Part shown: positions 1 to 64,000 of the stretch, one piece after another
Layout of the letters: every line of letters begins with the position of its first letter
Position numbering within the stretch: the first letter of the stretch is position 1
Origin: Candidatus Collierbacteria bacterium
GTDB lineage: Bacteria; Patescibacteriota; Microgenomatia; UBA1400; JACPES01
Length of the DNA: 64,000 nucleotides
NCBI GenBank assembly: GCA_016183365.1
Contig: JACPES010000005.1
Coordinates: forward strand, 5,895-69,894
Reading direction: 5' to 3'
The notes under the pieces: generated by a model
The model's input: the letters and a program-made list of their open reading frames with translations, nothing else
What the model was told of the DNA's origin: nothing
Databases searched by the model: none
Position numbers and translations under genes: made by a program

Positions 1-576
1 ATCCATGGATCAGTGGAAATTGATGATACCGCGGTGACCGAAAACGAACGGCAGTTGCGGGAAAGAGTAAAACGGCTGATGACGGTTTATAAAGACGATG
101 TCTTAATCGAAGAGTTTATCGCCGGTCGGGAGTTGGCAGCGGTAGTATTTGAGGGAATGAAACGCAAGGTTTATGTCGGTGAAAAAGTTTTCAATCAAGA
201 AATAGGCGGGCAGTATAAAATCTCCAGCTTCTCGGCGGTATGGCAAGAAGACGAGTTGGATAAATCAAAATGGACATACAATTACTCCAAGTACGAGCCG
301 AACGAGGCGCTGAAAGAAGATATTAAGAAATGTTACGAAGTATTAAAAATGGAGGACTACGCTAAACTAGACATCCGTCTCGACCAGTCCGGCCGATATT
401 ATTTTATCGATCCCAACGCCAATCCGGCCTTTGGTCCCAAAGAATCCTTCTGCGCTCTCGGGACCATTATGGATTTGTATGGAATTGACTTCACCCAAAT
501 TCTTAAAAGATTGGCAATCAATACTTTAAATGGGAGTTTGATTCAGGCAAATGGCGAAGCGGCGGCAGAAAACTGA
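1..576 (+). CDS. ATP-grasp domain protein, D-Ala-D-Ala-ligase-like C-terminal half (5' partial, continues upstream of window)
   Basis: Frame is open to the window start. Motifs EEFIAGRE and IDPNANPAFGP resemble the C-terminal ATP-grasp fold of Ddl-type ligases. Confidence 0.5.
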   Translation: MHGSVEIDDTAVTENERQLRERVKRLMTVYKDDVLIEEFIAGRELAAVVFEGMKRKVYVGEKVFNQEIGGQYKISSFSAVWQEDELDKSKWTYNYSKYEPNEALKEDIKKCYEVLKMEDYAKLDIRLDQSGRYYFIDPNANPAFGPKESFCALGTIMDLYGIDFTQILKRLAINTLNGSLIQANGEAAAEN

Positions 577-577
577 A

Positions 578-1135
578 TTACTTCATCTCTAACCCCAGCG
601 CCGGATGCTTTTCCCGTAGAATGGTTTTCAAAATTTTTTTAGCCCTGTATATCTTGCCCTCAACTGCTCTTTCGCTTGATCCTGTCAATTTAGATATTTC
701 TTTAATCGTCATTTCCCGCCAGTAGCGGAATTGCAACAATTTTCTTTTTTCATCCGGCAATAAATCCAAACATTCTCTCATTGCCGCCCGCAATTCAGAT
801 AGAGCCGCCCGCTCGTACGGATCAAGTTGATTGGTATCGGCCTGGGCAATGTCCTCCAAAACCGGCAGGACCCAGCGGGAATTATCGTTGACTTGATCGC
901 GGTAATAATCGGCAATTTTGTTGAGGCCAATCCGGCAAATCCAGGTAAAATAACTTGATTTATGGCGGAAACTATGCCAGCTCTCCCATGCGGCTGAAAT
1001 CGTCCTGGCGAACACTTCTTCTGCCGCGGCCTGATCCCCGCCCATCCGCTTGACGAGGAATTTCAACAGCGGCAAGGCCAGACGGCGATAGACTATCTCG
1101 AAAGATTCGTGGCGGAAAAGTCGTAACGGCATCAA
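578..1135 (-). CDS. RNA polymerase sigma-70 family ECF sigma factor
   Basis: Region 2 like FTWICRIGLNKIADYYR and region 4 like LLPDEKRKLLQFRYWREMTIKEISKLTGSSERAVEGKIYRAKKIL. Confidence 0.8.
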   Translation of the reverse strand: MMPLRLFRHESFEIVYRRLALPLLKFLVKRMGGDQAAAEEVFARTISAAWESWHSFRHKSSYFTWICRIGLNKIADYYRDQVNDNSRWVLPVLEDIAQADTNQLDPYERAALSELRAAMRECLDLLPDEKRKLLQFRYWREMTIKEISKLTGSSERAVEGKIYRAKKILKTILREKHPALGLEMK

Positions 1136-1173
1136 TCATTTGAGTATATCACTGCAGTTTAAGAAAACTACTA

Positions 1174-1191
1174 CAATTATTTAAATAATTG
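1174..1191. promoter_or_regulatory. 18-bp perfect AT palindrome CAATTATTTAAATAATTG, upstream of the ECF sigma gene
   Basis: The identical palindrome recurs at 54436-54453 upstream of sufS. Confidence 0.5.
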
Positions 1192-1335
1192 AAGTGAAGC
1201 TCCACGGCTTCACAGCCATGGCTTCTTCCGATACGGGGTTGTATGGAGCGCAACCCCGCATCGTCCCGCTTAGCGGGACCGGTGCGTGGGTAAAAACCGT
1301 GTGGTTGTTGACTTACTGACGACTAATAGTACAAG

Positions 1336-1614
1336 ATGGCAATTGCTAATCCAGAGTGGTGGAAGAGGGCGGCGATTCCGGCACGACCGGAAATTTCTAT
1401 TTCAGATAGGTTGAAACAGGCGGTGGAATTAATGGCGGCAAATATCGGTCAGGCAATTGGCCGATTAGCCAATCCGCCCTACCCGACTTCCGACGGGAAG
1501 CCACTAAAAGTAGTTTTCTATGATGGACCAAACAGTCCCCAACCATTCATGCCGGAGCAAATAAAACAGCTGGCCGCGATTACCGAAATGTTTTCGGGAA
1601 AGAATCTGAAGTAG
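1336..1614 (+). CDS. hypothetical protein
   Basis: 92-aa ORF with no recognisable motif; its stop overlaps the 3' end of the tRNA. Confidence 0.35.
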   Translation: MAIANPEWWKRAAIPARPEISISDRLKQAVELMAANIGQAIGRLANPPYPTSDGKPLKVVFYDGPNSPQPFMPEQIKQLAAITEMFSGKNLK

Positions 1615-1685
1615 CGGCGGGTGGATTCGAACCACCAACAGACACGCCTTATGAAAGCGCCGCTCTGCCATTGAGCTACGCCGCC
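1612..1685 (-). tRNA. tRNA with CAT anticodon (Met or lysidine-Ile2)
   Basis: Reverse complement reads GGCGGCG-TA-GCTC-AATGGCA-GAGC-G-GCGCT-TTCATAA-GGCGT...GGTGG-TTCGAAT-CCACC-CGCCGCT. It has a cloverleaf with a T-loop GTTCGAATC and a 7-nt anticodon loop U-U-CAU-A-A. Confidence 0.8.
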
Positions 1686-2373
1686 TTTAATTATTTTACA
1701 CCAAATCCTTGTTTTAACCCTTTTATCCAGCCACGCATTTTTCTTAGTCGATCAAGGCTCTTACTAATGTGAATTCTGATTACTCCATAATATTCATTTC
1801 TATTTGAATATTGCTTTTTCCACTGACTGTTCTGAAAAAATGGCTTGGTAAACTGGTTATAAGGCATATCCAAATAGTTAGACCAAAACTCTTCAATTGT
1901 TTTAATTCTATCTTTGTGCGAAATATTCGCAGTAACTCTGAACCTCAAATCTCCAATTGTAATGCCTAAATATTGTTTTAACCAATTCAGTCTTTCGTTA
2001 ACTCATGATATAATAATTTTGTTCTTTAACGTGCGGGTGGGAGGTAAGTATCTCGTGAGGCTTAATTATATGGGTCTCAATAAACTTGGCTATATGCTGG
2101 AAGTCCCGACCCAAAGTCGGGATAATCAGCAGGAAAGATCCCGATTGAATCGGGGAATCCTCAGAGACTACACGCCGAGTCCCGATTTAATCGGGGAAGA
2201 TATAGTCCGACACTCTTAAGTAATGGGAGACAACAATGTGCATAATCTCACTTAATCGGGGAGCGTAACCCCGGACCCGCAACCAGATTTCGCCGGTGAA
2301 TCTTCTTACTGATTTCTTTTTAACGTCTTGAAGGATACAAGGACATGAAGGATATAAAGAGTATAATGCCCCC

Positions 2374-2961
2374 ATGAACATATACAAAGAACTCTTCAGA
2401 AAAGCCCAGGCAATCCGGTCATTGTTTCTTTTCGAAGTAGCGTTTACTCACGATGAGTGGGGCGGAATAATAATGGACGATGGCCAGATTTGGGCTGATG
2501 TTGACCGATTATCGGCTCACTTCAATGGAGATGCCAAAGTTTTCCTTCAGCTGACTGCTCAAGTTCTCGAGGCGGCGGCGGCGGACGCTGGTTTTGGGAA
2601 ATTACGAGTCATTGCTGGAGATTTCGGCAAAATCACCGGCCAAATCACCATCTCAATCCGCGGAGATTTTCCGGCGGTCCCGAGAAAGAATATCCCACCA
2701 GATCAAACGGAACGAATAATGAACCGGAGATCCGGCGTGGACGTAACATTAAGTAATGAAAAGCTCTTCTTAACGCCTTGTGTTGGATGGTTGGATTTGG
2801 GTCAATCCGAACGAACGGAAACGACTTTCCCCATAGGACATGACCCTGATAAATACTTAAGAGAACTGTCAGATGGCCTTGATGAACTTACAAGGTTAGA
2901 TGTCGCCGCCGGGCTTCTTTCCCTGGTTAAAAGCAAAGTTGAAAGAGTCGTTAATTCTTAA
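2374..2961 (+). CDS. hypothetical protein
   Basis: 195-aa ORF with plausible coding composition and no recognisable motif. Confidence 0.4.
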   Translation: MNIYKELFRKAQAIRSLFLFEVAFTHDEWGGIIMDDGQIWADVDRLSAHFNGDAKVFLQLTAQVLEAAAADAGFGKLRVIAGDFGKITGQITISIRGDFPAVPRKNIPPDQTERIMNRRSGVDVTLSNEKLFLTPCVGWLDLGQSERTETTFPIGHDPDKYLRELSDGLDELTRLDVAAGLLSLVKSKVERVVNS

Positions 2962-3341
2962 AACCGAAATCGAATCAATCGTACCCACTTCTGCCAAATT
3001 GACAGTTCTGTTTGTTTATTTTCTTCTTCACTTTGACCTTCACTCTGTTGCTCCGGCAACAAAATGACCGTCTCTCCCTCTTTTTGGAGCAACAGCTTTT
3101 CTCTGGCCATTTTTTCCACGTACTCGTCGGAGCGGTAATATTCCAACTGTTTTTTCAATTCCACTTCTTTAGCCTCTAAATCTTTCACCTCTTTTTGCAT
3201 TTTCCAGACCCGCTGTTTTTGCTGCCATAACTCTAAAATATTCCTGGAAGAACCATAAATGATAAATAGGCCAATGACAATAATGAACAGTTGGTAAAGA
3301 CGCCGCTTCATAATATTGATAATATACCCTTTTGCTTTCAA
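2958..3341 (-). CDS. septum formation initiator family protein (FtsB/DivIC-like)
   Basis: N-terminal TM (LYQLFIIVIGLFIIY) followed by a coiled-coil and a K/E-rich region. The true start may be the internal Met near 3311. Confidence 0.55.
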   Translation of the reverse strand: MKAKGYIINIMKRRLYQLFIIVIGLFIIYGSSRNILELWQQKQRVWKMQKEVKDLEAKEVELKKQLEYYRSDEYVEKMAREKLLLQKEGETVILLPEQQSEGQSEEENKQTELSIWQKWVRLIRFRF

Positions 3342-3497
3342 AATACAAAGGTATAATGCCTAACGAAGCTTTGATTGTATTATGTAATCGACTACTATAT
3401 AAATATAGTTGCCAATTTTGAAAGCTACGGCCGTGCGCCGCCAAAGCCTTGGGCGACGGGGCGTAGGCATATACCAAGATTACAAAATTAAAGCGGA

Positions 3498-4220
3498 GTG
3501 GCATATCACTGTATGGACAATCAAATGCTTATCAAGCGATATCTTAATTCTCTCCGCCAATCCGGCAAATCCATTCTGACTCTCTCTGCTTATGCCACTG
3601 ACTTGAAGCAATTCTCTACTGTAATTTCTCCAACCCCCCTTACCCTTTTAACCAATCTTAAACTAACAACCAACAACCAACAACTTATTTCCCGCTTCTC
3701 CCCCAACTCCCGAGTCCGCAAGCTTACCACCATCCGCGAATTTTTAAAATGGTGTTTTATCAAAGGCTACTTAAAAAAAGATTTATCAGGGATTATAAAA
3801 CCCGTCCGCCGGATAACTATCTCCCCGGCTAAATCATTATCAACTTCCCAATTTTACCGTCTCCGTTCCAAAGCCGATGTTAAAGAAAGGCTGCTATTAG
3901 AACTAATTATTAACATAAATCTAAAACTATCAGCCATCGTCAAATTAAAAATGAAAGATATTACCCCTCTTTTCCTCCGTTCCTGCGGAGCAGGATCCCG
4001 CTTTGTGGGACAATCCTTGGACTACTATCTGGCCCAATTCCCCCGCGGTCCCAAAAGCTATTTATTGGCCAACAAATTCAACCGGCCGATGTCAGTTAGA
4101 ACCTTAAGCTCTATATTAAAAAATTTATCCCGCCGAGCCGGGGTCAAACACGGTACTTTTAGGAATCTGCGGGCCATATATTTTGCCAGTCAAGAAAGGA
4201 CCCGATCATATAAACGATGA
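3498..4220 (+). CDS. tyrosine recombinase/phage-integrase-family protein, divergent XerC/D-like
   Basis: N-terminal SAM-like motif (IKRYLNSLRQSGKSILTLSAYATDLKQF) and a C-terminal region alignable to the integrase catalytic domain, but the active-site R and the terminal Y-motif are not clearly conserved. Confidence 0.45.
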   Translation: MAYHCMDNQMLIKRYLNSLRQSGKSILTLSAYATDLKQFSTVISPTPLTLLTNLKLTTNNQQLISRFSPNSRVRKLTTIREFLKWCFIKGYLKKDLSGIIKPVRRITISPAKSLSTSQFYRLRSKADVKERLLLELIININLKLSAIVKLKMKDITPLFLRSCGAGSRFVGQSLDYYLAQFPRGPKSYLLANKFNRPMSVRTLSSILKNLSRRAGVKHGTFRNLRAIYFASQERTRSYKR

Positions 4221-5707
4221 ATACTCAATTTAATAAAAAAATTATTGGGATCTGCCTGGTTATTTTTGCCGCCGTAATGATCTCCCCCTGGCTCAATCGG
4301 CCATTTACCGGCCATCACGATTTTACCGGCGCTTTCGACAGTTTGATGGCCAGAAATTATCTGCGCTACGGCCTGATACAAACAAAATTAGGCCAAGTTA
4401 CCAGTCTGGCCGGAGTCCAGCCGGAGAATTTTTCCTATCATACTCATCACCCGCCGGGAGTACCGCTACTAATCGCGGCGGTTTACAAAATATTTGGAGA
4501 ACACGAGTGGGCGGCCAGGGCGGAATTTGCCGCTTTTGGCCTGGGATCTGTGTATTTACTATTTCTGTTGGGGAAGAATTTTAGTGGAAATACCGGTTGG
4601 CAAGCGGCGGTTTTAATGTCCTCAACTATTTTGTTTATTTATGTTTCGGTAATGCCGGTGTATGAGTCGCCGGCATTATTTTTGATGCTGATCCAGTTTT
4701 ATGGATTTTGCCGGTTCACGGAAACCGGGAGAAAACGATATCTGGCGCTAATGACGGCGGGAGCTTTCGGCGGCTATATCATCGCCTGGGTAACATATTT
4801 TGCGGCGCCGATACTTTTGGTTAACGAAATCAGGATCAGGCGATGGAAATATATTCGTCTGCTTCTAACATTCATTGGGGCTGGTGCCGGGTTTTTCGGC
4901 CTGCATTTATGGCATACAAAAATTCTAACCGGATCATGGTTTGGCGGCGGCCTGGGAGCGATATTTTTGCACCGTTTGTCCGCGACCGAAGAAACCGACC
5001 CACGCTACGCATTTAATTTAGTAAGTTATGTCACGACTATCGCCAGGCGAATATTCGATTTTTACGGCTGGCCGATTTTAATTGCGGCCGGATTGGGATC
5101 AGCGGTAATCACTACGGATAAAACCCGCAAGAATGAAAGGTGGCTATGGTATGTCTTGTTGGGAACAGCGCTGTCACTGCCGATAGTGTTTAGAAATTAC
5201 GTATTTGTCCATGATTATTTACTATTTTACTTTTCGCCGATCTTGGGATTAAGCGCCGCGGTGGGAATAAATACTATCTTGGGCCGACTGGTACCGAAAT
5301 TTGACGATGGCCGATGGGTTCCGGCTGTGGTGGCGACCGCGGGTTTAGCCCTGGCCGGGTATTTATCAACCAAAATCGTCTGGCAAGACTTAAGAAGCAG
5401 CCTAGAGTGGTACGAAGCCAGCAAAATAATCGGGGAAAGGTTGCGACGCACTACTAAACCGGGACAGATGATTTTAGTAATGAATACCAAGCTTTATGAC
5501 CAAGAAATGCAGATGCAATATTATGCCGACAGGCCAATACTATTCCCTGTCAATGGGGTCGGATCCAAAGCAACCGGCGGCTTGGATCCGGATATTATCG
5601 TGAATGTAACAAGTGATTACCAATTTCCGGCGGCAGCTTTAGAAAAAATTTTGAATGTTTATCGGCTGGAAACCGACTACGGCATCGAGTATTATTACCG
5701 CCGCTGA
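4217..5707 (+). CDS. membrane glycosyltransferase, PMT/ArnT (GT39/GT83-like, GT-C fold) family
   Basis: About 12 TM helices; N-terminal region PWLNRPFTGHHDFTGAFDSLMARNY...HHPPGVPLLIAAVY is typical of ArnT/PMT-family proteins. Confidence 0.65.
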   Translation: MNTQFNKKIIGICLVIFAAVMISPWLNRPFTGHHDFTGAFDSLMARNYLRYGLIQTKLGQVTSLAGVQPENFSYHTHHPPGVPLLIAAVYKIFGEHEWAARAEFAAFGLGSVYLLFLLGKNFSGNTGWQAAVLMSSTILFIYVSVMPVYESPALFLMLIQFYGFCRFTETGRKRYLALMTAGAFGGYIIAWVTYFAAPILLVNEIRIRRWKYIRLLLTFIGAGAGFFGLHLWHTKILTGSWFGGGLGAIFLHRLSATEETDPRYAFNLVSYVTTIARRIFDFYGWPILIAAGLGSAVITTDKTRKNERWLWYVLLGTALSLPIVFRNYVFVHDYLLFYFSPILGLSAAVGINTILGRLVPKFDDGRWVPAVVATAGLALAGYLSTKIVWQDLRSSLEWYEASKIIGERLRRTTKPGQMILVMNTKLYDQEMQMQYYADRPILFPVNGVGSKATGGLDPDIIVNVTSDYQFPAAALEKILNVYRLETDYGIEYYYRR

Positions 5708-5751
5708 ATTACTAGTCGCGATTAATCCTCGGGGAAAGTGTGATTCTTTGT

Positions 5752-5822
5752 GGGCCCGGTAGGATTCGAACCTACGACGTTCGAGGTATAAGCTCGACGC
5801 TCTGCCGCTGAGCTACGGGCCC
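5752..5822 (-). tRNA. tRNA-Ile with UAU anticodon
   Basis: Reverse complement reads GGGCCCG-TA-GCTC-AGCGGCA-GAGC-G-TCGAG-CTTATAC-CTCGA-ACGTC-GTAGG-TTCGAAT-CCTAC-CGGGCCC-A. It is a perfect cloverleaf with anticodon loop C-U-UAU-A-C. Confidence 0.8.
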
Positions 5823-6278
5823 GCTTGTTATTTTACTACGATGCTCCCCTCCTGTCTTTCTTTTCCCTCTATTCCTTCTAATCCCTCTGTATTATTATTG
5901 GTTCGTGTCTTTCGGCTATAAATCTCTACTAAGTTACCAATTGGCAAAAATTGCGTTTGGTTTGGGATGGGAGTTTGTGCCGCTATATTTCGTCGGTTCG
6001 GAGTTTGGTAGGCAACGAGACCAAATTTATCAAGATCTCCGGTCGCATAAACAGAATATCGTGGAAGGATCAGCTGAAAGAAGTCTGTCCAGCAAGTTAA
6101 AACTCTATGACGTCTCTAGATCTTCAGGGCAGGAAGGGCTGGAAGATTTTGAAGATATTTTGCAGTTTGAAAACTTGCCGCGATGGGACAAAAATGATCA
6201 GCGACTAATCAAGCTCCGAAGCATAATTGAAGGTTATTCCCCGTCCCATCCTTCCGGTCCTTCTTTTCCTTCTTCTCC

Positions 6279-8612
6279 CTACAGCTTCGCCCTCTTGATA
6301 ATCTCCGCCTCGACTTCTTCCCTGTCCCGGCCGAATTTTAGACGCGATAGTTGGACAATCGATTTGGATAATTCTTCATTGGCGTATTTCATTTCGGAAG
6401 TTAAATCTCGGGTCAAATCCATCGAAAATGGGGTCTGGGGTTCATTATTAACCACGGTTTTGATAAACACGTGGAACCTTTCAACATTGACCAAATCGGC
6501 TTCGGAAAAAGTCGGCGAGAATTCATGCTGCAGAAAATTAGCATCAGATACCCCAACTCGAAAAGAAATCATTGTGCCGACGTTCCCGAAAACCGCGTTT
6601 TTAACCTCATCGTCAATTTGGCCGATAAACTGGTTGGCGACGGTCAGATTCAACCGATATTTCCGGGCCTCGGACAGAATCTGGGCGAAATCTTGGGTGG
6701 CGAAGTTTTGGAACTCGTCGACGTAGAGGTAGAAATCTTTTCTCTGGTCCATTGGCATATCTTGGCGGGACATGGCAGCCATTAAAATCCGCGGCACCAA
6801 CAGTAGCCCCAAAAACGAACTATTCTCTTCGCCGATCCGCCCCTTGGCGAGATTAATCAATAAAATTTTTCCCTCATCCATTATTTTGCGGAAATTAAAG
6901 CCTGACTGCGACTGACCGATGATATTCCGCATCATCTTGTCGGTCACGAAGCGGCCGAATTTAGACACGATGTAATCTAAAACTTCGGATTTATGGAAAT
7001 CGGAAGTTTGGGCAATCTGGTCAGTCCAATATCGCCGGACCATGGCATCCTGAACTTTGGGCAGCATTTCCTGAACGAATTTAGCGTCGGTCAAAATCCT
7101 GACTATTTCAATAAAAGTATTTCCCGGCTCGCTCATCACCGTCAACATCGCATTCCGGATAGCGTGTTCAAACCGCGGCCCGATAATTCCGGTTTTATGC
7201 GGATCGTAAAGCTTATACATCAAGTTAATAATGGCCGAAGCCACAAAATGTTTTTGCTCTTCGGTATTGGCCTCCAGCATATTCATCCCCAAAGGTCTTT
7301 CGGTGTCGTAAGGGTCGAAATATACCACGTCCTCCGCCCGCTCCGGCGGAATAAATTTTAAGATATCTTCGACCGCGTCGCCGTGGGGGTCAATGAAACA
7401 CAAACCCTTGCCGGCCCGGATATCCTGAAGCGCCATATCTTTTAGGAGTTCGGACTTGCCGACGCCGGTTTTCCCGATGATATACATATGCCGGCGGCGG
7501 TCGTCTTCCGACAGATAAACTTTTTTGGTTAAACCGCGGTATTTCGAAACTCCCAAAAACAAACCGCTGTCGGGAATTTCCGCCGGGGCCGGGGCCCGCT
7601 TGGTTTTTAACCAATGGACGTGAGGGGTTTCAATCGTCTTATTAGGGAAATGATAAATAGTCGCCAACTCTTCGGAGTTTAATAAAAACCGGCCGCGCCA
7701 AATCGGCATATATTTATAGATAAAATCAATCATAAATAATTTTCCGACCAGGATTTTGGAAGTATCAAAACCGGAATGTTCAGATCTGAATTGAGAAAAA
7801 GTCCCCACAATATTATTTATATGCTGTTTAGCCTTGGCCATTGCCGGGGCCACCACCACTATCCGGATGGAAGTTTCAAATCCGGCTTTAGAAGTTTTAT
7901 TGCCTATAGCCTCAAAAGTCTTGGCGTCAGCCGAAAATTTAGCTTCTTTGGGATCGGCTTCCCTTTTTTTGGTTTTGGAGATATAACTTCCGCCTTCAGT
8001 TTGCCAATCGCCGCTAGCCGGTTCGATTAAAACTTGAATCATGGCCGCTTCGCCAGCCTCCATTTTGGCCAAAACCGAGGTAATCGAACTCAAGGGATCG
8101 GTCGAAAGTTCCCGGTAAACTTTTATCGGCTCATATTTAGCTCCGGTGGTTTTTAAAGCCGCAAAAGCCACTTTTCCGCCCTTGCTGAAAATATTCGGTT
8201 CCGGCACTTCCACAATATCCCCGCCGGGCCATGCTCCATTAATTTGTTTTTCCACCAGATCCAATAATTTTCTGGGGCAAGACACGTAAAACCTGATGTC
8301 TTCTTTCTGGGCCACGATTTCAAACGAGAGATGGTCCTGGCGGACTAACCGGTCAAAAATCCACCAACCTTTGCGGCGGATGCTGGCCAACGCGGAAAAC
8401 ACCTGTTCCATGGCGTCAATTTTGACTTCGTTGTCATGCGGAACGGAAACCATAAGCGTCACGAATTCCAATGATTCCTGCTCCCTATCTTTATGCTTCC
8501 ACCATTGGATGCTTAAATAAAAGGCAATCGCCAAAGCTAGCAATCCCAAAGCCACCAACCCCAAAACCGCGGTCCAGAATTCGAGAAGAATGACGATGTT
8601 ACCGAAGGGCAT
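6279..8612 (-). CDS. VirD4/TraG/TraD-family type IV coupling protein-like ATPase
   Basis: N-terminal TM, Walker A IIGKTGVGKSELL, Walker B LYVDEFQNF. Overall architecture matches the T4SS DNA-transfer coupling protein family. Confidence 0.6.
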   Translation of the reverse strand: MPFGNIVILLEFWTAVLGLVALGLLALAIAFYLSIQWWKHKDREQESLEFVTLMVSVPHDNEVKIDAMEQVFSALASIRRKGWWIFDRLVRQDHLSFEIVAQKEDIRFYVSCPRKLLDLVEKQINGAWPGGDIVEVPEPNIFSKGGKVAFAALKTTGAKYEPIKVYRELSTDPLSSITSVLAKMEAGEAAMIQVLIEPASGDWQTEGGSYISKTKKREADPKEAKFSADAKTFEAIGNKTSKAGFETSIRIVVVAPAMAKAKQHINNIVGTFSQFRSEHSGFDTSKILVGKLFMIDFIYKYMPIWRGRFLLNSEELATIYHFPNKTIETPHVHWLKTKRAPAPAEIPDSGLFLGVSKYRGLTKKVYLSEDDRRRHMYIIGKTGVGKSELLKDMALQDIRAGKGLCFIDPHGDAVEDILKFIPPERAEDVVYFDPYDTERPLGMNMLEANTEEQKHFVASAIINLMYKLYDPHKTGIIGPRFEHAIRNAMLTVMSEPGNTFIEIVRILTDAKFVQEMLPKVQDAMVRRYWTDQIAQTSDFHKSEVLDYIVSKFGRFVTDKMMRNIIGQSQSGFNFRKIMDEGKILLINLAKGRIGEENSSFLGLLLVPRILMAAMSRQDMPMDQRKDFYLYVDEFQNFATQDFAQILSEARKYRLNLTVANQFIGQIDDEVKNAVFGNVGTMISFRVGVSDANFLQHEFSPTFSEADLVNVERFHVFIKTVVNNEPQTPFSMDLTRDLTSEMKYANEELSKSIVQLSRLKFGRDREEVEAEIIKRAKL

Positions 8613-8639
8613 GAGAATAGTGTACTACAAATATAGATG

Positions 8640-8756
8640 TCTTGAAGATAGAAATTGGATATTCTTGATTTTGAAATCTTGATGGCTCGATATCTTGAAT
8701 CAAGAATTCAAGTTAATCAAGTTCAAGAACATCAAGAATATCCATCTTCAAGAAAT
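8640..8756. promoter_or_regulatory. array of TCAAGAA/TTCTTGA iteron-like repeats upstream of the VirD4-like gene
   Basis: At least seven copies of TCAAGA(A) in both orientations, including the palindrome TCTTGAATCAAGA and a GAATTC core. Confidence 0.5.
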
Positions 8757-9173
8757 CTATTGCCTATAAAGAGTTCTTCCTGGCGCCATCAATATTACCC
8801 TTCTCACCCATTCATACAGCCATCGCCAAGCCGCAGATGTCGGTTGTTTAGCCCCCTGCTGAAAATCTGACTGTGTCACCGGCAAGACAATATTTGGCTG
8901 CTGCGGGGTGAAAGGGGAAATCGTGACATTTTCGCCTTTATGTTTTCCGACTTCTATCGGCCCCGGCAGTTGGATTTCACCCCGGACGACTTTTTCGACG
9001 TGCTCGGCCAATTCCGGGCTGATTTCCGGAGATTCCGGAATGACCTCTATGTCCGCTTTTTGTTCAACAGCAGGTTCAGTTCCGGGGTTAATTTCCGGAT
9101 GGCCAGAGGAAACCGAAGATTGAGGTGAAAGTTTAGTTTGTTGATCTGCCAAAGAAGACTGAATAAGATCCAT
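8757..9173 (-). CDS. hypothetical protein (Pro/Glu/Ser-rich)
   Basis: 138-aa ORF immediately upstream of the VirD4-like gene on the same strand; no recognisable motif. Confidence 0.3.
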   Translation of the reverse strand: MDLIQSSLADQQTKLSPQSSVSSGHPEINPGTEPAVEQKADIEVIPESPEISPELAEHVEKVVRGEIQLPGPIEVGKHKGENVTISPFTPQQPNIVLPVTQSDFQQGAKQPTSAAWRWLYEWVRRVILMAPGRTLYRQ

Positions 9174-9593
9174 ACCCTAATGGTAGCACAAAAAATGCGA
9201 GGGGGACAAAATTCAGTTACGGGTCTTTCGTTTGGTTGAACCCGAGTCTTTGTAGAAAGCGATATAAACTAGAAGTGCCATAATCATGGTTAACGCGAAC
9301 GCAATCGAAGCTCTAATATTAATGTCCCACACGTTTGGCATTTTTCCTCCTCTTAGACCATTTTTTCAGCCTGACAGCTACAGCCAAACTAACTATACCA
9401 TTGACTATATTTTGCGTCAAGACTATCAAGTTGAACGGAAACTCGAGTCCGGTAAAATTCGGCACGATTGTTACCGAACCAAACCACCCCGCCGCCAAAT
9501 TGATTAACAAATCCGCGATCGCTTACAGCCAATCTGCACCCGGCAATTTTCTCCGAAAATTCACCATAATAATGGTAACATAAAAAAAGAGTT

Positions 9594-11210
9594 ATGAAAA
9601 CCAAGTGGGCAATTCTAATATTAATTTTGGCCGGACTTATTGCTTACGGCAATACTTTAAAAAATGGCTTATTTTGGGACGATGATGAGTTTATTACCAG
9701 AAACGCCTACATCCGGTCTTTCCGCTATCTGCCGCAATGGTTCAGCCAACCGCTGACCGCCGGGGCCGGAGTAAATTCCAACTACTACTGGCCGCTACTG
9801 CAATTATCTTTTGCGGTTGATTACAAACTTTGGGGGTTGTGGCCGGCGGGGTATCACTTTGAGAATTTGCTATGGCATACGGCCGCAGCAATTCTTTTGT
9901 ATTTTTTCCTAAAAGAATTGCTGCAGAAATTCAGTATTCAGCATTCAGTATTCAGTATTGCATCGCTAATCGCTTTCGCGACATCTTTGCTCTGGCTCGT
10001 TCACCCTGCCCAAGTCGAAGCCGTGGCGTACGCTAACTCCCGCGGCGATTCGATGGCGACAGTATTCATTTTGCTGTCGCTGATTTTGTGGATGAGAAAC
10101 AAAATTAAAGGCAGCGCCATAGCTTTCATCTTGGCTTTACTCTCTAAAGAATTCGCCATCATTACCCCGGGACTTATGACCCTGATAAGTTTCGTAAACT
10201 TAACAAATGAGAAGTTTACTGTAAAGGAGACTCCTCGATGTACGTCAAGGAGTCTCCTTATTATGTTTATAATTGCCACTATTTATATTATCCTCCGCCT
10301 CACCGTCCTTAACTTTCAAAACACCCTCAATTTCTACGGTATTGATACGGCCAAAGTTGACCGCAGCCAGCCATTGGCCGTCTACGCCACTTCCCTGCCG
10401 ACGCGGCTAATGACATTTCTAAAAGTTTTACCTATCTATGGGAGCATCCTTATCTGGCCGAATGATTTGCATATGGAGAGAACGGTAAAAATTGCAACAA
10501 TTGCCGCAGATAAAACGGTAATTATAGTCGCGACAGTTATAATTGTTACATTGTTAAATTGCTACATTGCTATCAAAAGAAAAAGGCTTCTCCTGCCTTT
10601 CGCGGTCGGTTGGTTTATGATTTCCATTCTCACCGTCTCCGGCCTGATCCCCATCTCCCAAATCCTGGCGGAACATTTTCTTTATCTACCCAGTATTGGT
10701 TTCTTCCTGCTGGTATCTTGGCTTATCGTTTCTACTATCACCACAACCATAAAATCTAAAAAATGGCAGAGAATCTCATTGCTCATTGTTTTCTGCTCAT
10801 TGCTCATTCCTCTATTGTTCAAAACCATCCGCCAAAACCGGATTTGGCGCGACCCGATTACTTTTTACGAGTACACTCTGTCGCGAACCGTCCCGACAGT
10901 TAGGATTTATAACAATCTGGCTATGGCCTATGCCGATGCCGGAAAACATCAAAAAGCAATTAACAATTACCAATTAGCAATTGAGCTTGGCGACGTTTAC
11001 CCCAATCCTCATTACAACATGGGAAATACGTTAATAGAAATGGGCAAAATCGAAGAAGCGGAAAGAGAGTACAAACGAGCTTTAGAGATTGATCCAAATT
11101 TCCACTATGCTACGTTGAAGTTGGGGCAGATATATATTGATCGGGGAAAAATTGAGGATGCCAAAAAACTGGTCTGTCCGTTCTTCCCCGCCCAACTCCT
11201 ATGCTTGTAA
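9594..11210 (+). CDS. TMTC-like membrane protein: GT-C glycosyltransferase domain (DUF1736-like) with C-terminal TPR repeats
   Basis: N-terminal LFWDDDEF motif and multiple TM helices. C-terminal TPR-like repeats (YNNLAMAYADAGKHQKAINNYQLAIEL..., YNMGNTLIEMGKIEEAEREYKRALEIDPN). Confidence 0.6.
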   Translation: MKTKWAILILILAGLIAYGNTLKNGLFWDDDEFITRNAYIRSFRYLPQWFSQPLTAGAGVNSNYYWPLLQLSFAVDYKLWGLWPAGYHFENLLWHTAAAILLYFFLKELLQKFSIQHSVFSIASLIAFATSLLWLVHPAQVEAVAYANSRGDSMATVFILLSLILWMRNKIKGSAIAFILALLSKEFAIITPGLMTLISFVNLTNEKFTVKETPRCTSRSLLIMFIIATIYIILRLTVLNFQNTLNFYGIDTAKVDRSQPLAVYATSLPTRLMTFLKVLPIYGSILIWPNDLHMERTVKIATIAADKTVIIVATVIIVTLLNCYIAIKRKRLLLPFAVGWFMISILTVSGLIPISQILAEHFLYLPSIGFFLLVSWLIVSTITTTIKSKKWQRISLLIVFCSLLIPLLFKTIRQNRIWRDPITFYEYTLSRTVPTVRIYNNLAMAYADAGKHQKAINNYQLAIELGDVYPNPHYNMGNTLIEMGKIEEAEREYKRALEIDPNFHYATLKLGQIYIDRGKIEDAKKLVCPFFPAQLLCL

Positions 11211-11297
11211 GGTATCTGATACTTTACACATAGCCCAACTTTCTTAATGTATCTTTATGATTTGGGCAGGAGCCCATCGGCCTTTGGTCGAAAAACC

Positions 11298-11825
11298 CTA
11301 TCGATGTCCCAGTGTGTAAAGTGTGTCTAAGTGATTAAATCCAATATTCTGCGGTAGTTTTTTGAAGAATTTAATCTCGGCTGTGTCATCGGCAGGCTTG
11401 GAAGGCCAGGCCTTTCCCGGAAAGGCCTGGCCTTTTTGATCTGGTTTGATGGTGCATCGATATACTAAGTCGACTACGTGACCGCGCGGATCACCGGTTA
11501 GATCGTCAAATGCTTCGGCCAACTTCACATTCTCAACTTTTATCCCCAATTCTTCCTTTGCCACCCGCTTAACGCAATTCATTAACGCTTCGCCTTTCAA
11601 AACAAAACTCCCCGGCAAATGCCAGTAGCCGGCAAACGGCAGCCTTTTGCGTTTGGTCAGCAATACTGCTTTGCTGTTAAGTTTCGCAAACTTCACATTA
11701 GCGGAAGTTTGCGAAACTTCTATATCTTGCTCAATCAGGAGATTCACGGCCACCCGCGGCGCGTATTTAAAACTTCTAAGAAACGTTTGAAAGGGAAGTT
11801 TCTTGGGATTCATATCAATAATCAA
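11298..11825 (-). CDS. NUDIX hydrolase
   Basis: Nudix box GEALMNCVKRVAKEELG (Gx5Ex7REUxEExGU). Carries two in-frame palindromic repeat insertions. Confidence 0.7.
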   Translation of the reverse strand: MIIDMNPKKLPFQTFLRSFKYAPRVAVNLLIEQDIEVSQTSANVKFAKLNSKAVLLTKRKRLPFAGYWHLPGSFVLKGEALMNCVKRVAKEELGIKVENVKLAEAFDDLTGDPRGHVVDLVYRCTIKPDQKGQAFPGKAWPSKPADDTAEIKFFKKLPQNIGFNHLDTLYTLGHR

Positions 11826-12459
11826 GACCCATAACGGCTTTACGGCCAGAATCGAACGGATGTTTGATATTTTTCATCTCCGTTACCAGTTCGGCCAAAT
11901 CAATCAACTGTTTCGGCGCGTTTCTGCCGGTCAAAATAATATGCGTCTGCCCGCGTTTAGAAATTAGATCAATTAAGTCAATCAGATCAATTAATTTATC
12001 ATTGACAGCGTTGATGGCTTCGTCGAGGATTAAAAGAAATAAATGGTTGGGATGGCTTAAATGGTTAAAAGATTTTGTAGCCCTTGTAGCCATTTTGATC
12101 ATTTTTCCGCTTAATAATTCTCTCGTTAATTCCAGCGCTTCTCCCGCCGCTTTCCGGTGTTCATTTGCGCTTGCATGATCCGTCGGCAATTTATAAAATC
12201 CCAGCCCCATTGGATAAATTTCAAAGCTCCCGATTTCCCTTCTTGTGCTTTTTTGTGCTTTTTTGTGCTTTTTTGTGCTTGCCAGCATTTCCGGCAAATT
12301 ATGCTCGCCGATCCTCCATCGTTTCTCCTTATACCATTGGATCATCGCCACCCGCTTCCCCTGCCCCACCGCTCTCATCGCCACCCCAAGCGCTGCACTC
12401 GTTTTCCCCTTTCCATTCCCAGTAAAAATATAAACCAATCCGATGGCATTATCTTTCAT
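11815..12459 (-). CDS. cobA: cob(I)yrinic acid a,c-diamide / cob(I)alamin adenosyltransferase (CobA/BtuR family)
   Basis: P-loop FTGNGKGKTSAALG and ILDE motif. Contains in-frame low-complexity insertions from tandem repeats (KKHKKAQKS, LIDLIDLIDLI, NHLSHPNH). Confidence 0.65.
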   Translation of the reverse strand: MKDNAIGLVYIFTGNGKGKTSAALGVAMRAVGQGKRVAMIQWYKEKRWRIGEHNLPEMLASTKKHKKAQKSTRREIGSFEIYPMGLGFYKLPTDHASANEHRKAAGEALELTRELLSGKMIKMATRATKSFNHLSHPNHLFLLILDEAINAVNDKLIDLIDLIDLISKRGQTHIILTGRNAPKQLIDLAELVTEMKNIKHPFDSGRKAVMGLDY

Positions 12460-12528
12460 TCCCTTATCTTAACACTCGGAAAAGTTATTTTTTATCGTCG
12501 TCTTCCCCGCATCCGCAAGTAGAACACA

Positions 12529-13245
12529 TTATAACCACCCCCCTCCGATTATTAATCCTACAATATAGGCGGCCGCAGCCGCAGTCCCACCGATCAGTAG
12601 CATTTCAATCCCTGACTTGAACCAGTTTTTACCGGTAATCCAGGATCTGGCTGAGCCGACTGAAAATAAAGCCAGAGCCGTAGCCAATATGGCGGCGTAA
12701 AATTTATTAATTGAAAAGTTGAAAACATACGGAATTAATGGCAAAAATCCCGCTGCCACAAAAGCTATAAAGGTGGCAAAAGCGTGACTAATCGGAAAAG
12801 ATTTTTGGGCGGGGATAATTCCCAACTCCCAAACCATCATTTCGTCCACCCAAACCCGTTTTTTTGAAGTGATAATTTTTTCCCATTCGGAAATTCTATC
12901 CGCCGGAATTCCCCTTTTAACGGCTATATTTCTGATTTCCTCCCTCTCTTTTTCCGGAATCTCTCCAATCTCTTTTTCTTCTATCGTCAGGCTATTTTTT
13001 TCAAAATCCGCCTGGCTTTTCGAGCCTAAGTAACTGCCCAAGGCCATGGCTAATCCGTCAGCCAACATGTTGGCTAGCCCCAAAATAATTACTACCGATG
13101 ATCCCATCCCGGCTCCGGCCGCACCGGCTGCCACCGCGAAAGTCGTTATCAGTCCGTCGTTGGCGGAAAACACCACGTCCTTAATATAATTTCCGCCTCT
13201 GGTTATATGAAGCTCTCCCTCGGAATTCCGTTTTAAATTGATCAT
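12529..13245 (-). CDS. VIT1/CCC1 family iron/manganese transporter
   Basis: DVVFSANDGLITTFAVAAGAAGA motif and a C-terminal TM bundle typical of the VIT family. Confidence 0.65.
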   Translation of the reverse strand: MINLKRNSEGELHITRGGNYIKDVVFSANDGLITTFAVAAGAAGAGMGSSVVIILGLANMLADGLAMALGSYLGSKSQADFEKNSLTIEEKEIGEIPEKEREEIRNIAVKRGIPADRISEWEKIITSKKRVWVDEMMVWELGIIPAQKSFPISHAFATFIAFVAAGFLPLIPYVFNFSINKFYAAILATALALFSVGSARSWITGKNWFKSGIEMLLIGGTAAAAAYIVGLIIGGGWL

Positions 13246-13461
13246 GGGAATAATCTATCATTTTCCGCCTTCGCTTGCCATTCGCCTTTAGCAGAACTAT
13301 CCGTTCACGGCTCCTCACTGACGCTTCCCGCTCGGCTTTTCAGTACTATTCGTACACGCCTCGTGGAGCGCGTCTTGTGTGGGGCAGGCATGGCGCGCTA
13401 TCCGGCGGATTTGTTGCTCCTGCTGATTTTTCTTCCAGAAAAATCAGGGATCAACGAAAAT

Positions 13462-13497
13462 AATTAACGCATAATTAACGCATAATTAACGCAAGGG
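13462..13497. repeat. 3x tandem 11-bp repeat (ATAATTAACGC) in the leader of the VIT transporter gene
   Basis: ataattaacgcataattaacgcataattaacgc read directly. It lies in a 369-bp intergenic leader with several hairpins. Confidence 0.8.
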
Positions 13498-13614
13498 GAT
13501 TTTTAAGGCTAAAATACCGCCCCAGCGCCCATCCCAGTAGTACGTTGCTTGCTCCCCCCGATTTAATCGGGACGTCGCAAGGGCGCGACTACGGGACTTC
13601 GCTAGTTTGAATTT

Positions 13615-16170
13615 TTATAACGAACATTTTGAGTATCCACAAGAGTAACAAGTGCTGCACCCACTCTCGGAAGTCATTGCCGCTCCGCATTCCGGACAAT
13701 GGCCGTCGGCCAAATCCTCGGTGATCCGCCGTCTTTCAACCTGATATGCCCTTTGGGACAACGGCGTAATCTTCATCTGACTTTGCATCAGGCGTTGAGA
13801 TTGTTGATTGTTTTTCTCATCTTTCACATCCGCGGCAGTTTTTAATATTTGATTTTCTCTTGATCCGTCGCGATAGACGGTGATGCCTTTGCATCCAAGT
13901 TTCCAAGCGAGTAAATAAGCTTTTTCTACGTCTTTGACTGTGGCGGCACGGGAAAAATTAATGGTCTTGCTGACAGCGTTGTCAGTATATTTTTGAAACG
14001 CGGCCTGCATTTTAACGTGCCAGTCGGGAGAGATTTGGCGGGCGGTGCGGAAGATAGAAGATAAAATAGTCGAATGGTTAAGAGTGTTAAGAGTGTTAGG
14101 ATTGTTATCTACCCGATAACCATCTTTACCATCTCCACCATCTTGCCATCTTTCTATCTCTTTCTTCGCTTTTTCATAATACTTATTCGTATACCTCAAC
14201 CCTTCTTTCTCCACCACGTTTTTTGTATATTCCAAAGCAAAGTATGGTTCTATCCCCGATGAACAACCGGCAATCATGGAGATCGTCCCTGTCGGGGCGA
14301 TAGTTGTTATCGCCACGTTACGCACTTTTCGTCTGCGGCCAAACGGATTCTTGACGCTATTGAAATACGACTGTTTCCAGAGGGGGAATTCCGCCTTTTC
14401 TTTGGATAACTTCTCGCTCTCGTCCCAACTGATTTGCTGAATAAATTTCATGATCGATTCAGCTAATTTTATTCCTTCATCGCTGTCATAGCTTACGCCT
14501 AATTTAACCAACATATCCGCCCAGCCCATCACCCCAAGACCAATCCGCCGGAGTTTATGTGCCATATCGGCAATCTGTGGAATGGGATAGGTTGAGGCAT
14601 CTATGCCGTCGTCAAGAAAGCGGACCGCGGTGCGGATAACCTCTTCAAGACGGGACCGGTTAATATTGTCCAGAACACTCTGAAAACTCTGAAAGCCAGA
14701 CTGTCGGATAATCGGAGAATCGGAATGCCAGATTTTCTGGCTTTCCGGACCCCCGAGTTTTCCGAGTTTTCCGGAATCTTCCCAGAATGGTTTAATCACA
14801 AACTTCGCCAGATTTATGCTACCAAGGTTGCAAACGTCAAAAGGAAACAGAGGCTGTTCACCACATACATTTGTCGCATCTATCCGCCATTTTTTGATTA
14901 GAGGGTTATATTTATTGATAGTATCCAGATAAATCATCCCCGGGTCTCCGGTTAAGTGGGCTAAATTGATCATCTCATTCCATAGCCTCCGGGCCGAAAT
15001 TTTTTGGACCGTTGAGTCGTCGCGAGGATTAACCAATCCCCAGTCGGAATTTTTTTCTACCGCACTCATGAATCTATCAAAAGCGCCGACAGAAATATTG
15101 AAATTGCTAATTTCTCCGTCAACGGATTTGGCGCGGATAAATTCAAAAATATCCGGATGGTCAACGTTTAGGATCCCCATATTGGCGCCGCGGTGTTCGC
15201 CGCCCTGCATCACAATTTGGGTTTCGGCGTCAAACGCTTTCATAAAATTAATCGGACCGGAAGATAAGCCTCCGGAACGGACCGTATCGCCGCGGGGACG
15301 CAAATGAGAAAAATTAAAACCGGTTCCGCCGCCCATTTGATGGATCAGCGCCGCCCATTTGACGGCGTCGAAAATCTTCTCGATTGAATCCTCAACCGGT
15401 AAAACAAAACAATTGGCCAAAGATCCGTTCTGCTTATTTCCTGCCCCCCGGAAATAACACCCGGCCGGAACAAATTCAAAAAAGGTCATAATTTCCAGGT
15501 ACTTGTCCCACCAGTTATGTCTGGAAAGGCCAGGCCTTTTCAAAAAAGGCCTGGCCTTTTTTGATATCTTTTGTTCTACTTCGGCTTTCTCTGTTACAAC
15601 CACAGCGTCTGCGACGCGCCTCATTGCCTCCATGGGTGTTTCGATCACATTCCCCTCTTTATCTTTCCACAAATATCGTTTGGCCATGGCGGCATAGGCG
15701 TTATCCGACATACCAAGGCGAGAAGTGTCTGATAATTGAGAAGTACCAGATACTTCTCGTTGGGCTGCGCGCCGGTTCCGATAAAGAATGTAGGCCTGGG
15801 CCGCATCTTGGTGTCCGGCGGCCAGCAACACCTGTTCGACGATATCCTGAATTTCCTCGACTGTCCACTGATTATGACCGTTGGAACGAATCAGGGTATC
15901 CTCGACGATTTTGGCGAAGCGCTCCGCCTCTTTCCACAACGAAGATTGTTTGTCGGCTTTTTGTCGGGGAACTTCAGTCTCGGCGGCCCGACGGGCAATT
16001 TCGTCAACTCCGGTGATTTGGGAGAATTTTTTTCTTACTTGGGAAACCGCCCACAGCGACTGCCAAGCTGCCATGGTAATTTTGCCGCGGTCGTACTTTT
16101 GTTTCCGGCCGTCGCGCTTGAGGATGGTGTAAATTGGCCTATTGGTTTCTCCGGGTTTTTTATTTGACAT
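13615..16170 (-). CDS. nrdJ: class II (adenosylcobalamin-dependent) ribonucleotide reductase with N-terminal ATP-cone
   Basis: ATP-cone start IYTILKRDGRKQKYDRGKI; RNR core motifs (SLANCFVLP, ATNVCGEQ); C-terminal zinc ribbon CPECGAAMTSESGCSTCYSCGYSKC. Confidence 0.85.
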   Translation of the reverse strand: MSNKKPGETNRPIYTILKRDGRKQKYDRGKITMAAWQSLWAVSQVRKKFSQITGVDEIARRAAETEVPRQKADKQSSLWKEAERFAKIVEDTLIRSNGHNQWTVEEIQDIVEQVLLAAGHQDAAQAYILYRNRRAAQREVSGTSQLSDTSRLGMSDNAYAAMAKRYLWKDKEGNVIETPMEAMRRVADAVVVTEKAEVEQKISKKARPFLKRPGLSRHNWWDKYLEIMTFFEFVPAGCYFRGAGNKQNGSLANCFVLPVEDSIEKIFDAVKWAALIHQMGGGTGFNFSHLRPRGDTVRSGGLSSGPINFMKAFDAETQIVMQGGEHRGANMGILNVDHPDIFEFIRAKSVDGEISNFNISVGAFDRFMSAVEKNSDWGLVNPRDDSTVQKISARRLWNEMINLAHLTGDPGMIYLDTINKYNPLIKKWRIDATNVCGEQPLFPFDVCNLGSINLAKFVIKPFWEDSGKLGKLGGPESQKIWHSDSPIIRQSGFQSFQSVLDNINRSRLEEVIRTAVRFLDDGIDASTYPIPQIADMAHKLRRIGLGVMGWADMLVKLGVSYDSDEGIKLAESIMKFIQQISWDESEKLSKEKAEFPLWKQSYFNSVKNPFGRRRKVRNVAITTIAPTGTISMIAGCSSGIEPYFALEYTKNVVEKEGLRYTNKYYEKAKKEIERWQDGGDGKDGYRVDNNPNTLNTLNHSTILSSIFRTARQISPDWHVKMQAAFQKYTDNAVSKTINFSRAATVKDVEKAYLLAWKLGCKGITVYRDGSRENQILKTAADVKDEKNNQQSQRLMQSQMKITPLSQRAYQVERRRITEDLADGHCPECGAAMTSESGCSTCYSCGYSKCSL
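14671..14790. repeat. ~120-bp palindromic TIR element, in-frame within nrdJ-A
   Basis: CAGAACACTCTGAAAACTC...TTTCCGAGTTTTCCGGAA; same family as the copies in nrdJ-B, nrdJ-C, the two PBP genes and the 60530..62266 membrane-protein gene. Confidence 0.75.
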
Positions 16171-16198
16171 TATCTAGATAGAGCATATAATAAATTTA

Positions 16199-16945
16199 TT
16201 AACTCGTTTGGGATGGACGCTTGCGTCGGTTCCGACGGGTTTTTTCTTGCCAAAATCTTGTCTTGATCTGTTTCCATTTGATCACTCTTTCGGAAACAAT
16301 TTTAGTTCTAATTATTTGATAGAAAACGTTATCCTTTCCTGTCTGCGCCCATAACACGCTCCCGGCCACCATATCAGCAACATTAACCAGCGGTTCCGTT
16401 TGACTATCAACATGAACCGGCGATAACGGCTCGTCCAATAGACTAGTTAATACTTGATTAAATTTGTCTTGATCTATGGTTCTTTGAAAATGGCGGTCGA
16501 GAACGACGTGTTTAATCTGATGTTGATAGTATAAAAGACAATCTTCAAGCAGCAACCAGCAAAGAAGGGCAAAATTCTCCGGAGAATCGGTTATGCTTTG
16601 ATTTTGTTTTTCAACGATTAAAACAAAAATCTCTACGTCTTGAGCAGCCAATTTTTCCAGAAATTTTTTCTTAGTTCTGTCGCCGGCTCGATAAAACTTG
16701 ATTTCCGGCGGATTACTCTTGGCGTAATGTTTCCTGATAATTTTAGTCATGGATTTAAGTCGCTGGGGTGTTTGAGTTGATATGGCAGCTACAACCACAG
16801 CCGGATCCCGGGGATCGGGTAAAGTCCCGGATTCATCCAGATAAACAGTTCTGCCTACTCGCCTGTATTCAACCGCGGTGGGAAGCCGAGGAAATTTCCG
16901 CCCGTCGCGCTTGAGGATGATGGAAATTAACTTTTGGGATTTCAT
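16199..16945 (-). CDS. DUF3800-like protein whose first ~20 codons duplicate the nrdJ ATP-cone start
   Basis: YLDESG motif near the N-terminus (DUF3800 hallmark, recalled from memory). The N-terminus ISIILKRDGRKF and ~35 bp of DNA are near-identical to the nrdJ-A 5' end. Confidence 0.4.
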   Translation of the reverse strand: MKSQKLISIILKRDGRKFPRLPTAVEYRRVGRTVYLDESGTLPDPRDPAVVVAAISTQTPQRLKSMTKIIRKHYAKSNPPEIKFYRAGDRTKKKFLEKLAAQDVEIFVLIVEKQNQSITDSPENFALLCWLLLEDCLLYYQHQIKHVVLDRHFQRTIDQDKFNQVLTSLLDEPLSPVHVDSQTEPLVNVADMVAGSVLWAQTGKDNVFYQIIRTKIVSERVIKWKQIKTRFWQEKTRRNRRKRPSQTS

Positions 16946-17238
16946 TTGGTATATTGATTTATATTATGCCAGCTGGAATTAATGGATCTGAAGAAGATCA
17001 GGGAATATCGCGTCAAGAAACAGACCAGCCCGAAACATCCGAATCGGCAAGAACGTCGTTCCTAACATACATGGCATTTGGGATGCTGGCAATAAATGGG
17101 GCAATTGAAGTCGCCAATGGAATAGCCATGGATGACGGATCGAAAATGTTCTACGGAGGTGTTGACATATTAATTGCTGCTTTGGCATATTTTGCTACTC
17201 CGCATAGATACCGACGTGTTTAGTAGGTGTATCTTTTT

Positions 17239-19302
17239 TTAGACGCTGCATTTTGACCAACCGCAGCTATGGCAAGTGACACAACCATTTTCGGCAATTA
17301 CCGCAGCTCCACACTCCGGACAGACGGCGGCGGGACCGGAGCCGGGACGCAAAGGCAAATGTTGAATGGCAGAATTTTCATTCGTCATTCGTAATTGGTC
17401 ATTCGTCATTGTATCCTTAGCAAGATTCAAAACCTGATCTTTTTTTGAGCCGTCTCTATAAATAGTAATCCCCTTGCAGCCGAGTTTCCAGGCCAGAATG
17501 TAGGCTTTTTCTACATCTTCAACAGTAGTATTATGGGGGAAGTTAATGGTTTTGCTGATTGAGTTATCAAAATGTTTCTGCCAGGCGGCCTGAATCTTAA
17601 CGTGCCACGATGGAGAAATCTCATGGGTGGTAACAAATATCTTATAAAACCAGCCGGGCAAACCTTCGATGGATTTTAATCCGTATTCCGCGACGTGTTT
17701 CAGAACACTCGGAAAACTCGGAGTTTCAGATAAATCAGAAAGTCGGAGAATCGGAAAATCAGAACTTCTGATCTTCTGATTTTCTGACTTTCTGACATTC
17801 CGGCTTTCCGAGTTTTCAGAGTTTTCCGAAATGACTCTCTTTAGTTCTTCTTCAAACACCGGATCGACCATATATATTTCCTTCGTCGGCCTATTTTTTC
17901 TATCGTCTTCAAAGAATGTTCGTCTTTTTGTGACCAACGAAAAAATCGGCTCTATCCCCGAAGTAGTGTCGGCGAGCATCGCCGTAGTCCCAGTGGGGGC
18001 AATCATGGTAGTAGCGCAGTTTCGCATCGGATGCTTGTCAAAATAAATACTCCTGTCCCAGTTGCCGAAGTTGCCGCGGACTTTGGCCAGTTTCATACTC
18101 TCATTTTGGGCAGTTTCCTGGATGAACTTTGCCAATTTTTCCGAAAGCTCCTCCGCTTGACTAGAGTTGTACGGAATACCTAATTTAACCAACATATGGG
18201 AAAATCCCATCACGCCTAATCCAATGCGGCGGTTGCCGTTTTTGACCATCTGCTCAATTTCGGGAATAGCATAGGTATTAACTTCAATCATGTCGTCGAG
18301 AAACCGGACCCCGAGACGGACGCTCTTTTCTAAGTCTTCCCAGTCAACTCCATTCATTGTTTCCTGTTTCTTGCTTCTTGCTTCTTTTATATGATTCTGC
18401 AAGCAAATACTTGTCAAATTGCAACTCTCGTAGGGCAAAAGTCCGATTTCGCCGCAGGGATTAGTCGCTTCTATCCGTCCAATTTGGGGAGTGGGGTTGT
18501 CGCGGTTAAAAGTATCCAAAAACATCAAACCCGGATCGCCGGTTTGATGGGCGTGGTCAACGATCATTTTGAATAATTTCCGGGCTTTTATCTTTCTCAC
18601 CGGCTCCCCGGTTCTGGGGTTAATTAAATTCCACATCTTATCCGCCTGAACCGCTTTCATAAATTCGTCGGTTACTCCAACGGAAATATTAAAGTTCTTG
18701 ATAGTGCCATCCTCGTCTTTAAGGCGAATAAAGTCTTCAATGTCGGGATGGTCGGCGTTTAAAATCCCGATGTTGGCGCCTTGGCGTTTGGCGCCCTGAA
18801 GAATTTTTGACAGGGCGGCGGAATAGGCGGCCAGAAAGTCCACCGGACCGGAGGCGGCGTTGGGGACATTTTTGACTTTGTCGCCGCGGGGACGGATGCG
18901 GGAAAAATTAAAGCCGGTGCCGCCGTTATTTTTATGGACGACGGCAGCGTCACCCAAGGTTTTGAAAATCGACTGAATGTTGTCTTCGACCGGAAGAACG
19001 AAACAGCTGCTCAATTGGCCGGTGCCGCCGGGGTTACCGGCCTCAAACATGGCCTTGCCGGCGCATACGAATTTGAAATTCACCATCCGGTCGTAAAAGG
19101 CGACGGCAATCTCGGCAACTTTCCCGTTTCCGCCATTCCAATTGACTTCGGCTTTAGCCATATGTCTGGCGACCCGCCACAGCATCTCTCCCGGAGTTTC
19201 GATGACTTTTCCGGACATATCGGTGCGGAGATAACGCTTCTGGGAAATCTTTATGGCAGTTGGTGATAGTTTTGGTTCGATGATAGTCATATGTATAGAC
19301 AA
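17239..19302 (-). CDS. nrdJ: class II ribonucleotide reductase paralog (no ATP-cone)
   Basis: SSCFVLP, ATNPCGEIGL, C-terminal CPECGAAVIAENGCVTCHSCGWSKC. Carries a ~135-bp in-frame palindromic element. Confidence 0.85.
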   Translation of the reverse strand: MSIHMTIIEPKLSPTAIKISQKRYLRTDMSGKVIETPGEMLWRVARHMAKAEVNWNGGNGKVAEIAVAFYDRMVNFKFVCAGKAMFEAGNPGGTGQLSSCFVLPVEDNIQSIFKTLGDAAVVHKNNGGTGFNFSRIRPRGDKVKNVPNAASGPVDFLAAYSAALSKILQGAKRQGANIGILNADHPDIEDFIRLKDEDGTIKNFNISVGVTDEFMKAVQADKMWNLINPRTGEPVRKIKARKLFKMIVDHAHQTGDPGLMFLDTFNRDNPTPQIGRIEATNPCGEIGLLPYESCNLTSICLQNHIKEARSKKQETMNGVDWEDLEKSVRLGVRFLDDMIEVNTYAIPEIEQMVKNGNRRIGLGVMGFSHMLVKLGIPYNSSQAEELSEKLAKFIQETAQNESMKLAKVRGNFGNWDRSIYFDKHPMRNCATTMIAPTGTTAMLADTTSGIEPIFSLVTKRRTFFEDDRKNRPTKEIYMVDPVFEEELKRVISENSENSESRNVRKSENQKIRSSDFPILRLSDLSETPSFPSVLKHVAEYGLKSIEGLPGWFYKIFVTTHEISPSWHVKIQAAWQKHFDNSISKTINFPHNTTVEDVEKAYILAWKLGCKGITIYRDGSKKDQVLNLAKDTMTNDQLRMTNENSAIQHLPLRPGSGPAAVCPECGAAVIAENGCVTCHSCGWSKCSV
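17701..17835. repeat. ~135-bp palindromic TIR element, in-frame within nrdJ-B
   Basis: CAGAACACTCGGAAAACTCGGAG...TTTCCGAGTTTTCAGAGTTTTCCGAA; translated as ENSENSESRNVRKSENQKIRSSDFPILRLSDLSETPSFPSVL. Confidence 0.8.
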
Positions 19303-19332
19303 ATTTTAAATTGTAAATTAACTCTCTTGTCC

Positions 19333-21405
19333 TCATACCGAGCATTTACTCCATCCGCATTCCTGACAAGTTGCGCATCCATCCATCAACGTCAGTTCTC
19401 CCCTGCATTCCGGACACACTTCGTCAGGATTTCCTTTAACCGTTAACCTTTGACCTTTGACCTTCCCCACATTGAGCACTTGCTCTCTCCGGCAGCCGTC
19501 GCGATAAACCGTAATTCCTTTACATCCGGTTTCGAAAGCTAATAAATAAGCGTTTTTAATATCGTCGACTGTGGCCGAATTGGGCAAATTAATAGTTTTT
19601 GATACCGCCGCATCTGTATATTTTTGCCATGCGGCTTGCATTTTAATATGCCATCTGTAGGGAATTTCCATGGAGACACGGAAGATATCTCTTACTTCTT
19701 GCGGAATTTCTTTAATATTTTGGCAACTGCCGGACACAGAGACTCTCTCCAGAACACTCGGAAAACTTGGAACATCAGATAAATCAGAAGATCGGAGTTT
19801 CAGAGAACCAGAATTTCTGGTCGTCTGATTGTCTGATTTTCTGATTTTCCGGCTTTCAGAGTTTTCAGAGTTTTCTGAAATTACACCAACTGCTTTTGAA
19901 AATTCTTCGTTAACTTCTAGCAAACTCGTCTTCCCCAAATCTAAAATATTTTCCCTTCTGTACGCCAAGGCAAACAACGGTTCTATTCCACTGGAACAAC
20001 CGGCGATTATGGAAATAGTCCCGGTCGGGGCGACGGTGTTGACCGTTGAATTACGCATATGAGTGAAACCTTGCTTCTGCCAAACGCTATCTTCGAAAGC
20101 CGGGAAAGAACCACGACTTCTAGCCAGTTCCACCGAGGCGTCGCGGGCAGTATCATGGATAAATTTAGCGGTTTTTTTCGCTAGTTTCAACGCCGCTTCC
20201 GAGTCGTAACGAACCCCCAGTTTAATCAACATGTCCGCCCAGCCCATGACGCCGACGCCGATTTTTCTGGTGGTCAGGGCCATTTTTTTTAATTGGGGAA
20301 TCGGATAGTCGCAGAGGTCGATAACGTTGTCCTGAAAGTGAACCCCGAGACGGACGACCTCTTCTAATCGTTTCCAGTTGATTCTTTCCAGAACACTCGG
20401 AAAACTCTGAGAACCAGAGAAATCGGAATATCGGAGGATCGGAGAATCAGACGATCCGGCCTTCTGACTTTCTGATTTTCTGATATTCCGGCTTTCCGAG
20501 TATTCCGAGTTTTCTGAACTTACAAATCTTCCCAGGTTTATATTCCCCAAGTTGCATGACTCATACGGTAATAGGGCTTGTTCGCCACACGGGTTAGTTG
20601 CTTGATATATCCCTAATTTTGGCGTCGGACAATATTTATTCATGACATCTAAAAACACTAATCCCGGGTCGCCGACTTTCCAGGCCTGGGTGGCGATTAA
20701 ATTCCATAACTCCATCACGTCGATATCTTTTTCGGTGGCGCCGTCGTTGGGGTGAAATAAATGAATAGTCCCCTTTTTGGCTTTGACCTTTTCCATAAAT
20801 TCGTCTGTAGCCCCGACGCTGACGTTAAAATGGTAGAGCGTGGACGGATCTTCTTTGGACATAATAAATTCAACGATGTCCGGGTGATCAACCTTCAATA
20901 CTCCCATCAGGGCGGGGCGGCGGGCGCTGGCCTCGGCGATGGTGGCGGCGGAATAATTAAATAACCGCAGGAAAGAAACGGCGCCGGAACTGATGCCGCC
21001 GGTTGATTCCACCAAAGAACCCCGCGGCCTAAGATTTGTCAGCGGGATTCCAATCCCGCCGCCGGTCCGTAAAATCAGGGCCGCGTTGCGCAGTTGATCA
21101 TAAATATCTTCCAAGGAATCGGATAAAGGCAAAACATAGCAAGCCGAAAATTGTTTATGCTTGCGGCCGGCGTTAAGGAGGACCGAGCCGGAAAGATATT
21201 CCAAATTCGACATGGCCCGATAAAAATCATCGGCGACTTTTTTTATCTCCTGATCCGCTTTATCTCCCTTTACTCTTAGATATTTTTTGTCAGCCGACGC
21301 GATTAAGTTAGCTACCCGTCGGAACATCTGATCAGGGATTTCTTTTGGCAAAAGATAGCCGCGTTTTTTCAAAACTACCAAAGCGTTATCGGATAAATTT
21401 GTCAT
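19333..21405 (-). CDS. nrdJ: class II ribonucleotide reductase paralog (no ATP-cone)
   Basis: SACYVLP, ATNPCGEQAL, C-terminal CPECRGELTLMDGCATCQECGWSKC. Carries two in-frame palindromic elements. Confidence 0.85.
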   Translation of the reverse strand: MTNLSDNALVVLKKRGYLLPKEIPDQMFRRVANLIASADKKYLRVKGDKADQEIKKVADDFYRAMSNLEYLSGSVLLNAGRKHKQFSACYVLPLSDSLEDIYDQLRNAALILRTGGGIGIPLTNLRPRGSLVESTGGISSGAVSFLRLFNYSAATIAEASARRPALMGVLKVDHPDIVEFIMSKEDPSTLYHFNVSVGATDEFMEKVKAKKGTIHLFHPNDGATEKDIDVMELWNLIATQAWKVGDPGLVFLDVMNKYCPTPKLGIYQATNPCGEQALLPYESCNLGNINLGRFVSSENSEYSESRNIRKSESQKAGSSDSPILRYSDFSGSQSFPSVLERINWKRLEEVVRLGVHFQDNVIDLCDYPIPQLKKMALTTRKIGVGVMGWADMLIKLGVRYDSEAALKLAKKTAKFIHDTARDASVELARSRGSFPAFEDSVWQKQGFTHMRNSTVNTVAPTGTISIIAGCSSGIEPLFALAYRRENILDLGKTSLLEVNEEFSKAVGVISENSENSESRKIRKSDNQTTRNSGSLKLRSSDLSDVPSFPSVLERVSVSGSCQNIKEIPQEVRDIFRVSMEIPYRWHIKMQAAWQKYTDAAVSKTINLPNSATVDDIKNAYLLAFETGCKGITVYRDGCRREQVLNVGKVKGQRLTVKGNPDEVCPECRGELTLMDGCATCQECGWSKCSV
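19751..19880. repeat. palindromic TIR element copy 1 in nrdJ-C
   Basis: CCAGAACACTCGGAAAACTTGG...TTTCAGAGTTTTCAGAGTTTTCTGAA. Confidence 0.8.
20391..20520. repeat. palindromic TIR element copy 2 in nrdJ-C
   Basis: CCAGAACACTCGGAAAACTCTGAG...TTTCCGAGTATTCCGAGTTTTCTGAA. Confidence 0.8.
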
Positions 21406-21414
21406 ATTTTCTGT

Positions 21415-21545
21415 TATCGGATTTCAGTTTTCTGTTTTCGGTTTTCTGTTTTCAGGTTGACCGGTTTTCTGTTTGCCAGTTCGAAACCGATAAACTGAAG
21501 ACTGACTAACTGCAAACTGATAGCTGACAACCGAGAACTGATAAC
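21415..21545. repeat. degenerate intergenic copy of the same palindromic element (5' leader of nrdJ-C)
   Basis: tcagttttctgttttcggttttctgttttcagg ... gaaaccgataaactgaagactga. It has GTTTTCTG / CAGAAAAC-type dyad symmetry. Confidence 0.5.
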
Positions 21546-21744
21546 CGTATCCGCCCCGCCTAAATTCTTTAGCTTTTGGCGGGGCGGTCTGTTGACCTCA
21601 CCGGTATTCCGACTTTAAGAAATCACCACTGAACCGTCAACTACCAATATCCGTATCAGAGTCAATCACCACTTCCGTTTGAACCAGATTGCCGCAAAAA
21701 CTGCCAATAATAAATAAATCTATATATTAAGTTGAACAATTAAA

Positions 21745-22015
21745 CTAAAGCTGTGCTGCTATATCAATGATTTTAATTAGTACGGACGGATCTGACGGCA
21801 AACAGGCAGGATTCTCCGACGTGTGAAGTTTACGAAACTTCACAATTGCTAATTTCTTGTCCGCAACCTTTCTGACTAATTTTTCATCGGCAGAAACCAA
21901 TATGGCTTTAGCGGCTTTGGCCAAAGTCTGGCGGGAACTATCGTATGCCGACAACTGATATTTTTGGACTAAAGTCAAACATGTTTTATGTTCGTCGGCT
22001 ATCGAGCAGAAAATC
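21745..22015 (-). pseudogene. truncated PIN-domain (VapC) paralog fragment carrying a hairpin-repeat insertion
   Basis: Protein and DNA (aaagtcaaacat..ttcgtcggctatcga) are similar to the C-terminal third of the intact VapC at 23398..23832. It lacks the N-terminal catalytic region and contains a GTGAAGTTTACGAAACTTCAC insert. Confidence 0.45.
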
Positions 22016-22267
22016 TGAACTGTCTCGCGAGGCGATGATTAATTTATGGGAGGTTTATACAACAGGTCTGAAAATTTTCTCCACTCGTCAGGCGATCTTC
22101 TATTTATTTCAGCAGCCAGCATATATAAATTTGTATCCCCTTCGAAAGTTCTTTGGATACGGATATATTTTTCATCCAAAGTTTGTTTTAAGGCCATAAA
22201 ATACGGATTTCCGGATTGAGGGAAAAAGATAAAAACCGGAGGAGAATTTTTTAGCACAGACTCAAAT

Positions 22268-23152
22268 TCATTCCTTAAAATAGGAGACCGGGGGTAGAAC
22301 ATGAAAGGCGGTATAAAACCCGATGTTTAAAGTAGTTATCCGCAAATTCAGAAAAATCAGCAGAAAATAAAATAGGAGAAAAATTACCCCGGTCCGGATT
22401 TTCCTTTGTGATTTGAACAAAATGATTGCGGCGCTGATTATAACCGGGATTAATAATAATAAATAGTAACGGGCAATAACTTGATTTAAGCCTTGCAGAC
22501 TTAAAAATGGATAAATTAAAAAAGAAAAGTAGCTTTGGGCGGTTAATGTTGCTTCATAAGGCAAAAAATACTTGAGATTATTAACCACGGCTTCCTGAAA
22601 CCAACTGAAGAAATTTACTGTGGTAAATAAGATGATGGTTGGAATAAAAAAAGACGACAACACGTCTAAGACCGAAGCTTGTTTTAACATTTTGTATCTT
22701 AAATAGATAAATAAGACTGCGGAAAATAAAAGGAAGGGCCAAGCAGGCAAAAGATTGAAAGCAACCCAAAATATGCAAAATCCGAAAGTATATCCGTCCA
22801 GTCTTAGCCATTTGTTATTTATATTTAAAAAGGCGTATTCTCCTAAAACCCCAGCTAAAAACATTAACGGATAAACGACCAAAGATTCCGCTAAAAGATG
22901 GTAGCCGAAAAGATAGAATTTAATTATTTCAGTAAAAACTGAAGCGATAAAACCTTTCGCGCCAAATCTGACAGTTAAAAGAAAAGCCCCAATAAATGAT
23001 AAAAATAGCATGAATTGGCGGACTCTCTCTATTAGCATAAACAGATTTGTAAATTTAATAATTTTCCAAAAGGCGAATGCCGTAATAATTGGCAGGGGCT
23101 GATGATTGGTGGATAGATCCTGATAAAGAGATTTGTGTTTTTCCGCCATCAT
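22268..23152 (-). CDS. polytopic membrane protein, function unknown
   Basis: At least eight predicted TM helices. A 264-nt ORF (22039..22302) overlaps its 3' end in another frame and may be a frameshifted tail. Confidence 0.45.
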   Translation of the reverse strand: MMAEKHKSLYQDLSTNHQPLPIITAFAFWKIIKFTNLFMLIERVRQFMLFLSFIGAFLLTVRFGAKGFIASVFTEIIKFYLFGYHLLAESLVVYPLMFLAGVLGEYAFLNINNKWLRLDGYTFGFCIFWVAFNLLPAWPFLLFSAVLFIYLRYKMLKQASVLDVLSSFFIPTIILFTTVNFFSWFQEAVVNNLKYFLPYEATLTAQSYFSFLIYPFLSLQGLNQVIARYYLLLLIPVIISAAIILFKSQRKIRTGVIFLLFYFLLIFLNLRITTLNIGFYTAFHVLPPVSYFKE

Positions 23153-23397
23153 CCAAGCCGGAGTCAGATGCTCATTTTCATCGGCGAAATTAAATGATTG
23201 GGTTCTGGGTTTTAAGAATGAAAATTGTAATAGGAAGAATAAAATAAGTAATAAAACGTAAATGCCTAAATGAAACTTTTTAATTCCGATATCATTTTAC
23301 TAAAAAAGCTAAGTCTCTATAGGACACTGCAATTAGAGATTAAGATAAATTTTTAACACGGCCTGATTTGGCGGCAGCCGGGACAAGAATATAAAAG

Positions 23398-23832
23398 TCA
23401 TTCCGTGGACGCGGCGTATTCTTTCAGCCCAATGACCAATCTTGTATCGGCCACTTTTCTAACAAGTTTGGCATCGGCGGAGACCAATGCGGTATTGGCG
23501 GCTTTGGCTAAAGTAAGATAAGAGCCGTCGTATCCCGACAGCTGATATTTTTTGGCTAAAGTCAAACATAATTTATATTCGTCGGCTATCGATAGAAGCT
23601 GTGGTTTTGATTTAAGAAAAAATTTCAGGAATTTCAACGAATTGGAAAAAGTTATTTTATCCCTAGCGACAGCCGTCACTAAAGCATTGACAATTTCGTA
23701 CTCCCATAACAAAGGCGCTAGCAGCGTAACTTTTTTTTCCTCACTGGCTTTAAGAATGGATAGAGCCGCGGACGAGTCCTCTTCGGCAAACAGCCATTTC
23801 AAACAAACCGAGGCGTCAATAACGATATTCAT
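23398..23832 (-). CDS. vapC: PIN-domain ribonuclease toxin VapC
   Basis: MNIVIDASVCLKWL N-terminal PIN acidic motif; 144 aa; immediately downstream of a small RHH-like ORF. Confidence 0.75.
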   Translation of the reverse strand: MNIVIDASVCLKWLFAEEDSSAALSILKASEEKKVTLLAPLLWEYEIVNALVTAVARDKITFSNSLKFLKFFLKSKPQLLSIADEYKLCLTLAKKYQLSGYDGSYLTLAKAANTALVSADAKLVRKVADTRLVIGLKEYAASTE

Positions 23833-24071
23833 TAAATTTTACGGCCAGCCGCTATCAGCTGGGAAACGGGAATATCTATTTTTACCGACATGTTTCCGGC
23901 TTGTTTAGCCAAGCTTAATTGAGACCGAACGGAGATGGTTTTAAGTTTACGATAGGCTCCGGCGGCTTCGCGGATTAAAGCGGCGGTGCTTTTACCTTCG
24001 GAAAGGGCCAATAGCCGCAACGCCAGGTAATCTTCTTTGGGGAAACGAATATTCGTAGCTATTGTTTGCAT
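23832..24071 (-). CDS. vapB: ribbon-helix-helix (CopG/VapB-like) antitoxin
   Basis: 79 aa, IRFPKEDYLALRLLALSEGKSTAALIREAA RHH-like; shares a start/stop junction with vapC. Confidence 0.55.
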   Translation of the reverse strand: MQTIATNIRFPKEDYLALRLLALSEGKSTAALIREAAGAYRKLKTISVRSQLSLAKQAGNMSVKIDIPVSQLIAAGRKI

Positions 24072-24117
24072 AATGATGCTATGGTACTATGGTATGAATT
24101 TATTGTCAAGACCTAGG

Positions 24118-25251
24118 TTAACACGGCCTGATTTGACGGCATCCCGGACAGGTTTCTCCGATCGCGCAAGAAACTGTTTTCTTACAGTTCGGACAGTGAA
24201 CTCGATTGTTTTCTATTCCTAAAACCGGAACTGCTGAAAAAGTTGCCCCGCCAAATCTCGACGGCATTAAACTCCCGATGCAACCCGCAGCCGCTGTCAT
24301 AAAGGCGGCCAGAAAATTTTCTGTTGGAATCCGGCTTAATTTCTCTCTAGCAATCTCCGGAATTTTCTCTTTACCAATTAACTCCAAAACCGATTCAATA
24401 AATCCAAACACCGTTTGGGCCATTCCAATTTGCATTTTTTCGATTTCCCCTTCAGCCGAATTAACTACTTCCGCAATTTTCTTTCCGCCGTCTTTTACAA
24501 CCTGCCGGATTGCCTGCCATATTTCCCCAGAGCCGGCGCCATATAATTTTCCGATTGACACGCCTTCAATCGTCCGGCCAGGACCAAAAACAGTATTACA
24601 TGCCGCGATTAAATCCTTATGGTCGGCCTGAAATACCATTCCGGATAAAATTCTTGGACTAATCTCCGGCGGAACATTCAAGCCTGTTAAATTAGCAATC
24701 AGGCTCCTTAACTCTGGCAATGAAAAATCACTCATATACGAAGAAACGGATAATTTCCGGCTGCCGGAATTGTCTCGGCCGATAGTCCCGATGTTTATAT
24801 ACGCGTGCCGACTGCTGAATCCTTCTTTGGGGCTGGCCCATAAAATATTTTCTCCGTCTTCTTTAGATTTATTTTCATCAGCTAATATTCCGGCCACTTT
24901 TTCTAAGACTAAAAACGCTCCCGCTCCCCGTTCCGGTTCATTTTTGTCAACTCTCGATCTGGCATCGGTAAAATTTCTATTATGGAGATCTTCGCTGGCA
25001 ACGAGTTTTCCGCCGGTTAAATGATAAGAAAAATGATCCGGGGCGTATTGAAGTCTGGTTAAAAGCTCGCGGGGAAATTGAGGTAAAAGCTGTTTGACTA
25101 CTTCCGGTCCTTGCTCGCGGATAAAGTATCTCAAATCCGCAGCTAAACTTTTAATATCAAACCCTTTTGGAGATTCGTAGAATCGAAGATTGAGTGCCGG
25201 ACCTAAAATTTCTGCCATAAGTTTTTGCCCCTGCGGCGGAGGCGGTTTCAA
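24118..25251 (-). CDS. hypothetical protein with C-terminal 4-Cys zinc ribbon
   Basis: 377 aa with no motif I recognise; the C-terminus CPNCKKTVSCAIGETCPGCRQIRPC is a zinc-ribbon signature. It sits in a TA-rich island. Confidence 0.5.
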   Translation of the reverse strand: MKPPPPQGQKLMAEILGPALNLRFYESPKGFDIKSLAADLRYFIREQGPEVVKQLLPQFPRELLTRLQYAPDHFSYHLTGGKLVASEDLHNRNFTDARSRVDKNEPERGAGAFLVLEKVAGILADENKSKEDGENILWASPKEGFSSRHAYINIGTIGRDNSGSRKLSVSSYMSDFSLPELRSLIANLTGLNVPPEISPRILSGMVFQADHKDLIAACNTVFGPGRTIEGVSIGKLYGAGSGEIWQAIRQVVKDGGKKIAEVVNSAEGEIEKMQIGMAQTVFGFIESVLELIGKEKIPEIAREKLSRIPTENFLAAFMTAAAGCIGSLMPSRFGGATFSAVPVLGIENNRVHCPNCKKTVSCAIGETCPGCRQIRPC

Positions 25252-25416
25252 CTTTTTTTGATTTCAGGAGCAAGTTCCCGACTTTCCCGACCCAAGGTCA
25301 AGGATTCACGGTTGCGGCACAGTCCCCGATTTCCACGAGGTTCCTCTGTCTCCCGAAACGGAAAATGTCAACAACAGATTAATAGCATGAAGGAGAATAA
25401 TTAACAAGAGTCTAAT

Positions 25417-25692
25417 TCAGGAGCGGCGATAGACTTGGTCGTGGGTGCCGAGATCGAAAAAATAGAATATTTCATCTTCCAAGATAGCGTATAACATCCG
25501 AACACTGCCGGTGATACTAATGCTCCAAACCTGCTGTTGGCTACCGACGAGTTGATGATTTCTAAGCGAAGGATAATGAGGATTCTGTTGGAAAAGAGCG
25601 AGCTGTTTTTCGATTTTCGCCGACAAACTTTTATCTCTGCGTTTAAGCGACCGGAACCGTTTTAATAAATCTGGAGAAATCTGAATTTCCAT
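25417..25692 (-). CDS. RelE/ParE-family toxin
   Basis: 91 aa; WSISITGSVRMLYAIL...FFDLGTHDQVY matches the RelE/YafQ pattern. Confidence 0.55.
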   Translation of the reverse strand: MEIQISPDLLKRFRSLKRRDKSLSAKIEKQLALFQQNPHYPSLRNHQLVGSQQQVWSISITGSVRMLYAILEDEIFYFFDLGTHDQVYRRS

Positions 25693-25700
25693 TGATTTGA

Positions 25701-25955
25701 TTAAAGGGTTTCGAAAAATTTAGAGACATCATCAACGGCAACCGCCTTATGTCTGTCTTTTAACGCTTTTTTAAGTATTTTCTTGGTTCTATCCGACATT
25801 TCAAACACCGGAAAATCCATCGGGGAGACGTCTTTGATAACTAAATGGCGGACATATCCGGAAATAGGCAGGTCATATTTGGCGGCTTTACTGGCCAAAA
25901 ACTCCCATAGAGCCACCGGCAGATTGACTTTGATTTGAGTCTGCGGAGTAATCAT
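25701..25955 (-). CDS. putative antitoxin of RelE/ParE pair
   Basis: 84-aa ORF directly upstream and co-oriented with the toxin. Confidence 0.45.
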   Translation of the reverse strand: MITPQTQIKVNLPVALWEFLASKAAKYDLPISGYVRHLVIKDVSPMDFPVFEMSDRTKKILKKALKDRHKAVAVDDVSKFFETL

Positions 25956-26379
25956 GGTCTGATATTATCCCCTATTTCAGGACTTGTCAAGGACTTATTT
26001 TTGAATTCCCAGATAATTTACGACCAGGCGGGAGTGGGTTTTGGTGGCGGTCTAGACTATCTAAATCCCGGTATTTTTTATCTCGAATACCAGCGGATCA
26101 AAAGGATCGGAAAAATCAGTAATTCCAAGCGGGACTTGGTTTTAGAATTCCTGATAGCTGGGTTGCTGGTCTGGACCGTGAGCCAAATTACAAAATTCAG
26201 TCCGGGTTTTTGGGGAGACGGAGATTCCGGAGAAGGCGAAGTTTGATTTTTCTTTTCATTGAGGGTTATTATACAGATTTATTAAAAACCGGTTGTCAAG
26301 CAGAAGAAATAAAGGGTAAGCCTAACTTGACATCCATAAATAATCAATGTAATATAGGAGAATATAGACACGTAAATAT

Positions 26380-27510
26380 ATGATATTTAAGAGACTTGTT
26401 GCCAATCTGGTTCAAAAGGTTCTTTTCCAGGGAAAAATCATCGTCCTCTATGGTCCGCGGCGGGTGGGTAAGACTACTTTAGTTAAACAAATTATTGAAC
26501 AATATTCCGACCAAAGCCTTTATCTTAACTGCGATGAACCTGATGTTCGTCAATCCCTGACGGATAAAACCTCGACGGAACTAATAGGTCTGGCGGGAAC
26601 TAAGAAGTTAGTGGTAATCGACGAAGCCCAGAGAATACCCAATATTGGATTAACCCTAAAACTATTGGTGGATAATGCTCCGCAGATCCAGGTCATCGCT
26701 ACCGGTTCCGGTTCTTTCGATCTTTCAAATAAAATCAATGAACCGCTGACCGGCCGCGCCCATCAATTTCTACTTACTCCATTGTCCTTAGGAGAAATAT
26801 ACCCTGATTTGTTGACAGCCAATCGAATGCTCGAAACCCGACTGATTTATGGAGGATATCCGGAGGTAGTCATCCGGCCTGAACAAGCAAATACCTATTT
26901 GCGCGGCCTTTATCAAAACTATCTTTATAAGGACGCCTTGGAATATCAGCATCTGAAAAAACCGGAATTAGTGGACAAATTGCTAAGCGCTTTGGCCCTG
27001 CAAATAGGCGGAGAAGTCAGCCTAACGGAGTTGGGGGGACTTTTGGGCGTGGATAAGACGACGGTCGCCCGCTATATTTATTTACTGGAACAAGCTTTTG
27101 TAATTTTCCGCCTGCCGCCGTTATCGCGTAATTTACGCAAAGAAATTAATAAAACCAGAAAAATCTATTTTTGGGACACGGGGATCCGCAATGCCATCAT
27201 TAATAATTTTAATCCTTTATCTTTAAGAAATGACATCGGAGCTTTATGGGAAAATTTTGTCATCGTCGAAAGGTCCAAGAGAAACATGAATATTGGATCT
27301 TCTCCCAACTGCTACTTTTGGCGGACCTGGACTAAACAAGAAATTGATTATATCGAAGATTCCGGCGGCCAGTTAAAGGCATTTGAAATCAAGTGGCAGA
27401 AGCCCAAAAAAACGGCTCCGTCTTCTTGGAGACAAGCGTATTCCGCCGCCGGCTGGGAAACAATAACAAAGGAAAATTACTGGGATTTTTTGCTTACTCC
27501 AAAAACCTAA
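26380..27510 (+). CDS. AAA+ ATPase (AAA_14 + DUF4143 family, COG1373-like)
   Basis: Walker A YGPRRVGKTT and Walker B VVIDEAQ; C-terminal DUF4143-like region. Confidence 0.65.
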   Translation: MIFKRLVANLVQKVLFQGKIIVLYGPRRVGKTTLVKQIIEQYSDQSLYLNCDEPDVRQSLTDKTSTELIGLAGTKKLVVIDEAQRIPNIGLTLKLLVDNAPQIQVIATGSGSFDLSNKINEPLTGRAHQFLLTPLSLGEIYPDLLTANRMLETRLIYGGYPEVVIRPEQANTYLRGLYQNYLYKDALEYQHLKKPELVDKLLSALALQIGGEVSLTELGGLLGVDKTTVARYIYLLEQAFVIFRLPPLSRNLRKEINKTRKIYFWDTGIRNAIINNFNPLSLRNDIGALWENFVIVERSKRNMNIGSSPNCYFWRTWTKQEIDYIEDSGGQLKAFEIKWQKPKKTAPSSWRQAYSAAGWETITKENYWDFLLTPKT

Positions 27511-27860
27511 GCGTGGACAGGATTTGTTTAAACGTTTCAACCTCTTTCGAAGTGTGGTAATTTCCTGAAATAGTTATTTGATTCTCAAGAGTGAATTGAA
27601 ACCTATAGCGGACAATTTCCATTTTATCAGACCCGTCTCGATATTCATATACGCCCTTAATATTGGTTTCATAATTCTTGCCCAGTATTTTAACCTGCAC
27701 TTTCCCTGTCTCTTGACATTTGCTATTTGCACAAACTGATCCTCCAGCTGTTGAAAAAACCAGATCAGTCCCAATGAACAGAGTTGGCTTATCGTAGTCA
27801 TCAATCGAAAATTTCGATGGAAATATTCTTACCGAATACTCTCTGTAAGAGGGCAGGATT

Positions 27861-27900
27861 AATTTAATATCCAGCGACGATCGTCGCTGGATATTAAATT
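27861..27900. terminator. perfect 40-bp palindrome between convergent genes (probable bidirectional terminator)
   Basis: AATTTAATATCCAGCGACGA|TCGTCGCTGGATATTAAATT followed by ATTTTAAA. Confidence 0.55.
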
Positions 27901-28029
27901 ATTTTAAACACCAGTCAATTTATTATTCTCAAATTTTCCAGACTTCTATCATTTTATTTCATTCAGTCTCAACCTTCCATATCCAATCTACTCTCACTCA
28001 TAATGAAAACTTTTATTCTACAAGCCTAT

Positions 28030-29280
28030 TTACTTCTTCACTCCCAAATACTCCACTACTGTCCGGGCGTAGATTTTGGTGATGTCTTTTAAGCTCCCCA
28101 GATCAACATGTTCATTGGCTCCATGGGCGTTTTCGCCGTCCGGGCCGAACCCGGCTACGGTCGGAATCCCCCGGGTGACCAACATCCAGGCATCGTTCCA
28201 CGGTCCGGCGCCAGCGATTTTGGGTTTCCGGCCGGTAACTTCCAGCATATTTTTTAACAACACATCCACAATTTCTTCGTGCTTAGCTATTTCCACGCTC
28301 GGAACATAAACCAAATCTTCTATTTCATAAATGATGTCGGGACAATGAAGCTTGATAGCTTCTTCCATCCACATCTTGACCTGCTTATCGGAATTTCCCG
28401 GCATCAATCTGACATCGCCTTCGGCCACACACTTATCGGGAACTATATTTATGCTGGTGCCGCCGTTGATATTGGTCGGGAAAGTAAAAACCGGAATCCG
28501 GCCGGGAAAGGCCCGGGCCGGCCGATACGGCATCTCAATCGTCTGCAAAGCTATTATCACTCTAGCCATATCCAGAACCGCATTGCGGCCTTTTTCTTTT
28601 TTCTCCCAAGCCGAAAAACCGGTATGAACCGCTTCACCTGAAGTGGTTAAACGAAAGCGGTAACCCCCGCGGTGACCGATAGAGATTTTTCCCGTCCCCG
28701 GTTCGCCGATAATCGCGGCTTTGGCCGAAATTCCTTTTTTAACCAAATATCCTGTCCCATACTGGCTGGAAGCTCCGGGCTCTTCATCAACCACAAATTC
28801 TAAAATTAACCGGCCGTCAAGCTTAACTTTTTCTGCTACCAAAGCTTTCAAAACAAACATATAAGCCGATAAAGTCCCCTTCATATCTAAAGCTCCGACG
28901 CCATAAAGCCGGCCGTTTTCCACCTCACCGGCAAACGGTTTTCTCGTCCAGGTAGAGACTTGCTCCACCGTATCCATATGACCGTTCAATATTAGGGATT
29001 TCCTGAACCTATCCGGTCCAAAATTACAAACCACATTAGTCCGTTCCCGGCTTTCCCCAATCCGCTTAGGCGATAACCCCATATTTTTTATTTCGCTATA
29101 GATCAGTTTAGCCACTTTGGCTTCAACCGGAATATCTTTGGGCGATAAATCAGGAGTATATTGATTCGTTGATCTGGCTTTAACCAATTTCTGTAAAAGT
29201 TCTATCTGATCGGAGAAATTTTTTTCTATCCGCTTTTCTAACCGCTTGATTAAAGAAGAACTGGGAACCGTCTCTGACAT
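28030..29280 (-). CDS. M20 family metallopeptidase (ArgE/DapE-like)
   Basis: LNGHMDTV, GALDMKG, and E/H ligand spacing typical of M20 peptidases. Confidence 0.7.
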   Translation of the reverse strand: MSETVPSSSLIKRLEKRIEKNFSDQIELLQKLVKARSTNQYTPDLSPKDIPVEAKVAKLIYSEIKNMGLSPKRIGESRERTNVVCNFGPDRFRKSLILNGHMDTVEQVSTWTRKPFAGEVENGRLYGVGALDMKGTLSAYMFVLKALVAEKVKLDGRLILEFVVDEEPGASSQYGTGYLVKKGISAKAAIIGEPGTGKISIGHRGGYRFRLTTSGEAVHTGFSAWEKKEKGRNAVLDMARVIIALQTIEMPYRPARAFPGRIPVFTFPTNINGGTSINIVPDKCVAEGDVRLMPGNSDKQVKMWMEEAIKLHCPDIIYEIEDLVYVPSVEIAKHEEIVDVLLKNMLEVTGRKPKIAGAGPWNDAWMLVTRGIPTVAGFGPDGENAHGANEHVDLGSLKDITKIYARTVVEYLGVKK

Positions 29281-29322
29281 TAAAGTTCATTGTAACACAC
29301 ACAAATAAATACCGAAGATAAT

Positions 29323-29976
29323 TTATCTAAACAGGAATATGGCCAAGCCCCACCCGAAGTGGGAAACCACCGGAGCGATCAAATTCTTGAGCTTCTCTTG
29401 CAAAATCACATTCCCCGTGCCTAAGATAAATAGCATTGTCAGCTGAAAAATTACCGTTTGGGGGGCAAATTTATACCAAAAAATTAAAATCGGAGAGTGA
29501 ACTGCCGCAAACATCGCCGCGGTTAATAGCCGAGGCAGCCAAACACCTTTAATATCAGCCTTAATATGGCTAAAAATATACCCCGGAAACAGCCATTCTT
29601 CCCAAACGGAGGTTAATATGCCGATCAAAGTAAAGGCCAAAATCGAGCTTCCGGTTAACCCTTCCGGCTGAAGATTCCCAAAAGACAGAAAGCTGGAAAA
29701 GCCATAAATCACGACGTATCCTAACCCAAACACCAAACCCCATCCCAAGGCCTTTACCCAATCTCCGCTTCCCCAAACCTCCATAAAGTATTTCAGCCAA
29801 TTTTTAGGCTTTTCAATTAACATCGCTACGCCTACAAATACTATTGGTTTAAGGAAAGTTTCTTCGACTTCCTCCGGAAAGCGGAATACCAGCCTATATA
29901 TCCCCCATAAGACAAATACCACCGCGTAAACCTTAAAAGCGGAATGAAGTTTATTAAAACGCCTGAAGAAAAACAT
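29323..29976 (-). CDS. CPBP-family intramembrane metalloprotease (CAAX protease/Abi)
   Basis: TM protein with EEWLFPGY (EExxxR-like) and FAAVHS motifs. Confidence 0.6.
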   Translation of the reverse strand: MFFFRRFNKLHSAFKVYAVVFVLWGIYRLVFRFPEEVEETFLKPIVFVGVAMLIEKPKNWLKYFMEVWGSGDWVKALGWGLVFGLGYVVIYGFSSFLSFGNLQPEGLTGSSILAFTLIGILTSVWEEWLFPGYIFSHIKADIKGVWLPRLLTAAMFAAVHSPILIFWYKFAPQTVIFQLTMLFILGTGNVILQEKLKNLIAPVVSHFGWGLAIFLFR

Positions 29977-29988
29977 CTTAAAAGTAGC

Positions 29989-30534
29989 CTAGCACAAATT
30001 TTGAGTCCAGTTCAAGTGGCGTGAAATCAGATCAACTTCTTCTTCCGGCGTCATTACTGTCGAGTCCAAAACCAGTTGAAAATATCTGGGGTTAAGAAAG
30101 TCATGATGACCATAGAGATGAGACCATTTTTCTTGGTCCAGTTTTTCCCTGAGAATTAGGAGTTCTTTGGCTTTATCGATAGAATATCCCCGACTGACAG
30201 CGTACCGGCGGATCCGCTCTTCTACCGGGCAGGCAATTAGAATCCGAAGAGCATGACTGATATCGCGGCTTAAAAAACCGGCCAGTTTGGAGGTGACAAC
30301 GACGGAAGACAGAGATTTGAGGGTTGAGATAGTTTCGTTATCTACTTGAAGGTCGATTTCGTCGGCGTATTTTTGAGGATTTTTTTCCAGGTCAAAACCG
30401 GAATGCAGGGAGACATCACGGAAAATTTGACTGGCGTCGCGAAGCGGCCAACCGAGAGTTTGAGATAACTGCTTGACAAGAGTTGACGTCCCGGCTCCGA
30501 TCCTGCCGGAAACGGCGATATTCTTAAACTCCAT
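29989..30534 (-). CDS. archaeal-type cytidylate kinase-like P-loop kinase
   Basis: P-loop SGRIGAGTSTL at the N-terminus, ~180 aa, overall pattern of short archaeal Cmk/AAA kinases. Confidence 0.45.
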   Translation of the reverse strand: MEFKNIAVSGRIGAGTSTLVKQLSQTLGWPLRDASQIFRDVSLHSGFDLEKNPQKYADEIDLQVDNETISTLKSLSSVVVTSKLAGFLSRDISHALRILIACPVEERIRRYAVSRGYSIDKAKELLILREKLDQEKWSHLYGHHDFLNPRYFQLVLDSTVMTPEEEVDLISRHLNWTQNLC

Positions 30535-30576
30535 GGGTTATTTTAACACGCCGGTTGCCGGAAATGTTAAAATCTA

Positions 30577-31020
30577 ATGATTATGAAGTTGAATTTGGAG
30601 CAGAAGCGGAAAATCGTGGATTATTTTAGGCGGCGGCCGGAGGCGGCCGGGGTGTATCTTTACGGATCGCAGACCGGGAGCGGGGCGGGCCCCTTAAGCG
30701 ATGTAGATGTGGCGGTAATAATGTCCGGGGAAACGGCCAAAGACAAATATCTTGATTTTCAACTGGAATATATCAACGAAATCCAATCAATCCTCAAGGT
30801 TGATTTGACCGCCGACGTTAAAATTCTTAACGAAGATTACGCTTTAATTTATCAAGCGTCGGTAATTAACCAGGGCGAATTGATTGTCAATAATCGCCCC
30901 AAAGAAGTCGATCAGTTTGCCCATCGGGTAGGAATACTGTATCCTGATTTTTATCCTGTGCTGTCAAATTACTATTTTAAAATGTACCAACGCTTGGAAG
31001 AAGGGACCTATGCCTCTTGA
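30577..31020 (+). CDS. minimal nucleotidyltransferase (MNT antitoxin-like)
   Basis: GSQTGSGAGPLSDVDVAV matches the GS...DxD nucleotidyltransferase motif. Confidence 0.6.
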   Translation: MIMKLNLEQKRKIVDYFRRRPEAAGVYLYGSQTGSGAGPLSDVDVAVIMSGETAKDKYLDFQLEYINEIQSILKVDLTADVKILNEDYALIYQASVINQGELIVNNRPKEVDQFAHRVGILYPDFYPVLSNYYFKMYQRLEEGTYAS

Positions 31021-31432
31021 CAAAGACCAAATCAGTCAAAAATTAGCGCAGTTGGAAGAATATATTTCTAAAATTAGAAAATATGGTCAAAGCCCGGAAT
31101 CTGAATTCACGGCCGACTCGATGGTGGAAGCGGCGGCGGAAAGGGCAATTTATAAAGCGGCGCAGCAAGTGATTGATATCGCCCAGTCTATCAGCAGCAG
31201 TTTGAGGTTCGGCCCGCCGCGATTTTATCGGGATTTATTTATTCAGCTGGGAGAACGCGGAGTTATTTCTAAAGAACTGCAACCTAAACTTGAAGCGATG
31301 GCCGGGTTAAGAAATAAACTGGCTCATGAATATGCCGTGATTAATCCGAAAGAAATTTATCAAGTGGCAAAACAAGATTATCAAGACCTGGTTGAGTTTG
31401 CCAAACAGGTGGCATCTTACCTGCAAAAATAA
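31010..31432 (+). CDS. HEPN-domain protein (DUF86/HepT-like)
   Basis: R-x4-H motif LRNKLAHEY; overlaps and is co-oriented with the MNT gene. Confidence 0.6.
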   Translation: MPLDKDQISQKLAQLEEYISKIRKYGQSPESEFTADSMVEAAAERAIYKAAQQVIDIAQSISSSLRFGPPRFYRDLFIQLGERGVISKELQPKLEAMAGLRNKLAHEYAVINPKEIYQVAKQDYQDLVEFAKQVASYLQK

Positions 31433-31437
31433 ACTTC

Positions 31438-31932
31438 CTATATCCGGCAGGAGAGGACGGCGGCCATGGAGGCGGCTAATTGATTTAGGCGGGCGTTGGC
31501 TTCGGGGAGAGTCAAGAAATACCGGTGATGAGGAAAATAATGGAAGGCGAGATTGCGGCTTTGTTTCCAACATTGCCAGAGCTGATCGGACAAATGGGGG
31601 TCGGGGCAGGCGGCCACAATTTGGTCATAGACGTAACCATCATTCTTGAAGCGGGCCGGCAGACTGGGATTTAAGGCCTTGCCGATGCGGAAGTGATCGC
31701 TTTTATACTGATATTCGGTAATAAAGGCATTGGCAAAAAACCATTTCTTTAGGAATCCTTCGTAGGCCTTGGCCATAGGAAAGACGATAAACGAGAAATC
31801 ATGGATTTCTCTAATTTTCAATTTACAATTTTCAACTTTCAATGAGTCAAAAAGCAAATAAGAGAGATTGACCAGGTCGCGCATGCCTTCGTCGAGAAAT
31901 TGATACCAGGGTTGATGGTTAAAATCCGGCAT
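31438..31932 (-). CDS. hypothetical protein
   Basis: 164-aa ORF, no recognisable motif. Confidence 0.35.
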   Translation of the reverse strand: MPDFNHQPWYQFLDEGMRDLVNLSYLLFDSLKVENCKLKIREIHDFSFIVFPMAKAYEGFLKKWFFANAFITEYQYKSDHFRIGKALNPSLPARFKNDGYVYDQIVAACPDPHLSDQLWQCWKQSRNLAFHYFPHHRYFLTLPEANARLNQLAASMAAVLSCRI

Positions 31933-31941
31933 AGTACTATT

Positions 31942-33066
31942 TTATATATCATGCCAGCGCTGGTGGGAAGCGGCAATGCCAAGAGTTAGCCAGAAGATAA
32001 CTTCTGTGGCAATGGAAGTAATGTTGGTTTGGGAATAGAAAAGGTATAGGATCAGCGGCAGGAAAACGGCAGTACGGCGCGCCAGCCAAACTGCCCGACC
32101 AATGAGAAGAAGATAAATTGCCAATCCGATAACTCCGGTAGTCGTAAAAACTTCAAGGATGACGCCATGAGCTTTGTCCAGATAAATATCCGGCTGGAAC
32201 TTCATCGGCCAGGGATTAGCGTCAAAAGCATAGTCAACGTTAGCCCAGCCCCAGCCAAATAGCGGCCGCCGGAGCGCTCCATTTAAGACGCTGCGGATAA
32301 TTCTTTCCCGGCTTTCGGGGACAAACTGGCGACTCGGGTACGGCCGGGACCAGGCGGCTTGCCAAAAGTAAACAGCGGCAAATATCATCATGATTCCCAA
32401 CGCAGACACGATGGCTAATTGAATCTGTCGAGACATTTTTTTGACGGCCAGATAAGTGAAAAATATTATGATACCGAGAAGTCCGCCCCAAGATTTAGTT
32501 ATGGCGATAGCCGCAATCGGAAATATGACGGCAATTTTGGACCATCTGTTGCGAAGCATTTCCCAGACGAACGGCAGGGTTACCGTCAGGTAACCGGCAA
32601 GAAAGTTGGGCTGGCCGAAAGCAGTCCGGCCGAAAATAGCTAATATACCGGCTGCCAACGAACCGGTGGCAATGATTTGAAAAGTAAATTTTTGCCATGA
32701 TGATCGCCAAAATAGGGCGGTGAAAAGAAATAGTCCGATTAAATGAGCTAAAGTGAAAAGGCCGTCGCCGCGATAGTAATTCCCCCAGATGCTTTTGAGG
32801 AGATCGGCGCCTAAAATTGAGGCGACTACTGCCCAAAGAAAAAAAGCGATCACCAATCCTAGAAGTTTGCCGTCAATTTTAGAGTTAATAGCGGCCGGAT
32901 TTTTAGCCAATAGGTTGATTAGGGCTGCCAAACCCAGAAGTTCCAGCCAACGACTGATAAACCAGACGCGAGGGATTTCGTAAGGGATTTTCGCCCACGG
33001 CCAAAAAATAAAAGGAGAGGCGGCCAAACCAATGAATAAAACAAATTTGACTTTTTTGGGTTTCAT
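31942..33066 (-). CDS. O-antigen ligase/polymerase-like (Wzy_C) membrane protein
   Basis: About 10 TM helices with a large periplasmic loop pattern typical of WaaL/O-antigen ligase family proteins. Confidence 0.5.
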   Translation of the reverse strand: MKPKKVKFVLFIGLAASPFIFWPWAKIPYEIPRVWFISRWLELLGLAALINLLAKNPAAINSKIDGKLLGLVIAFFLWAVVASILGADLLKSIWGNYYRGDGLFTLAHLIGLFLFTALFWRSSWQKFTFQIIATGSLAAGILAIFGRTAFGQPNFLAGYLTVTLPFVWEMLRNRWSKIAVIFPIAAIAITKSWGGLLGIIIFFTYLAVKKMSRQIQLAIVSALGIMMIFAAVYFWQAAWSRPYPSRQFVPESRERIIRSVLNGALRRPLFGWGWANVDYAFDANPWPMKFQPDIYLDKAHGVILEVFTTTGVIGLAIYLLLIGRAVWLARRTAVFLPLILYLFYSQTNITSIATEVIFWLTLGIAASHQRWHDI

Positions 33067-33083
33067 ATGTATAATGCCGCCCT

Positions 33084-33671
33084 ATGACAAACGGTATGAA
33101 ATACTATAGCGTTTTGATAATGGCTTTGACAAGTTTAGCTATGCCCGGATGGTTTAAAAGATTGCGTTCCCAGCTTCCCCATTGGAACGCTATGAATAAT
33201 TCCCAAAAAGTGGCATTGATATCATTTGTTTCGCTATCACTGCTGCTACCGATTATTACATTGGCGACATTGGAAGGCACACGGCTGGCATCCCGGGCCG
33301 ATATGCCAGTAACTCCTCCGGTAACGCCGACCCCGACACCCACCCCTATTCCTAATCCACGACGTTGTCTTGCATCAAATTTTGATCTTCCTAATATTAT
33401 GAAAACTAATAATCGCTATGATGGATATTTCTATATAATCAATGGAACCGACGAAACTATCTGGTACAACATCGTATTTAAATCAAATTTAGGCTCCTTT
33501 GGTCCGATTAGCGCTCAAGTCATGGGATTACCACGAAAGAAAACTGCTGTTGGGTTTGCGATTTACAAGGTTGACTCTTCTAAAGCTCTTGGAACGATAA
33601 CTGCGACTACTACTGTTGAAGGAGATTCTACCCCCTGTGACAGTGAAGTACACAGAGTCAAGGTGAAATAA
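33084..33671 (+). CDS. secreted hypothetical protein with PT-rich linker
   Basis: Signal/TM at the N-terminus, then a PVTPPVTPTPTPTPIP linker and a beta-rich C-terminal domain. Confidence 0.4.
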   Translation: MTNGMKYYSVLIMALTSLAMPGWFKRLRSQLPHWNAMNNSQKVALISFVSLSLLLPIITLATLEGTRLASRADMPVTPPVTPTPTPTPIPNPRRCLASNFDLPNIMKTNNRYDGYFYIINGTDETIWYNIVFKSNLGSFGPISAQVMGLPRKKTAVGFAIYKVDSSKALGTITATTTVEGDSTPCDSEVHRVKVK

Positions 33672-33829
33672 ACTCACTGATAAATTCTTTTTTATTTATG
33701 ATAATTTCTTGAGGCGATTTGCTCTTCTATGTTATTCCAACCGCACTAATCCGTTTTCCTTCCGCTTGCTTATTAAATAATTCATAAAACCGCTAAATTT
33801 GTTTATATATTTTATATATAATATTCCAC

Positions 33830-36355
33830 ATGGCGAAGACAAAACCAAGGAAGAAGGTAGAAAGTAGAAGAAAGAATGATAAGAATAAATCACTATTATT
33901 GTGGCAAAAATTTAAAAAATTTGCCTTTACTTTTGAATTGACACCGGAGAATATCCGGAGATCGTGGACTCGAAAAGGGCTAAGGGCCAAGGGCCAAGGG
34001 CCAAGGGCCAAAACTCGCCGCCGATTTCTTATTTACTCATTAGTATTTATTAGTTTATTCGTAATTATTAGTATTTATTTATTACGGGATATTCCCTCTC
34101 CAACCAAACTCGCTTCCGGCAACTTTCCGGTTTCGACTCAAATTTTCGACCGCAACGGCCAACTGTTGTACGAAATTTACGCCGACCAGAACCGGACGCC
34201 GATTAAACTTAAGGATCTGCCGCCGTTTGTCTTGCAGGCGACGATTGCGATTGAGGACAAGAATTTTTACCGGCATTTTGGGATTGATATTTTTGGAGTC
34301 GCCCGGGCGGCGGTGAAAACCCTGACCGGACAGCGGCTGGAGGGCGGATCGACGATTACCCAGCAATTGGTCAAAATGACGCTGTTGACGCCGGAGCGAA
34401 GTTTGAGCCGGAAAATTCGGGAGGCGGCGCTGGCGGTAGCGACGGAAGTTTTATATTCTAAAGATCAAATATTGGAGATGTATTTGAACCACGCGCCTTA
34501 CGGCGGAACGGCTTATGGAATCGAGCAGGCAGCCAAAAGATATTTTGGCAAAAGCGCCAAGGATTTGAGTTTGCCGGAGGCAGCCCTTCTGGCAGGATTG
34601 CCGCAGGCGCCATCAGCGTATTCGCCATTCGGGTCGCGGCCGGAGAACGCCAAACAACGGCAAAAAGATGTGTTGCGGCGGATGAAAGAAGATAGATATA
34701 TCACTTCCCAGGAAGAGAGGGAAACGGAAGAGGCGGTTTTGGAATATTCTACTGCGAATATTCCGATTCGGGCGCCACATTTTGTGTTATGGATAAAGGA
34801 TTTATTGATTGAAAAATTCGGCCAAAAAACAGTAGAGGGTGGAGGATTAAGTGTGACAACAACGCTGGACTTGGCGATTCAAGAAATGGCTCAAGCCAGC
34901 GTGTCAGCCGAGGTAAAAAAACTAAAAAGTTTGCGGGTGGGCAACGGAGCGGCGTTGGTCACCAATCCGGGGACCGGAGAAATTTTAGCGATGGTGGGGT
35001 CAAAAGATTATTTTGATACGGAAAACGACGGCAATGTCAATGTGACAATTCGGCCGCGCCAACCGGGATCCTCCATTAAGCCCGTTATGTACGCTGGCGG
35101 TTTTTCGACCGGAAAACTTACTCCCTCCACTATGTTGATTGATGCGCCGACCTGTTTCAGAGTTCTCAACCAACCGGATTATTGTCCCCAAAATTATGAC
35201 GGTCAGTCCCATGGTCCGGTTCAAATCAGGTTTGCTCTGGGCAATTCTTACAATATTCCGGCGGTAAAATCCCTGGCATATATCGGCCTGGAGGATATGA
35301 TCGCGACGGCGTCGGCAATGGGAATCTCGACTTTTACCGATCCCTCCCGCTATGGTTTGTCGTTAACCTTGGGCGGCGGAGAAGTTACTATGTCCGATAT
35401 GGCCACGGCTTTTGGAACCCTGGCAAATAACGGGGTAAAAGTGCCGCTAAACCCGTTTTTGAAGATAGAAAATTATAGAGGAGAGGTTTTATACCAACGG
35501 ACTACGGAGGAACGACTAAATGATCTTCGGAACACTCAGAATACTCAGAAAGCCAGAGAATCAGACAATCAGAAATTCGGAGAATCAGAGTCTCTGGACT
35601 TCCGATCCTCAGATTCTCTGATAATCCGGTCCTCTGAGTTTTCCGAGTTTTCTGAAATCATCCAGGCTATTCCGGCAGAAGCAGCATACTTGGTCAGTCA
35701 TATTCTCCTGGACAATAACGCCCGGACCGCCGCATTTGGGCCGAGTTCGCAACTGGTAATACCGGGGCAAGTGGTTTCGGTAAAGACCGGAACTACCAAT
35801 GACCTTCGGGACAACTGGACTTTGGGGTACACCCCGGAACGGCTAGTGGCGGTATGGGTGGGAAATAATGATAATAAACCAATGAACCAAGCTCTGGTTT
35901 CTGGCATCACCGGGGCAGCGCCGATTTGGCACAACATCATGAGACAACTGCTATGGAGTCGAAGGCCTATTTGGCCGGAAAGACCGGAAGGGGTGGTCGG
36001 AAAAGATGTCTGCGTTCTGACCGGTCTCTTACCGACGCCAGGAAATTTATGCGATACTCGGCATGAATTTTTCTGGGATAAGTTCTTGCCCGCGAATAAT
36101 TATCCCCTCCAACGGGAGATCTGGATTCGCAAAGATACCGGGACGCCGATTGATCCCAATATTCCGCTGGACCAGCAAGGAGAGTTAGAATTGCAAAACC
36201 ATACGGTTATTTCCGACCCGCTGGTGCCGGAATTCTGTTTGGACTGCGCGTATCCGGTAATTCAGGAGTTAAATCCCGACGGATCGGTGAAAGAGGAGCG
36301 GATCAATTACCCCGGGTCGGTGATTAACACTACGTCATTGCGAGCCCCGCCGTAG
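33830..36355 (+). CDS. class A penicillin-binding protein (transglycosylase + transpeptidase)
   Basis: EDKNFYRHFGIDIFGVARA, GGSTITQQLVK (GT51); SIKP, SYN, KTGT transpeptidase motifs. Contains a ~135-bp in-frame repeat, and its stop codon lies inside a repeat. Confidence 0.85.
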   Translation: MAKTKPRKKVESRRKNDKNKSLLLWQKFKKFAFTFELTPENIRRSWTRKGLRAKGQGPRAKTRRRFLIYSLVFISLFVIISIYLLRDIPSPTKLASGNFPVSTQIFDRNGQLLYEIYADQNRTPIKLKDLPPFVLQATIAIEDKNFYRHFGIDIFGVARAAVKTLTGQRLEGGSTITQQLVKMTLLTPERSLSRKIREAALAVATEVLYSKDQILEMYLNHAPYGGTAYGIEQAAKRYFGKSAKDLSLPEAALLAGLPQAPSAYSPFGSRPENAKQRQKDVLRRMKEDRYITSQEERETEEAVLEYSTANIPIRAPHFVLWIKDLLIEKFGQKTVEGGGLSVTTTLDLAIQEMAQASVSAEVKKLKSLRVGNGAALVTNPGTGEILAMVGSKDYFDTENDGNVNVTIRPRQPGSSIKPVMYAGGFSTGKLTPSTMLIDAPTCFRVLNQPDYCPQNYDGQSHGPVQIRFALGNSYNIPAVKSLAYIGLEDMIATASAMGISTFTDPSRYGLSLTLGGGEVTMSDMATAFGTLANNGVKVPLNPFLKIENYRGEVLYQRTTEERLNDLRNTQNTQKARESDNQKFGESESLDFRSSDSLIIRSSEFSEFSEIIQAIPAEAAYLVSHILLDNNARTAAFGPSSQLVIPGQVVSVKTGTTNDLRDNWTLGYTPERLVAVWVGNNDNKPMNQALVSGITGAAPIWHNIMRQLLWSRRPIWPERPEGVVGKDVCVLTGLLPTPGNLCDTRHEFFWDKFLPANNYPLQREIWIRKDTGTPIDPNIPLDQQGELELQNHTVISDPLVPEFCLDCAYPVIQELNPDGSVKEERINYPGSVINTTSLRAPP
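35526..35662. repeat. palindromic TIR element in-frame within PBP gene 1
   Basis: GGAACACTCAGAATACTCAGAAAG...GAGTTTTCCGAGTTTTCTGAA; translated as RNTQNTQKARESDNQKFGESESLDFRSSDSLIIRSSEFSEFSE. Confidence 0.8.
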
Positions 36356-36788
36356 GCGGGGCGTGGCAATCTAAAGTCATTGCGAGCGACCGGAGGGAGC
36401 GCGGCAATCTAAAAATTTGATGCAAGAACAGTCCTTCTGTGTTTATTTGATGAGCAATCCCGGCAGAACGGTACTTTATACCGGTGTAACCCGAAACTTG
36501 ATAAAACGGGTATGGCAACATAAAGAGAAAGTCGCTGATGGTTTTACCAAGAAATACAATGTTACCGATATGGTCTATTACGAAATCCTTGATTCACCGA
36601 TTGAAGCAATCGAACGCGAAAAGCAAATTAAGAGTTGGTCGAGAAAAAGGAAAAATCGCTTGGTAGAAGCGGAAAATTCTTCATGGAAAGATTTATACGA
36701 TGAAATCGTATCATGGTGAGTAATGCAAGAGGGATGACGCTAAAGCGTCAGATTGCCACGCCCCGCCGGTAGCGGGGCTCGCAATGAC
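36344..36788. mobile_element. GIY-YIG gene cassette bounded by ~39-bp terminal inverted repeats
   Basis: Left GTCATTGCGAGCCCCGCCGTAGGCGGGGCGTGGCAATCT (36344-36382, plus a second partial tandem copy 36377-36410). Right AGATTGCCACGCCCCGCCGGTAGCGGGGCTCGCAATGAC (36750-36788) is its reverse complement. Confidence 0.65.
36417..36719 (+). CDS. GIY-YIG nuclease family protein (YhbQ/Slx1-like small form)
   Basis: FCVYLMSNPGRTVLYTGVTRNLIKRVWQHKE is a GIY-YIG motif; 100 aa. Confidence 0.7.
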   Translation: MMQEQSFCVYLMSNPGRTVLYTGVTRNLIKRVWQHKEKVADGFTKKYNVTDMVYYEILDSPIEAIEREKQIKSWSRKRKNRLVEAENSSWKDLYDEIVSW

Positions 36789-36797
36789 GATACTTCT

Positions 36798-37094
36798 CTA
36801 GGCTTTTTCAACCAATTCATAGGCCTTTTCTTCTGTCAGCTTATCTAAATTAATTCCCCGCTTTTTGGCCCAGCGGCGGCCGACTTTTTTGCCTGCTGCC
36901 ATCATTCGGTCAAACCGCAGCCTCCACATTTTCTCTTTTGCCTGCTCGGTTTCCAGAATTCGTCTATAAGACAGCAGTACCGCTTCCGGGACGCTATCTC
37001 GAACAATTACTACCGAAGTATCCTGTTGGGAAACATCGGCCACTAATCTGCTCAAGTTATTTCTGGCATCGGTGATACTGACTATCTGTTGCAT
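36798..37094 (-). CDS. Phd/YefM-family antitoxin (no cognate toxin adjacent)
   Basis: N-terminal ISITDARNNLSRLVADV...VVIVRDSVPEAVLLSY matches the Phd/YefM pattern. Confidence 0.55.
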   Translation of the reverse strand: MQQIVSITDARNNLSRLVADVSQQDTSVVIVRDSVPEAVLLSYRRILETEQAKEKMWRLRFDRMMAAGKKVGRRWAKKRGINLDKLTEEKAYELVEKA

Positions 37095-37292
37095 ACAACG
37101 TACATTGTAAACGACAATAATAATTTGTCAAGAAGATAAATTTCGGAATATATCGTAACGAAGCCAAATCCCTACGAGTCGGTGATTGACGTGACCGGAC
37201 TGGGCCGATAAGCAATCGGCACCATTTCGGCGGGTGTCAAATTTTTAATTTACTTCTTGTGAGTTAACCGGCCAACTTTTATAATCCTGCCC

Positions 37293-39665
37293 ATGGACAG
37301 AAGGCGCCGCCGCGTTGGTTTTGACGTAGATGTTTTTTCCGGATTCAGGTTATTAGGTAAACCCCTTTATTACTTTCTATTTTTGGCGCTGCCATCCGGC
37401 ATTCTTTTAATTACCAGTCTTGCCGCTAGACTAAAAACTAATTCCCAAAAATATTCAAAAGGGGCCATCAGGAAAACCCGCAAGACTGCCAAACGGCTTG
37501 GTTTTCCAAAAATTGTTATTCCAAAAATTTCATTGCCGCCTATATCGATTTTCTATGCCGCAATTTTTTTATCTATTATTGGCATTCTATGGATGTTTTA
37601 TTTTTATATCTTCAAAGATCTTCCCACCCCTTATGATTTAAAAAAACACCAGCCAAAACTCAGTACCCATATTTTGGACCGCAATGAACAAGAGCTGTAT
37701 AAAATCTATAAGGACGAAAACCGGTCATTGATAAAAATAGATGAGCTCCCGTCATACTTAATTGACGCTACGGTTTCTATCGAAGATAAAGAATTTTGGA
37801 ATCATGCGGGTTTTTCACCCACTGGCATCATTCGAGCAATTTACCACAATTGGTTTATCTCCTTAGCCCTTAGCCCTAGACCCTCGACTCTTGCTACGCA
37901 GGGCGGATCTACCATCACCCAACAGCTAATAAAAAATACATTGTTAACTCCGGAAAAAACTATAAGACGAAAGGTGCGAGAATTAATTCTGTCCGTATGG
38001 GTAGAACGGGTATTTTCTAAAAAAGAAATTTTGGAAATGTATCTTAACGAAGTAAGCTTTGGCGGCACGGCTTACGGAATCCAGGAAGCCTCACAACAGT
38101 ATTTCGGAAAGAATGCCGTCTCCTTATCACTGGCTGAAGCCGCTTTATTAGCCGGTTTACCGGCCGCTCCGACCGCCTATTCTCCTTTCGGAATCAACCA
38201 AGGAAAAGCTAAAGAACGACAAGCCGATGTTTTAAGGAGGATGGCAGAAGACAAAAATATTTCTGCGGAATCAGCGGAAGAAGCCCTAAGGGAAGAACTT
38301 AAATTTTCCCAAAATTCGACCAATATTAAAGCCCCGCATTTTGTGATGTACGTCCGCGACTGGTTGGCTTCAAAGTTTGGAGAGGATATGGTAAACAACG
38401 GCGGCCTTAAAGTTATTACCACTCTTGATCTGGATTTACAGGAATTTGTTCAAAAAACGGTAACTGACGAAGTAGCCAGCCTAAAAAAATTAAAGGTTAC
38501 CAATGGAGCGGCGTTAGTGACTGATCCTAAAAGCGGGGAAATCTTGAGCCTGGTAGGTTCCCAAAATTATTTCGACTTTCAACATGACGGTCAAGTCAAC
38601 GTTGTTTTCCGTCCGCGCCAACCGGGATCGTCCATTAAGCCCATAATGTACGCTGCGGCATTCCAGAAAGGTTTTACCCCGGCCTCGGTGATTCTCGACG
38701 CCCCGATATCTTTTTCAACTCCCGGTTCTAAACCATACAGTCCGGTTAATTACGATGGTAAATTTCATGGCCCGATCCCAATTAGGACCGCTTTAGCCAG
38801 TTCTTACAATGTTCCGGCAGTTAAAGTTCTGTCAACTATCGGAGTTAATATTATGATAGATCAAGGAGAAGCCATGGGGATAAACACCTGGGGCGACAGA
38901 AAAAGGTTTGGTTTATCGCTGACTTTGGGTGGCGGAGAAATTACCATGGCAGATATGGCGGAAGCATACGGAACGATAGCAAATTATGGGGTCTATGTTC
39001 CGCTAAATCCAATACTCAAAGTTGAAAATAGTCAGGGAAAAGTGTTGTTTCAGAAAACTCCGAATAGTCAGAATGTCGGAACGTCAGACAGTCAGACAGT
39101 CGGAAATTCTGATTCTCAGATTTTTCCGAGTATTCCGAACAGGGCTATGCCCGCCGGAGTAGCTTTTCAATTAATTGATATCTTGTCTGACCCGATCGCC
39201 CGAGCTCCGGCATTCGGGACCAGATCAGTCTTAAATATCCCTGGCCATCAGGTGGCGGTTAAAACCGGCACTACCAATAATCTTCGGGACAACTGGACAT
39301 TCGGCTTTACGACTGACTTCGTAGTATCTGCCTGGGTGGGCAATAACGATAATTCTCCGATGAGCTATATTGCTTCCGGAATTACCGGGGCATCTCCGAT
39401 TTGGTCAAGAATTACCCAAGGCATTTTAAGCCAGAGAAAAACTCCGCACGTCTTTCCCCAACCCCAAGATTTAGTGACTATAAAAATCTGCGCTCTAACC
39501 GGACAATTAGCATGCGAAGATTGTCCGGTCCGGGAAGAATTTTTTATTCCCGGGACTGAACCCAAAACCGCCTGCCGTCCGGAGACGATCGATGAAATCA
39601 GACGCAAACAGGAAGAATCAAAAAATAAAGACCGGATTCTGGATGGGGCTGCCTCCAGACGCTAA
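37293..39665 (+). CDS. class A penicillin-binding protein paralog
   Basis: EDKEFWNHAGF, GGSTITQQLIK; SIKP, SYN, KTGT. Contains an ~80-bp in-frame repeat (39061-39140). Confidence 0.85.
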   Translation: MDRRRRRVGFDVDVFSGFRLLGKPLYYFLFLALPSGILLITSLAARLKTNSQKYSKGAIRKTRKTAKRLGFPKIVIPKISLPPISIFYAAIFLSIIGILWMFYFYIFKDLPTPYDLKKHQPKLSTHILDRNEQELYKIYKDENRSLIKIDELPSYLIDATVSIEDKEFWNHAGFSPTGIIRAIYHNWFISLALSPRPSTLATQGGSTITQQLIKNTLLTPEKTIRRKVRELILSVWVERVFSKKEILEMYLNEVSFGGTAYGIQEASQQYFGKNAVSLSLAEAALLAGLPAAPTAYSPFGINQGKAKERQADVLRRMAEDKNISAESAEEALREELKFSQNSTNIKAPHFVMYVRDWLASKFGEDMVNNGGLKVITTLDLDLQEFVQKTVTDEVASLKKLKVTNGAALVTDPKSGEILSLVGSQNYFDFQHDGQVNVVFRPRQPGSSIKPIMYAAAFQKGFTPASVILDAPISFSTPGSKPYSPVNYDGKFHGPIPIRTALASSYNVPAVKVLSTIGVNIMIDQGEAMGINTWGDRKRFGLSLTLGGGEITMADMAEAYGTIANYGVYVPLNPILKVENSQGKVLFQKTPNSQNVGTSDSQTVGNSDSQIFPSIPNRAMPAGVAFQLIDILSDPIARAPAFGTRSVLNIPGHQVAVKTGTTNNLRDNWTFGFTTDFVVSAWVGNNDNSPMSYIASGITGASPIWSRITQGILSQRKTPHVFPQPQDLVTIKICALTGQLACEDCPVREEFFIPGTEPKTACRPETIDEIRRKQEESKNKDRILDGAASRR
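39061..39140. repeat. short copy of the palindromic TIR element in PBP gene 2
   Basis: GTCAGAATGTCGGAACGTCAGACAGTCAGACAGTCGGAAATTCTGATTCTCAGATTTTTCCGAGTATTCCGAAC. Confidence 0.65.
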
Positions 39666-39838
39666 ATTATTCACCCCCCTTAAGGTAAAAAAATAAAGAC
39701 ACCAAAAGAGTAACTATAAATAAAAACAATCCGGCCCACCTTGGACCGGAGGTTTCTTTAGCTCTTTTTCTTCTATTACTGGCCCGATCCGACAACTTAA
39801 GCTCCACCTGTTGTCTCCTGACCAGCTTTAAATTATTA

Positions 39839-40543
39839 TTATCTTTTAGGCCATCCATACTTTAACCTTTCTTTGGCTAATCTGACAATCTTGTCAACCA
39901 CTTCTGCAATCGTCATATCGCTGGTATCGATTGCGACGGCGCCGGCGGCCTTTTTTAGCGGCCGGAGGGGCCGAGTGATATCTTGATTATCCCTGTCGAT
40001 TAATTCTTTCAGAACTTGATTAAAAATCGGGTTTAAGCCGCGAGCTATTAACTCTTGACGCCGCCTTTTGGCCCTGATTTCAGGCGCGGCGGTGAGAAAA
40101 ATCTTTAATTGGGCGTCAGGAATGACAAAAGTGCCAATGTCCCGACCCTCCATAACAACATTTTGATTTTTGGCTAACAATCTTTGAATTTCAGTCAGAT
40201 AATCGCGGACGCAAAGATATTTGCTTACTAATGAGGATCCGCGGCTACTTTCTTCGGAGCGAATTTCCCAGGAGACATCTTTCCCTTCCAAAATAACGGT
40301 ACATAGCCGGCCATCTTGTTCGTTTTCGGTCGGAGGACGCAATTCCAATTTAGGGGTTAGTTTTTCGATCAAAGAACAAACTGCCGCCTCATCGGTTTTG
40401 TTAACTCTATCCCAATCGCATAAAACTGAAATAGCCCTATACATGGCTCCGGTGTCAACGTAAAGAAAGCCTAATTTTTCGGCGACTTGCTTGGCGATTG
40501 TCCCCTTCCCGGCAGCGATGGGCCCATCAATAGCAATCTGCAT
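39839..40543 (-). CDS. cmk: cytidylate kinase
   Basis: IAIDGPIAAGKGT, DTGAMYRA, GRDIGTFV, KIFLTAAPEIRAKRR. Confidence 0.8.
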   Translation of the reverse strand: MQIAIDGPIAAGKGTIAKQVAEKLGFLYVDTGAMYRAISVLCDWDRVNKTDEAAVCSLIEKLTPKLELRPPTENEQDGRLCTVILEGKDVSWEIRSEESSRGSSLVSKYLCVRDYLTEIQRLLAKNQNVVMEGRDIGTFVIPDAQLKIFLTAAPEIRAKRRRQELIARGLNPIFNQVLKELIDRDNQDITRPLRPLKKAAGAVAIDTSDMTIAEVVDKIVRLAKERLKYGWPKR

Positions 40544-40601
40544 AAAGGGAATTTTACCACGGATTTATTAACCCCGGTGTAAAGCATCAGATACTTTACA
40601 C

Positions 40602-41567
40602 TTATACCGGATTAACGGGAGGTTTACCGGAAAGTACGGTCAAAACATTTTCCACCGCAATTTTGGTCATTTCCTCTCTGGCCTCAATCGTAGCTGAACC
40701 GATATGAGGCGTCATAATAATATTGGGCAGCTTAGTCATCTTCCACCAAGTAGAGTCATCTGCTAATCCGGTTTCATTTTCATAGACGTCAATAGCCGCT
40801 CCCCAAATTCGCCTATTCACCAAGGCTTCATATAACGCTGCCTCATTTATCACCGGTCCCCTGGAAGTATTGATTAAAATAGCCGATGGTTTCATTAAAT
40901 CTAACTGATCCTTCCCGATCATATGCCTGGTTTTCGGCGTCAAAGGCACGTGCAGACTAATCACATCAACTTCAGACAACAACTGTGGAAGCTTCTCAAA
41001 CCTCCAGCCAGGAACCGCTGCCTCCGGCTTTTCTGACCGGGCGGTGTAGACCACTTTCATTCCCAAAACCGAATCAGCCAGCCGGGCAGTCGCCAGTCCT
41101 ATAGTCCCCAAGCCGACGATGCCAATAGTTTTCTCCGACAAATCCAGTCCCAGAAACAAGCTCGGATCCCAGGCCGTGTAGTTTCCTTCCCGCATCCATT
41201 TATCCGACTCCACGATCCTTCTGGACAACGCCAAAATCAAGGCAATAGTCAACTCGGCGACTGAATCGCCTAAATGGCTGGGGGTATTGGTAACGGCAAT
41301 ATTTTTTTGAGAAGCGGCGTCTAGATCTATATTGTCAAAGCCAACGGCATAATTGGCGACAATTTTAAGATCCGGACCGGCCTTGTCAAAAAATTCAGAG
41401 TCCATTTTTTCCGTCAGCATCGGAATTACCGCGCTGGTTCCGGCTGTTTTTTTTAATAAAATATCACGGGGAATTATCCCCGGCCCTGGCCAAATTTCGA
41501 CCTCATGGATTTTTTTCAATTCTTCAAGCGCTTTCCCCGGAATTTGTCTGGTAATAAAAATCTTCAT
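40602..41567 (-). CDS. D-isomer-specific 2-hydroxyacid dehydrogenase (glyoxylate/hydroxypyruvate reductase-like)
   Basis: NAD-binding GIVGLGTIG and catalytic R/E/H region (NTSRGPVI...MTPHIGSAT). Confidence 0.75.
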   Translation of the reverse strand: MKIFITRQIPGKALEELKKIHEVEIWPGPGIIPRDILLKKTAGTSAVIPMLTEKMDSEFFDKAGPDLKIVANYAVGFDNIDLDAASQKNIAVTNTPSHLGDSVAELTIALILALSRRIVESDKWMREGNYTAWDPSLFLGLDLSEKTIGIVGLGTIGLATARLADSVLGMKVVYTARSEKPEAAVPGWRFEKLPQLLSEVDVISLHVPLTPKTRHMIGKDQLDLMKPSAILINTSRGPVINEAALYEALVNRRIWGAAIDVYENETGLADDSTWWKMTKLPNIIMTPHIGSATIEAREEMTKIAVENVLTVLSGKPPVNPV

Positions 41568-42544
41568 AAGTGAGTCAAACCTTTCTTTGCCCCAATAAAC
41601 TTAACTACATTCGCCGCCTGTTTTTTCCCCAATTCAACAGATTCTTCAATTGATTTCCCTCTCATAAATCCGACCACAAACCCAGAACCGAAAGCGTCGC
41701 CGGCGCCGGTAGAATCAACCATTTTGGTTTTAATTCCTTTATACCAGAAGCAATTTCCATTGTGACAAATCCGCCCTCCCCTTTTACCGTCGGTGATTAC
41801 CAAAATCGTTTCCGGCAAAATAGGGCAATGGTCAGCTTTCCAAACCGTTTCATCAATATAATTAACGCCAAAAAATTCTGTGGCTTCTTGACGATTCAAT
41901 TGCAAAACCTTGACGGCGTCTATTAAGGCCTGGCCTTGTCCAAACAATCCAGACAAGAATCCAGACAAGGCCAGGCCTTTTCTGACAACAGCAATTTCGG
42001 CTACACCAGGATTCCAGAAAACCTTCCTTTCCTTCTCCTTTCCCCAAACCAAAACTTTTTCCACTAATTCCATATCCCCGCCGACGCTGGTTAAATAAAT
42101 CCAACCCCCGGGCTTTAAAATCATTCCCAATTTGTCAAACGGAATATCACCGGCGATCAACATTTTTGAAGCCCCACGATAGGTAACAATCGAATTCTTT
42201 CCCTCGCTGGACAATAAAATTACCGATACGGCCGTAGTCTCGTTTTCTTCCTGAGTAACAAAAGACCGATCCAAACCCTCACGTTCAAGTTCAATTAAAA
42301 TTGTTGCTGACGCCGGGTCTTTGCCTATTTCAATAATCGGCGCCGCCTGAAAACCGTTTCTGGCAAAAGCCACCGCTGAATTGGTCGCGCCGCCGCCACT
42401 GGTCATCACTAATTCCTGGGCTTCGATCTTACCTTCATATTTCTCGCAAAGATAAACGCCCCGCTCGTGGTGATCAATCTTAAATTGGTCTGATTTTAGG
42501 AAAATATCCAATGTCGCCGAGCCGATGGAAACCACATCAAGCAT
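41564..42544 (-). CDS. PfkB-family carbohydrate kinase (ribokinase-like)
   Basis: C-terminal DSTGAGDAFGSGFV motif and N-terminal GGGATN. Confidence 0.7.
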   Translation of the reverse strand: MLDVVSIGSATLDIFLKSDQFKIDHHERGVYLCEKYEGKIEAQELVMTSGGGATNSAVAFARNGFQAAPIIEIGKDPASATILIELEREGLDRSFVTQEENETTAVSVILLSSEGKNSIVTYRGASKMLIAGDIPFDKLGMILKPGGWIYLTSVGGDMELVEKVLVWGKEKERKVFWNPGVAEIAVVRKGLALSGFLSGLFGQGQALIDAVKVLQLNRQEATEFFGVNYIDETVWKADHCPILPETILVITDGKRGGRICHNGNCFWYKGIKTKMVDSTGAGDAFGSGFVVGFMRGKSIEESVELGKKQAANVVKFIGAKKGLTHL

Positions 42545-42566
42545 GAGTCTATGCTATCAAAATAAA

Positions 42567-43004
42567 CTAAGAGATAGAAGTAGGAAGTAAAACTTTAATG
42601 TCTTTCATTGGAAAGTCTTTGTAATTTCTTGTGACCAAAGTTAGATTGTACAATTTAGCTGTAGCGGCGATAAAACAAGCTAATAAGTAAACGCGTTTTT
42701 TCTTGCGGGCAAAATCTTTTCGATACTTCCCGGCGATTTCCGCCACAACTTGATCGACTGCTAACGCTCCGAATCTGCTGACTAGTAAATCCAATTTTTC
42801 TTTCTCGATCACAGAAGCCTTGCTGACTATCTCGGCAACGGTCACCGCAGACAGGGCAATTTCTCCACTTTCAATCCAAGATTTAACTCGTGAAGCGATT
42901 GGCTCTTCTCCGTGGAAAGCCTCCAGCATCACGTTGGTATCTAATAGATATTTAGGGGCGGTGCCGATCTTCATCTTTTCGCAATTTCCTTTGCCACTCG
43001 CCAA
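42567..43004 (-). CDS. vapC: PIN-domain toxin VapC
   Basis: KYLLDTNVMLEAF PIN motif; paired with a small upstream ORF. Confidence 0.6.
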   Translation of the reverse strand: MASGKGNCEKMKIGTAPKYLLDTNVMLEAFHGEEPIASRVKSWIESGEIALSAVTVAEIVSKASVIEKEKLDLLVSRFGALAVDQVVAEIAGKYRKDFARKKKRVYLLACFIAATAKLYNLTLVTRNYKDFPMKDIKVLLPTSIS

Positions 43005-43239
43005 TATTTTTTACGTTTTTCCATCCGCTTTTCGACTTGGGGACACTGCCTATCACCGTTTGGGCTATCAATTTAAGATCGTTCCTTTCCACGTCTTCAA
43101 TCGCCATTCTCAGAACCGCAGCTCGTCGAAGATATTCGCTGAGACTTTCGTTCGATATGGTACTCCGCGTCTCTACCAACTTCTTTAACGCCGGTGACAA
43201 AGATATCTGGGTTCTGGTGGGGTAAATCGCCGTATTCAT
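42952..43239 (-). CDS. putative RHH-type antitoxin (VapB-like)
   Basis: 95-aa ORF upstream of, and overlapping, the PIN gene; SLSEYLRRAAVLRM is RHH-like. Confidence 0.45.
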   Translation of the reverse strand: MNTAIYPTRTQISLSPALKKLVETRSTISNESLSEYLRRAAVLRMAIEDVERNDLKLIAQTVIGSVPKSKSGWKNVKNIGEWQRKLRKDEDRHRP

Positions 43240-43354
43240 AATGATGTAATGTTAATACATCATTATATTGAAGTCAAGACACATTATTGGCGTTGTTTTA
43301 GTAAAATAAAACAAACTGCAATCGCTCTGATATTTCATCCCAATTAATCATTTT

Positions 43355-44170
43355 TTAATCAAACAATATTTTAGCTATTTGTTTGGCGAATTCGACAGGA
43401 TTGGGGCGCTGCCAGATGTTGCGGCCCACGGCCATGCCGGCGGCGCCGGCGGCTTTGACTACTTTCGCCAATTGAAGTACTTGATCGTCTGGAATTTTTG
43501 AGCCGCCACTAATAAAAACTTTACACTTGCCGGCATTTTGGATTATCCAGCCAAGATTTTTAATGTCCTGGTCTTGGTTATCGCCAAGAGTAAATTGGAG
43601 TTTGACGGCGTCGGCACCAAGCTCTAATGCCAACCGAGCGGCATACGCCAATTTTTCCGGATCGTGAGGATTGATAATATGTTCTCCCCGTAAATAAAAC
43701 CAGCCGATAGTCGGAATTCCTTTTTGATTGCATTCCCTGACAACCCTGCCAAAAGTTTCCGTCATTTCGGCCTCGCGTTCACTGCCAACGTAAACCGTGT
43801 AACCAACGCCGCTTGCCCCCAACCCCAAAGCCTCATCAACCGAACATAACAATGGCGCGAATGGTTCTTCGCCGACATGAAAAGCGGTCTTGCCGTTGAG
43901 TTTTATTATTAACGGCGGCAAATCATTGCTTTTTGCTTCTTGCTTCTTGCTTCTTGGATAATATCTCTCCGCTATTCCCTTTTGAAAAATGACTCCGGTA
44001 AAAACCCCGGATTTCTTGGCAATATCTAAAATATATGCCGGATCAACGTTTTTAGCGTTAAAATCGCTCGGCCCATGCTCAAAACCCTGATCATAAGCCA
44101 AAAACAAGCCGTGATTATTTCTTAAAAATTTATCCACTTTGAAAGAACAAAAAGCAAAAAACGGAATCAA
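43355..44170 (-). CDS. class I fructose-bisphosphate aldolase, archaeal DhnA type
   Basis: LAYDQGFEHGP, Schiff-base region VKLQF, and DhnA-family length. Contains an in-frame (TGCTTCT)n-derived insertion. Confidence 0.65.
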   Translation of the reverse strand: MIPFFAFCSFKVDKFLRNNHGLFLAYDQGFEHGPSDFNAKNVDPAYILDIAKKSGVFTGVIFQKGIAERYYPRSKKQEAKSNDLPPLIIKLNGKTAFHVGEEPFAPLLCSVDEALGLGASGVGYTVYVGSEREAEMTETFGRVVRECNQKGIPTIGWFYLRGEHIINPHDPEKLAYAARLALELGADAVKLQFTLGDNQDQDIKNLGWIIQNAGKCKVFISGGSKIPDDQVLQLAKVVKAAGAAGMAVGRNIWQRPNPVEFAKQIAKILFD

Positions 44171-44184
44171 TTGTTTTTTGTTTT

Positions 44185-45216
44185 TTACTTTACCACTTCC
44201 AACACAGACTTGAAAATATTTTCCGCCGTCATTTCATACCTTTCCAATAATTCTCCCGCCTCTCCTGATTCTCCGAAACAATCCTTCATCCCGACTCTTT
44301 TTATCGGGACAGGACAAAATTCAGACAAAACTTCAGCCACCGCCCCACCCAAACCTCCTGTAATCTGATGTTCTTCCACCGTCACCACCCGGCCGGTTTT
44401 GCGGGCGGATTTGACGATGGTCTGGACATCGAGCGGCTTAATGGTGGAAACGTTGATAACTTCTGCAGAAAGTGGACTACTAAAATGGTTAGAATGGCTA
44501 GAATGGTCAAAATGGCTAGAAGCCCGCAACTTATCTTTATAACCATTTAAGCCATTTAAACCATTGTAACCATTTTGTAGCGCTTCTGCCGCTTTTATCG
44601 CCTCATACACCAACGGCCCGCAAGCCACAATTGTAACGTCTGTTCCTTCTTTCAATATTTCGGCTTTTCCGATCCGAAAAGGGATATCGCGATGGCAAAA
44701 AACTGGCGTTTTTTCCCGAGTCAGGCGAATGTAAATCGGACCCTTGTTTTCCGCCGCCGCTAGGGTTGCCGCCCGGGCCTGATTATAATCGGCCGGAACC
44801 AGAACTGTCATATTCGGCAACACCCGAGCCAAAGCGATATCTTCCAATCCTTGATGGGTAGCCCCGTCCGGCCCATTAGATAAGCCGGAATGCCCGCCGA
44901 TGATTTTGACATTAAGATTTGCATAACAAATTGAAGCCCTAATCTGCTCCCAATTCCTCCCCGGATTAAAAACTGCAAAACTGGTTATAAAAGGAATAAA
45001 TCCCTCTGCCGCCAGCCCGGCGGCAATTCCGGCCATATTCTGCTCGGCTACTCCGACTTGAATAAATCGATCCGGAAATTGTTTGGCAAAATCAGTTACC
45101 TTCAAACTTTCACCTAAATCCGCCGTTAAAACCACCACTTGACGGTCGGTTTTCCCCAATTCCACCAAAGCCTCTCCAAAACCGTCTCTTGTCGCTTTCA
45201 TATCATTACTTTTCAT
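44185..45216 (-). CDS. transketolase C-terminal subunit (pyrimidine-binding + C-terminal domains)
   Basis: GVAEQNMAGIAAGLA, PDGATHQGLEDIA; with an in-frame NGYNGLNGLNGYK...HSSHSNH repeat-derived insert. Confidence 0.8.
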   Translation of the reverse strand: MKSNDMKATRDGFGEALVELGKTDRQVVVLTADLGESLKVTDFAKQFPDRFIQVGVAEQNMAGIAAGLAAEGFIPFITSFAVFNPGRNWEQIRASICYANLNVKIIGGHSGLSNGPDGATHQGLEDIALARVLPNMTVLVPADYNQARAATLAAAENKGPIYIRLTREKTPVFCHRDIPFRIGKAEILKEGTDVTIVACGPLVYEAIKAAEALQNGYNGLNGLNGYKDKLRASSHFDHSSHSNHFSSPLSAEVINVSTIKPLDVQTIVKSARKTGRVVTVEEHQITGGLGGAVAEVLSEFCPVPIKRVGMKDCFGESGEAGELLERYEMTAENIFKSVLEVVK

Positions 45217-46156
45217 AGATCCCCGGAAATCCTTCCCCCAATGTCCTTAGCCGATTAAGTTCTGCCAAAGCCTCTACCGCCTGACCCTTTTCCATCGGCG
45301 GAATCCCATGCCAATTTGGCATATTTTCCATAAATGCAACGCCTTTTCCCGGAATAGTATTGGCCATAATCCACACTGGCTTTCGATGGATACTTAAATC
45401 AAAATCTAAAGCATTTGAAATCTCCTGAAAATTGTGACCATTGATAGACAAAACATGGAAACCAAACGCTCCCAGTTTTTCCGCCAGTGGTTCCAATGGC
45501 ATTATTTCTTCTGTGAATCCGCCGATTTGGATATGATTTCTATCGGTAATAAAAGTCAGATGATCCAAATTATTTTTGGAAGCGAACATCGCCGCTTCCC
45601 AAGTTTGCCCTTCCTGTAACTCGGCATCGGAGGTGAAACAAATGACACGGGGGAGATGAACAAGAGAATGGCTAGAATGGTTAGAATGGCTATAAAGGTT
45701 TTTTTCTTTCTGACCATTTAAACCATTGTAACCATTTTTAACCATTTCCTGTTTTTTTCTCACCGCCATCGCTACTCCGACTGCCGTGCTCACTCCCTGA
45801 CCCAATGGACCGGAAGTATTTTCTATCCCCGGGGCGCTTCTGAAATGCGGATGACCTTGTAGTCTGGAATTAATCTTTCTAAAAGTCAGCAGTTCTTCTT
45901 TCGGAAAATAACCGGCATGAGCTAAAGCCGCATACCACACCGGACAAATATGACCATTGGATAATATAATTCTATCCCGATTTTCATCCCACGGATTTTT
46001 CGGATCAAGATTCAGCTTACCCCCGAAATAAACAGCGGTAAATACATCCGCCATTCCCAAAGATCCGGCAGAATGACCGGAACCGGCGGAGACAAGCATT
46101 TTAATTACGTCTTGTCTAATTTCGTTGGCCTTGTCTTGGAGTTCTTCGAGAGTCAT
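45206..46156 (-). CDS. transketolase N-terminal subunit (TPP-binding)
   Basis: GHSAGSLGMADV, ILSNGH, GPLGQG; with an in-frame NGYNGLNGQ...HSNHSSHS insert. Confidence 0.8.
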   Translation of the reverse strand: MTLEELQDKANEIRQDVIKMLVSAGSGHSAGSLGMADVFTAVYFGGKLNLDPKNPWDENRDRIILSNGHICPVWYAALAHAGYFPKEELLTFRKINSRLQGHPHFRSAPGIENTSGPLGQGVSTAVGVAMAVRKKQEMVKNGYNGLNGQKEKNLYSHSNHSSHSLVHLPRVICFTSDAELQEGQTWEAAMFASKNNLDHLTFITDRNHIQIGGFTEEIMPLEPLAEKLGAFGFHVLSINGHNFQEISNALDFDLSIHRKPVWIMANTIPGKGVAFMENMPNWHGIPPMEKGQAVEALAELNRLRTLGEGFPGIYEK

Positions 46157-46223
46157 AATTAAGAAATCTAAGTCTGTGCTAATCGATCCTAATCTACGAA
46201 TCCTTAAATATTCGGATCGCGAT

Positions 46224-46877
46224 TTAAGTCATAAACGCTTTCTCTCCGCACACTTTGCAATGTTTATGATCCACTTGCTTCAATCTCCATTCAAAATGCT
46301 CTATCGCCGGCAACACTTTCTCAATTCTGTCCACAATCGCAAAAACATCCAATTCTTTCTTATCAATATTAAGATTCTCTTTAATAGCCGATATAACCGG
46401 ATACCAAAACTCTCCGAATAAAACAAACGGCTTATGATGGCCATAATAAAGCTTGGCCAACACCCATGCCGTTCCCAATTCGCTGATAGTCCCGGTTCCG
46501 CCCTTAAAAATTATAAATAAGTCCGAATGCTCCAACAATTTAAACATCCTGGTAATGTAATTAGTAGTTTTAATCTCTTTATCCGTCACATTGCCTAAAT
46601 ATCTGCCTTCAAATCCGGGGGCGTCTTCGGGGTAAAAAGTTATCGAAATTGTTTCTCCGCCGGCTTCCTTGGCGCCTTTGGTAGAAGCGTCCATCACTCC
46701 CGGGCCGCCGCCGTTGACAATGGTAAAGCCGTTAGCCGCCAATATTTTGGCCGTTTCGAAGGCATCTTTATATATCCGACCATTTTCCGGCACGTCGGAG
46801 TCTCCGAAAAAAGCAATATTCTTGATTAAAGGACGCAAAGTATGCGGTTTCAGCGGCATAATAATTTTATTCAACAA
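46224..46877 (-). CDS. LOG family protein (TIGR00730 Rossmann-fold nucleotide-binding / cytokinin riboside 5'-monophosphate phosphoribohydrolase-like)
   Basis: NGGGPGVMDA and FKGGTGTISELG motifs. Confidence 0.65.
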   Translation of the reverse strand: MLNKIIMPLKPHTLRPLIKNIAFFGDSDVPENGRIYKDAFETAKILAANGFTIVNGGGPGVMDASTKGAKEAGGETISITFYPEDAPGFEGRYLGNVTDKEIKTTNYITRMFKLLEHSDLFIIFKGGTGTISELGTAWVLAKLYYGHHKPFVLFGEFWYPVISAIKENLNIDKKELDVFAIVDRIEKVLPAIEHFEWRLKQVDHKHCKVCGEKAFMT

Positions 46878-47520
46878 ATTTGTTTAATTCCTTAATCGCC
46901 AAGGCTATGTCTTTATGTTCCCACAACCAACTCCCGACTGCAAATTGGTCAGCCCCGGCTAATTTACTCATTTTAATATGGATCGGATCTTCGCCGCCGT
47001 CAATAATTAAATTGCCTTTATTCCCGAACATTGTTAATTCTTTGATTTTTTCTATGATACGGTGAATAAAATATTGACCTGAATATCCGGCTTTAACCGA
47101 CATTGCCAAAACGCCATCTCCGGTTGTCAATGCTGCCATTGCCCGTTTATCCAAAGAAGTTGCCGGAGTATAAACGTCTAAGGCTAAACCGGCGCTGCAA
47201 CCGACGCTATGCGCCTGCGATATAAAATCTTCTTGGTTGCTCATTCTCTCAATCTGCCCAATTATCCTCAAATTTTGAACTTTTTCCTTTAACTCGAGGC
47301 AATCTGCCAAAAAAACTATAGGGTCAACTGTCATTAAATGTATGTCCAAAGACAATTCCGCAAGATCTAACTCCAGCAAATCCCCAGGTTCCGAGGTAAT
47401 TTCATTTCCAAAAATTCCGTCGTAAATATCAATTTGAATCCGATCAACCAAGCCGGAAACTAAATTTATTTTTTTTTGAATTTCATCGATGGAGTTTTCT
47501 AGAATTGCCGGAATGATCAT
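46867..47520 (-). CDS. rpe: ribulose-phosphate 3-epimerase-like
   Basis: IIPAILEN...IQIDIYDGIF...AVGSWLW resembles RPE family TIM-barrel motifs. Confidence 0.55.
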   Translation of the reverse strand: MIIPAILENSIDEIQKKINLVSGLVDRIQIDIYDGIFGNEITSEPGDLLELDLAELSLDIHLMTVDPIVFLADCLELKEKVQNLRIIGQIERMSNQEDFISQAHSVGCSAGLALDVYTPATSLDKRAMAALTTGDGVLAMSVKAGYSGQYFIHRIIEKIKELTMFGNKGNLIIDGGEDPIHIKMSKLAGADQFAVGSWLWEHKDIALAIKELNKFVE

Positions 47521-47559
47521 GATAAAACAATGGCTAAAATGGTTAAATGGCTACAATGG

Positions 47560-48045
47560 CTAAAAGTGATTTGCTTCAATCTTACGAATTTCATCAAGCC
47601 GTCGTTCATATCGCTTCTCTTTCACGTATGGTGTCGCGAGAAACATCCCGACCAATTTTTTTGCGCCAGCGAACTTAATTTCATCCGACGGCAAAATCAA
47701 GACATTCATGTCGTCATCGTGCCGACCGGCGCGGACTTGATTTGCCGAAAAGCCGATTGCCGCTCTGATTCCATCAATTTTGTTTACCGCCGCCGACGCC
47801 CCCACCCCGGAACCGCACAATAAAATTCCCATTGACCCCGAAGTATTTGTTACCGCTTTCCCCAGTTTTTCCGCGACCAATGGGTAATCATCGTTTGGAT
47901 CGAAAACCACTGCTCCCATATCAACTACTTCATATCCCAAGTTAATCAACCAAAGTTTAAGCTCTTCTTTTAATTTAAATCCCCGATGATCCGCCCCAAT
48001 ATAAATTTTCATGCTTTTTGAGCCAATGTAACCATTTTTAGCCAT
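47560..48045 (-). CDS. rpiB: ribose-5-phosphate isomerase B
   Basis: MKIYIGADHRGFKLKEEL core. The first 11 codons (MAKNGYIGSKS) are encoded by an AATGG-repeat, so the true start is probably Met12 (48012). Confidence 0.75.
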   Translation of the reverse strand: MAKNGYIGSKSMKIYIGADHRGFKLKEELKLWLINLGYEVVDMGAVVFDPNDDYPLVAEKLGKAVTNTSGSMGILLCGSGVGASAAVNKIDGIRAAIGFSANQVRAGRHDDDMNVLILPSDEIKFAGAKKLVGMFLATPYVKEKRYERRLDEIRKIEANHF

Positions 48046-48408
48046 TCAGCTAAAGCCGAGTTCGGCTTTAGCTCTTTCGCTCATCATATCCTGATGCCAA
48101 GGGGGATCGAAGATCAATTCCAGTCTTAAATCCTTATATGGATCAAAACCCGGAATATCCGCCAATGCCTGTCTGATCATTGGTTGGAAAACGGCCGCCA
48201 GCGGACACCCCGGAGAGGTTAGGGTCATGGTGATAGCTATGAGTTGTTGGTTATTAGTTATTGGTTGATGATCGTTTTTTGTTTTTTGTTTTTTGTTTTT
48301 TGTTAATTTAATCTCGTATACCAGTCCCAAATCCACGATATTCATTCCCAGCTCCGGATCAATCACTTGCCGCAATCGACCTTCAATTAGTTTTTTGGTT
48401 ATTACCAT
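48046..48408 (-). CDS. DUF59/MIP18-family (SufT-like) Fe-S assembly protein
   Basis: IDPELGMNIVDLGLVY...SPGCP motif. Has an in-frame KNKKQKTKN insert from a (GTTTTTT)n run. Confidence 0.55.
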   Translation of the reverse strand: MVITKKLIEGRLRQVIDPELGMNIVDLGLVYEIKLTKNKKQKTKNDHQPITNNQQLIAITMTLTSPGCPLAAVFQPMIRQALADIPGFDPYKDLRLELIFDPPWHQDMMSERAKAELGFS

Positions 48409-48533
48409 AATTGTCTTAAGATTTTCTTAAGCTTTAGCTTTAATTTCAAATCACTCACGGTGAAATTACTTGCTCGATGCGATACGAATAACACGAATTA
48501 TCATCCGAATACCACGAATTTTCGACATTCGCA

Positions 48534-49277
48534 TCATTCGTATGTCATTTGCAGATTAGTATCGCTATCAACACATTCTAGCAACTTTTTGACTTTTTCC
48601 CAACTCACCTGTTCAAACTGTCGATAATAAATCCCTACCGTCCCCAAGTAGGGATCTTTATGAAGAATCACAACTTGATCCGCTACCTGTCGCAACATAT
48701 CCGCCGCTTCGGTTGAAGCCACCGGCAAACCAACGATTATTTGATAAGATCTAACCTTGCCGTACGGAAAGGTTAGATCTTTTTTGACTGATTTTTGGAT
48801 CCCTTTGAGCGCGGCCATCATCGAAATTCCCGTCGCCGCCCCGTCGTCAACTAAAACAATATTTCCCGATTTTGGCGGTCTGATGTTTTTGGTAATTCCG
48901 ATTTTTCTTATATATTCTGATATTTCAATCTTTTTGTCATCTATCTGCTGTTTTTGCCATTCTTTATCCAGCCGCCAGCGTCGCAATATCTCTTTATTCC
49001 ACCAAACTACAATATCCGGCCGCAAAGTTTGGGAAGTTTGCGAAACTTCCCATTTCGGAATCTCCGCCACCGCCCCGACAGCAAACTCCGGATTTCCCGG
49101 GGCGCCAACCTTTCTGACGATCAACGTTTCAAGCGGCGATTCCAAAATTCTGGCGACTTCAGCCGCCACCACGACTCCACCCCGAGCCAAGCCGAAAACT
49201 ATATCCGGACTAATTCCCCGCCGCTTTAACTCTTCCCCCAACAGTATGCCTGCCTGTGACCGCGAATCAAATACCAT
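48534..49277 (-). CDS. phosphoribosyltransferase-domain protein
   Basis: PRPP-binding VLVDDGAATG and GLARGGVVVAAEVA motifs. Contains an in-frame GGAAGTTTGCGAAACTTCC hairpin insert. Confidence 0.55.
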   Translation of the reverse strand: MVFDSRSQAGILLGEELKRRGISPDIVFGLARGGVVVAAEVARILESPLETLIVRKVGAPGNPEFAVGAVAEIPKWEVSQTSQTLRPDIVVWWNKEILRRWRLDKEWQKQQIDDKKIEISEYIRKIGITKNIRPPKSGNIVLVDDGAATGISMMAALKGIQKSVKKDLTFPYGKVRSYQIIVGLPVASTEAADMLRQVADQVVILHKDPYLGTVGIYYRQFEQVSWEKVKKLLECVDSDTNLQMTYE

Positions 49278-49296
49278 CAGGTATACTTTACTCTAA

Positions 49297-50136
49297 ATGA
49301 ACAGGGTTCCATTTTTTTCTGTTGTCGTTCCCACTCTCAATGAAGAAAAATACCTCCCAAAGCTTCTTCACTGTCTAGTAAACCAAATCGACAAGAACTT
49401 TGAGGTTATCGTGGTTGATGGCCAGTCAGAAGATAGAACCGTTGAAGTCGCCAAAAATTTTCTTCTCTCTATACTTCCCCTTGCTGTTCTTAACGCAACT
49501 AAGCGCAATGTAAGCTATCAGAGAAACTTGGGTTCCAAACATGCCAAAGGGAAATTTTTGGTTTTTCTTGATGCAGATACCCAAATACCATTTAATTTCC
49601 TTAGTCAAGTTCATCACTATCTCCTGGAAAATAGAAATTGTAACCTTCTTACTACCTGGATGAAGCCAGACTCGAAAAGTAAAGCCGATCAAGCATTGAT
49701 TGCTATCGCCAATACTCTTATTGAACTTGCCAAGACTGTCGATAAACCATTTATGGGGGGGTTCAATGTTGTTATCAAAAAATTAACCTTTAGGCAAGTC
49801 CATGGTTTTGACGAAAAGCTTAGGCTTGCCGAAGACCATGATTTGGCCCAGCGCCTTCTAAAGTCTAAGGTTATTCTCCATATTCTAAAAGAGCCAAAAG
49901 TGACTATATCTTTGAGAAGATTTCGTCGTGAAGGCACCCTCAGTCTTCTCCGCAAATACGCGATGGTGACTTCCAAACTTCTTTTCGAAGGCCCAATAAC
50001 CGATCAGCTTTTCGATTATCCCATGGGTGGCAAAGTCTCCCGGGGGAAAAATAAGACCATCAAACTCAAATTTAATCAGCGTTTAAATAAGCTCAAAAGG
50101 TACCTTAATCGAATAAACCTTTCTTTGGATTTCTAG
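49297..50136 (+). CDS. family 2 glycosyltransferase
   Basis: FSVVVPTLNEEKYL...EVIVVDGQSEDRT...FLDAD, the GT2 DxD region. Confidence 0.7.
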   Translation: MNRVPFFSVVVPTLNEEKYLPKLLHCLVNQIDKNFEVIVVDGQSEDRTVEVAKNFLLSILPLAVLNATKRNVSYQRNLGSKHAKGKFLVFLDADTQIPFNFLSQVHHYLLENRNCNLLTTWMKPDSKSKADQALIAIANTLIELAKTVDKPFMGGFNVVIKKLTFRQVHGFDEKLRLAEDHDLAQRLLKSKVILHILKEPKVTISLRRFRREGTLSLLRKYAMVTSKLLFEGPITDQLFDYPMGGKVSRGKNKTIKLKFNQRLNKLKRYLNRINLSLDF

Positions 50137-50234
50137 GTTGACCCATCAACTCTAAATTAGCCCACAGGAACATTCCGGCAGCCCAGGCAAAGCGGCAAAA
50201 AACCCGTCTCTGGCCCAATAATCAGATAAAATCC

Positions 50235-50705
50235 TCATTTAAACTCCCCCCGCAACACCACTGTTTCGCCGCGCAAGACTTCGACGGTTTTATAAACCAT
50301 GGGATCCATGGAAACCGTTTTCTCCAACAACCACCCGGCTTTAGCGATAGTCAGCTGCCCCAGTTGAATGGTGTCACCGTTACCACTCAACCTGGCTGTG
50401 TATTTTTCTTTTTCGGTCAAATTCGGCAGGTTGGCCAGAATCGTTACCAGCCTGCGGTCGTCGCGGGTGGCCAAACCGGAAGCTGCCGAACCGTCAACCG
50501 GATTCAGCGCCGTTTTCTGGACGTCTTCCGGGATCGTCACCCCAAACTGTTTTTGAATTTGACTCACCCGATCCTCAATTTCCACTCCTTCGCCCCCTCC
50601 GGCCGCTTCTTTACCCACCCCTTCCGGCTTGCCTTTATGAAAACACCCCGCCAAAACTAAACCTGCGGTCAGGACCAATAGAATTTTTGATTTCATTGTT
50701 ATCAC
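50235..50705 (-). CDS. putative lipoprotein
   Basis: Signal peptide with lipobox LAGC. Confidence 0.4.
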   Translation of the reverse strand: MITMKSKILLVLTAGLVLAGCFHKGKPEGVGKEAAGGGEGVEIEDRVSQIQKQFGVTIPEDVQKTALNPVDGSAASGLATRDDRRLVTILANLPNLTEKEKYTARLSGNGDTIQLGQLTIAKAGWLLEKTVSMDPMVYKTVEVLRGETVVLRGEFK

Positions 50706-50723
50706 CTCCTTTGGGCAGGAGGA

Positions 50724-51365
50724 TCACTGTGGCTTAGATAATACTTCTTCTACAGCTAATTTCAATCCACTTGCCGAAACCTTCTTCCCATTCACAAAAA
50801 ACGTCGGGGTGGCGTTAATCCCCAATTGATTCCCAAAGCTCATGTCAGCCAGAATCAGGTCTTTTTTTAATTGCTTGGATATTTCGCTTTTGAACTTATC
50901 TAAATCCGGGACCCCCGATTCTCTAGCCAAATTGATAAATAAATCTTGCGGGCTTCCCAGTTGTTCCCAAGTGTTTTGATTATCAAATAAAACCCTGGAG
51001 TATTCCCAAAATTTTCCTTGGCTATCCGCCGCCTCCGACGCTATAGAAGCCGCTAGAGCGTTTTTATGAATAGATGTCAAAGGAAAATGCCTATAAATAA
51101 ACCTTATTTTCCCTTCGTGCTTTACCATCAATTCATCAAGAGTTAAAGCTGCCAAGCGGCAGGCCGGACACTGGAAGTCAGAAAATTCAACCACGGTCAC
51201 CGGAGCGTTTTCTTCGCCAAGAACATGAGTGGCTCCCAAAACCAATTTTTGAGAGTCAATAGCGGCTGAAGAATTATTGACGGGTTTAGATAAAAAAAGA
51301 GAGGCTCCAATTATAATTAGAACGGTTCCGCCTATCATAGAGATTATGATTTTCCAGTTAATCAT
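50724..51365 (-). CDS. DsbA-like thioredoxin-fold thiol:disulfide oxidoreductase
   Basis: N-terminal TM, then FSDFQCPACR CxxC motif. Confidence 0.65.
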   Translation of the reverse strand: MINWKIIISMIGGTVLIIIGASLFLSKPVNNSSAAIDSQKLVLGATHVLGEENAPVTVVEFSDFQCPACRLAALTLDELMVKHEGKIRFIYRHFPLTSIHKNALAASIASEAADSQGKFWEYSRVLFDNQNTWEQLGSPQDLFINLARESGVPDLDKFKSEISKQLKKDLILADMSFGNQLGINATPTFFVNGKKVSASGLKLAVEEVLSKPQ

Positions 51366-51466
51366 TTGGTTGCAAATTTATTAATTATTAAATTGTTATA
51401 TTGCTAAATTTGTTCCGGTACAATCAGCAATTTAACAATCTAGCAATGTAGCAATGTAGCAATTTT

Positions 51467-51691
51467 TCATAGTGGCCAAATTTTCTTGCCGCTTTCATCA
51501 TAAACTTCAATCGCTGCCGTCGGACAGCTCTGGGCGGCCAATAAAATGGCATCGTCCGCATCCTTATCCCCGGTTGATTTGATAACCACCGCTTTGTTTT
51601 GGCTATCCAATTTAAATGTTTTTGGGGCTACGGCCACACAACTGGCGGCGCCGATGCATTTGTCACGCAAAACTTTGACAGAATAAGACAT
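51467..51691 (-). CDS. ferredoxin (single [3Fe/4Fe-4S] cluster type)
   Basis: 74 aa with CIGAASC...CP cysteine pattern. Confidence 0.6.
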   Translation of the reverse strand: MSYSVKVLRDKCIGAASCVAVAPKTFKLDSQNKAVVIKSTGDKDADDAILLAAQSCPTAAIEVYDESGKKIWPL

Positions 51692-51727
51692 ATAATTGTT
51701 ATAACCTTTATAACTGATAGAGATTAA

Positions 51728-52513
51728 TTAAAAAAACTTTTCCGTGTGAATATGTTCTTTGTTTATACCAACTTCGGCAAGTTTTGTCGATAGCTCTTCA
51801 ATCATGAATTTATTCCCGCAGAGATAGAAACACATTGTTGATTGTTGATTGTCCCGGCTTTGCCGAGGATCCCGCTTCGCCCTGTACCAGACGGTACGGG
51901 GCTTCGCGGGATTGATTGTTGATTGTTTTGTATATTCGATTAGATGTTGAGTCACGTGCCCGAAGTGGAGAGGCCAATTTTTCGGCGGACGGGACAGTAT
52001 CAAGTCCCACTTGAAATTCTGATATTCTTTTTCCAGATTATCGAAGTCTTCAACCCAGAAACAGTCCTCCTGCCGCCTCATCCCCCACCAGAGACGAATC
52101 GGCCCTTGATGTTTTTTGGTTATGAGCAGGTCAAGAATCATTGATCTTATTGGCGAAATTCCGGAACCGGTGGCGACAAAAAGCAATTGGTGATTAACGC
52201 AAGCGTCCTGGACAACGAAATTGCCGAAGGGGGCGACAAATTTCACTTGCTCTCCCGGTTTTAAGTTTTTAAGATATTGGGATCCTGATCCTTGAGGCTT
52301 GACGTCAACCAGTAACTCAACCGCGTGACTCATCTCCGGCCGGGAAGCGATGGAATAGTTGCGGCGAATACCCTTGGCGGCTTCAACAGTTAAAATCAGA
52401 TACTGGCCGGCCTGAAATTCGATTTTGTCGGGATTCACTAACTCCAGATGAAGATACTGGAAAGAACCGGCGATAAGTTGATGTTCGGAAACACGAGCGG
52501 TGAATGATTGCAT
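51728..52513 (-). CDS. FAD/NAD(P)-binding oxidoreductase (ferredoxin-NADP reductase-like)
   Basis: RNYSIAS (RxYS FAD motif), GSGISP NAD(P) motif. Start chosen at the internal Met abutting sufU. Contains a GC-rich palindromic in-frame insert. Confidence 0.6.
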   Translation of the reverse strand: MQSFTARVSEHQLIAGSFQYLHLELVNPDKIEFQAGQYLILTVEAAKGIRRNYSIASRPEMSHAVELLVDVKPQGSGSQYLKNLKPGEQVKFVAPFGNFVVQDACVNHQLLFVATGSGISPIRSMILDLLITKKHQGPIRLWWGMRRQEDCFWVEDFDNLEKEYQNFKWDLILSRPPKNWPLHFGHVTQHLIEYTKQSTINPAKPRTVWYRAKRDPRQSRDNQQSTMCFYLCGNKFMIEELSTKLAEVGINKEHIHTEKFF

Positions 52514-52515
52514 TG

Positions 52516-52911
52516 TTATATTGCTACATTGCGAATCGCTTTTTGCAAAGCAACAAGCGGTAGGATAGCACATTTAATTCTAGCATGAGAGATGTCGCCG
52601 CCAAGCAACTCGACCATGCCAGCTTGACTTATTTGACTAATTTGGCTAATGCGCCGAATTTGCTTGACCCTTTCCGACAGGAGCGACGCTCCGGCAGTGC
52701 TTATGGCGCACCCTACTCCTCTCCAGGCAATTTCGCCAATCTCTGTTCTCTGTTCTCTGTTCGCTGATCTCTTTACTCTAACCTGAAACTCAATCAAGTC
52801 TCCGCAGCTGGCGTTGGCTTCTTGGACGACAGCATCGGGATTTTTTAACTCACCGAAGTTGCGGGGGTGTTGATAGTGGTCGATGATGAGATCGTGATAG
52901 ATGTTGGACAT
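52516..52911 (-). CDS. sufU: SUF-system NifU/IscU-like scaffold (SufU)
   Basis: NASCGD and GCAIS cysteine motifs. Has an in-frame ISQISQISQ insert from a tandem 9-mer. Confidence 0.75.
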   Translation of the reverse strand: MSNIYHDLIIDHYQHPRNFGELKNPDAVVQEANASCGDLIEFQVRVKRSANREQRTEIGEIAWRGVGCAISTAGASLLSERVKQIRRISQISQISQAGMVELLGGDISHARIKCAILPLVALQKAIRNVAI

Positions 52912-52986
52912 TGTTAGATTGTTAGATTGTTAGATTGTTTTTGTTAACAATCCAGCAATTTAGCAATGTAGCAATTTTACTCGACA

Positions 52987-54366
52987 TTAACCGAATATTT
53001 TCGGTATTAAATTTAAAGCTTTGATAAATCGGTTGATATCCTCTTTCGTATTGTAAATCCCAAAACTTACTCTGGTGGTTGCCGCTAAGCCCAATTTAGC
53101 GTGCAGCGGCATGACGCAGTGGTGGCCGGAGCGGACGGCGATACCTTGGCTATCTAAAACCTGGGCCACATCATGGCCATGGATTTCTTTGCTGTTAGCG
53201 CTCAAGGTAAATGCAACTAGTCCACTTCTGTCTTGCGCATTTTTTGGGCCAAGAATGTTTATTAATAACCCGTCATTCCGAGCAAGGAGTCTGCGACGAG
53301 CCGACCCGCCCGCCTCGCTACGCGAAGCGTTGCGGGCAGGGGAATCTAGCGAAGCGATCAAATGTCTGGTCAATTCTATCTCGTGTTTTCTGATATTTTC
53401 CATTCCGATTCCCTGCAAATATTTGACTGCTGCCGCCAGTCCTACAGCGCCGGCGACGTTGGGGGTGCCGGCTTCAAATTTATCGGGTAAACCGGTAAAG
53501 GTCGTTTCCTGCCAATCTACGGTATTTATCATCCCGCCGCCGGTTAAAAACGGCGGCATGTTCTTCAGAATTTCTCTTTTTCCCCAAAGACACCCGATCC
53601 CCATCGGGCCATACATTTTATGCCCGGAAAAAGCGTAAAAATCGCAGCCCAAGTCTTTGACGTTGACCGGCGTGTGGGGAACGGCCTGGGCCCCGTCGAC
53701 TAGCAATAAGGGGTAAGAGCTAAGGGATAAGGGTTGAAGGAAACGCTTGTTTTTTGTCCCGCGGAGCGGGATCCTGCTTTGCAGGATTTTTTGTTTTTTG
53801 ATCATTTCCGCAATTTTTTTAATCGGATTTATCGTTCCCAAAAAATTGCTGACGTGGACGACGGAAACGAGTTTAGTTCGAGGAGAAAGTTTACGCTTCA
53901 AATCCAAAATATCCAGCTTGCCGTTTTTATCTACTTTAATATATTGAAGCGTGGCTTTTTGCCGCTCGGCAAGCATTTGCCAGGGAACTAAATTGCTGTG
54001 ATGTTCCATTTCTGAAATCAGAATTTCGTCTCCGGCGTTGACGTTCTGCCTACCCCAAGAGTAAGCGACCAAATTAATGGCTTCGGTGGAGTTGCGGACA
54101 AAAATTAATTCATTAGGATCTTTGGCGCCGATGAAACCGGAGACGGTTTTTCTGGATTCTTCATATAATCTGGTTGACTCATCACCTAAAGTATGAATGC
54201 CGCGGTGAACATTGGCGTTGTGATTCCAGTAATAATCGACCACCGCGTCAATCACTTCTTGAGGCTTTTGGGAAGTGGCGGCACTATCCAAATAGACTAA
54301 CGGTTGACCATTTATTTGACGATTAAAAATCGGAAAATCTTTTTTTATTAAATTTATGAACTTCAT
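52987..54366 (-). CDS. sufS: cysteine desulfurase SufS (class V aminotransferase)
   Basis: FSGHKMYGPMGIG PLP-lysine motif and HHCV-like region RSGHHC. Two GC-rich in-frame inserts. Confidence 0.85.
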   Translation of the reverse strand: MKFINLIKKDFPIFNRQINGQPLVYLDSAATSQKPQEVIDAVVDYYWNHNANVHRGIHTLGDESTRLYEESRKTVSGFIGAKDPNELIFVRNSTEAINLVAYSWGRQNVNAGDEILISEMEHHSNLVPWQMLAERQKATLQYIKVDKNGKLDILDLKRKLSPRTKLVSVVHVSNFLGTINPIKKIAEMIKKQKILQSRIPLRGTKNKRFLQPLSLSSYPLLLVDGAQAVPHTPVNVKDLGCDFYAFSGHKMYGPMGIGCLWGKREILKNMPPFLTGGGMINTVDWQETTFTGLPDKFEAGTPNVAGAVGLAAAVKYLQGIGMENIRKHEIELTRHLIASLDSPARNASRSEAGGSARRRLLARNDGLLINILGPKNAQDRSGLVAFTLSANSKEIHGHDVAQVLDSQGIAVRSGHHCVMPLHAKLGLAATTRVSFGIYNTKEDINRFIKALNLIPKIFG

Positions 54367-54432
54367 TTTGACTAATATATTTTGTTAACCAATGAGATAC
54401 AAACGTATTTTACTCTTCACCATCATAAAAAC

Positions 54433-54456
54433 TTCAATTATTTAAATAATTGAAGT
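54433..54456. promoter_or_regulatory. CTTCAATTATTTAAATAATTGAAG palindrome in the sufD-sufS spacer
   Basis: 24-bp perfect palindrome; its core is identical to the site at 1174-1191. Confidence 0.5.
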
Positions 54457-54475
54457 TTTTTAGTAAATTAATAAA

Positions 54476-54940
54476 TTATTTTACTAAAAAGCCCTCTGCT
54501 ATCATATCTTTTGCCTGCTTCAATTTTATCCCCCGGTTTTGCAGATAAAAGATTTCTTCCTCGTCTATTTTGCCAACTGTAGCGGCATGAGAACATTTAA
54601 CTTCGTCTGTTTCAATTTCTAAATTTGGAACCGCTTCGGCTTTGGCGTTTTCCGATACCAACAATATTCTTTCTTCCAAAAAAGCCTCTGTTCCCTTCGC
54701 TTCCGGCAAAACTTTTATTGTCCCAAAAACAGAAGTTCTGGCCGAGCCATCAACAACACCTTTAATATTGGTTCTAGAACTGGTGTTGGGAGCAGCATGG
54801 ATTATTTCGATATCCCAACGACCGACTTCTTTTCCCTTGAGCTTAAAACGACCGACAACCTCCAACTCTTGGCCTTCTTGGTCAAGGACGAAGCGATAAC
54901 TGCCGGGTTTGTTGATGATCTGCTTCATAATTCCTTTCAT
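54476..54940 (-). CDS. sufD: SufD-like Fe-S assembly protein (short form)
   Basis: C-terminal beta-helix region homologous to SufB/SufD (CSHAATVGKIDEEEIFYLQNRGI). Start set at the internal Met; upstream codons are repeat-derived. Confidence 0.5.
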   Translation of the reverse strand: MKGIMKQIINKPGSYRFVLDQEGQELEVVGRFKLKGKEVGRWDIEIIHAAPNTSSRTNIKGVVDGSARTSVFGTIKVLPEAKGTEAFLEERILLVSENAKAEAVPNLEIETDEVKCSHAATVGKIDEEEIFYLQNRGIKLKQAKDMIAEGFLVK

Positions 54941-55059
54941 TTTGCTGACGGGCCCTGATTTTTCGATGAGAAAAATCAGCAGGCACGCCAGCACCCCGTA
55001 CCGACGCTCTTCGCGAGCGTGGACGTAGACCACGGCGCGAAGTAAGTCTGGCACTGGGG

Positions 55060-56493
55060 CTACCCAACGCTTCCACTTATCTCTAAATCTATTAATCTGT
55101 TCATTTCAACGGCATATTCCAGCGGCAGTTTTTTGACCAACGGATCGACGAATCCCTGAACGATCATTTTGCCGGCTTCATTTTCAGGAATTCCTCTGTT
55201 CATTAAATAAAACAGCTGCTCTTCTCCGATTCTGGAGACGCTGGCTTCGTGTTCCAGAGTAACATCGGAATTAAAAATTTTATTGGTGGGATAAGTGTCG
55301 GAACGGCTTAACGGATCAAGAATCAAGGCGTCGCAGACCACTTTACTTTTAGAGTGATGAGCATTTGGCCCGATATTCACCATCCCCCGATAGCTCGTCC
55401 GTCCGCCACCGCGGCTGATTGACTTGCTGATAATAGCACTCGATGTATACGGCGCTAAATGAATGGCTTTACTACCTGTATCCAATTGTTGACCGGGACC
55501 GGCCATGGCCATTGATAATGTTTCTCCGACAGCTCCCTTTCCGGCTAAAATGAATCCCGGATATTTCATCGTCGCCTTACTTCCCATATTAAAATCTGTC
55601 CAAATCATCCGGCCTTCTTCTTCTACCCAGGCACGCTTTGTCACCAAGTTGTAGACATTTCGGTACCAGTTTTGAACCGTCGTATATTGAATGGTTGCGC
55701 CTTTTTTGACAAAGATTTCTACTACTGCCGAGTGTAGTGATCCGTCGGAAAACGCCGGGGCCGTACAGCCTTCAATGTAGTGAACTTTTGCCCCTTCATC
55801 GGCAATAATTAAGGTCCTTTCAAACTGTCCGGCGTTGGGAGAATTAATTCTAAAATACGCTTGAAGGGGCAAACCAACGTCGACATTTTTGGGGACGTAA
55901 ACGAAAGAACCGCCGCTCCAGACGGCTGTGTTGAGGGCGGCAAATTTATTGTCGCCAACCGGAATAAGAGAAGCAAAATATTCTCTGATCAAATCGGGAT
56001 ATTGTTTTAATCCGTCGTCCATTCCCAAAAAGACAACGCCTTTGTCGGCCAACATTTTCTTGATTGATCCATACACTACGGTGCTGTCGAACTGGGTTTT
56101 AACTCCGGCTAGAGCTTTCCGTTCCGCTTCGGGAATGCCCAAACGCTCGAATGTTTGTTTGATCTCGGTCGGGACCTCATCCCATGTCCTGCTTTCTCCG
56201 GCGGTGGGCTTAAGATAATAGTGAAGATTGTCAAAATCGATAGCGGATAAGTCGGCGCCCCAGGCCGGCATTGGCCTTGAATCAAAAATCTTAAGACCTT
56301 CCAAACGCATTTGGCGCATCCAGTCGGGTTCAAATTTTCGCGAGCTGATGTCTTCAACTACTCGGCTTGACAATCCTTTTCCGGATTTATAGGCATATTT
56401 ATCCGTCGGAGTATGGAAACCGTAACGATAGTTGTCGTCGGTTAAACCTTTAATTTCTGGTCGTGGTGGTTGGATGGGGGCGAAGCGAGACAC
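55060..56493 (-). CDS. sufB: Fe-S cluster assembly protein SufB
   Basis: Typical SufB length, with conserved C-terminal region ...TLEHEASVSRIGEEQLFYLMNRGI. Confidence 0.85.
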   Translation of the reverse strand: MSRFAPIQPPRPEIKGLTDDNYRYGFHTPTDKYAYKSGKGLSSRVVEDISSRKFEPDWMRQMRLEGLKIFDSRPMPAWGADLSAIDFDNLHYYLKPTAGESRTWDEVPTEIKQTFERLGIPEAERKALAGVKTQFDSTVVYGSIKKMLADKGVVFLGMDDGLKQYPDLIREYFASLIPVGDNKFAALNTAVWSGGSFVYVPKNVDVGLPLQAYFRINSPNAGQFERTLIIADEGAKVHYIEGCTAPAFSDGSLHSAVVEIFVKKGATIQYTTVQNWYRNVYNLVTKRAWVEEEGRMIWTDFNMGSKATMKYPGFILAGKGAVGETLSMAMAGPGQQLDTGSKAIHLAPYTSSAIISKSISRGGGRTSYRGMVNIGPNAHHSKSKVVCDALILDPLSRSDTYPTNKIFNSDVTLEHEASVSRIGEEQLFYLMNRGIPENEAGKMIVQGFVDPLVKKLPLEYAVEMNRLIDLEISGSVG

Positions 56494-56494
56494 G

Positions 56495-57316
56495 CTATTT
56501 GTATCCTTCTTTCTCTATTCTCTCCGCCAGTTCTTTTCCGCCGGTTTCAACAATTCTTCCGTTTTTCATAATATGGACGTAGTCAGGTTGTAGATATTGA
56601 AGAAGTTTGGCGTAATGAGTAATCACAAGAATCCCGGGTTTCTGAAGGACAAAGGACGACCTGCCCGCCAGTCGCCTGACGGCTCCAGCCGGATGGCAGG
56701 CGGGAGGACGAAGGACGAAGGATTTAATATTTTCGGCGATGGTTAGCAAGGCGTCAATGTCCAAACCGCTGTCTGTTTCGTCAAGAATGGCGTATTTTGG
56801 TTGAAGCACCAACATTTGCAAAACCTCCAACCGCTTTTTCTCTCCTCCGGAAAAACCGACGTTGATGCCGCGGCGCAAGAGTTCCGGCTTCACTCCGACT
56901 TTTTTGGCAAGCTTTTCTAAGTCTTTTCTGAATTTGAGGACGTCAAGATGCGATTGCTGATTGTTGTTATAGGCTATTTTTTCTTGAAGAGAGCGCCATA
57001 GTAGTTGTTCGACAGTTACGCCCTCCACCCCCACCGGATATTGCACCGCCAAAAACAACCCCATCCTCGCCCTCTCATCCGGTGTCTTGACCGTTATGTC
57101 CTCTCCATCAAGCTCAACTGTCGATGTCCTTTGTTTTTTGTTTCTTGTCTGGTAACGCGGATGTCCCATCAGCGCCATCGCCAGCGATGACTTACCGCTG
57201 CCGTTTGGCCCCATCAGGGCGTGAATCTCACCGAGCTTTATCGTTAAGGTTACGCCCTTGACGATTTCTTTACCATCTATGGTGACAAATAAGTTATTTA
57301 TTTTTAACATATTCAT
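56495..57316 (-). CDS. sufC: Fe-S cluster assembly ATPase SufC
   Basis: Walker A GPNGSGKSS, ABC signature FSGGEKKR, Walker B ILDETDSGLD. Carries a ~66-bp GC-rich in-frame insert (56646-56722). Confidence 0.85.
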   Translation of the reverse strand: MNMLKINNLFVTIDGKEIVKGVTLTIKLGEIHALMGPNGSGKSSLAMALMGHPRYQTRNKKQRTSTVELDGEDITVKTPDERARMGLFLAVQYPVGVEGVTVEQLLWRSLQEKIAYNNNQQSHLDVLKFRKDLEKLAKKVGVKPELLRRGINVGFSGGEKKRLEVLQMLVLQPKYAILDETDSGLDIDALLTIAENIKSFVLRPPACHPAGAVRRLAGRSSFVLQKPGILVITHYAKLLQYLQPDYVHIMKNGRIVETGGKELAERIEKEGYK

Positions 57317-57421
57317 TCACAACACGGGTCCTTGAACCCGCAGTTGGGACAGATAGATTCCTTCATGCCGACGACGGCGCCAATGAGGCGACCGCATTGA
57401 GGACAGGGTTGCGTCGGATAA

Positions 57422-58027
57422 TCAGGCCGCTTCTTCAAATCTTTTGGCGACCTCATCCCAGTTGACGACGTTCCACCAGGCTTTAAGGTATTCATCTCTC
57501 TTATTTTGATACTTCAGGTAATAAGCATGCTCCCAAACGTCAACGCCCAGAATTGGGATATCGCCGTTCATCAACGGGCTATCTTGATTAGCAGTAGCAT
57601 AGGCTTTGAGTTTGTCACCGGAAACTACTAACCAGCTCCAACCGCTGCCGAATTGACCCATTCCATTGACGGTTATCAATTCCATCAATTTATCAAGAGA
57701 ACCAAAAGTTTTATTTATCGCCTCAGACAAAACTGTTGACGGCTTTCTGTTTTTTGGCGTCATTATTTCCCAAAATAACGAATGGTTGGCGTGCCCGCCA
57801 CCGTGATTTTTGACGGCAGTCCGGATGTCTTCAGGGATATTGTTTAAATCCTTCAATAATTCCTCAACTGACTTACTCCCTAATTCCGGATGCTTGGCAA
57901 CCGCGTCATTTAGTTTCGCGACATAAGCCGCGTGATGTTTATCGTGGTGAATCTCCATGGTCTTGGCGTCAATTACCGGCTCAAGAGCATCAAAAGAATA
58001 TAGTAATTCTGGTAATTCAAATGGCAT
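57422..58027 (-). CDS. sod: Fe/Mn superoxide dismutase
   Basis: HHDKHHAAYV and DVWEHAYY motifs. Confidence 0.85.
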   Translation of the reverse strand: MPFELPELLYSFDALEPVIDAKTMEIHHDKHHAAYVAKLNDAVAKHPELGSKSVEELLKDLNNIPEDIRTAVKNHGGGHANHSLFWEIMTPKNRKPSTVLSEAINKTFGSLDKLMELITVNGMGQFGSGWSWLVVSGDKLKAYATANQDSPLMNGDIPILGVDVWEHAYYLKYQNKRDEYLKAWWNVVNWDEVAKRFEEAA

Positions 58028-58403
58028 TATGACTCACCTCCAATCCGGACAGACTGTCATTGGTTATACCGACTAATTTAGCTTCTATTTCTTTTTGAAC
58101 ACATTCCGCTCCGCCATGACAATCGCTGGGGAAATGACAAGAGATCAAATCGATTTTACGCCCCAACGCCAAATAAATATCAGCCAAAGAAAGAATCTTT
58201 CCATCATTTAATCCGTATCCGCCGTTCCGGCCGCGAGAAACCCATAAAATTCCAGACAGCCGTAATTTCCCGACTATCTGCTCCAAAAACTTAAATGAAA
58301 GATGGTGTGCGGTGGCAATTTTCTTGACCGTCACCGGCCCCTGCCCAGATTGCTTGGCAATCTCTGCTAAAAATATTAACGCGTAACGTACGTCTTGTGT
58401 CAT
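58017..58403 (-). CDS. Rrf2-family transcriptional regulator (IscR/SufR-like, three-Cys cluster ligand motif)
   Basis: N-terminal wHTH (VRYALIFLAEIAKQ) and CHFPSDCHGGAEC cysteine motif. Confidence 0.7.
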   Translation of the reverse strand: MTQDVRYALIFLAEIAKQSGQGPVTVKKIATAHHLSFKFLEQIVGKLRLSGILWVSRGRNGGYGLNDGKILSLADIYLALGRKIDLISCHFPSDCHGGAECVQKEIEAKLVGITNDSLSGLEVSHNAI

Positions 58404-58446
58404 AAACTTTATTTTCCCCTAGTAACTTAGTAGGAATATATCATTC

Positions 58447-58719
58447 TTGACAAGAATATCAAGATGGAATATTATAAATTTTGAAATGTCTAGATTAGTT
58501 CAGCACAATTCCACAGCTCCGGTGCCGATCAAATCCCCGGCCGACGGCTCGCCGACGTGGATCTGCCAGTGCGGCTTATCCAAAAACCAACCCCTCTGCG
58601 ACGGCTCGCACCAGGCCTGTAAAGATGAAGACAGTAACAAACTCTACGAGTACAACGAAAAGCTGGAAAGAAACGAATTGTCTCAGTCTCCAAGGCCGTC
58701 TTCTGTTTATAAATCTTAA
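58447..58719 (+). CDS. CDGSH iron-sulfur domain protein
   Basis: CQCGLSKNQPLCDGSH motif. Confidence 0.65.
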   Translation: MTRISRWNIINFEMSRLVQHNSTAPVPIKSPADGSPTWICQCGLSKNQPLCDGSHQACKDEDSNKLYEYNEKLERNELSQSPRPSSVYKS

Positions 58720-58738
58720 AGAGTAATCCGCTGGTATA

Positions 58739-59824
58739 ATGCCCCTAATGGACGGCTCAATCGGTAAACAATATCTTAAGGATTATCTGGACAAATCCGA
58801 TCCCTTGTTTGAGGAACATCTTCAGAAAAAGATTGACGAGGCGCGAGAAATCAGCAAAATTCCGGCCGAGTTGTTGAAAAGATTTTTAGACACTGCCAGA
58901 CGGGGAAAGAAAATCCGAGGGGCGCTGGTGACACTGGGATATAAAGTCGCCGGAGGGACGGATGAGATGACGGCACTTCAAGCGGGACTTGTAATGGAAC
59001 TGTTTCATACCGCACTACTGATTCAGGACGACGTTATGGATCAAGACAATCTTCGGCGAGAATTGCCTGCGCTACACCATCAATTTAAACAATTCGGGAA
59101 AAAATTAACTGTCAGAGGGGACTTTTTGCATTACGGCGAGTCGATGGTTTCTTGCGTTACCGACGCTATTTTTTACTTATCTTGGGAAAAACTTCTGGAA
59201 TTAAATGTTGATAGTAAAAACATTATCGCCGCCGGAAAAACCTATGCTCAATATGCGGTCAGAACCGCTTGGGGACAAGCTCTTGACATCACTACTACCG
59301 CACTGGGCGAAATCAAAGAAAAAGACGCCATGGCCATTCTCCGCTATAAATCAGCCGAATATACCGGAGTGTTGCCTCTTTTGGCTGGAGCGGCTCTGGC
59401 GGGAGAAAAAGACGAGAAAAAACTTCGGGCGATCAAAGATTACGGTTTGGCTTTTGGCTGGGCGTTTCAAATCCAGGACGACATTTTAGGGATGTTTGGT
59501 GATGAAGAAAAAGTCGGTAAGCCAGTGGGATCGGATTTGCGGGAGGGGAAAAATACGCTGCTAATGCTTCATCTGGCGCAAAAGGGAACACCGGAGCAGC
59601 GGGCATTCCAAAGAAAAGTTTTGGGGAATAAAAATATCACCAAAGACGATGTGTTGAAAATGCGCCAGATTCTCCGCGACGCCAGATCCTACCAACACGT
59701 CGTCGATCTGGGTTGGAAATACGTTGACGAAGGCAAAAAACAAATTCCGTTAATCACTGCCGACAAAAAATTACAAGCAATATTGGAGTCATTGATAGTT
59801 TATATGATGGAGAGGGTGAAATAG
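58739..59824 (+). CDS. polyprenyl (geranylgeranyl/farnesyl) diphosphate synthase
   Basis: First DDxxD LLIQDDVMD and second QIQDDILG motifs. Confidence 0.8.
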   Translation: MPLMDGSIGKQYLKDYLDKSDPLFEEHLQKKIDEAREISKIPAELLKRFLDTARRGKKIRGALVTLGYKVAGGTDEMTALQAGLVMELFHTALLIQDDVMDQDNLRRELPALHHQFKQFGKKLTVRGDFLHYGESMVSCVTDAIFYLSWEKLLELNVDSKNIIAAGKTYAQYAVRTAWGQALDITTTALGEIKEKDAMAILRYKSAEYTGVLPLLAGAALAGEKDEKKLRAIKDYGLAFGWAFQIQDDILGMFGDEEKVGKPVGSDLREGKNTLLMLHLAQKGTPEQRAFQRKVLGNKNITKDDVLKMRQILRDARSYQHVVDLGWKYVDEGKKQIPLITADKKLQAILESLIVYMMERVK

Positions 59825-60208
59825 TTAAGCGTTGAAGAATTTTAGGCCCGGGATTCCCTGAAAATGTTTTTTATTTCTGGTCGCTAGCTGAACTTTGAGC
59901 CAGATTGAGGTTGCTCCAATAATAAAATCTGAAGTTTGGATAGCCAATTTCCGTTCCCGCCTAAGTTCGCCGCTAAATCTGGCAAGCACTTTGTCAAATG
60001 TAACAACCTTGAAGCTGTCAATAAATTTCTCGAGGGTGACAGCGGTTTCGGCTGAAGATTTACCGGCAAACAATTCCATCACGGTAATGCTGGAAAGATA
60101 AAGTTCAATTTGGCGTTGTTTTTGCAGCCCGATCAGCGCAGGAAACGATCCCCGTCCGGAGCGGAAAAAATCAATTAATATATCGGTATCCACCAATACC
60201 TTCTTCAT
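59825..60208 (-). CDS. vapC: PIN-domain toxin VapC
   Basis: MKKVLVDTDILIDFF PIN motif. Confidence 0.7.
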   Translation of the reverse strand: MKKVLVDTDILIDFFRSGRGSFPALIGLQKQRQIELYLSSITVMELFAGKSSAETAVTLEKFIDSFKVVTFDKVLARFSGELRRERKLAIQTSDFIIGATSIWLKVQLATRNKKHFQGIPGLKFFNA

Positions 60209-60492
60209 TAACTCTCTCCCAGATGTTTCATATATTCTCTTTCTTTTTTGTTTCTGAAAAGCTTTCTATCGAAAGTAATTTTGCCCACCAATTTTTCTGC
60301 CAGCTCGAGCGCTCTTCCAGCCCTAGCTTCTAAGTCGTCATCCATTTTTGTAACTTTGAAGATTTTCCTGCCCTTGTTTTCAACTTCAACTTCGTAGCCC
60401 TCCAGCGATACCAAACCGGCATACTTGAATAAATCTTTTCTGAATGCGGTAATCGGCACGGTCGTAATCATATGTACATAAGTGTACACCAT
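60208..60492 (-). CDS. putative antitoxin paired with VapC
   Basis: 94-aa ORF abutting the PIN gene on the same strand; the start may be an internal Met. Confidence 0.45.
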   Translation of the reverse strand: MVYTYVHMITTVPITAFRKDLFKYAGLVSLEGYEVEVENKGRKIFKVTKMDDDLEARAGRALELAEKLVGKITFDRKLFRNKKEREYMKHLGES

Positions 60493-60529
60493 CCGTCAGG
60501 TTTGTCAATATCCCCTATAATGACTTATC

Positions 60530-62266
60530 ATGATACCTAAATCCTATCAATGGCTTTTGTGGGGTAGTTTTATTTTTTTCCTGGGGGCAATGCTATTGCG
60601 TCAGGAATCGGCAATAACTCAAGACTTAGGCCGGCATTTAAGATTAGGAGAAATGATTGTGGCCGGCGGAGACGAAAGAAAATGCGCGCTGTTTAGCAAC
60701 TGCCTGACGTTTACACACCCCGACTATCTGTTTGTTAACCATCACTGGGGAAGTGAGATAATCTTTTACCTCATCCATAAATGGGCAGGATTTTCCGGAA
60801 TCATCATTTTCAAAGCAATTATTCTGGGGCTGACGTTTTTAATTACAGTTCTCCATGCATCACAGTTTCTGAACACTCTGAAAACTCAGAGAACCGGAGA
60901 TCCAGAGAATCGGATAATCAGAAAATCAGATATCCGACTGTCCGGCGTTCTGAATTTCCGACAATCTGGATTTCTGAGCATTCCGAGTTTTCCGAACCTT
61001 GCCATCGCCGTCGCGCTGACATTTCTCTCCATCCAAATGATGGCCGATCGGCTAACGACCAGGCCGGAAATTTTTGGATATTTGCTGTTCGCGATATTGT
61101 TTTGGGTGTTGGACAGACGTAAAGAGAGATTGCCACGTCATCCCTCGACAAGCTTGGGACTCCTCGCAATGACGGTAACGACCTCCTTGATAATTTTAAT
61201 TTGGGTGAATTTACATATCTCTTTTATTTTTGGCTTGATTTTGGTTTGGATTTGGGCAGGGAGTCGACTATTAACGTCATTGCGAGGGAACGTTAGCGAC
61301 CGCGGCAATCTCCAAGATCGCCATGTCCCGATTTCATCGGGGCTCTCGATGACTCCGGTGGCGATTGCAACTGCGTCTACTATTGCGTCTACTATGATAA
61401 TCATTTTCAACCCTTCCGGCCTCCGCGGCGCCCTAATGCCGCTATCAATTCTCAAGGATTACGGGTACACCGTCGTTGAAAACATGACTCCGTTTTTCCT
61501 TTCTGCCTTTAAGCCTCAACCGGAATATTGGATTTACACCCTATTGTTGCTAACTGTCACTGTTTTATTAATTATTTCCCCAAAGAAACCGCCTCTCTTC
61601 TCTATCTTGACCTTTTATATCTTTTCTATCTTTCCGTTGATAGCCGTGAGGCACTTGCCGTTTTTTGGCTTGACGACGGTACCGATTTTAACCCTGTTGG
61701 TTGCTGTGAAGTTTCGCAAACTTCACAATGATGAAAAGTTTGCGAAACTGCCGATTCTAGTGGCGAGTAGTTTGCTAATCGCGGCGTTGACCAATCCAAT
61801 TCCGCTCGTTTATGGCAAATTGTCACCGATTGGTTTGACAATAGATTCGCGACACAATCAGGCCATTGACTTTGTTAAGCAAAATAATCTTCAGGGGCAA
61901 ATGTGGAACAATTACGATATCGGCAGTTTCCTGGAATGGGCTATCCCTGAACATAAAACCTTTGTCGACGGACGGCCGGAAGCGTTTCCGGTCGGATTTT
62001 TCCAAGATGTCTATATCCCGATGCAAGAGGATAAAACAGCTTGGGATTTGGTAGCAACTAAATACGATATCCAGTGGATATTCGTAGCCCTGACTGACGC
62101 CACCCCCTGGTTTATCAAATGGTGGCAGATGATCCGAGACCATAAAGATTGGCGAATTGTATATATTGATAACTTCAGCGCTGTTTTGGTCAAAGTCGAT
62201 AGTCAGAACAACTTGATTGGACCTCAAGGGAAAACCAAAATTCTGAACATCAATAGTCTGGATTGA
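60530..62266 (+). CDS. polytopic membrane protein, probable GT-C-fold glycosyltransferase
   Basis: More than 10 TM helices and a C-terminal soluble domain. Contains at least three different in-frame repeat insertions (60868-60990, 61276-61353, 61706-61749). Confidence 0.45.
   Translation: MIPKSYQWLLWGSFIFFLGAMLLRQESAITQDLGRHLRLGEMIVAGGDERKCALFSNCLTFTHPDYLFVNHHWGSEIIFYLIHKWAGFSGIIIFKAIILGLTFLITVLHASQFLNTLKTQRTGDPENRIIRKSDIRLSGVLNFRQSGFLSIPSFPNLAIAVALTFLSIQMMADRLTTRPEIFGYLLFAILFWVLDRRKERLPRHPSTSLGLLAMTVTTSLIILIWVNLHISFIFGLILVWIWAGSRLLTSLRGNVSDRGNLQDRHVPISSGLSMTPVAIATASTIASTMIIIFNPSGLRGALMPLSILKDYGYTVVENMTPFFLSAFKPQPEYWIYTLLLLTVTVLLIISPKKPPLFSILTFYIFSIFPLIAVRHLPFFGLTTVPILTLLVAVKFRKLHNDEKFAKLPILVASSLLIAALTNPIPLVYGKLSPIGLTIDSRHNQAIDFVKQNNLQGQMWNNYDIGSFLEWAIPEHKTFVDGRPEAFPVGFFQDVYIPMQEDKTAWDLVATKYDIQWIFVALTDATPWFIKWWQMIRDHKDWRIVYIDNFSAVLVKVDSQNNLIGPQGKTKILNINSLD
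60868..60990. repeat. palindromic TIR element in-frame in the 60530..62266 membrane-protein gene
   Basis: TCTGAACACTCTGAAAACTCAGAG...GCATTCCGAGTTTTCCGAAC. Confidence 0.8.
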
Positions 62267-63018
62267 CAAAGAGTCAGGTTTCGGTTACCCTCTTTGACAA
62301 GATGACAGAATCTCCCGGAAACAAAAATATCTTAATTGCCCTTTTAGTCGTAGCGGCTTTTTTGATCGGAGCCTTGACGACCGAAGTCCGTTATCTCAAA
62401 AAATCCAATAGCCAAAATAGCCAGTCGCTAAACAACGCCCAAAATGTCGCCAAAGAAGAAAATATCTCCGCCCCGCCGCTGACTGATTCCGACCATGTTT
62501 TAGGCAATCGGAATTCCAGACTGCTATTTATAGTGTATTCTGACCTGGAATGCCCGTTCTGCAAACTTTTTCACCATACCACCAAACAAATTCTGGAAGA
62601 ATATAAGGATAATTTGGCAATTGTATACCGGCATTTCCCCTTGGATATTCATCCAAAAGCCAGGAAGGAAGCTGAAGCGGTCGAATGCGCCCAAGAAATT
62701 GGCAAACCTGATGATTTCTGGAAATTGGTGGATAAAATTTTCGAAGTTACCCCGTCCAACAACGGTTTAAACCCTGACGATCTGCCAAAGTTAGCCATGC
62801 AAATCGGTTTGAATGAAAATAAATTCAAAGATTGTCTGTCCAGTGGGAAATTCGCCCAAAGGGTAGAAAGCGACTATAGTCAAGGTTCTCGAGCCGGGAT
62901 ATCGGCCACCCCCAGTAGTGTCATTATTGATACCAAAACCGGAAAAACTAAAACTATAACCGGCGCTGTTCAGGCAAACCAAATCAAGTCAGTAATAGAT
63001 TCTATGCTAAAAGAATAG
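62263..63018 (+). CDS. DsbA-like thiol:disulfide oxidoreductase
   Basis: N-terminal TM and DLECPFCK CxxC motif. Confidence 0.65.
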   Translation: MTKSQVSVTLFDKMTESPGNKNILIALLVVAAFLIGALTTEVRYLKKSNSQNSQSLNNAQNVAKEENISAPPLTDSDHVLGNRNSRLLFIVYSDLECPFCKLFHHTTKQILEEYKDNLAIVYRHFPLDIHPKARKEAEAVECAQEIGKPDDFWKLVDKIFEVTPSNNGLNPDDLPKLAMQIGLNENKFKDCLSSGKFAQRVESDYSQGSRAGISATPSSVIIDTKTGKTKTITGAVQANQIKSVIDSMLKE

Positions 63019-63669
63019 ATGAATCATCTATTGAAAAAATTAAGCTTCGTTCTTCTGGCTGTTTTAATTACGGCCGGGGGAATTTTTGCTCTCAGCCGAA
63101 AACCTAAAACGGTTGAAGGAATAGAAACATTCTCTGATCAAGGCCGCAACCACGTCCCAGACGGAACCGTAGTGGAATATAACAGCAACCCTCCCACATC
63201 CGGACCTCACTCCGCCATATGGGAAAAACCGGGAATATACAACAATGTTCTTGAAGACGGAAAATTAATTCATTCGCTTGAACACGGCTATGTAATAATT
63301 TCGTATAACTGCGATAAAAAACAGGCCTTTAGCCCTTGGCTTTTAGCCCTTGGCCTTAATGTTTATGCCCATGAGACAGACGAACCCCATGAAGAAATTC
63401 CGGCCTCTGACAGTGCCGAGATTAAAACCGGAAATATTTCTGGCTGGAAAGACGATCCCGATTGTCAAAATTTAGTCGGGCAAATAAAACAAATAACCAA
63501 AAAAACCGGAATTAACCGGCTGATTGTGGTACCACGGCCAAATCTGGATGCGCCAATCGCCATGACTGCATGGACAAAGTTAATGAAACTGAATACTGCG
63601 GAAGAAGATAAAATTATTGAATTTATCAAATTGTTCCGCAATAAAGGCCCTGAAAAAACCATGGAATGA
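63019..63669 (+). CDS. DUF3105-like protein
   Basis: NPPTSGPH...LEHGYV motifs; directly follows the DsbA-like gene. Confidence 0.5.
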   Translation: MNHLLKKLSFVLLAVLITAGGIFALSRKPKTVEGIETFSDQGRNHVPDGTVVEYNSNPPTSGPHSAIWEKPGIYNNVLEDGKLIHSLEHGYVIISYNCDKKQAFSPWLLALGLNVYAHETDEPHEEIPASDSAEIKTGNISGWKDDPDCQNLVGQIKQITKKTGINRLIVVPRPNLDAPIAMTAWTKLMKLNTAEEDKIIEFIKLFRNKGPEKTME

Positions 63670-64000
63670 CAGATTTTTTTCAACAAGTCTACGCTCTAAC
63701 TTCTAAAGTCCCAAAAGGCAAAGTAACTACCTATGGAACAATTGCCAAATCCATTTCAACCCGCAACGCCCGCAGAGTTGGCCATGCCCTCCACTCCAAT
63801 AAAAACAGTCGGGTTCCTTGCCACCGGGTAGTCTTTGCAAACGGTTCTTTGGCCCCCGGATACGCTTTCGGAGGACCAACGGTTCAAAAGAAAAAGCTGT
63901 TGTCGGAAGGAGTTGGTTTTACCACCGACGGAAAGGTGGATCTAAATCGGTTCTTTTTCCAACTTGGAGATTTTAAACAATCTGAAAATATTCCCGATTA
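63666..64000 (+). CDS. methylated-DNA-protein-cysteine methyltransferase DNA-binding domain protein (Ogt-like), 3' partial at window end
   Basis: ATG overlaps the previous stop (ATGA). PCHRVV active-site motif. The frame is open to the window end. Confidence 0.6.
   Translation, partial: MTDFFQQVYALTSKVPKGKVTTYGTIAKSISTRNARRVGHALHSNKNSRVPCHRVVFANGSLAPGYAFGGPTVQKKKLLSEGVGFTTDGKVDLNRFFFQLGDFKQSENIPD

Follow-up and report, generated by a model that had tools for sequence, protein, structure and literature searches.

A small GIY-YIG nuclease gene of Candidatus Collierbacteria enclosed by DNA hairpin repeats of its own, a probable member of the Ssn family with a variant repeat

Introduction

The PBP1A open reading frame (PBP1, positions 33830–36355) of a Ca. 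Collierbacteria genome terminates within an inverted repeat, and this repeat and its downstream counterpart enclose one small gene that encodes a GIY-YIG nuclease. The question raised by this locus is whether it represents a mobile element or belongs to a known system. A reading of the DNA made without database searches (the sequence-only reading) had proposed a minimal mobile cassette or homing element. The analysis described here covers the surrounding 64-kb stretch of DNA (the window) and related loci in other genomes.

A system with the arrangement NTS/SRM-ssnA-SRM has been described and termed Ssn (Chenal et al. 2025, Nat Commun, PMC11893778). The CDD model of the family is cd10448. Ssn enzymes recognize the repeat in the form of an ssDNA hairpin and make their cut a few bases to its 5′ side, and in Nm SsnA mutation of Y6, Y17 or E64 abolishes cleavage (Chenal et al. 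2025).

Anatomy of the cassette

The cassette consists of a small GIY-YIG nuclease gene, ssn, between its own DNA hairpin repeats, here termed SRM units after the Ssn-related motifs. Units A and B are upstream of the gene in forward orientation and unit C is downstream in reverse orientation (Table 1). In unit A an ATTGC/GCAAT basal stem follows an unpaired 5′ CGTC and carries a G+C hairpin at its apex. The unit provides the last seven codons and the TAG stop codon (36353–36355) of PBP1, whose C-terminal end is ...SLRAPP*, as the sequence-only reading had seen. That reading also identified the GIY-YIG open reading frame at 36417–36719, which in the list of open reading frames begins with a TTG codon, and the second tandem unit that extends to 36410. 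It recognized the left repeat but placed it at 36344–36382, i.e. 10 nt from its actual location at 36333/36334–36372. The right repeat, given as an exact reverse complement at 36750–36788, is an inverted copy but not an exact one: 36 of 40 positions of units A and C match (90% complementary over 40 nt) and the mismatches are confined to the apical loop.

The calculated DNA fold is −14.3 kcal/mol for unit A (z = −4.4) and −14.6 kcal/mol for unit C (z = −4.1); the fold of unit B is weak. In relatives, unit B is collapsed to GTCATTGRCAATCT. A collapsed unit that consists of the arms alone reads GTCATTGGCAATCT. The ssn and Phd (antitoxin) genes are convergent with a hairpin between them, and synteny with relatives stops about 9 nt past unit C.

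Table 1. Location of the ssn gene and of the repeat units in the window.
Feature	Position	Strand	Sequence or description
SRM unit A	36333–36372	+	CGTCATTGCGAG-CCCCGCCGTAGGCGGGG-CGTGGCAATCT
SRM unit B, second tandem unit	36376–36410	+	GTCATTGCGAG-CGACCGGAGGGAGCGC-GGCAATCT
ssn gene, 99-aa GIY-YIG nuclease	36420–36719	+	ATG start, as in the NCBI Ca. Collierbacteria protein
SRM unit C, inverted	36750–36789	-	minus strand: CGTCATTGCGAG-CCCCGCTACCGGCGGGG-CGTGGCAATCT
SRM variant in sufS (sufS on minus strand)	53272–53347	+	GTCATTCCGAG...GGGAATCT, compensated arms
Solo SRM in membrane-protein ORF 60530–62266	61127–61173	-	in-frame read-through ...RLPRHPSTSLGLLAMT...
Solo SRM in membrane-protein ORF 60530–62266	61276–61311	+	in-frame read-through ...SLRGNVSDRGNL...

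The GIY-YIG protein

Residues 7–79 of the 100 aa translated sequence match the Pfam family PF01541 (E = 2.3e-15) and there is no other domain. Conserved residues are Y10, Y21, G23, R31, H35, E68 and N87. Y10 and Y21 are the tyrosines of the GIY and YIG motifs and E68 is the metal-binding Glu, and the catalytic Tyr/Tyr/Arg/His/Glu/Asn set is complete. Of these, Y10, Y21 and E68 are invariant across 25 homologues, as are R31, H35 and N87; the catalytic Arg and Glu, which the sequence-only reading had proposed to check, are thus both present. The spacing of Y10, Y21 and E68 (11 and 47) is the same as that of Y6, Y17 and E64 in Nm SsnA. An AlphaFold model displays one compact GIY-YIG fold (pLDDT 92.5) and the nearest PDB match is UPF0213 BH0048. 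A sequence search of the PDB shows no close relative and no solved Ssn structure. NCBIfam has no specific model for the protein, with only sub-threshold UvrC-like and DEDD matches, and PADLOC reports nothing for the nuclease or the antitoxin. A second copy of ssn was not detected in the window by tblastn. A second GIY-YIG match at 3096–3272 is weak, is located in a coiled-coil open reading frame and was considered spurious.

The repeat class

The window repeat has the form GTCATTGCGAG-variable hairpin-GCAATCT, and repeats of this type flank ssn genes in many phyla. All orthologous units fold into an unpaired CGTC, an ATTGC/GCAAT stem and an apical hairpin, which is an NTS-like structure. The fourth arm position shows perfect covariation: of 153 units, 147 have G..C, six have C..G and none is mismatched. 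The unit interiors vary by lineage and are palindromic throughout, and the outer arms of about 11 nt are the only part common to left and right units in relatives. The near-perfect 39-bp inverted repeat is particular to the lineage of the window; in L001 and L095 the left interior differs from the right interior. The minimal class-2 unit has a low predicted stability by itself.

The published degenerate SRM pattern, HGTCWYN(0-2)YYVSBRHN(0-5)WNVSBRGN(0-2)RNCYNB, has no match in the 64-kb window; of 80 related loci, 19 have canonical units that it detects. The pattern is a search heuristic and not a definition of the repeat, and the window units keep both CGTCATT...AATCY and the fold. Rfam (gathering and E-value thresholds) shows no family for the repeats, and a text search of the literature with the motif gave coincidental primer matches only.

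Repeat units within genes

Three of the six window units are located wholly within coding sequences, and unit A overlaps the end of PBP1. In Neisseria only 2% of NTS are intragenic (Chenal et al. 2025), thus the genomic behavior of the window repeats differs from that of the Neisseria NTS.

Two units are in one membrane-protein open reading frame. The forward unit had been described in the sequence-only reading as a solo in-frame relative at 61276–61353; the unit is present in this open reading frame but ends at position 61311, and homologues display a gap at the equivalent place. The unit on the minus strand had been missed. A homologue with 61% identity (P0241) keeps the residues encoded by the arms of this unit, with an interior that is five amino acids shorter. 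The GTCATTCCGAG variant in sufS had also been recognized, although at positions (53243–53335) that do not coincide with its actual location. It has a long interior, is in frame and encodes ...DSPARNASRSEAGGSARRRLLARNDG...; in comparison with the solved SufS structure 8d8s the inserted segment falls between residues 319 and 329.

Relationship to the Ssn family

The locus probably encodes a stand-alone GIY-YIG site-specific ssDNA endonuclease of the Ssn family, flanked by its cognate SRMs. This putative membership rests on homology and on the flanking motifs. Against it count the lack of a match to the published pattern, the low predicted stability of the minimal unit and the number of copies within genes. 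Homologues from other phyla that are 46%–55% identical to the window protein are encoded by genes flanked by the canonical Neisseria NTS motif. One of these is the NTS-flanked L045 protein, whose ungapped alignment with the window protein covers 97 aa at 52% identity (E = 6e-37). The published SRM pattern recognizes the inverted units that flank the gene in L045, L066, L075, L084, L046 and L059, and in L045, L066 and L075 these units agree with the 28-nt NTS consensus CGTCATTCCCGCGMAVGCGGGAATCYRG as well, e.g. CGTCATTCCCGCGAAGGCGGGAATCCAG. An SRM is present no more than 150 nt away in 53 of 75 homologous loci (71%), and 30 of the 75 (40%) have both an upstream forward and a downstream reverse SRM; the flanking-motif fractions reported for Ssn are 71% and 42% (Chenal et al. 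2025). The association of motif and gene, with its fixed orientation, recurs across many phyla.

The window locus and the Ssn/SsnA loci are alike in these equal fractions, and also in having a stand-alone GIY-YIG protein of about 94–100 aa whose catalytic residues are identical and identically spaced, a gene bracketed by oriented hairpin repeats that start with CGTCATT and end with AATCY, and solo repeats dispersed in the genome. The repeat differs. The arms are ATTGC/GCAAT in the window and ATTCCCGC/GCGGGAAT in the Ssn repeats, and a bulge (GAG) together with a nested hairpin that varies at the apex makes the window units 35–76 nt long as compared with 28 nt. Extension of the loop leaves cleavage by the Ssn enzyme intact (Chenal et al. 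2025). Many window copies are within coding sequence. The host belongs to the CPR/Patescibacteria, which the available text of the Ssn paper does not mention; SRM-rich genera in that paper include Rickettsia (Chenal et al. 2025). The window cassette, with its variant repeat, is probably a new member of the Ssn system rather than a novel kind of mobile element.

Locus history and alternative explanations

The close relatives that carry the gene all have it at the identical PBP1 site and junction. In the outgroup L093 the cassette is not present and PBP1 and PBP2 are 45 nt apart. L091, a lineage nested within the cassette-bearing clade, has lost it, together with 27 nt beyond the right repeat, in a deletion whose ends are CGGCG microhomologies. 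The L091 and L001 boundaries are at these microhomologies, 27 nt outside the right repeat, and not at the ends of the element. The L091/L001 difference had at first been taken for an empty site flanked by a CGGCG target duplication of 5 bp, an interpretation that was rejected because of the nested position of L091 and the missing 27 nt; a microhomology deletion fits better. Entry of the cassette at the 3′ end of PBP1 would date to an ancestor of this Collierbacteria clade, with vertical inheritance thereafter. The identical ssn protein found on four contigs (P0020) was also considered as a case of different contexts, but this is one locus with and without an IS200-type insertion.

It is unlikely that the cassette is an autonomous and currently active mobile element, with the GIY-YIG protein as transposase or homing nuclease, the 39-bp repeats as its ends and the solo SRMs as MITE-like derivatives. 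The architecture is suggestive, i.e. a single nuclease gene bracketed by inverted repeats, and the authors of the Ssn study remark on its IS-like character (Chenal et al. 2025). Past mobility has indirect support only, from the absence in L093, from ssn relatives of 62%–66% identity at other, unrelated loci, and from cassettes duplicated whole in L084, where homology ends 7–10 nt outside the SRMs, and in tandem in L066; such duplicates are found in unrelated genomes only. The in-frame solo SRM insertions in genes also agree with an active element, as does the third-codon identity of ssn (0.71–0.79), which is above that of the adjacent PBP1 (0.53–0.60) in the same lineage pairs. However, constraint or local recombination could also account for this conservation at synonymous positions, and L001 and L100 are identical over the cassette and beyond it. 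An active element is also difficult to reconcile with the unchanged PBP1 junction, with the lack of a target-site duplication or any flanking direct repeat at the window cassette, with a single ssn copy in the 64-kb window, with a loss in L091 that was not an excision at the repeat ends and with a long inverted repeat that is not conserved between left and right in L001 and L095. Moreover, the characterized Ssn enzymes do not cut dsDNA, and strand-transfer activity is not described for them (Chenal et al. 2025). The mobile cassette proposed in the sequence-only reading is therefore only partly supported, since the PBP1 site is the same throughout, L091 is a microhomology deletion, L093 lacks the cassette, there is no target-site duplication and the copy is single; the repeat-gene-repeat arrangement and the dispersed copies stand, but a homing endonuclease or a demonstrated transposon does not. 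The cassette resembles a selfish element that is either domesticated or moves very slowly.

Two other explanations concern the hairpins themselves. That they are RNA-level or transcriptional elements (terminators, attenuators or stabilizers) for PBP1, the GIY-YIG gene or the antitoxin, with the nuclease incidental, is very improbable. Stable hairpins do occur at the PBP1/ssn boundary and between the convergent ssn and Phd genes, but a terminator scan gives no prediction for either unit, and the stems lack a following T-run. The lack of an Rfam family, the presence of the motif in frame within open reading frames, the fixed orientation to the gene in many phyla and the finding that characterized SsnA binds the motif in ssDNA but has no affinity for RNA (Chenal et al. 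2025) also argue against it. A chance inverted repeat or an assembly artefact has, apart from the shortness of the conserved arms, nothing in its favor and is hardly credible. The window contains five copies of ATTGCGAG-N5-35-GCAATC where 0.00 are expected (100 shuffles) and six of GTCATTGCGAG with at most one mismatch where 0.7 are expected, and the same architecture is found in independent assemblies of several samples and in 80 genomes.

Comparison with other systems

The RAYT/REP/BIME/REPIN systems (RAYT or TnpA-REP is an IS200/IS605-like Y1 transposase) resemble the window locus in having one nuclease gene, inverted hairpins and dispersed copies. The RAYT enzyme also recognizes ssDNA hairpins and is typically a single-copy, vertically inherited and domesticated gene. 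However, RAYT is an HUH tyrosine nuclease whereas the window protein is a GIY-YIG hydrolytic nuclease, with an unrelated fold and chemistry, and REPs are extragenic, unlike the window copies tolerated in frame within genes. Ogata and coworkers are said to have described, in 2000, Rickettsia palindromic elements (RPE), short palindromic repeats that are in frame in genes and are translated as an extra peptide. The in-frame window units resemble them in this respect; RPEs, at about 100–150 bp, are longer. Homing endonucleases of the I-TevI type share the GIY-YIG catalytic domain and a packaging that resembles a selfish element, but they have a separate DNA-binding domain, cut dsDNA and occur in an intron or free-standing phage setting. 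The window protein consists of the catalytic domain only and there is no intron or intein context at the locus.

It is conceivable, though improbable, that SRM-ssn-SRM represents a distinct class of ssDNA-based mobile elements that uses a GIY-YIG nuclease, with solo SRMs as miniature derivatives. Such a class would be a functional analogue of IS200/IS605 and RAYT/REP, and its miniature SRMs could land in frame in essential genes of reduced CPR genomes, with interiors rewritten and the 11-nt arms kept. This proposal leans on the duplicated cassettes elsewhere, the absence in the outgroup and a synonymous divergence lower than that of PBP1, together with a loss of synteny only a few nt from where the cut is predicted.

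Proposed mechanism

As an Ssn-type locus, the cassette may function as follows. Each SRM would fold as DNA into a hairpin on a basal ATTGC/GCAAT stem, preceded by an unpaired 5′ CGTC, topped by an apical hairpin of variable sequence and followed by CT at the 3′ end. When DNA is single stranded during replication, repair or DNA uptake, the protein would bind the hairpin on the CGTCATTGCGAG...GCAATCT strand, thus the strand read would be the top one for units A and B and the bottom one for unit C. It would cut a few nt 5′ of the hairpin, and the predicted cuts are just beyond both ends of the cassette. Further SRMs are scattered through the genome, several of them tolerated in frame within genes. 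Cleavage of ssDNA by the window protein and the cut positions are proposed by analogy with the Neisseria and Wolbachia enzymes. The most likely biological role would be modulation of recombination or of incoming ssDNA.

Significance

Within the limits of the available text of the Ssn paper, the range of this recently described ssDNA-nuclease system appears to be widened by the locus to include a member of the CPR, Ca. Collierbacteria. The locus also brings to light a repeat class, GTCATTGCGAG-variable hairpin-GCAATCY, which is widespread and escapes the published pattern, thus Ssn repeats may be under-counted in genome surveys outside the Proteobacteria. Translated repeats account for unusual tails and inserts (SLRAPP*, ...LLAMT and ...ARNDG) of CPR proteins as annotated. 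The natural variation of the units, with arms conserved, one position compensated, apical hairpins freely swapped and one unit reduced to the arms, provides a ready specificity experiment for an enzyme family that has been proposed as an ssDNA tool.

Organization of the ssn cassette

The locus is best explained, on comparative grounds, as a gene for an Ssn single-stranded DNA (ssDNA) endonuclease accompanied by its cognate hairpin repeats. The gene, ssn, lies downstream of a PBP1A gene (PBP1) and is bracketed by Ssn-related motifs (SRMs), units A and B upstream and unit C downstream, which together with it form an SRM-ssn-SRM cassette. The repeat motif is far above chance in the window: ATTGCGAG-N5-35-GCAATC occurs five times (0.00 expected), and GTCATTGCGAG with at most one mismatch six times (0.7 expected). 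The features picked out by a sequence-only reading are real and non-random. Its left arm was placed 10 nt too high, and the arms, described there as exact reverse complements, are 40 nt long and 90% complementary, the mismatches lying in the loop. The apical loop of unit A holds the PBP1 TAG stop, and the unit supplies the last six residues of PBP1 as well as the stop; at the related locus L001 the PBP1 C-terminus is SLRGVPM, then stop. PBP1 and its downstream paralogue PBP2 are tandem class A PBP genes with C-terminal parts about 50% identical, and the pair is also conserved at the outgroup locus L093 and in other relatives.

Features of the window, with positions and strands
Feature	Position	Strand	Remarks
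PBP1A gene (PBP1)	33830-36355	+	C-terminus ...GSVINTTSLRAPP, then stop
Unit A	36333-36372	+	hairpin repeat, CGTCATTGCGAG-CCCCGCCGTAGGCGGGG-CGTGGCAATCT
Unit B	36376-36410	+	tandem to unit A, begins three bases after it
ssn (GIY-YIG ORF)	TTG 36417 or ATG 36420, to 36719	+	
Unit C	36750-36789		inverted orientation
Phd/YefM-type antitoxin gene	36798-37094	-	between cassette and PBP2
PBP2	37293-39665		
Solo SRM	61127-61173	-	inside ORF 60530-62266, in-frame read-through
Solo SRM	61276-61311	+	inside ORF 60530-62266, in-frame read-through
SRM variant, GTCATTCCGAG...GGGAATCT	53272-53347		inside sufS
Second SufS insert	53712-53796		sufS residues 191-219
Second repeat family	14673-14776, 17692-17836, 19741-19885, 20380-20524, 35518-35662, 39053-39140, 60871-60997		
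Group I intron match	2053-2228	+	Rfam RF00028
tRNA-Met	1611-1685	-	
25-nt palindrome TGTGAAGTTTCGCAAACTTCACA	11675-11699, 21822-21846, 49030-49054, 61705-61729		
Short arrays, AATGGYTAGAATGG..., CAATGTAGCAAT...	44473-44585, 45665-45747, 51375-51482, 52901-52978		8-9-nt periods

The nuclease protein

A single GIY-YIG domain (Pfam PF01541, E = 2.3e-15) fills the ssn protein, and NCBI lists an identical 99-aa protein from Candidatus Collierbacteria in the GIY-YIG nuclease family. Across 25 aligned homologues, residues Y10, Y21, G23, R31, H35, E68 and N87 do not vary; the catalytic Arg and Glu, which the sequence-only reading had left to be checked, are therefore both present (R31 and E68). The AlphaFold model is confident (pLDDT 92.5). 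Among solved folds, UPF0213 BH0048, Slx1 and the UvrC N-terminal domain come nearest to it, and a PDB sequence search found no solved structure of a close relative.

SsnA of Neisseria meningitidis (Nm) is a 94 aa, single-domain GIY-YIG protein (CDD cd10448) that binds its repeat, the NTS (CGTCATTCCCGCGMAVGCGGGAATCYRG), only as ssDNA and only on one of the two strands; the cut falls a few nucleotides 5′ of the repeat (Chenal et al. 2025, PMC11893778). Cleavage is abolished in the Y6A, Y17A and E64A mutants. Removing or extending the hairpin loop of the repeat leaves cleavage intact, and in Neisseria the system reduces transformation by NTS-containing DNA (PMC11893778). The spacing of Y10, Y21 and E68 in the window protein is that of Y6, Y17 and E64, and we infer ssDNA endonuclease activity for it.

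Probable history and possible mobility of the cassette

The gene order is PBP1-ssn-Phd-PBP2 in the window; on contigs that encode close relatives it is PBP1-ssn-PBP2 (loci L095-L099) or PBP1-ssn-PIN/antitoxin (L001-L010 and L100). At L091, PBP1 is followed directly by PIN, without ssn, and at L093, a more distant relative, PBP2 follows after 45 nt without the cassette. The left junction (...ACG followed by TCATTGCGAG) is identical at all cassette-bearing loci compared. A neighbour-joining tree, drawn from one short PBP1 segment (669 nt, no bootstrap), has the topology ((window,(L095,L098)),(L091,(L100,L001))) with L093 and L092 outside, which nests L091 among cassette-bearing lineages. The simplest history would have the cassette enter the 3′ end of PBP1 once, after L093 had split off, pass down vertically from then on and be lost once, in L091. 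Relative to L001, L091 lacks a segment bounded by CGGCG...CGGCG(G), which includes 27 nt past the right SRM that are also present in L095. Excision at the repeat ends fits this poorly, since those 27 nt are gone too, and a microhomology deletion would be the better explanation.

Content to the right of unit C varies by lineage: in the window an orphan Phd/YefM-type antitoxin gene without a toxin partner, in relatives a PIN toxin and antitoxin, or nothing. This spacer is a small-selfish-gene hot spot. The window and L095 remain syntenic up to 9 nt beyond GTCAT of unit C; if the offset is conserved, we infer that this end would lie within 2-3 nt of an Nm SsnA-type cut. In a related aquifer population, contig L221 carries an IS200/IS605-type Y1 transposase gene (1072-1794) about 500 bp downstream of the ssn cassette; contig L222, otherwise 98% identical, is without it.

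The arrangement NTS-ssnA-NTS was likened by its authors to an insertion sequence and to RAYT/REP, mobility not being demonstrated there (PMC11893778). The sequence-only reading proposed a mobile cassette, which is partly supported as history and unsupported as a description of present behaviour: the insertion site is fixed in all close relatives, no target-site duplication was found at the window cassette, and the 64-kb window holds a single ssn copy. Other observations hint at mobility. For the same lineage pairs, third-codon identity is 0.71-0.79 in ssn and 0.53-0.60 in the neighbouring PBP1. In other CPR genomes, ssn relatives (62-66% identity) lie beside L7/L12 or thyX. A Bdellovibrionales locus (L084) has two cassettes 2.5 kb apart, in which 403 bp align at 85% identity and homology stops 7-10 nt outside the SRMs, and locus L066 has a tandem cassette duplicate.

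Repeats within coding sequences

Intragenic NTS make up only 2% in Neisseria (PMC11893778). In the window, SufS residues 337-368, an extra segment relative to the solved SufS 8d8s, match the SRM variant in sufS. In the membrane protein encoded by ORF 60530-62266, homologues have a gap at the unit at 61276, and the unit at 61127 is common to a 61%-identical homologue, where the unit's interior is 5 aa shorter.

Compared with solved structures, SufS carries a second in-frame insert. The DNA of this insert (AATCCTGCAAAGCAGGATCCCGCTCCGCGGGAC) forms two hairpins and looks like a canonical NTS-type unit that is reversed in orientation and decayed. The second repeat family consists of imperfect palindromes, about 130-145 nt in length, in which 8-nt TCTGA/TCGGA-type periods recur. 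Its copies within PBP1, PBP2 and the membrane ORF are translated in frame, e.g. SESLDFRSSDSLIIRSSEFSEFSE, and that of the membrane ORF coincides with a gap in the protein's homologues.

Other features of the window

The RF00028 match (66 bits, over the gathering score) adjoins tRNA-Met; ARAGORN found no tRNA containing it. The 25-nt palindrome occurs four or five times and may be an operator or terminator. At least some of the 8-9-nt-period arrays are intergenic, including stretches flanking the suf genes.

A variant SRM class in the Ssn family

With each species represented by one genome, a scan yielded 80 homologous loci (46-59% identity) from Saccharibacteria, Nitrospirota, Chloroflexota, Bacteroidota, Omnitrophota, Cyanobacteria, Proteobacteria, Firmicutes, Planctomycetota and several CPR lineages. 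In about half of them, ATT[GC]CGAG precedes the gene on the coding strand and its complement follows it, at distances of up to about 100 nt. The 163 units extracted have the form GTCATTGCGAG-variable-(A/G)(A/C)GCAATCY; their interiors span between 9 nt (CGAAGCGAA) and about 70 nt, often with nested palindromes. All units orthologous to those of the window are predicted to fold like the NTS, with an unpaired CGTC, a basal stem from ATT, an apical part and an unpaired 3′ tail. At the fourth arm position the covariation is perfect (147 ATTGC/GCAAT, 6 ATTCC/GGAAT, none mixed), which argues that the hairpin itself is under selection.

The 11-nt arms are kept between lineages and the apical hairpins are swapped for different palindromes; that of unit A is CCCCGCC/GGCGGGG in the window, TCCCGAT/ATCGGGA in L001 and GTTC../..GAAC in L095. 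Unit B is reduced to GTCATTGRCAATCT in relatives. Units A and C resemble each other in the window and differ in L001 and L095, so the 39-bp terminal inverted repeat of the sequence-only reading is present as a feature of the window lineage and is no requirement of the element. The likeness of A and C was probably produced by conversion between units. The window-type pattern GTCATTGCGAG-N10-35-GGCAATCT also matches at least 120 viral or proviral contigs in IMG/VR; only one of 80 fetched (L149, among L101-L180) encodes an ssn homologue. Virus-classified DNA therefore commonly carries solo repeats.

The published degenerate SRM pattern has no match in the 64-kb window. It matches canonical units, e.g. 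CGTCATTCCCGCGAAGGCGGGAATCCAG, in 19 of the 80 related loci, where they fit the Neisseria NTS consensus and bracket the GIY-YIG gene in inverted orientation. The window protein aligns without gaps to that of one NTS-flanked locus, L045 (52% identity, E = 6e-37). Either repeat class lies within 150 nt at 53 of 75 loci (71%), and 30 of 75 (40%) have upstream-forward and downstream-reverse units; these fractions match the published values, SRM near 71% of Ssn homologues and on both sides in 42% (PMC11893778). At the sequence level, membership in the Ssn family is established by homology, flanking motifs and orientation; with the fold, these file the locus as a member with a variant SRM class, which the published pattern misses. 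The Ssn system is already known; what is new here is the repeat variant, which is worth reporting to Ssn researchers.

Follow-up and report, generated by a model that had tools for sequence, protein, structure and literature searches.

Candidatus Collierbacteria is a tiny-genome groundwater bacterium of the candidate phyla radiation (CPR), and the stretch of its DNA analysed here (64 kb, hereafter the window) contains a pentose-phosphate operon, FeS_P-rpiB-rpe-LOG-tktN-tktC, with a transketolase split into two subunits. Arrays of short units from a single repeat family, AATGG/CCATT, occur at five sites in the window, four of them within 3.6 kb of this one operon and the fifth in an adenosyltransferase gene. 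The host genes and the elements are listed below.

11815-12459, - strand: CobA_CobO_BtuR adenosyltransferase (ATP:corrinoid adenosyltransferase)
12036-12106: decayed, degenerate AATGG-family copy within cobA/cobO (CobA/CobO/BtuR), hairpin z -1.2
44185-45216, - strand: split transketolase C-terminal subunit (tktC; Transket_pyr + Transketolase_C)
44477-44580, host gene on - strand: AATGG-family palindrome within tktC, arms 44482-44521 and 44537-44576, spacer 15 nt
45206-46156, - strand: split transketolase N-terminal subunit (tktN)
45659-45753, host gene on - strand: AATGG-family palindrome within tktN, arms 45665-45698 and 45714-45747
47529-47565: lone AATGG arm of 4 units, filling the rpiB-rpe spacer (39 nt) and overlapping the rpiB stop codon (47560-47562)
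47560-48012, - strand: rpiB, start probably an internal ATG (150 aa), ORF open back to 48045
48021-48047: lone CCATT arm of 2-3 units, between the FeS_assembly_P stop (48046-48048) and the conserved rpiB start (ATG 48010-48012)

Architecture of the AATGG/CCATT elements

Each element pairs an arm of tandem 7-9-nt units with an opposite arm made of their complements, the family design being AATGGYTAG×3-4, a spacer and TNNAACCATT×3-4, that is, an interrupted palindrome. In tktC the left arm is (AATGGYTAG)x4 and the right arm (TNNAACCATT)x4, the two being 78% complementary, and translation of the - strand yields QNGYNGLNGLNGYKDKLRASSHFDHSSHSNHFSS; the tktN element encodes EMVKNGYNGLNGQKEKNLYSHSNHSSHSLVH and the cobA copy, in a partly different frame, KMATRATKSFNHLSHPNH. 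The pattern AATGGNTANAATGG, with at most one mismatch, has 15 matches in the window against 0.64 expected, a number reached in 0 of 100 shuffles. Both transketolase copies fold strongly on either strand (hairpin z of -5.5 and -6.7 for tktC, -7.2 and -5.5 for tktN), while the weak hairpin score of the cobA copy marks it as decayed. The stems run 4-7 bp into apparent host codons (CTAC..GTAG in tktC, AACAG..CTTGTT in tktN). Imperfect arrays of this kind are overlooked by a strict ungapped palindrome scan, and folding energies (MFE) in windows slid along the entire 64 kb did not set them apart (background -27±8 kcal/mol). No curated Rfam covariance model matched the elements, and only two tRNAs and a group I intron exceeded the gathering threshold in the window.

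An earlier note on this DNA had reported arrays at the same five sites, all of which are present where it placed them or a few bases away, and had described them as interrupted palindromes encoding peptides rich in Asn, Gly, His and Ser. That description is borne out, and the peptides are the stated ones: NGYNGLNG...HSSHSNH in tktC, NGYNGLNG...HSNHSSHS in tktN, KSFNHLSHPNH in cobA and MAKNGYIGSKS before rpiB. Its further suggestion, that the last of these forms an N-terminal extension of RpiB, is doubtful. The CCATT arm is indeed open in frame, but the NCBI protein has 150 aa, counted from the internal ATG, and because 119 homologues are all about 149 aa long the extension is probably untranslated; the arm more likely represents the 33 nt of spacer that separate rpiB from the FeS_assembly_P gene upstream of it.

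Other repeat families in the window

What the earlier note took for one odd repeat is part of a larger set: the genes of this genome are pervaded by several families, palindromic or made of tandem units, namely AATGG, TCAGAA, AAGGCCWGGCCTT and AAGTTTCGCAAACTT. Short tandem arrays number 83 in the window compared to 7-15 (about 10) in shuffled sequence, an 8-fold enrichment with periods of 7, 8 and 9 nt, and 63 of the 83 are inside ORFs. The TCAGAA family, with elements of ~125 bp, occupies seven window sites and has copies in 37 metagenome stretches; these window sites and those of the small-palindrome family AAGGCCWGGCCTT are as follows.

14671-14776: TCAGAA element, class II ribonucleotide reductase paralogue A
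17698-17831: TCAGAA element, ribonucleotide reductase paralogue B, hairpin z -11
19750-19877: TCAGAA element, ribonucleotide reductase paralogue C, second site
20389-20517: TCAGAA element, ribonucleotide reductase paralogue C, first site
35527-35646: TCAGAA element, putative class A penicillin-binding protein (841-aa ORF, 33830-36355, + strand)
39050-39129: weaker TCAGAA-like palindrome, second penicillin-binding protein (37293-39665, + strand)
60869-60995: TCAGAA element, 578-aa membrane protein (60530-62266, + strand)
41925-41979: AAGGCCWGGCCTT palindrome, PfkB kinase gene
11402-11434: AAGGCCWGGCCTT palindrome, NUDIX gene
15525-15559: AAGGCCWGGCCTT palindrome, ribonucleotide reductase A

Across dozens of unrelated loci and contigs, TCAGAA elements have kept the termini TTCAGAACACTCNGAAAACTC...GAGTTTTCTGAA, and an alignment of 36 copies gives the inverted termini as TTCAGAAMACTC...GAGTTTTCTGAA. 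Copies occur in both orientations and several phases; 20 of 43 lie inside open frames of at least 200 codons, and another 8 are closed in all frames and so are intergenic. The six oriented copies in the window all point in the same + strand direction, whatever the strand of the gene. When arms were exchanged among the 36 copies, chimeric hairpins folded as well as native ones (-26.2 against -26.1 kcal/mol, p = 0.70), and there was no copy-specific covariation.

Counting all families, in-frame inserts that leave the ORF intact are found in both transketolase subunits, CobA, three ribonucleotide reductases, two penicillin-binding proteins, PfkB, NUDIX, PRT, FNR and RecF. In the CobA_CobO_BtuR protein, two repeat-derived inserts together add ~40 residues.

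Orthologous sites in related genomes

In orthologues 70-80% identical to the window proteins, the inserts are absent, reduced to one arm, or replaced by an unrelated palindrome in the same loop; the inserts are not conserved in unrelated lineages, where conservation would, by the earlier note, have spoken against its reading. The tktN site lacks an element in L004 and has a single arm in L006, a member of the TCAGAA family in L005 and the full AATGG element in the window. The tktN insert is not private to this lineage, a modified form of it being common to several related ones. The tktC site holds four different palindromic families across the window, L005, L006 and L070; L071 again has the AATGG/GATGG family there, and L072 a further palindrome. 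In one relative the tktC loop contains a CGGTT/AACCG family. Single-arm arrays occupy the tktN of L006 and L072 where relatives have the full palindrome.

AATGG copies also occur in L050 and L051 (single arms), L071, L076 and L077, and in L022, another Collierbacteria MAG, a RecF-like ORF contains two inserts of this family. The units, including their spacer bases (YTAG), are alike in tkt, RecF and other genes. The frame in which they are read differs by host (KMATRATKS and KMAKMASMAK elsewhere), a point against selection for the peptide. Compared with the compact orthologues of L075 and L073, the extra residues of FNR, PRT, FeS_P, SufS, tktN and tktC consist of palindromes or short tandem arrays.

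The gene order of the operon is ancestral and is kept in L073, L074, L075 and L077, all of which lack the arms flanking rpiB; this rules out that rpiB was captured in an element or mobilised by the two arms. Operon spacers of relatives hold other arrays or none, those of L075 and L077 being without the element, and orthologous spacers are built from different units (CGAAAAnnn in L073, ATTAACNN in L074). At the tktN site of L076 all three units have changed A to G and their partners T to C, giving three A-U to G-C double changes, which suggests that the hairpin was maintained or re-templated, unlike a purely decaying relic. In a control on this orthologous site, comprising three sequences, 92 of 500 shuffles matched the three double changes, so the covariation is not significant.

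Accommodation of the inserts in the protein fold

Alignment with a solved split transketolase (PDB 6YAJ and 6YAK), together with the orthologues, confirms that the arrays are in-frame insertions. The corresponding loops have 3 and 6 residues in the solved enzyme against 34 and 36 in the window, the tktC insert adding about 31 aa relative to 6YAJ in the linker between the Pyr and C domains, and the tktN insert about 30 aa relative to 6YAK in the loop preceding the ThDP motif. In the AlphaFold (AF2) model the tktC insert has a pLDDT of 37-66 between domains above 90, and judged by that model its position in the inter-domain linker is compatible with the fold. Among 120 homologues of tktC, 20 of 20 insertions of at least 8 aa fall at the linker; among 120 of tktN, insertions are confined to one loop except for two of 6 residues. 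The inserts are probably translated as low-complexity, disordered surface loops.

The possibility that the inserts arose during sequencing or assembly, for instance through a chimeric or mis-assembled repeat, is negligible. Short repeats and hairpins can confuse assemblers, but an identical 343-aa tktC protein, insert included, is encoded on eight contigs from several independent sequencing runs and in an NCBI MAG, so the insert is not an artefact; reading frames are moreover intact, and related inserts occur in many independent assemblies.

Origin and spread of the elements

We consider it probable (at about 0.68) that the AATGG/CCATT arrays are one family of small, non-autonomous, hairpin-forming repeats, similar to Rickettsia palindromic elements and intragenic REPs, which behave as selfish DNA and survive only where they are tolerated. 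Elements are present in some lineages, absent from close relatives and scattered over many unrelated loci, and the intragenic copies are always in frame at positions that the protein tolerates. We infer that insertion and spread are largely indiscriminate and that purifying selection purges all but spacer copies and in-frame copies in permissive loops. Such a filter would explain why large insertions among the 120 homologues of each subunit all share a single loop, and why that loop holds one family in one lineage and another elsewhere; since it accounts for the indel positions, site-specific targeting of the two transketolase loops is superfluous. After insertion, units may slip, arms may be lost to leave single-arm remnants, and copies may decay, as in cobA. 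Our best guess is that spread would occur by a hairpin- or ssDNA-based, or a gene-conversion-like, process.

By Pfam and NCBIfam the window contains no transposase and no Y1 or RAYT domain, the only candidate mobilising enzyme being a weak Xer-like recombinase (3498-4220). Neither the comparison of filled and empty tktN sites nor the 36-copy TCAGAA alignment revealed a consistent target-site duplication, although palindromic ends could hide 1-2 bp, and 0 matches to both element patterns in viral contigs give no sign of a phage vector. Two observations sit uneasily with mobility and with random insertion respectively: single-arm arrays and lineage-specific units in orthologous spacers could arise in place, and the clustering of four of the five AATGG sites in 3.6 kb is unexpected.

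An origin in place, without any mobile element, would involve slippage generating the arrays and fold-back or template-switch synthesis adding the inverted complement, with shared units reflecting a replication or repair bias of the lineage. The single-arm arrays at sites of full palindromes (tktN of L006 and L072) and in L050 and L051, the different units in the spacers of L073 and L074, the stems reaching into host codons, the enrichment of arrays with 7-, 8- and 9-nt periods, and the existence of AATGG-type 9-mer palindromes in unrelated phyla all accord with this; but the ~125-bp architecture and termini of TCAGAA are common to dozens of unrelated loci, for which local slippage is insufficient, and the same AATGG units, YTAG included, recur in tkt, RecF and other genes, so that we think such an origin unlikely. 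A related and equally tentative idea is that tandem-unit hairpins are a transposase-independent, self-templating form of selfish DNA, propagating by fold-back, mutual re-copying of arms, slippage of register and conversion into hairpins or permissive loops. Re-copying of the arms from each other would account for L076, where all three unit pairs switched in concert, A to G and T to C. If true, the same process could lie behind TAACTGA, STRR and the AATGG-type palindromes of other phyla, and would be a major source of extra protein segments in this Collierbacteria clade and perhaps other CPR.

Selected function at the level of nucleic acid, with RNA or DNA hairpins coordinating the pentose-phosphate operon through RNase III-type stems for processing or stability, a long-range stem around rpiB or pausing of ribosomes at domain boundaries, is less probable again. 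It could draw on the location of four of five sites in one operon, the complementary single arms on either side of the rpiB coding sequence, the double changes in L076, the position of the tktC insert exactly at a domain boundary, and the palindromic AATGGG array that precedes tktC by 70-95 bp in rumen Bacteroidales. Close relatives, however, lack the element (L004, and the spacers of L075 and L077) or have an unrelated family in its place, the same family is found in RecF and CobA, the cobA copy has lost its hairpin, chimeric TCAGAA arms fold as well as native ones, the covariation is not significant with three sequences, and there is no Rfam family match. Nor does one strand fold consistently better relative to the gene; an RNA-strand preference deduced from G·U asymmetry is ruled out, as the copies disagree. 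A specific link between AATGG and transketolase, proposed on account of seven Bacteroidales matches beside tktC, is probably coincidental: the seven loci are apparently one orthologous locus in related species, and the array there forms the 3' end of an inserted ORF for a four-helix bundle (23S_rRNA_IVP-like), which lies in 2.6 kb of inserted DNA separating tktN from tktC. Selection on the peptide, favouring His/Asn/Ser/Gly-rich loops for metal binding or as an interaction surface, is very improbable. Metal chelation by the HSxHS repeats is conceivable, the two transketolase subunits of one genome have the same peptide type, and the tktN insert persists over several lineages; against this, the same loops hold unrelated peptides or nothing in sister lineages, the reading frame of the element differs at other loci, AF2 confidence for the insert is low, and palindromy is a property of DNA, needless for peptide function.

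CPR bacteria are regarded as extremely streamlined and make up a large share of bacterial diversity. If the arrays are selfish repeats, a CPR genome nonetheless tolerates such DNA in core enzymes (transketolase, ribonucleotide reductase, penicillin-binding proteins and RecF), and the phenomenon of 'selfish DNA in genes' known from Rickettsia would extend to the CPR. The repeats would represent a concrete source of the lineage-specific protein insertions that complicate CPR gene annotation, and mark the loops in which essential enzymes can accommodate 30-50 disordered residues. The many natural alleles, whether filled, empty, half or replaced, constitute a data set on the origin and spread of short-unit palindromes, a question shared with Rickettsia palindromic elements, CGTC REPs and TAACTGA/STRR arrays.

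Comparison with known repeats

No description of such elements in the CPR was found in the literature searched. As PMC10969869 summarises them, Rickettsia palindromic elements (RPEs; Ogata et al. 2000) are dispersed palindromes of ~100-150 bp lying in frame in many unrelated housekeeping genes of a bacterium that likewise has a small genome and belongs to the Alphaproteobacteria. On that account the present elements resemble them as a dispersed, multi-copy family (here about 70-150 bp) with strong hairpins, in frame in unrelated housekeeping genes, translated and compatible with the fold, but differ in belonging to a CPR/Microgenomates host and in having arms of tandem 7-9-nt units, frequent single-arm forms, families that replace one another in one loop, and spacer copies. 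No sequence relationship would be expected, and because phylum and unit-repeat architecture differ, the likeness we claim is one of behaviour and not of membership.

Intragenic REPs (GTAG/CGTC-tagged; Di Nocera et al. 2013, PMC3733652) are single stem-loops of 20-40 bp, many of them linked to RAYT transposases. They too are short palindromes lying in genes for known proteins; dimers, coding for 20-30 aa, are frequent, and certain genes have them at roughly one position in different species. The argument of a selection filter applies to both. The elements here are nevertheless neither REPs nor REPIN-RAYT systems: the stems are of 70-135 bp and multi-unit, 63 of 83 arrays are intragenic, the window has no RAYT, and the REP tag is absent except at the ends of the tktC copy (CTAC...GTAG). 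Bacterial MITEs that form in-frame fusions, such as ERIC, BOX, QMITE1 and Anabaena MITEs (PMC10969869), are likewise small and multi-copy, with terminal inverted repeats, strain-variable presence and occasional translation, but they usually come with target-site duplications and a cognate IS, and the 64-kb window yielded neither. PARCELs (PMC2996958) and organellar palindromic repeats, for example those of Volvox (PMC2670323), are also palindromic, coding or potentially so, and selfish or horizontally spread; PARCELs, however, are tandem modules composing surface repeat proteins, whereas single elements here interrupt cytosolic enzymes, and the organellar repeats are mostly non-coding.

Heptamer arrays of TAACTGA are found in Beggiatoaceae, Cyanobacteria and Bacteroidetes, with 'no mechanism evident' for their spread (MacGregor 2015, PMC4679880). 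They and the cyanobacterial STRR share with the present elements a specific 7-9-nt unit and short tandem arrays at many loci in distant phyla. TAACTGA arrays are overwhelmingly intergenic direct repeats, with one inverted set reported, whereas here there are several families, 63 of 83 arrays are in ORFs and the prominent arrays are palindromes with two arms; the Collierbacteria elements are therefore not of the TAACTGA/STRR type, which has one heptamer, direct repeats and a mostly intergenic position shortly before start codons. AATGG-type 9-mer palindromes occur beyond the CPR in Bacteroidota, Chlamydiota and Acidobacteriota, and the AATGG-type arrays of Saprospiraceae lie just upstream of start codons like TAACTGA, the resemblance to that type being limited to these matches.

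AATGG arrays in the window

The arrays that an earlier note had described in both subunits of the split transketolase, in cobA and beside rpiB are all present in the sequence. So is the inverted arrangement of their halves: an AATGG arm is followed by a complementary arm, the two being 78% complementary in the C-terminal transketolase subunit. The copies and their host genes are as follows.

44185-45216: tktC, split transketolase C-terminal subunit
44482-44521: left arm of the tktC copy, four AATGGYTAG units
44537-44576: right arm of the tktC copy, four complement units (TNNAACCATT), after a 15-nt spacer
45206-46156: tktN, split transketolase N-terminal subunit
45659-45753: second copy, in tktN
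11815-12459: CobA/CobO/BtuR adenosyltransferase (cobA)
about 12036-12106: degenerate copy, in cobA
47560-48045: rpiB open reading frame
47529-47565: lone AATGG arm
48021-48047: lone CCATT arm

With at most one mismatch, AATGGNTANAATGG occurs 15 times in the window against 0.64 expected, and none of 100 shuffles contained as many. Single-strand folding of the tktC and tktN copies gave z-scores between -5.5 and -7.2, whichever strand was used; the cobA hairpin reached just -1.2. Because eight contigs from independent runs, as well as an NCBI MAG named 'Candidatus Collierbacteria bacterium', carry an identical tktC protein including the insert, the window is from a CPR/Microgenomates genome and assembly artefact is ruled out as the source of the arrays.

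Position of the inserts in the host proteins

Alignment with transketolases of known structure, as proposed earlier, placed both inserts, the reference for both subunits being the split transketolase structure from Carboxydothermus hydrogenoformans. The tktC insert lengthens the linker that joins the Pyr domain to the C-terminal domain by about 31 residues (alignment gap at query 214-249, chain 240-244), and AlphaFold2 gives a pLDDT above 90 in both domains and of 37-66 over residues 215-248. The tktN insert adds about 30 residues in the loop preceding the ThDP-binding motif (query 133-170, chain 163-170). CobA has approximately 40 additional residues between two blocks alignable to Salmonella CobA. 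In tktN itself, the canonical ThDP/Mg-binding GDG motif (around residue 175) is replaced by SDA in the window and the nearest relatives and by SDG in the sister clade; Carboxydothermus and Bacteroidales have GDGE.

Turnover at the transketolase loops

That these are insertions, as first read, is upheld by orthologues 75-80% identical to the window, in which the sites are empty, hold one arm or hold another family.

Transketolase loops at four loci (L numbers denote related loci from other genomes or metagenome contigs)
Locus; tktN loop; tktC linker
Window; full AATGG palindrome; full AATGG palindrome
L004; empty (KMKQAVSLPR); short, non-palindromic
L006; single arm (GAT GGT TTA GAT GGT AAA GAT GGC); CGGTT/AACCG palindrome
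L005; TCAGAA-family palindrome, unrelated to AATGG; TCAGAA-family palindrome

More distant orthologues also have palindromes in the tktC linker: a further family in L070, the AATGG/GATGG family once more in L071, and a larger palindrome in L072. Among 120 homologues of each subunit, all 20 tktC insertions of at least 8 aa fall at this one linker, and one tktN loop takes every insertion except two of 6 residues. The junction RKK[QR]EMVK[ND]G is common to the window and to the related proteins P0242/P0243, P0249 and P0250, which represent two sister clades on a neighbour-joining tktN tree, and interleaved lineages have no insert, remnants (MASHSNHFN, MANNG) or other arrays; this distribution shows that the tktN insertion is old within the group and was afterwards repeatedly truncated, lost or replaced.

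At the orthologous tktN site, the left-arm units of L076 (563-1513) are all GATGG with CCATC partners (3/3 pairs), and those of the window (45659-45753) and L077 are AATGG with CCATT partners. G-C in L076 against A-U in the other two, in all three unit pairs, suggests a concerted change of both arms; the covariation control, with three sequences, was not significant (92/500 shuffles). The GATGG variant is also found in L006, from the window's own clade, so that variant and host tree disagree.

Operon context and rpiB

The N-terminal extension MAKNGYIGSKS that had been attributed to rpiB is doubtful: the frame is open from 48045, the NCBI annotation starts at an internal ATG (150 aa), and homologues are all about 149 aa long. 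The spacers on either side of rpiB carry one arm each, oriented so as to allow pairing across the gene; the arrangement may be due to chance, may be what is left of two complete elements, or may be a long-range stem under selection. Insertion of rpiB into an element is ruled out, since the order FeS_assembly_P-rpiB-rpe-LOG-tktN-tktC is kept in four related loci (L073, L074, L075, L077) whose spacers flanking rpiB are compact or hold other single-arm arrays (CGAAAAnnn in L073, ATTAACNN in L074).

Small selfish genes also land at the tktN-tktC junction. A PIN toxin-antitoxin pair lies there in L005, L006 and L070, and a 23S_rRNA_IVP four-helix-bundle gene in L072 (2383-2739). Rumen Bacteroidales (L016, 1378-3730) have a 2.6-kb insertion, whose last, four-helix-bundle-like ORF has an AATGGG palindromic array at its end, 70-95 bp upstream of tktC.

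Other palindrome and tandem-array families

The TCAGAA family comprises elements of about 105-135 bp, with termini TTCAGAACACTCNGAAAACTC...GAGTTTTCTGAA, 9-mers outside and 8-mers with a TCNGA core inside. In the window, four copies lie in three tandem paralogues of class II ribonucleotide reductase, and others in a membrane protein and in two penicillin-binding proteins. A metagenome scan for the termini returned 37 stretches; with the window included, 20 of 43 copies lie in open frames of at least 200 codons, in both orientations and several phases, and eight have none of the six frames open. Pairing between arms taken from different copies is as good as between native arms, and hence there is no copy-specific compensation. 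The following copies could be oriented.

14671-14776
17698-17831
19750-19877
20389-20517
35527-35646
60869-60995

The GAACACTC end is at the low-coordinate (left, + strand) side in all six, whether the host gene is on the + or - strand, and GC skew is near-monotonic over the window. This hints at a replication-strand bias as in ssDNA-hairpin transposition, at a two-sided probability of only about 0.03.

The reductase paralogues, of the B12-dependent type (13615-16170, 17239-19302 and 19333-21405, all -), share 45-46% pairwise identity, and all have a CxxC...CxxC tail at the C-terminus; three are unusual in a small CPR genome. They have element insertion sites in common pairwise (A+C, B+C).

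Smaller palindrome families within ORFs include AAGGCCWGGCCTT and AAGTTTCGCAAACTT, and the residues that FNR, PRT, FeS_assembly_P, SufS, tktN and tktC have in excess of the compact orthologues in L075 and L073 consist of palindromes or short tandem arrays. Across the window, 83 tandem arrays cover 2.5 kb, where dinucleotide shuffles contain 7-15 arrays; periods are 6-21, mainly 7, 8 or 9, and 63 of the 83 lie within ORFs, where some of period 7 or 8 keep the frame only through their total length. The FNR-like gene (51728-52573, -) has a 24-aa insert (51848-51919) built around a GC-rich palindrome (51869-51912), with heptamer arrays (ATTGTTG, TTGATTG) on either side that resemble direct repeats around an insertion. 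Intergenic palindromes include a perfect one of 42 bp (27860-27901; TAATTTAATATCCAGCGACGA|TCGTCGCTGGATATTAAATTA) and two copies with the core ATTATTTAAATAATTGAAGT (54427-54460 and 1170-1195); these could be operators or terminators.

Distribution beyond the window

With each species represented by one genome, a scan for (AATGGN4)3...(CCATTN4)3, a pattern with a chance expectation near zero, yielded 26 stretches. Another Collierbacteria MAG matched, with a RecF-like ORF carrying two in-frame AATGG-family inserts; the remaining matches came from a Saprospiraceae MAG (7 loci), rumen Bacteroidales, another Bacteroidetes MAG, a Terriglobia MAG and two Chlamydiae MAGs. Outside Collierbacteria the arrays are mainly intergenic, some directly upstream of start codons. 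Two metagenome contigs (L050, L051) have single-arm AATGG arrays within ORFs, and viral contigs matched neither the AATGG nor the TCAGAA pattern. The Saprospiraceae MAG (CBDCVJ01) has at least seven palindromic arrays of AATGG-type 9-mers (L007, L008, L014, L015, L017, L027, L032), of which at least two (L008, L027) end just before a start codon, like the TAACTGA repeats of Beggiatoaceae.

Origin and maintenance of the elements

The elements show a mobility-like pattern of presence and absence, form multi-locus families with conserved ends, and survive in frame solely at permissive sites. We suggest that the arrays are selfish palindromic repeats that would work like Rickettsia palindromic elements (RPEs) and intragenic REPs, their insertion hot spots being the probable outcome of a selection filter. 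RPEs and intragenic REPs likewise insert in frame in housekeeping genes, and their mode of movement is unknown or uncertain (PMC10969869, PMC3733652). No transposase was found within the 64-kb window, and no consistent target-site duplication in the filled/empty tktN comparison or the alignment of TCAGAA copies. The window has a single recombinase-like gene, a 240-aa Xer-like ORF (3498-4220, +) with weak tyrosine-recombinase similarity (E = 1e-12, well under family cut-offs).

Origin in place, by slippage and template switching, is the rival that accounts for single arms and lineage-specific spacer arrays, although it leaves unexplained that dozens of unrelated loci share conserved termini. 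Four of five AATGG sites cluster within a single 3.6-kb operon, which a regulatory RNA or DNA role would account for. Three observations contradict such a role: close relatives lack the elements or have others in their place, RecF and CobA also carry copies, and the cobA hairpin has decayed. Neither does a selected peptide function fit, as the reading frame differs between hosts and unrelated peptides occupy the same loops.

Selfish repeats of this kind are already known, as RPEs, intragenic REPs, in-frame MITEs and dispersed short arrays such as TAACTGA (PMC4679880); full-text literature searches turned up no account of such repeats from CPR bacteria. The present elements differ from those systems in their host lineage, which is new, in arms made of tandem units, in the frequency of single-arm forms, and in the replacement of one unrelated family by another at two particular loops of a single enzyme.

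Group I intron

Separately, the window contains a group I catalytic intron (2053-2228, +; Rfam RF00028, 66 bits). ARAGORN called no tRNA at this site; the flanks resemble tRNA halves, with TGCGGGT upstream and ...GGGGAGCGTAACCCCGGACCCGCAACCA downstream.

Follow-up and report, generated by a model that had tools for sequence, protein, structure and literature searches.

The gene for a polytopic membrane protein in a stretch of Collierbacteria DNA (64,000 nucleotides, referred to here as the window) contains in its reading frame a palindromic element, e7, which is probably a non-autonomous, ORF-less, stem-only copy of a selfish element of the intervening-sequence (IVS) type, translated within a tolerant loop of its host protein in a manner resembling that of the Rickettsia palindromic elements (RPEs). 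The rRNA IVSs and the palindromic selfish DNA that is translated in essential proteins have so far been treated apart, and are hereby linked.

Element e7 is an imperfect palindrome, made up of A/G-rich TCNGA 8/9-mers followed by T/C-rich TCNGA 8/9-mers (Table 1). It contains the copy at 60868-60990 that had been noticed in a preliminary description of this DNA, whose statement that the copy lies in frame within the membrane-protein gene is confirmed: translation in the host frame includes ...LNTLKTQRTGDPENRIIRKSDIRLSGVLNFRQSGFLSIPSFP..., and the translated region reads approximately FLNTLKTQ...SIPSFPN. The TCNGA motif occurs 12 times in the 132 nt of e7, with spacings of 8, 9 or 16 nt, compared with 3.7 times per kb outside the elements, and the RNA of e7 is predicted to fold at -48.3 kcal/mol (z = -5.5), a stability attained by 0 of 200 shuffled sequences. 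Since the surrounding region (59049-63209) is 100% identical in two independent Logan assemblies (SRR12113384 and SRR12113390), e7 is not an assembly artefact. The preliminary description also ascribed spurious ORFs to the antisense reading of the copy. The 'SEHSENSENRRS' ORF (60781..61122) in fact lies on the plus strand in another frame, but antisense ORFs with similar peptides do exist, because the DNA of e7 is nearly palindromic. The host gene is syntenic with a Collierbacteria locus in which it is found between a polyprenyl synthase gene and genes for DsbA-like and DUF3105 proteins. An exact-protein look-up with the full 578-aa ORF gave no match; the database version of the protein (P0001, 100% identical) begins 20 residues later.

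Table 1. Positions of the host gene of e7 and of the palindromic elements in the window
Feature	Position	Strand	Length	Context
Host gene of e7	60530..62266	+	578 aa	Polytopic membrane protein without a Pfam family
e1 (family A)	14669..14775		107 nt	Diverged; in frame in nrdJ paralogue A (13615..16170, minus); site homologous to that of e4
e2 (family A)	17699..17830		132 nt	In frame in nrdJ paralogue B (17239..19302, minus); site homologous to that of e3
e3 (family A)	19748..19879		132 nt	In frame in nrdJ paralogue C (19333..21405, minus), residues ~502-554
e4 (family A)	20387..20518		132 nt	In frame in nrdJ paralogue C, protein residues ~297-343
e5 (family A)	35526..35656		131 nt	In frame in PBP1A paralogue 33830..36355 (+)
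e6 (family A)	39049..39139		91 nt	Most diverged; in frame in PBP1A paralogue 37293..39665 (+); site homologous to that of e5
e7 (family A)	60866..60997	.	132 nt	ORF-less palindromic array, in frame in the membrane-protein gene
e8 (family B)	21407..21545	.		Intergenic; terminates 1 nt upstream of the ATG of nrdJ-C (start codon ends at 21405, minus strand)

A 24-nt end motif matches the window 14 times, where 0 matches are expected, and these matches are the two ends of exactly seven elements (e1-e7, here called family A), which reside in the genes for the membrane protein, three nrdJ paralogues and two PBP1A paralogues. The long copies have fold z-scores between -5 and -9 (e2, which reads as ISENSENSE...SFPSVL in nrdJ paralogue B, folds at -64.5 kcal/mol with z = -8.9), and the z-score of e6 is -2.5. 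At gathering thresholds, no Rfam family covers any of the elements in the window; Rfam matches elsewhere in it are two tRNAs and one group I intron. There are no rRNA genes within the window. Tandem repeats are frequent, with 104 rows in the 64 kb, many of them with periods of 7-9 nt.

Element e8 belongs to a different, sister family (family B). It is a palindrome of the tandem heptamer units TTTTCNG and CNGAAAA in which the T-rich arm comes first, it has its own ends (CGGTTATCAGTTCTCGG...CCGAGAACTGATAACCG), it contains a single TCNGA motif, and it has no match to the end motif even when two mismatches are allowed. The segment at 21415-21545 had been regarded as a decayed copy of the same family, giving eight copies in 64 kb; a recount gives seven copies of family A plus one of family B. 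An exact 17-mer end is common to e8 and a similar element in locus L085, and the arm type of e8 is also that of cassettes in L122-L124 (see below for cassettes of family A).

Family A extends far beyond the window. A scan of species-representative genomes with the end motif gave at least 112 loci, and among the matches listed there are 35 full palindromic copies in 31 loci, mostly in metagenome-assembled genomes (MAGs) of Patescibacteria, and in particular of Levy-, Collier-, Davies-, Curtiss-, Ames- and Gottesmanbacteria. The interior units of the copies vary in number and sequence. Also among the matches listed, 20 of the 35 strict-end copies in other genomes are intergenic; about half lie in frame in housekeeping genes, and the others occupy very short gaps that separate genes of the same direction. 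The earlier proposal of a dispersed palindromic family that is not strictly genic is therefore borne out, and further copies elsewhere, whose absence would have favored a local duplication, are plentiful. Viral contigs scanned with the end motif gave 0 matches, and there is thus no sign of phage carriage. Motif matches in Prevotella/Bacteroidales were set aside as different because they are one-directional tandem arrays in which the opposite arm is missing.

The relationship with IVSs emerges from the longer relatives of these copies. Full-length members of family A have the conserved ends TTCNGAAMACTCNGAAAACTC ... GAGTWTTCNGAGTTTTCNGAA, and their 8-9-nt TCNGA units form two arrays in inverted orientation. 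These two arms flank, in at least five genomes (loci L091, L013, L036, L090 and L023), an ORF of ~121 aa (MIRDV.DLEVY...WRSGxF*) whose stop codon falls within the first unit of the T-arm, and which belongs to PF05635 (23S_rRNA_IVP/S23p, Avd-like; E = 1e-17 to 5e-23). The ORF is frameshifted in L090 and L023. Cassettes with the same arms are located within LSU rRNA (L116) and SSU rRNA (L117) genes, which identifies the copies in the window as ORF-less stems of an rRNA IVS family. This link was absent from the preliminary description. The MAG JACPLG01 contains the cassette and ORF-less copies together (L043, L060, L090 and L102). Diversity-generating retroelements encode a homologue of the PF05635 family, the Avd protein.

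No ORF is present between the arms of e1-e8, and tblastn searches with 2 and then 78 queries detected no PF05635 gene in the 64-kb window; that this genome encodes a partner acting in trans is thus an assumption. The ORFs in the window that are flanked by other repeat families (rpiB, nifU and the transketolase subunits) are ordinary genes and not IVP genes. In a wider set of metagenomic PF05635 loci, 60 of 74 have flanking inverted repeats at z >= 4, composed mostly of 7-9-nt tandem units, and many of the arms look like the short tandemly repeated repetitive (STRR) sequences of cyanobacteria. The correlation between IVP clade and arm sequence is weak overall (rho 0.08, reached by 1 of 300 permutations), and arm similarity increases with IVP identity only above ~50-60% protein identity, so that specific recognition and shared ancestry are not separable in this trend.

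All genic copies, seven of seven in the window and 16 further ones (23/23), are free of stop codons in the frame of their host, and no genic copy with an in-frame stop was found. The window copies are open in 1-4 of the six frames (typical copies in 0-3 of six), and the product of the corresponding probabilities is ~3e-4 if the frame were irrelevant. We also deleted 20 non-genic copies in silico, and inspected the six strongest cases of fused ORFs in detail. In five of these, the element follows the stop codon of one gene and precedes the start codon of the next gene in the same direction, and in the sixth (L109) it lies at the end of an ORF with no adjacent start codon. ORFs were fused only where the deletion removed the stop codon of the neighboring gene; no split genes were present among the six cases, the element being outside or at the end of the neighboring ORFs. 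Since all genic frames are open and no split genes were found, read-through is the likely fate of the genic inserts, which, judging from the open frames, are likely translated as part of the host protein.

The sites themselves bear on whether the inserts serve the host. At the same codon position as e7, orthologues of the membrane protein with ~60% identity have a palindrome as well, which belongs to family A in L113 and is a GC palindrome of quite another kind in L114, and this loop of the orthologues always contains some palindrome, be it of family A, GC-rich or the source of other palindrome-derived peptides. Insertion sites are also common to the paralogues (e1/e4, e2/e3 and e5/e6). These observations could reflect a benefit of having a hairpin at the site rather than neutrality; the hairpin, with a replaceable sequence, would then be retained as a long mRNA stem at the boundaries of loops or domains, where cleavage by RNase III or pausing of the ribosome would tune expression, co-translational folding or membrane insertion. 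In line with this, related rRNA stems are substrates of RNase III (PMC4990558). We nevertheless regard a benefit to the host as unlikely. Distant homologues of the membrane protein lack the e7 segment, and so does T. maritima NrdJ (1XJK) lack the nrdJ inserts; moreover, a scarcity of loops that tolerate 40-residue inserts would explain the shared sites equally well, and the e5 site is a PBP1A loop that is also variable among solved PBP1a structures. No base-pair covariation was detected in the stem, and genic copies fold slightly worse than intergenic ones (-0.367 versus -0.404 kcal/mol/nt, p = 0.03). The variable N of TCNGA forms Watson-Crick pairs as often (0.48) as composition would predict (0.47), and the stem is not visibly maintained. 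In addition, in-register self-complementarity is 0.59-0.70, compared with 0.44-0.61 at 8-nt shifts, which means that much of the symmetry is at the level of the units. Because a shift by one unit retains most of the complementarity and the N positions pair as composition predicts, we rejected conservation of the RNA structure as an explanation.

It is very improbable that the element is removed from the mRNA in the way of an rRNA IVS, with the ends rejoined, so that the insert never appears in the protein. In its favor, true IVSs of rRNA are found among the elements that have these arms, and such IVSs are excised by RNase III; however, this excision occurs without ligation (PMC11270868), which would make translation through the cut mRNA impossible. 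Moreover, if the segment were removed, frame and stop codons would be irrelevant, in conflict with the consistently open host frames described above. We give equally little credence to the view that no mobile element is involved, and that the arrays are low-complexity coding sequence of a repeat-prone genome, formed on the spot when short repeats grew by slippage and hairpin templating, or else multiplied solely through the duplication of host genes. The 104 tandem-repeat rows of the window, the differences in number and sequence of the interior units, and the three pairs of copies at homologous sites of paralogues all fit such an origin, and because of these pairs the seven copies in the window need not all be independent insertions. 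Against it, the similarity of the copies is discordant with the homology of their sites (0.84 for e3-e4, 0.68 for e1-e4 and 0.50 for e5-e6), and the copies keep their ends of ~20 nt whether they lie in unrelated genes, in one orientation or the other, between genes or within rRNA genes, and across many MAGs from different lineages of Microgenomates. This distribution across genomes largely refutes the absence of a mobile element. At the junctions of e1-e7, L113 and the intergenic copies, no target-site duplication was visible on inspection, the flanks being merely AT-rich, and no transposase was found, the sole longer relatives carrying a PF05635 gene; the argument for mobility therefore comes entirely from the distribution.

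The closest known systems include the rRNA IVSs with S23p/IVP of Coxiella, Leptospira, Brucella and the candidate phyla radiation (CPR). In Coxiella, the IVS follows the same plan, with tandem heptamers and an S23p ORF in addition to a stem of terminal inverted repeats, and RNase III cuts it (PMC4990558). CPR rRNA insertions encode 23S_rRNA_IVP, many of them being short and ORF-less (PMC11270868). IVS copies within protein genes are not mentioned in the IVS literature searched (PMC4990558, PMC11270868). Shared features are the terminal inverted repeats that form a long stem, as in e7 and e2, the arms of 7-9-nt tandem units (in Coxiella, GACAGAT heptamers in variable number), and the PF05635 ORF in the loop of full-length members, whose relatives with identical arm ends are in 16S/23S rRNA genes. 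Large IVSs have this ORF and many IVSs do not; between identical arm types it is intact in L013, L036 and L091. The window copies differ in lacking an ORF and in lying outside rRNA, e7 being in a protein-coding gene, and RNase III excision, which is harmless in rRNA, would destroy an mRNA.

The RPEs are reportedly (Ogata and colleagues, in 2000) palindromic, ~100-150 nt long and dispersed in a small genome, in frame and free of stop codons in housekeeping genes as well as intergenic. A palindrome of this size, in frame and compatible with the protein, is also what we find in the seven window copies and the 16 further ones, at sites that are loops relative to homologues. The phylum is different, however, no relationship in sequence is expected, and the copies described here are regular arrays of TCNGA 8/9-mers. 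The likeness is an analogy and not membership in RPE-1 to RPE-8. The RPEs are not known to have an autonomous partner, whereas the present family can be traced to a parent with a gene, the IVP cassette in rRNA. Cyanobacterial STRRs are tandem 7-nt units that often form hairpins and are also inserted in structural RNA genes. They have short tandem units in a hairpin arrangement in common with the present families and differ in taxa and unit sequences; no link of STRRs to IVP genes or to in-frame protein insertions was found in the literature searched.

[quoted passage not shown] A classical MITE is ruled out, as no target-site duplication was seen in the flanks and no IS or transposase relative with the same ends was found; the gene of the longer relative is for an IVP protein, a four-helix bundle, and the whole element, not its tips alone, is an inverted array. 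PARCELs are also dyad-symmetric coding DNA that has spread between genomes, and are made up of amphipathic domains of 25 residues, arranged in tandem in proteins whose function is unknown (PMC2996958). They were discarded because the elements here are single ~130-nt inserts in housekeeping enzymes and PARCELs have no intergenic or rRNA copies. The RAYT-associated REP/BIME elements, described in PMC3733652 as 20-40-nt GC-rich palindromes with a GTAG/CGTC tag, do not agree with an AT-rich element of ~130 nt with TTCNGAA ends and no such tag. TIGR-Tas arrays are long, with 36-nt units that contain two ~9-nt spacers, and adjoin a Nop-domain Tas gene (PMC12045711); the periods of 8, 9 and 16 nt in a single palindrome, within nrdJ, PBP1A and membrane-protein genes, exclude them.

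The following scheme would account for e7 as a stem-only IVS-type copy. Full members, two inverted TCNGA arrays around a PF05635 gene, occupy 16S/23S rRNA genes and operon spacers of Microgenomates/Patescibacteria, which are tiny bacteria of groundwater, and short copies without the gene are dispersed through the same genomes, possibly moved in trans by the IVP protein. The ORF-less form may have arisen from the cassette by loss of the gene; alternatively, the gene may have been acquired by a hairpin that already existed. Copies in protein genes are seen only where orientation and frame are stop-free and the site is a tolerant loop, and would be transcribed with the gene and translated as a hydrophilic insert of ~44 residues, as with the Rickettsia palindromic elements. 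We infer that the insert is selfish or neutral in nature. A broader and more doubtful possibility is that PF05635 proteins and inverted 7-9-nt arrays form a widespread transposase-less mobile class, in which the pentameric four-helix-bundle protein recognizes the units and mobilizes both cassettes, known as rRNA IVSs, and the far more numerous ORF-less stems. The arms at 60 of 74 PF05635 loci and the rise of arm similarity with IVP identity are compatible with such a class, but shared ancestry alone would also produce this rise.

In Patescibacteria, insertions in rRNA genes are a hallmark, and insertions in protein genes are without description in the literature searched. The inserts inflate and distort protein alignments and gene calls of CPR bacteria, giving rise to spurious overlapping ORFs such as 60781..61122, and they could be mistaken for novel domains. 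The finding that IVP genes are almost always situated between inverted arrays of short tandem units, with ORF-less arrays being more numerous, provides a handle on the old question of the nature of IVSs and the role of the S23p/IVP protein. If a mobile PF05635 class does exist, this would give a common origin to rRNA IVSs, STRR-like heptamer hairpins and the RPE-like in-frame inserts of reduced genomes.

The element in the membrane-protein gene (e7) is an imperfect palindrome of 132 nt, whose first half is a purine-rich array of units (GAACACTCT GAAAACTCA GAGAACCG GAGATCCA GAGAATCG ...) and whose second half is its pyrimidine-rich mirror (... TTTCTGAG CATTCCGAG TTTTCCGAA). It contains 12 TCNGA motifs spaced by 8, 9 or 16 nt, compared with 3.7 per kb in the rest of the window, and its RNA fold (-48.3 kcal/mol, z = -5.5) was equalled in stability by none of 200 shuffled sequences. 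Region 59049-63209 is identical (100%) in two independent Logan assemblies, and e7 is therefore real sequence. Its frame and peptide are exactly those of the preliminary description; the 'SEHSENSENRRS' ORF held there to be antisense is in fact 60781..61122, on the same strand in a different frame.

Repeat elements and other features of the window
Feature	Position	Host or location
e1 (family A)	14669-14775	nrdJ paralogue A
e2 (family A)	17699-17830	nrdJ paralogue B
e3 (family A)	19748-19879	nrdJ paralogue C
e4 (family A)	20387-20518	nrdJ paralogue C
e5 (family A)	35526-35656	PBP1A paralogue 1
e6 (family A)	39049-39139	PBP1A paralogue 2
e7 (family A)	60866-60997	membrane protein, 60530..62266
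e8 (family B)	21407-21545	upstream of nrdJ-C
AATGGYTA-type 9-mers	44482-44576; 45665-45747; 47529-47565 with 48000-48045	within both transketolase subunit genes; both sides of rpiB
ATTGYTA-type 8-mers	51378-51466; 52901-52978; 52503-52532; 10536-10573	two intergenic spacers; TPR gene; overlap of oxidoreductase and NifU-like ORFs (52503-52532)
GC-rich palindromes	11402-11434; 15526-15558; 41925-41979	nrdJ paralogue A, in frame (15526-15558)
40-nt inverted repeat	36333-36372 / 36750-36789	around ORF 36417..36719, between PBP1A genes
ORF-less pieces of its type	61275-61354; about 61118-61173	membrane-protein gene, in frame
nrdJ trio	13615-21405 (-)	
PIN fragment	21745-21978	upstream of nrdJ-C
PIN (VapC-like) gene	23398..23832	
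Group I intron match	2053-2228 (+)	no clear host gene
tRNA-Met	1611-1685 (-)	near group I intron match
tRNA-Ile, anticodon TAT	5750-5822 (-)	

The 24-nt family-A end motif (TCNGAGTWTTCNGAGTTTTCNGRA, at most 2 mismatches allowed) matches both ends of exactly seven elements in the window and nowhere else in it (14 matches, 0 expected). The host frame is open in all seven, each copy being open in just 1-4 of the 6 frames. Homologous paralogue sites are taken by the pairs e1/e4, e2/e3 and e5/e6. Copy similarity does not follow this homology: e2, e3 and e4 are 83-84% similar regardless of site, and the same-site pairs e1-e4 and e5-e6 reach 0.68 and 0.50, so that simple co-inheritance with host-gene duplications cannot by itself account for e1-e7. 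The three tandem class II ribonucleotide reductase paralogues (851, 687 and 690 aa, with an ATP-cone in the first only) hold four of these elements and further repeat-derived inserts.

The preliminary description counted eight copies in 64 kb, the eighth being a decayed one at 21415-21545. Seven stand as family A; the eighth, e8, is a tandem-unit palindrome that stops 1 nt before the nrdJ-C start codon, with TTTTCNG / CNGAAAA heptamers, the T-rich arm first, one TCNGA motif and no match to the family-A end motif (at most 2 mismatches). A similar element of L085 has the identical end, AACCGAGAACTGATAAC, and the arm type of e8 also brackets IVP genes in three metagenome loci (L122-L124). By units, arm order and ends, we assign e8 to a sister family, B, and reject its reading as a degenerate family-A element. 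As to a possible overlap of intergenic copies with promoters or terminators, no terminator-like site overlapping e8 was found, and one weak promoter-like match lies upstream of it. The long nrdJ-C upstream region also holds a truncated PIN-domain fragment, which looks like a decaying duplicate: 21843-22005 shares 76% DNA identity with 23430-23592 inside an intact PIN gene.

Short tandem repeats are unusually abundant in this genome: Tandem Repeats Finder returned 104 rows for the window, mostly with 7-9-nt periods and many intragenic. Two more palindrome families (AATGGYTA- and ATTGYTA-type) have the architecture of families A and B; for neither did an IVP partner come to light. A 40-nt inverted repeat (CGTCATTGCGAG...CTCGCAATGACG, 90% complementary) brackets a 100-aa GIY-YIG gene (PF01541, E = 2e-15), and ORF-less pieces of its type encode the peptides 'SLRGNVSDRGNL...GLSMT' and 'KERLPRH...LLAMT'; it is a second gene-carrying stem with in-frame stem-only copies. 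Elsewhere, an Rfam group I intron match (66 bits, gathering score 50) has neighbouring small ORFs without Pfam match, and ARAGORN identifies a tRNA-Ile with anticodon TAT, which is uncommon in bacteria, AUA usually being read by a modified CAT anticodon.

Beyond the window, the exact end motif occurs at no fewer than 112 loci of species-representative genomes, and the matches listed include at least 35 full palindromic copies with family-A ends, in 31 loci, so that a dispersed family, as first proposed, is upheld over local duplication. Most of these loci are labelled Levy-, Collier-, Davies-, Curtiss-, Ames-, Gottesmanbacteria or Microgenomates, a few labels probably being wrong; the interiors vary (75-186 nt). 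Viral contigs gave no end-motif match. Among the matches listed, 15 of the 35 full copies lie in frame within long ORFs, including MurD, ATP-dependent DNA ligase, LeuRS, GalT, transketolase, thioredoxin reductase, O-antigen-ligase-like membrane proteins and an intein-containing giant protein. The remaining 20 lie outside genes, which bears out the view that the family is not strictly genic. Six of them were read in detail. In five, the element fills a very small gap separating two co-directional genes: it begins 3-15 nt past a stop codon, or contains the end of the upstream ORF, and the next ATG follows 2-7 nt on. No start codon adjoins the sixth (L109). No gene split by a family-A copy was found among the 20 (six read in detail). 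In L076, a family-A element (1619-1761) lies in frame right behind the 'CVTGDS' with which an intein-like (Hint) segment of a 1704-aa surface-protein ORF opens, one selfish element nested inside another. Prevotella/Bacteroidales rumen MAGs (L003, L009, L014, L025, L027, L039, L047, L075 and others) carry long, one-directional tandem GAGTWTTCNGA 9-mer arrays without opposite arm, often abutting gene starts, probably a separate phenomenon sharing the unit.

In an alignment of the e7 host protein with 22 homologues, distant ones (~30% identity) have nothing at the e7 position, and ~60%-identical orthologues carry differing inserts in this loop: a family-A element (P0006), 'NKGPAFLKRPGL', 'SKGPTLENPGLDL' or a 'RGSVSDRGN...LAMT' peptide. 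At the DNA level, this site holds a family-A element in L113 and an unrelated perfect palindrome, AAAGGCCCGGCCTTTTTAAAAAGGCCGGGCCTTT, in frame, in the syntenic Collierbacteria locus L114. By this comparison, the e7 segment is an insertion. Relative to T. maritima NrdJ (1XJK), e4 puts 47 residues in place of 5, and e3 too adds a segment; the PBP1A copies sit in a loop that P. aeruginosa PBP1a also has in expanded form. GC-rich palindromes (AAAGGCCNGGCCTTT...AAAGGCCNGGCCTTT) recur in the window, one encoding 'KARPFLKRPGLS', and at 746-779 of L114; in the Collierbacteria orthologue, a palindrome of this type stands at the e7 site, with the peptide 'NKGPAFLKRPGL'.

In L091, L013, L036, L090 and L023, A-rich and T-rich arms with family-A ends bracket a ~121-aa ORF (MIRDV.DLEVY...IPANIAEGFAKRS...KLHSIWRSGxF-stop), frameshifted in two of the five; the T arm's first TCTGA unit supplies its stop codon. 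[quoted passage not shown] Among 80 metagenome relatives retrieved (L115-L194), the closest again have family-A arms, those 45-48% identical family-B arms, and more distant ones arms of other 7-9-nt units. An inverted repeat (z >= 4) spans the gene in 60 of the 74 loci with enough flank, from diverse bacteria; the arms are mostly 7-9-nt tandem-unit arrays varying by lineage, several resembling cyanobacterial STRR heptamers. No general statement of such bracketing was found in the literature searched. Cassettes lie inside LSU rRNA (L116, with family-A arms, L139, L155) and SSU rRNA (L117, with family-A arms, L125) by Rfam, which marks these as genuine rRNA intervening sequences (IVSs). The Coxiella IVS shares this plan: its terminal inverted repeats form a stem, its loop carries an S23p ORF, its tandem heptamers vary in number, and RNase III excises it (PMC4990558). 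For insertions in CPR rRNA genes, a published survey described 23S_rRNA_IVP ORFs in those of 16S and 23S genes, along with many short insertions lacking an ORF, and reported no protein-gene copies (PMC11270868). IVP genes have also been observed wedged between cas genes (PMC3936711), and the Avd protein of diversity-generating retroelements is a PF05635 homologue (PMC10053308).

The window copies are most likely ORF-less stems of this IVS family. No PF05635 gene was found within the 64-kb window; ORF-less copies outnumber cassettes, and both occur in one MAG, e.g., JACPLG01. If the element were removed from the mRNA before translation, RNase III excision would place no constraint on frame, yet genic copies are stop-free, and ligation does not follow such excision (PMC11270868). 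The stop-free frames argue for translation of the genic copies, which by survivorship would persist only in such frames at tolerant loops. The register, pairing and folding comparisons gave no sign of stem maintenance: a one-unit register shift retains most complementarity, the N of TCNGA (purine in one arm, pyrimidine in the other) pairs at composition expectation (0.48 vs 0.47), and genic copies fold slightly more weakly than intergenic ones. On this ground we read the family-A element as probable selfish or neutral DNA, similar to the in-frame Rickettsia palindromic elements (RPEs). Neither a target-site duplication nor a transposase was found for family A. Arm similarity follows IVP identity among close relatives only, for which shared ancestry alone would suffice.

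As far as sequence comparison can tell, RPE-like in-frame palindromic DNA proves to be a gene-less form of the rRNA intervening sequence. This view joins IVSs, IVP/Avd-like proteins and short tandem-unit hairpins in one testable picture.
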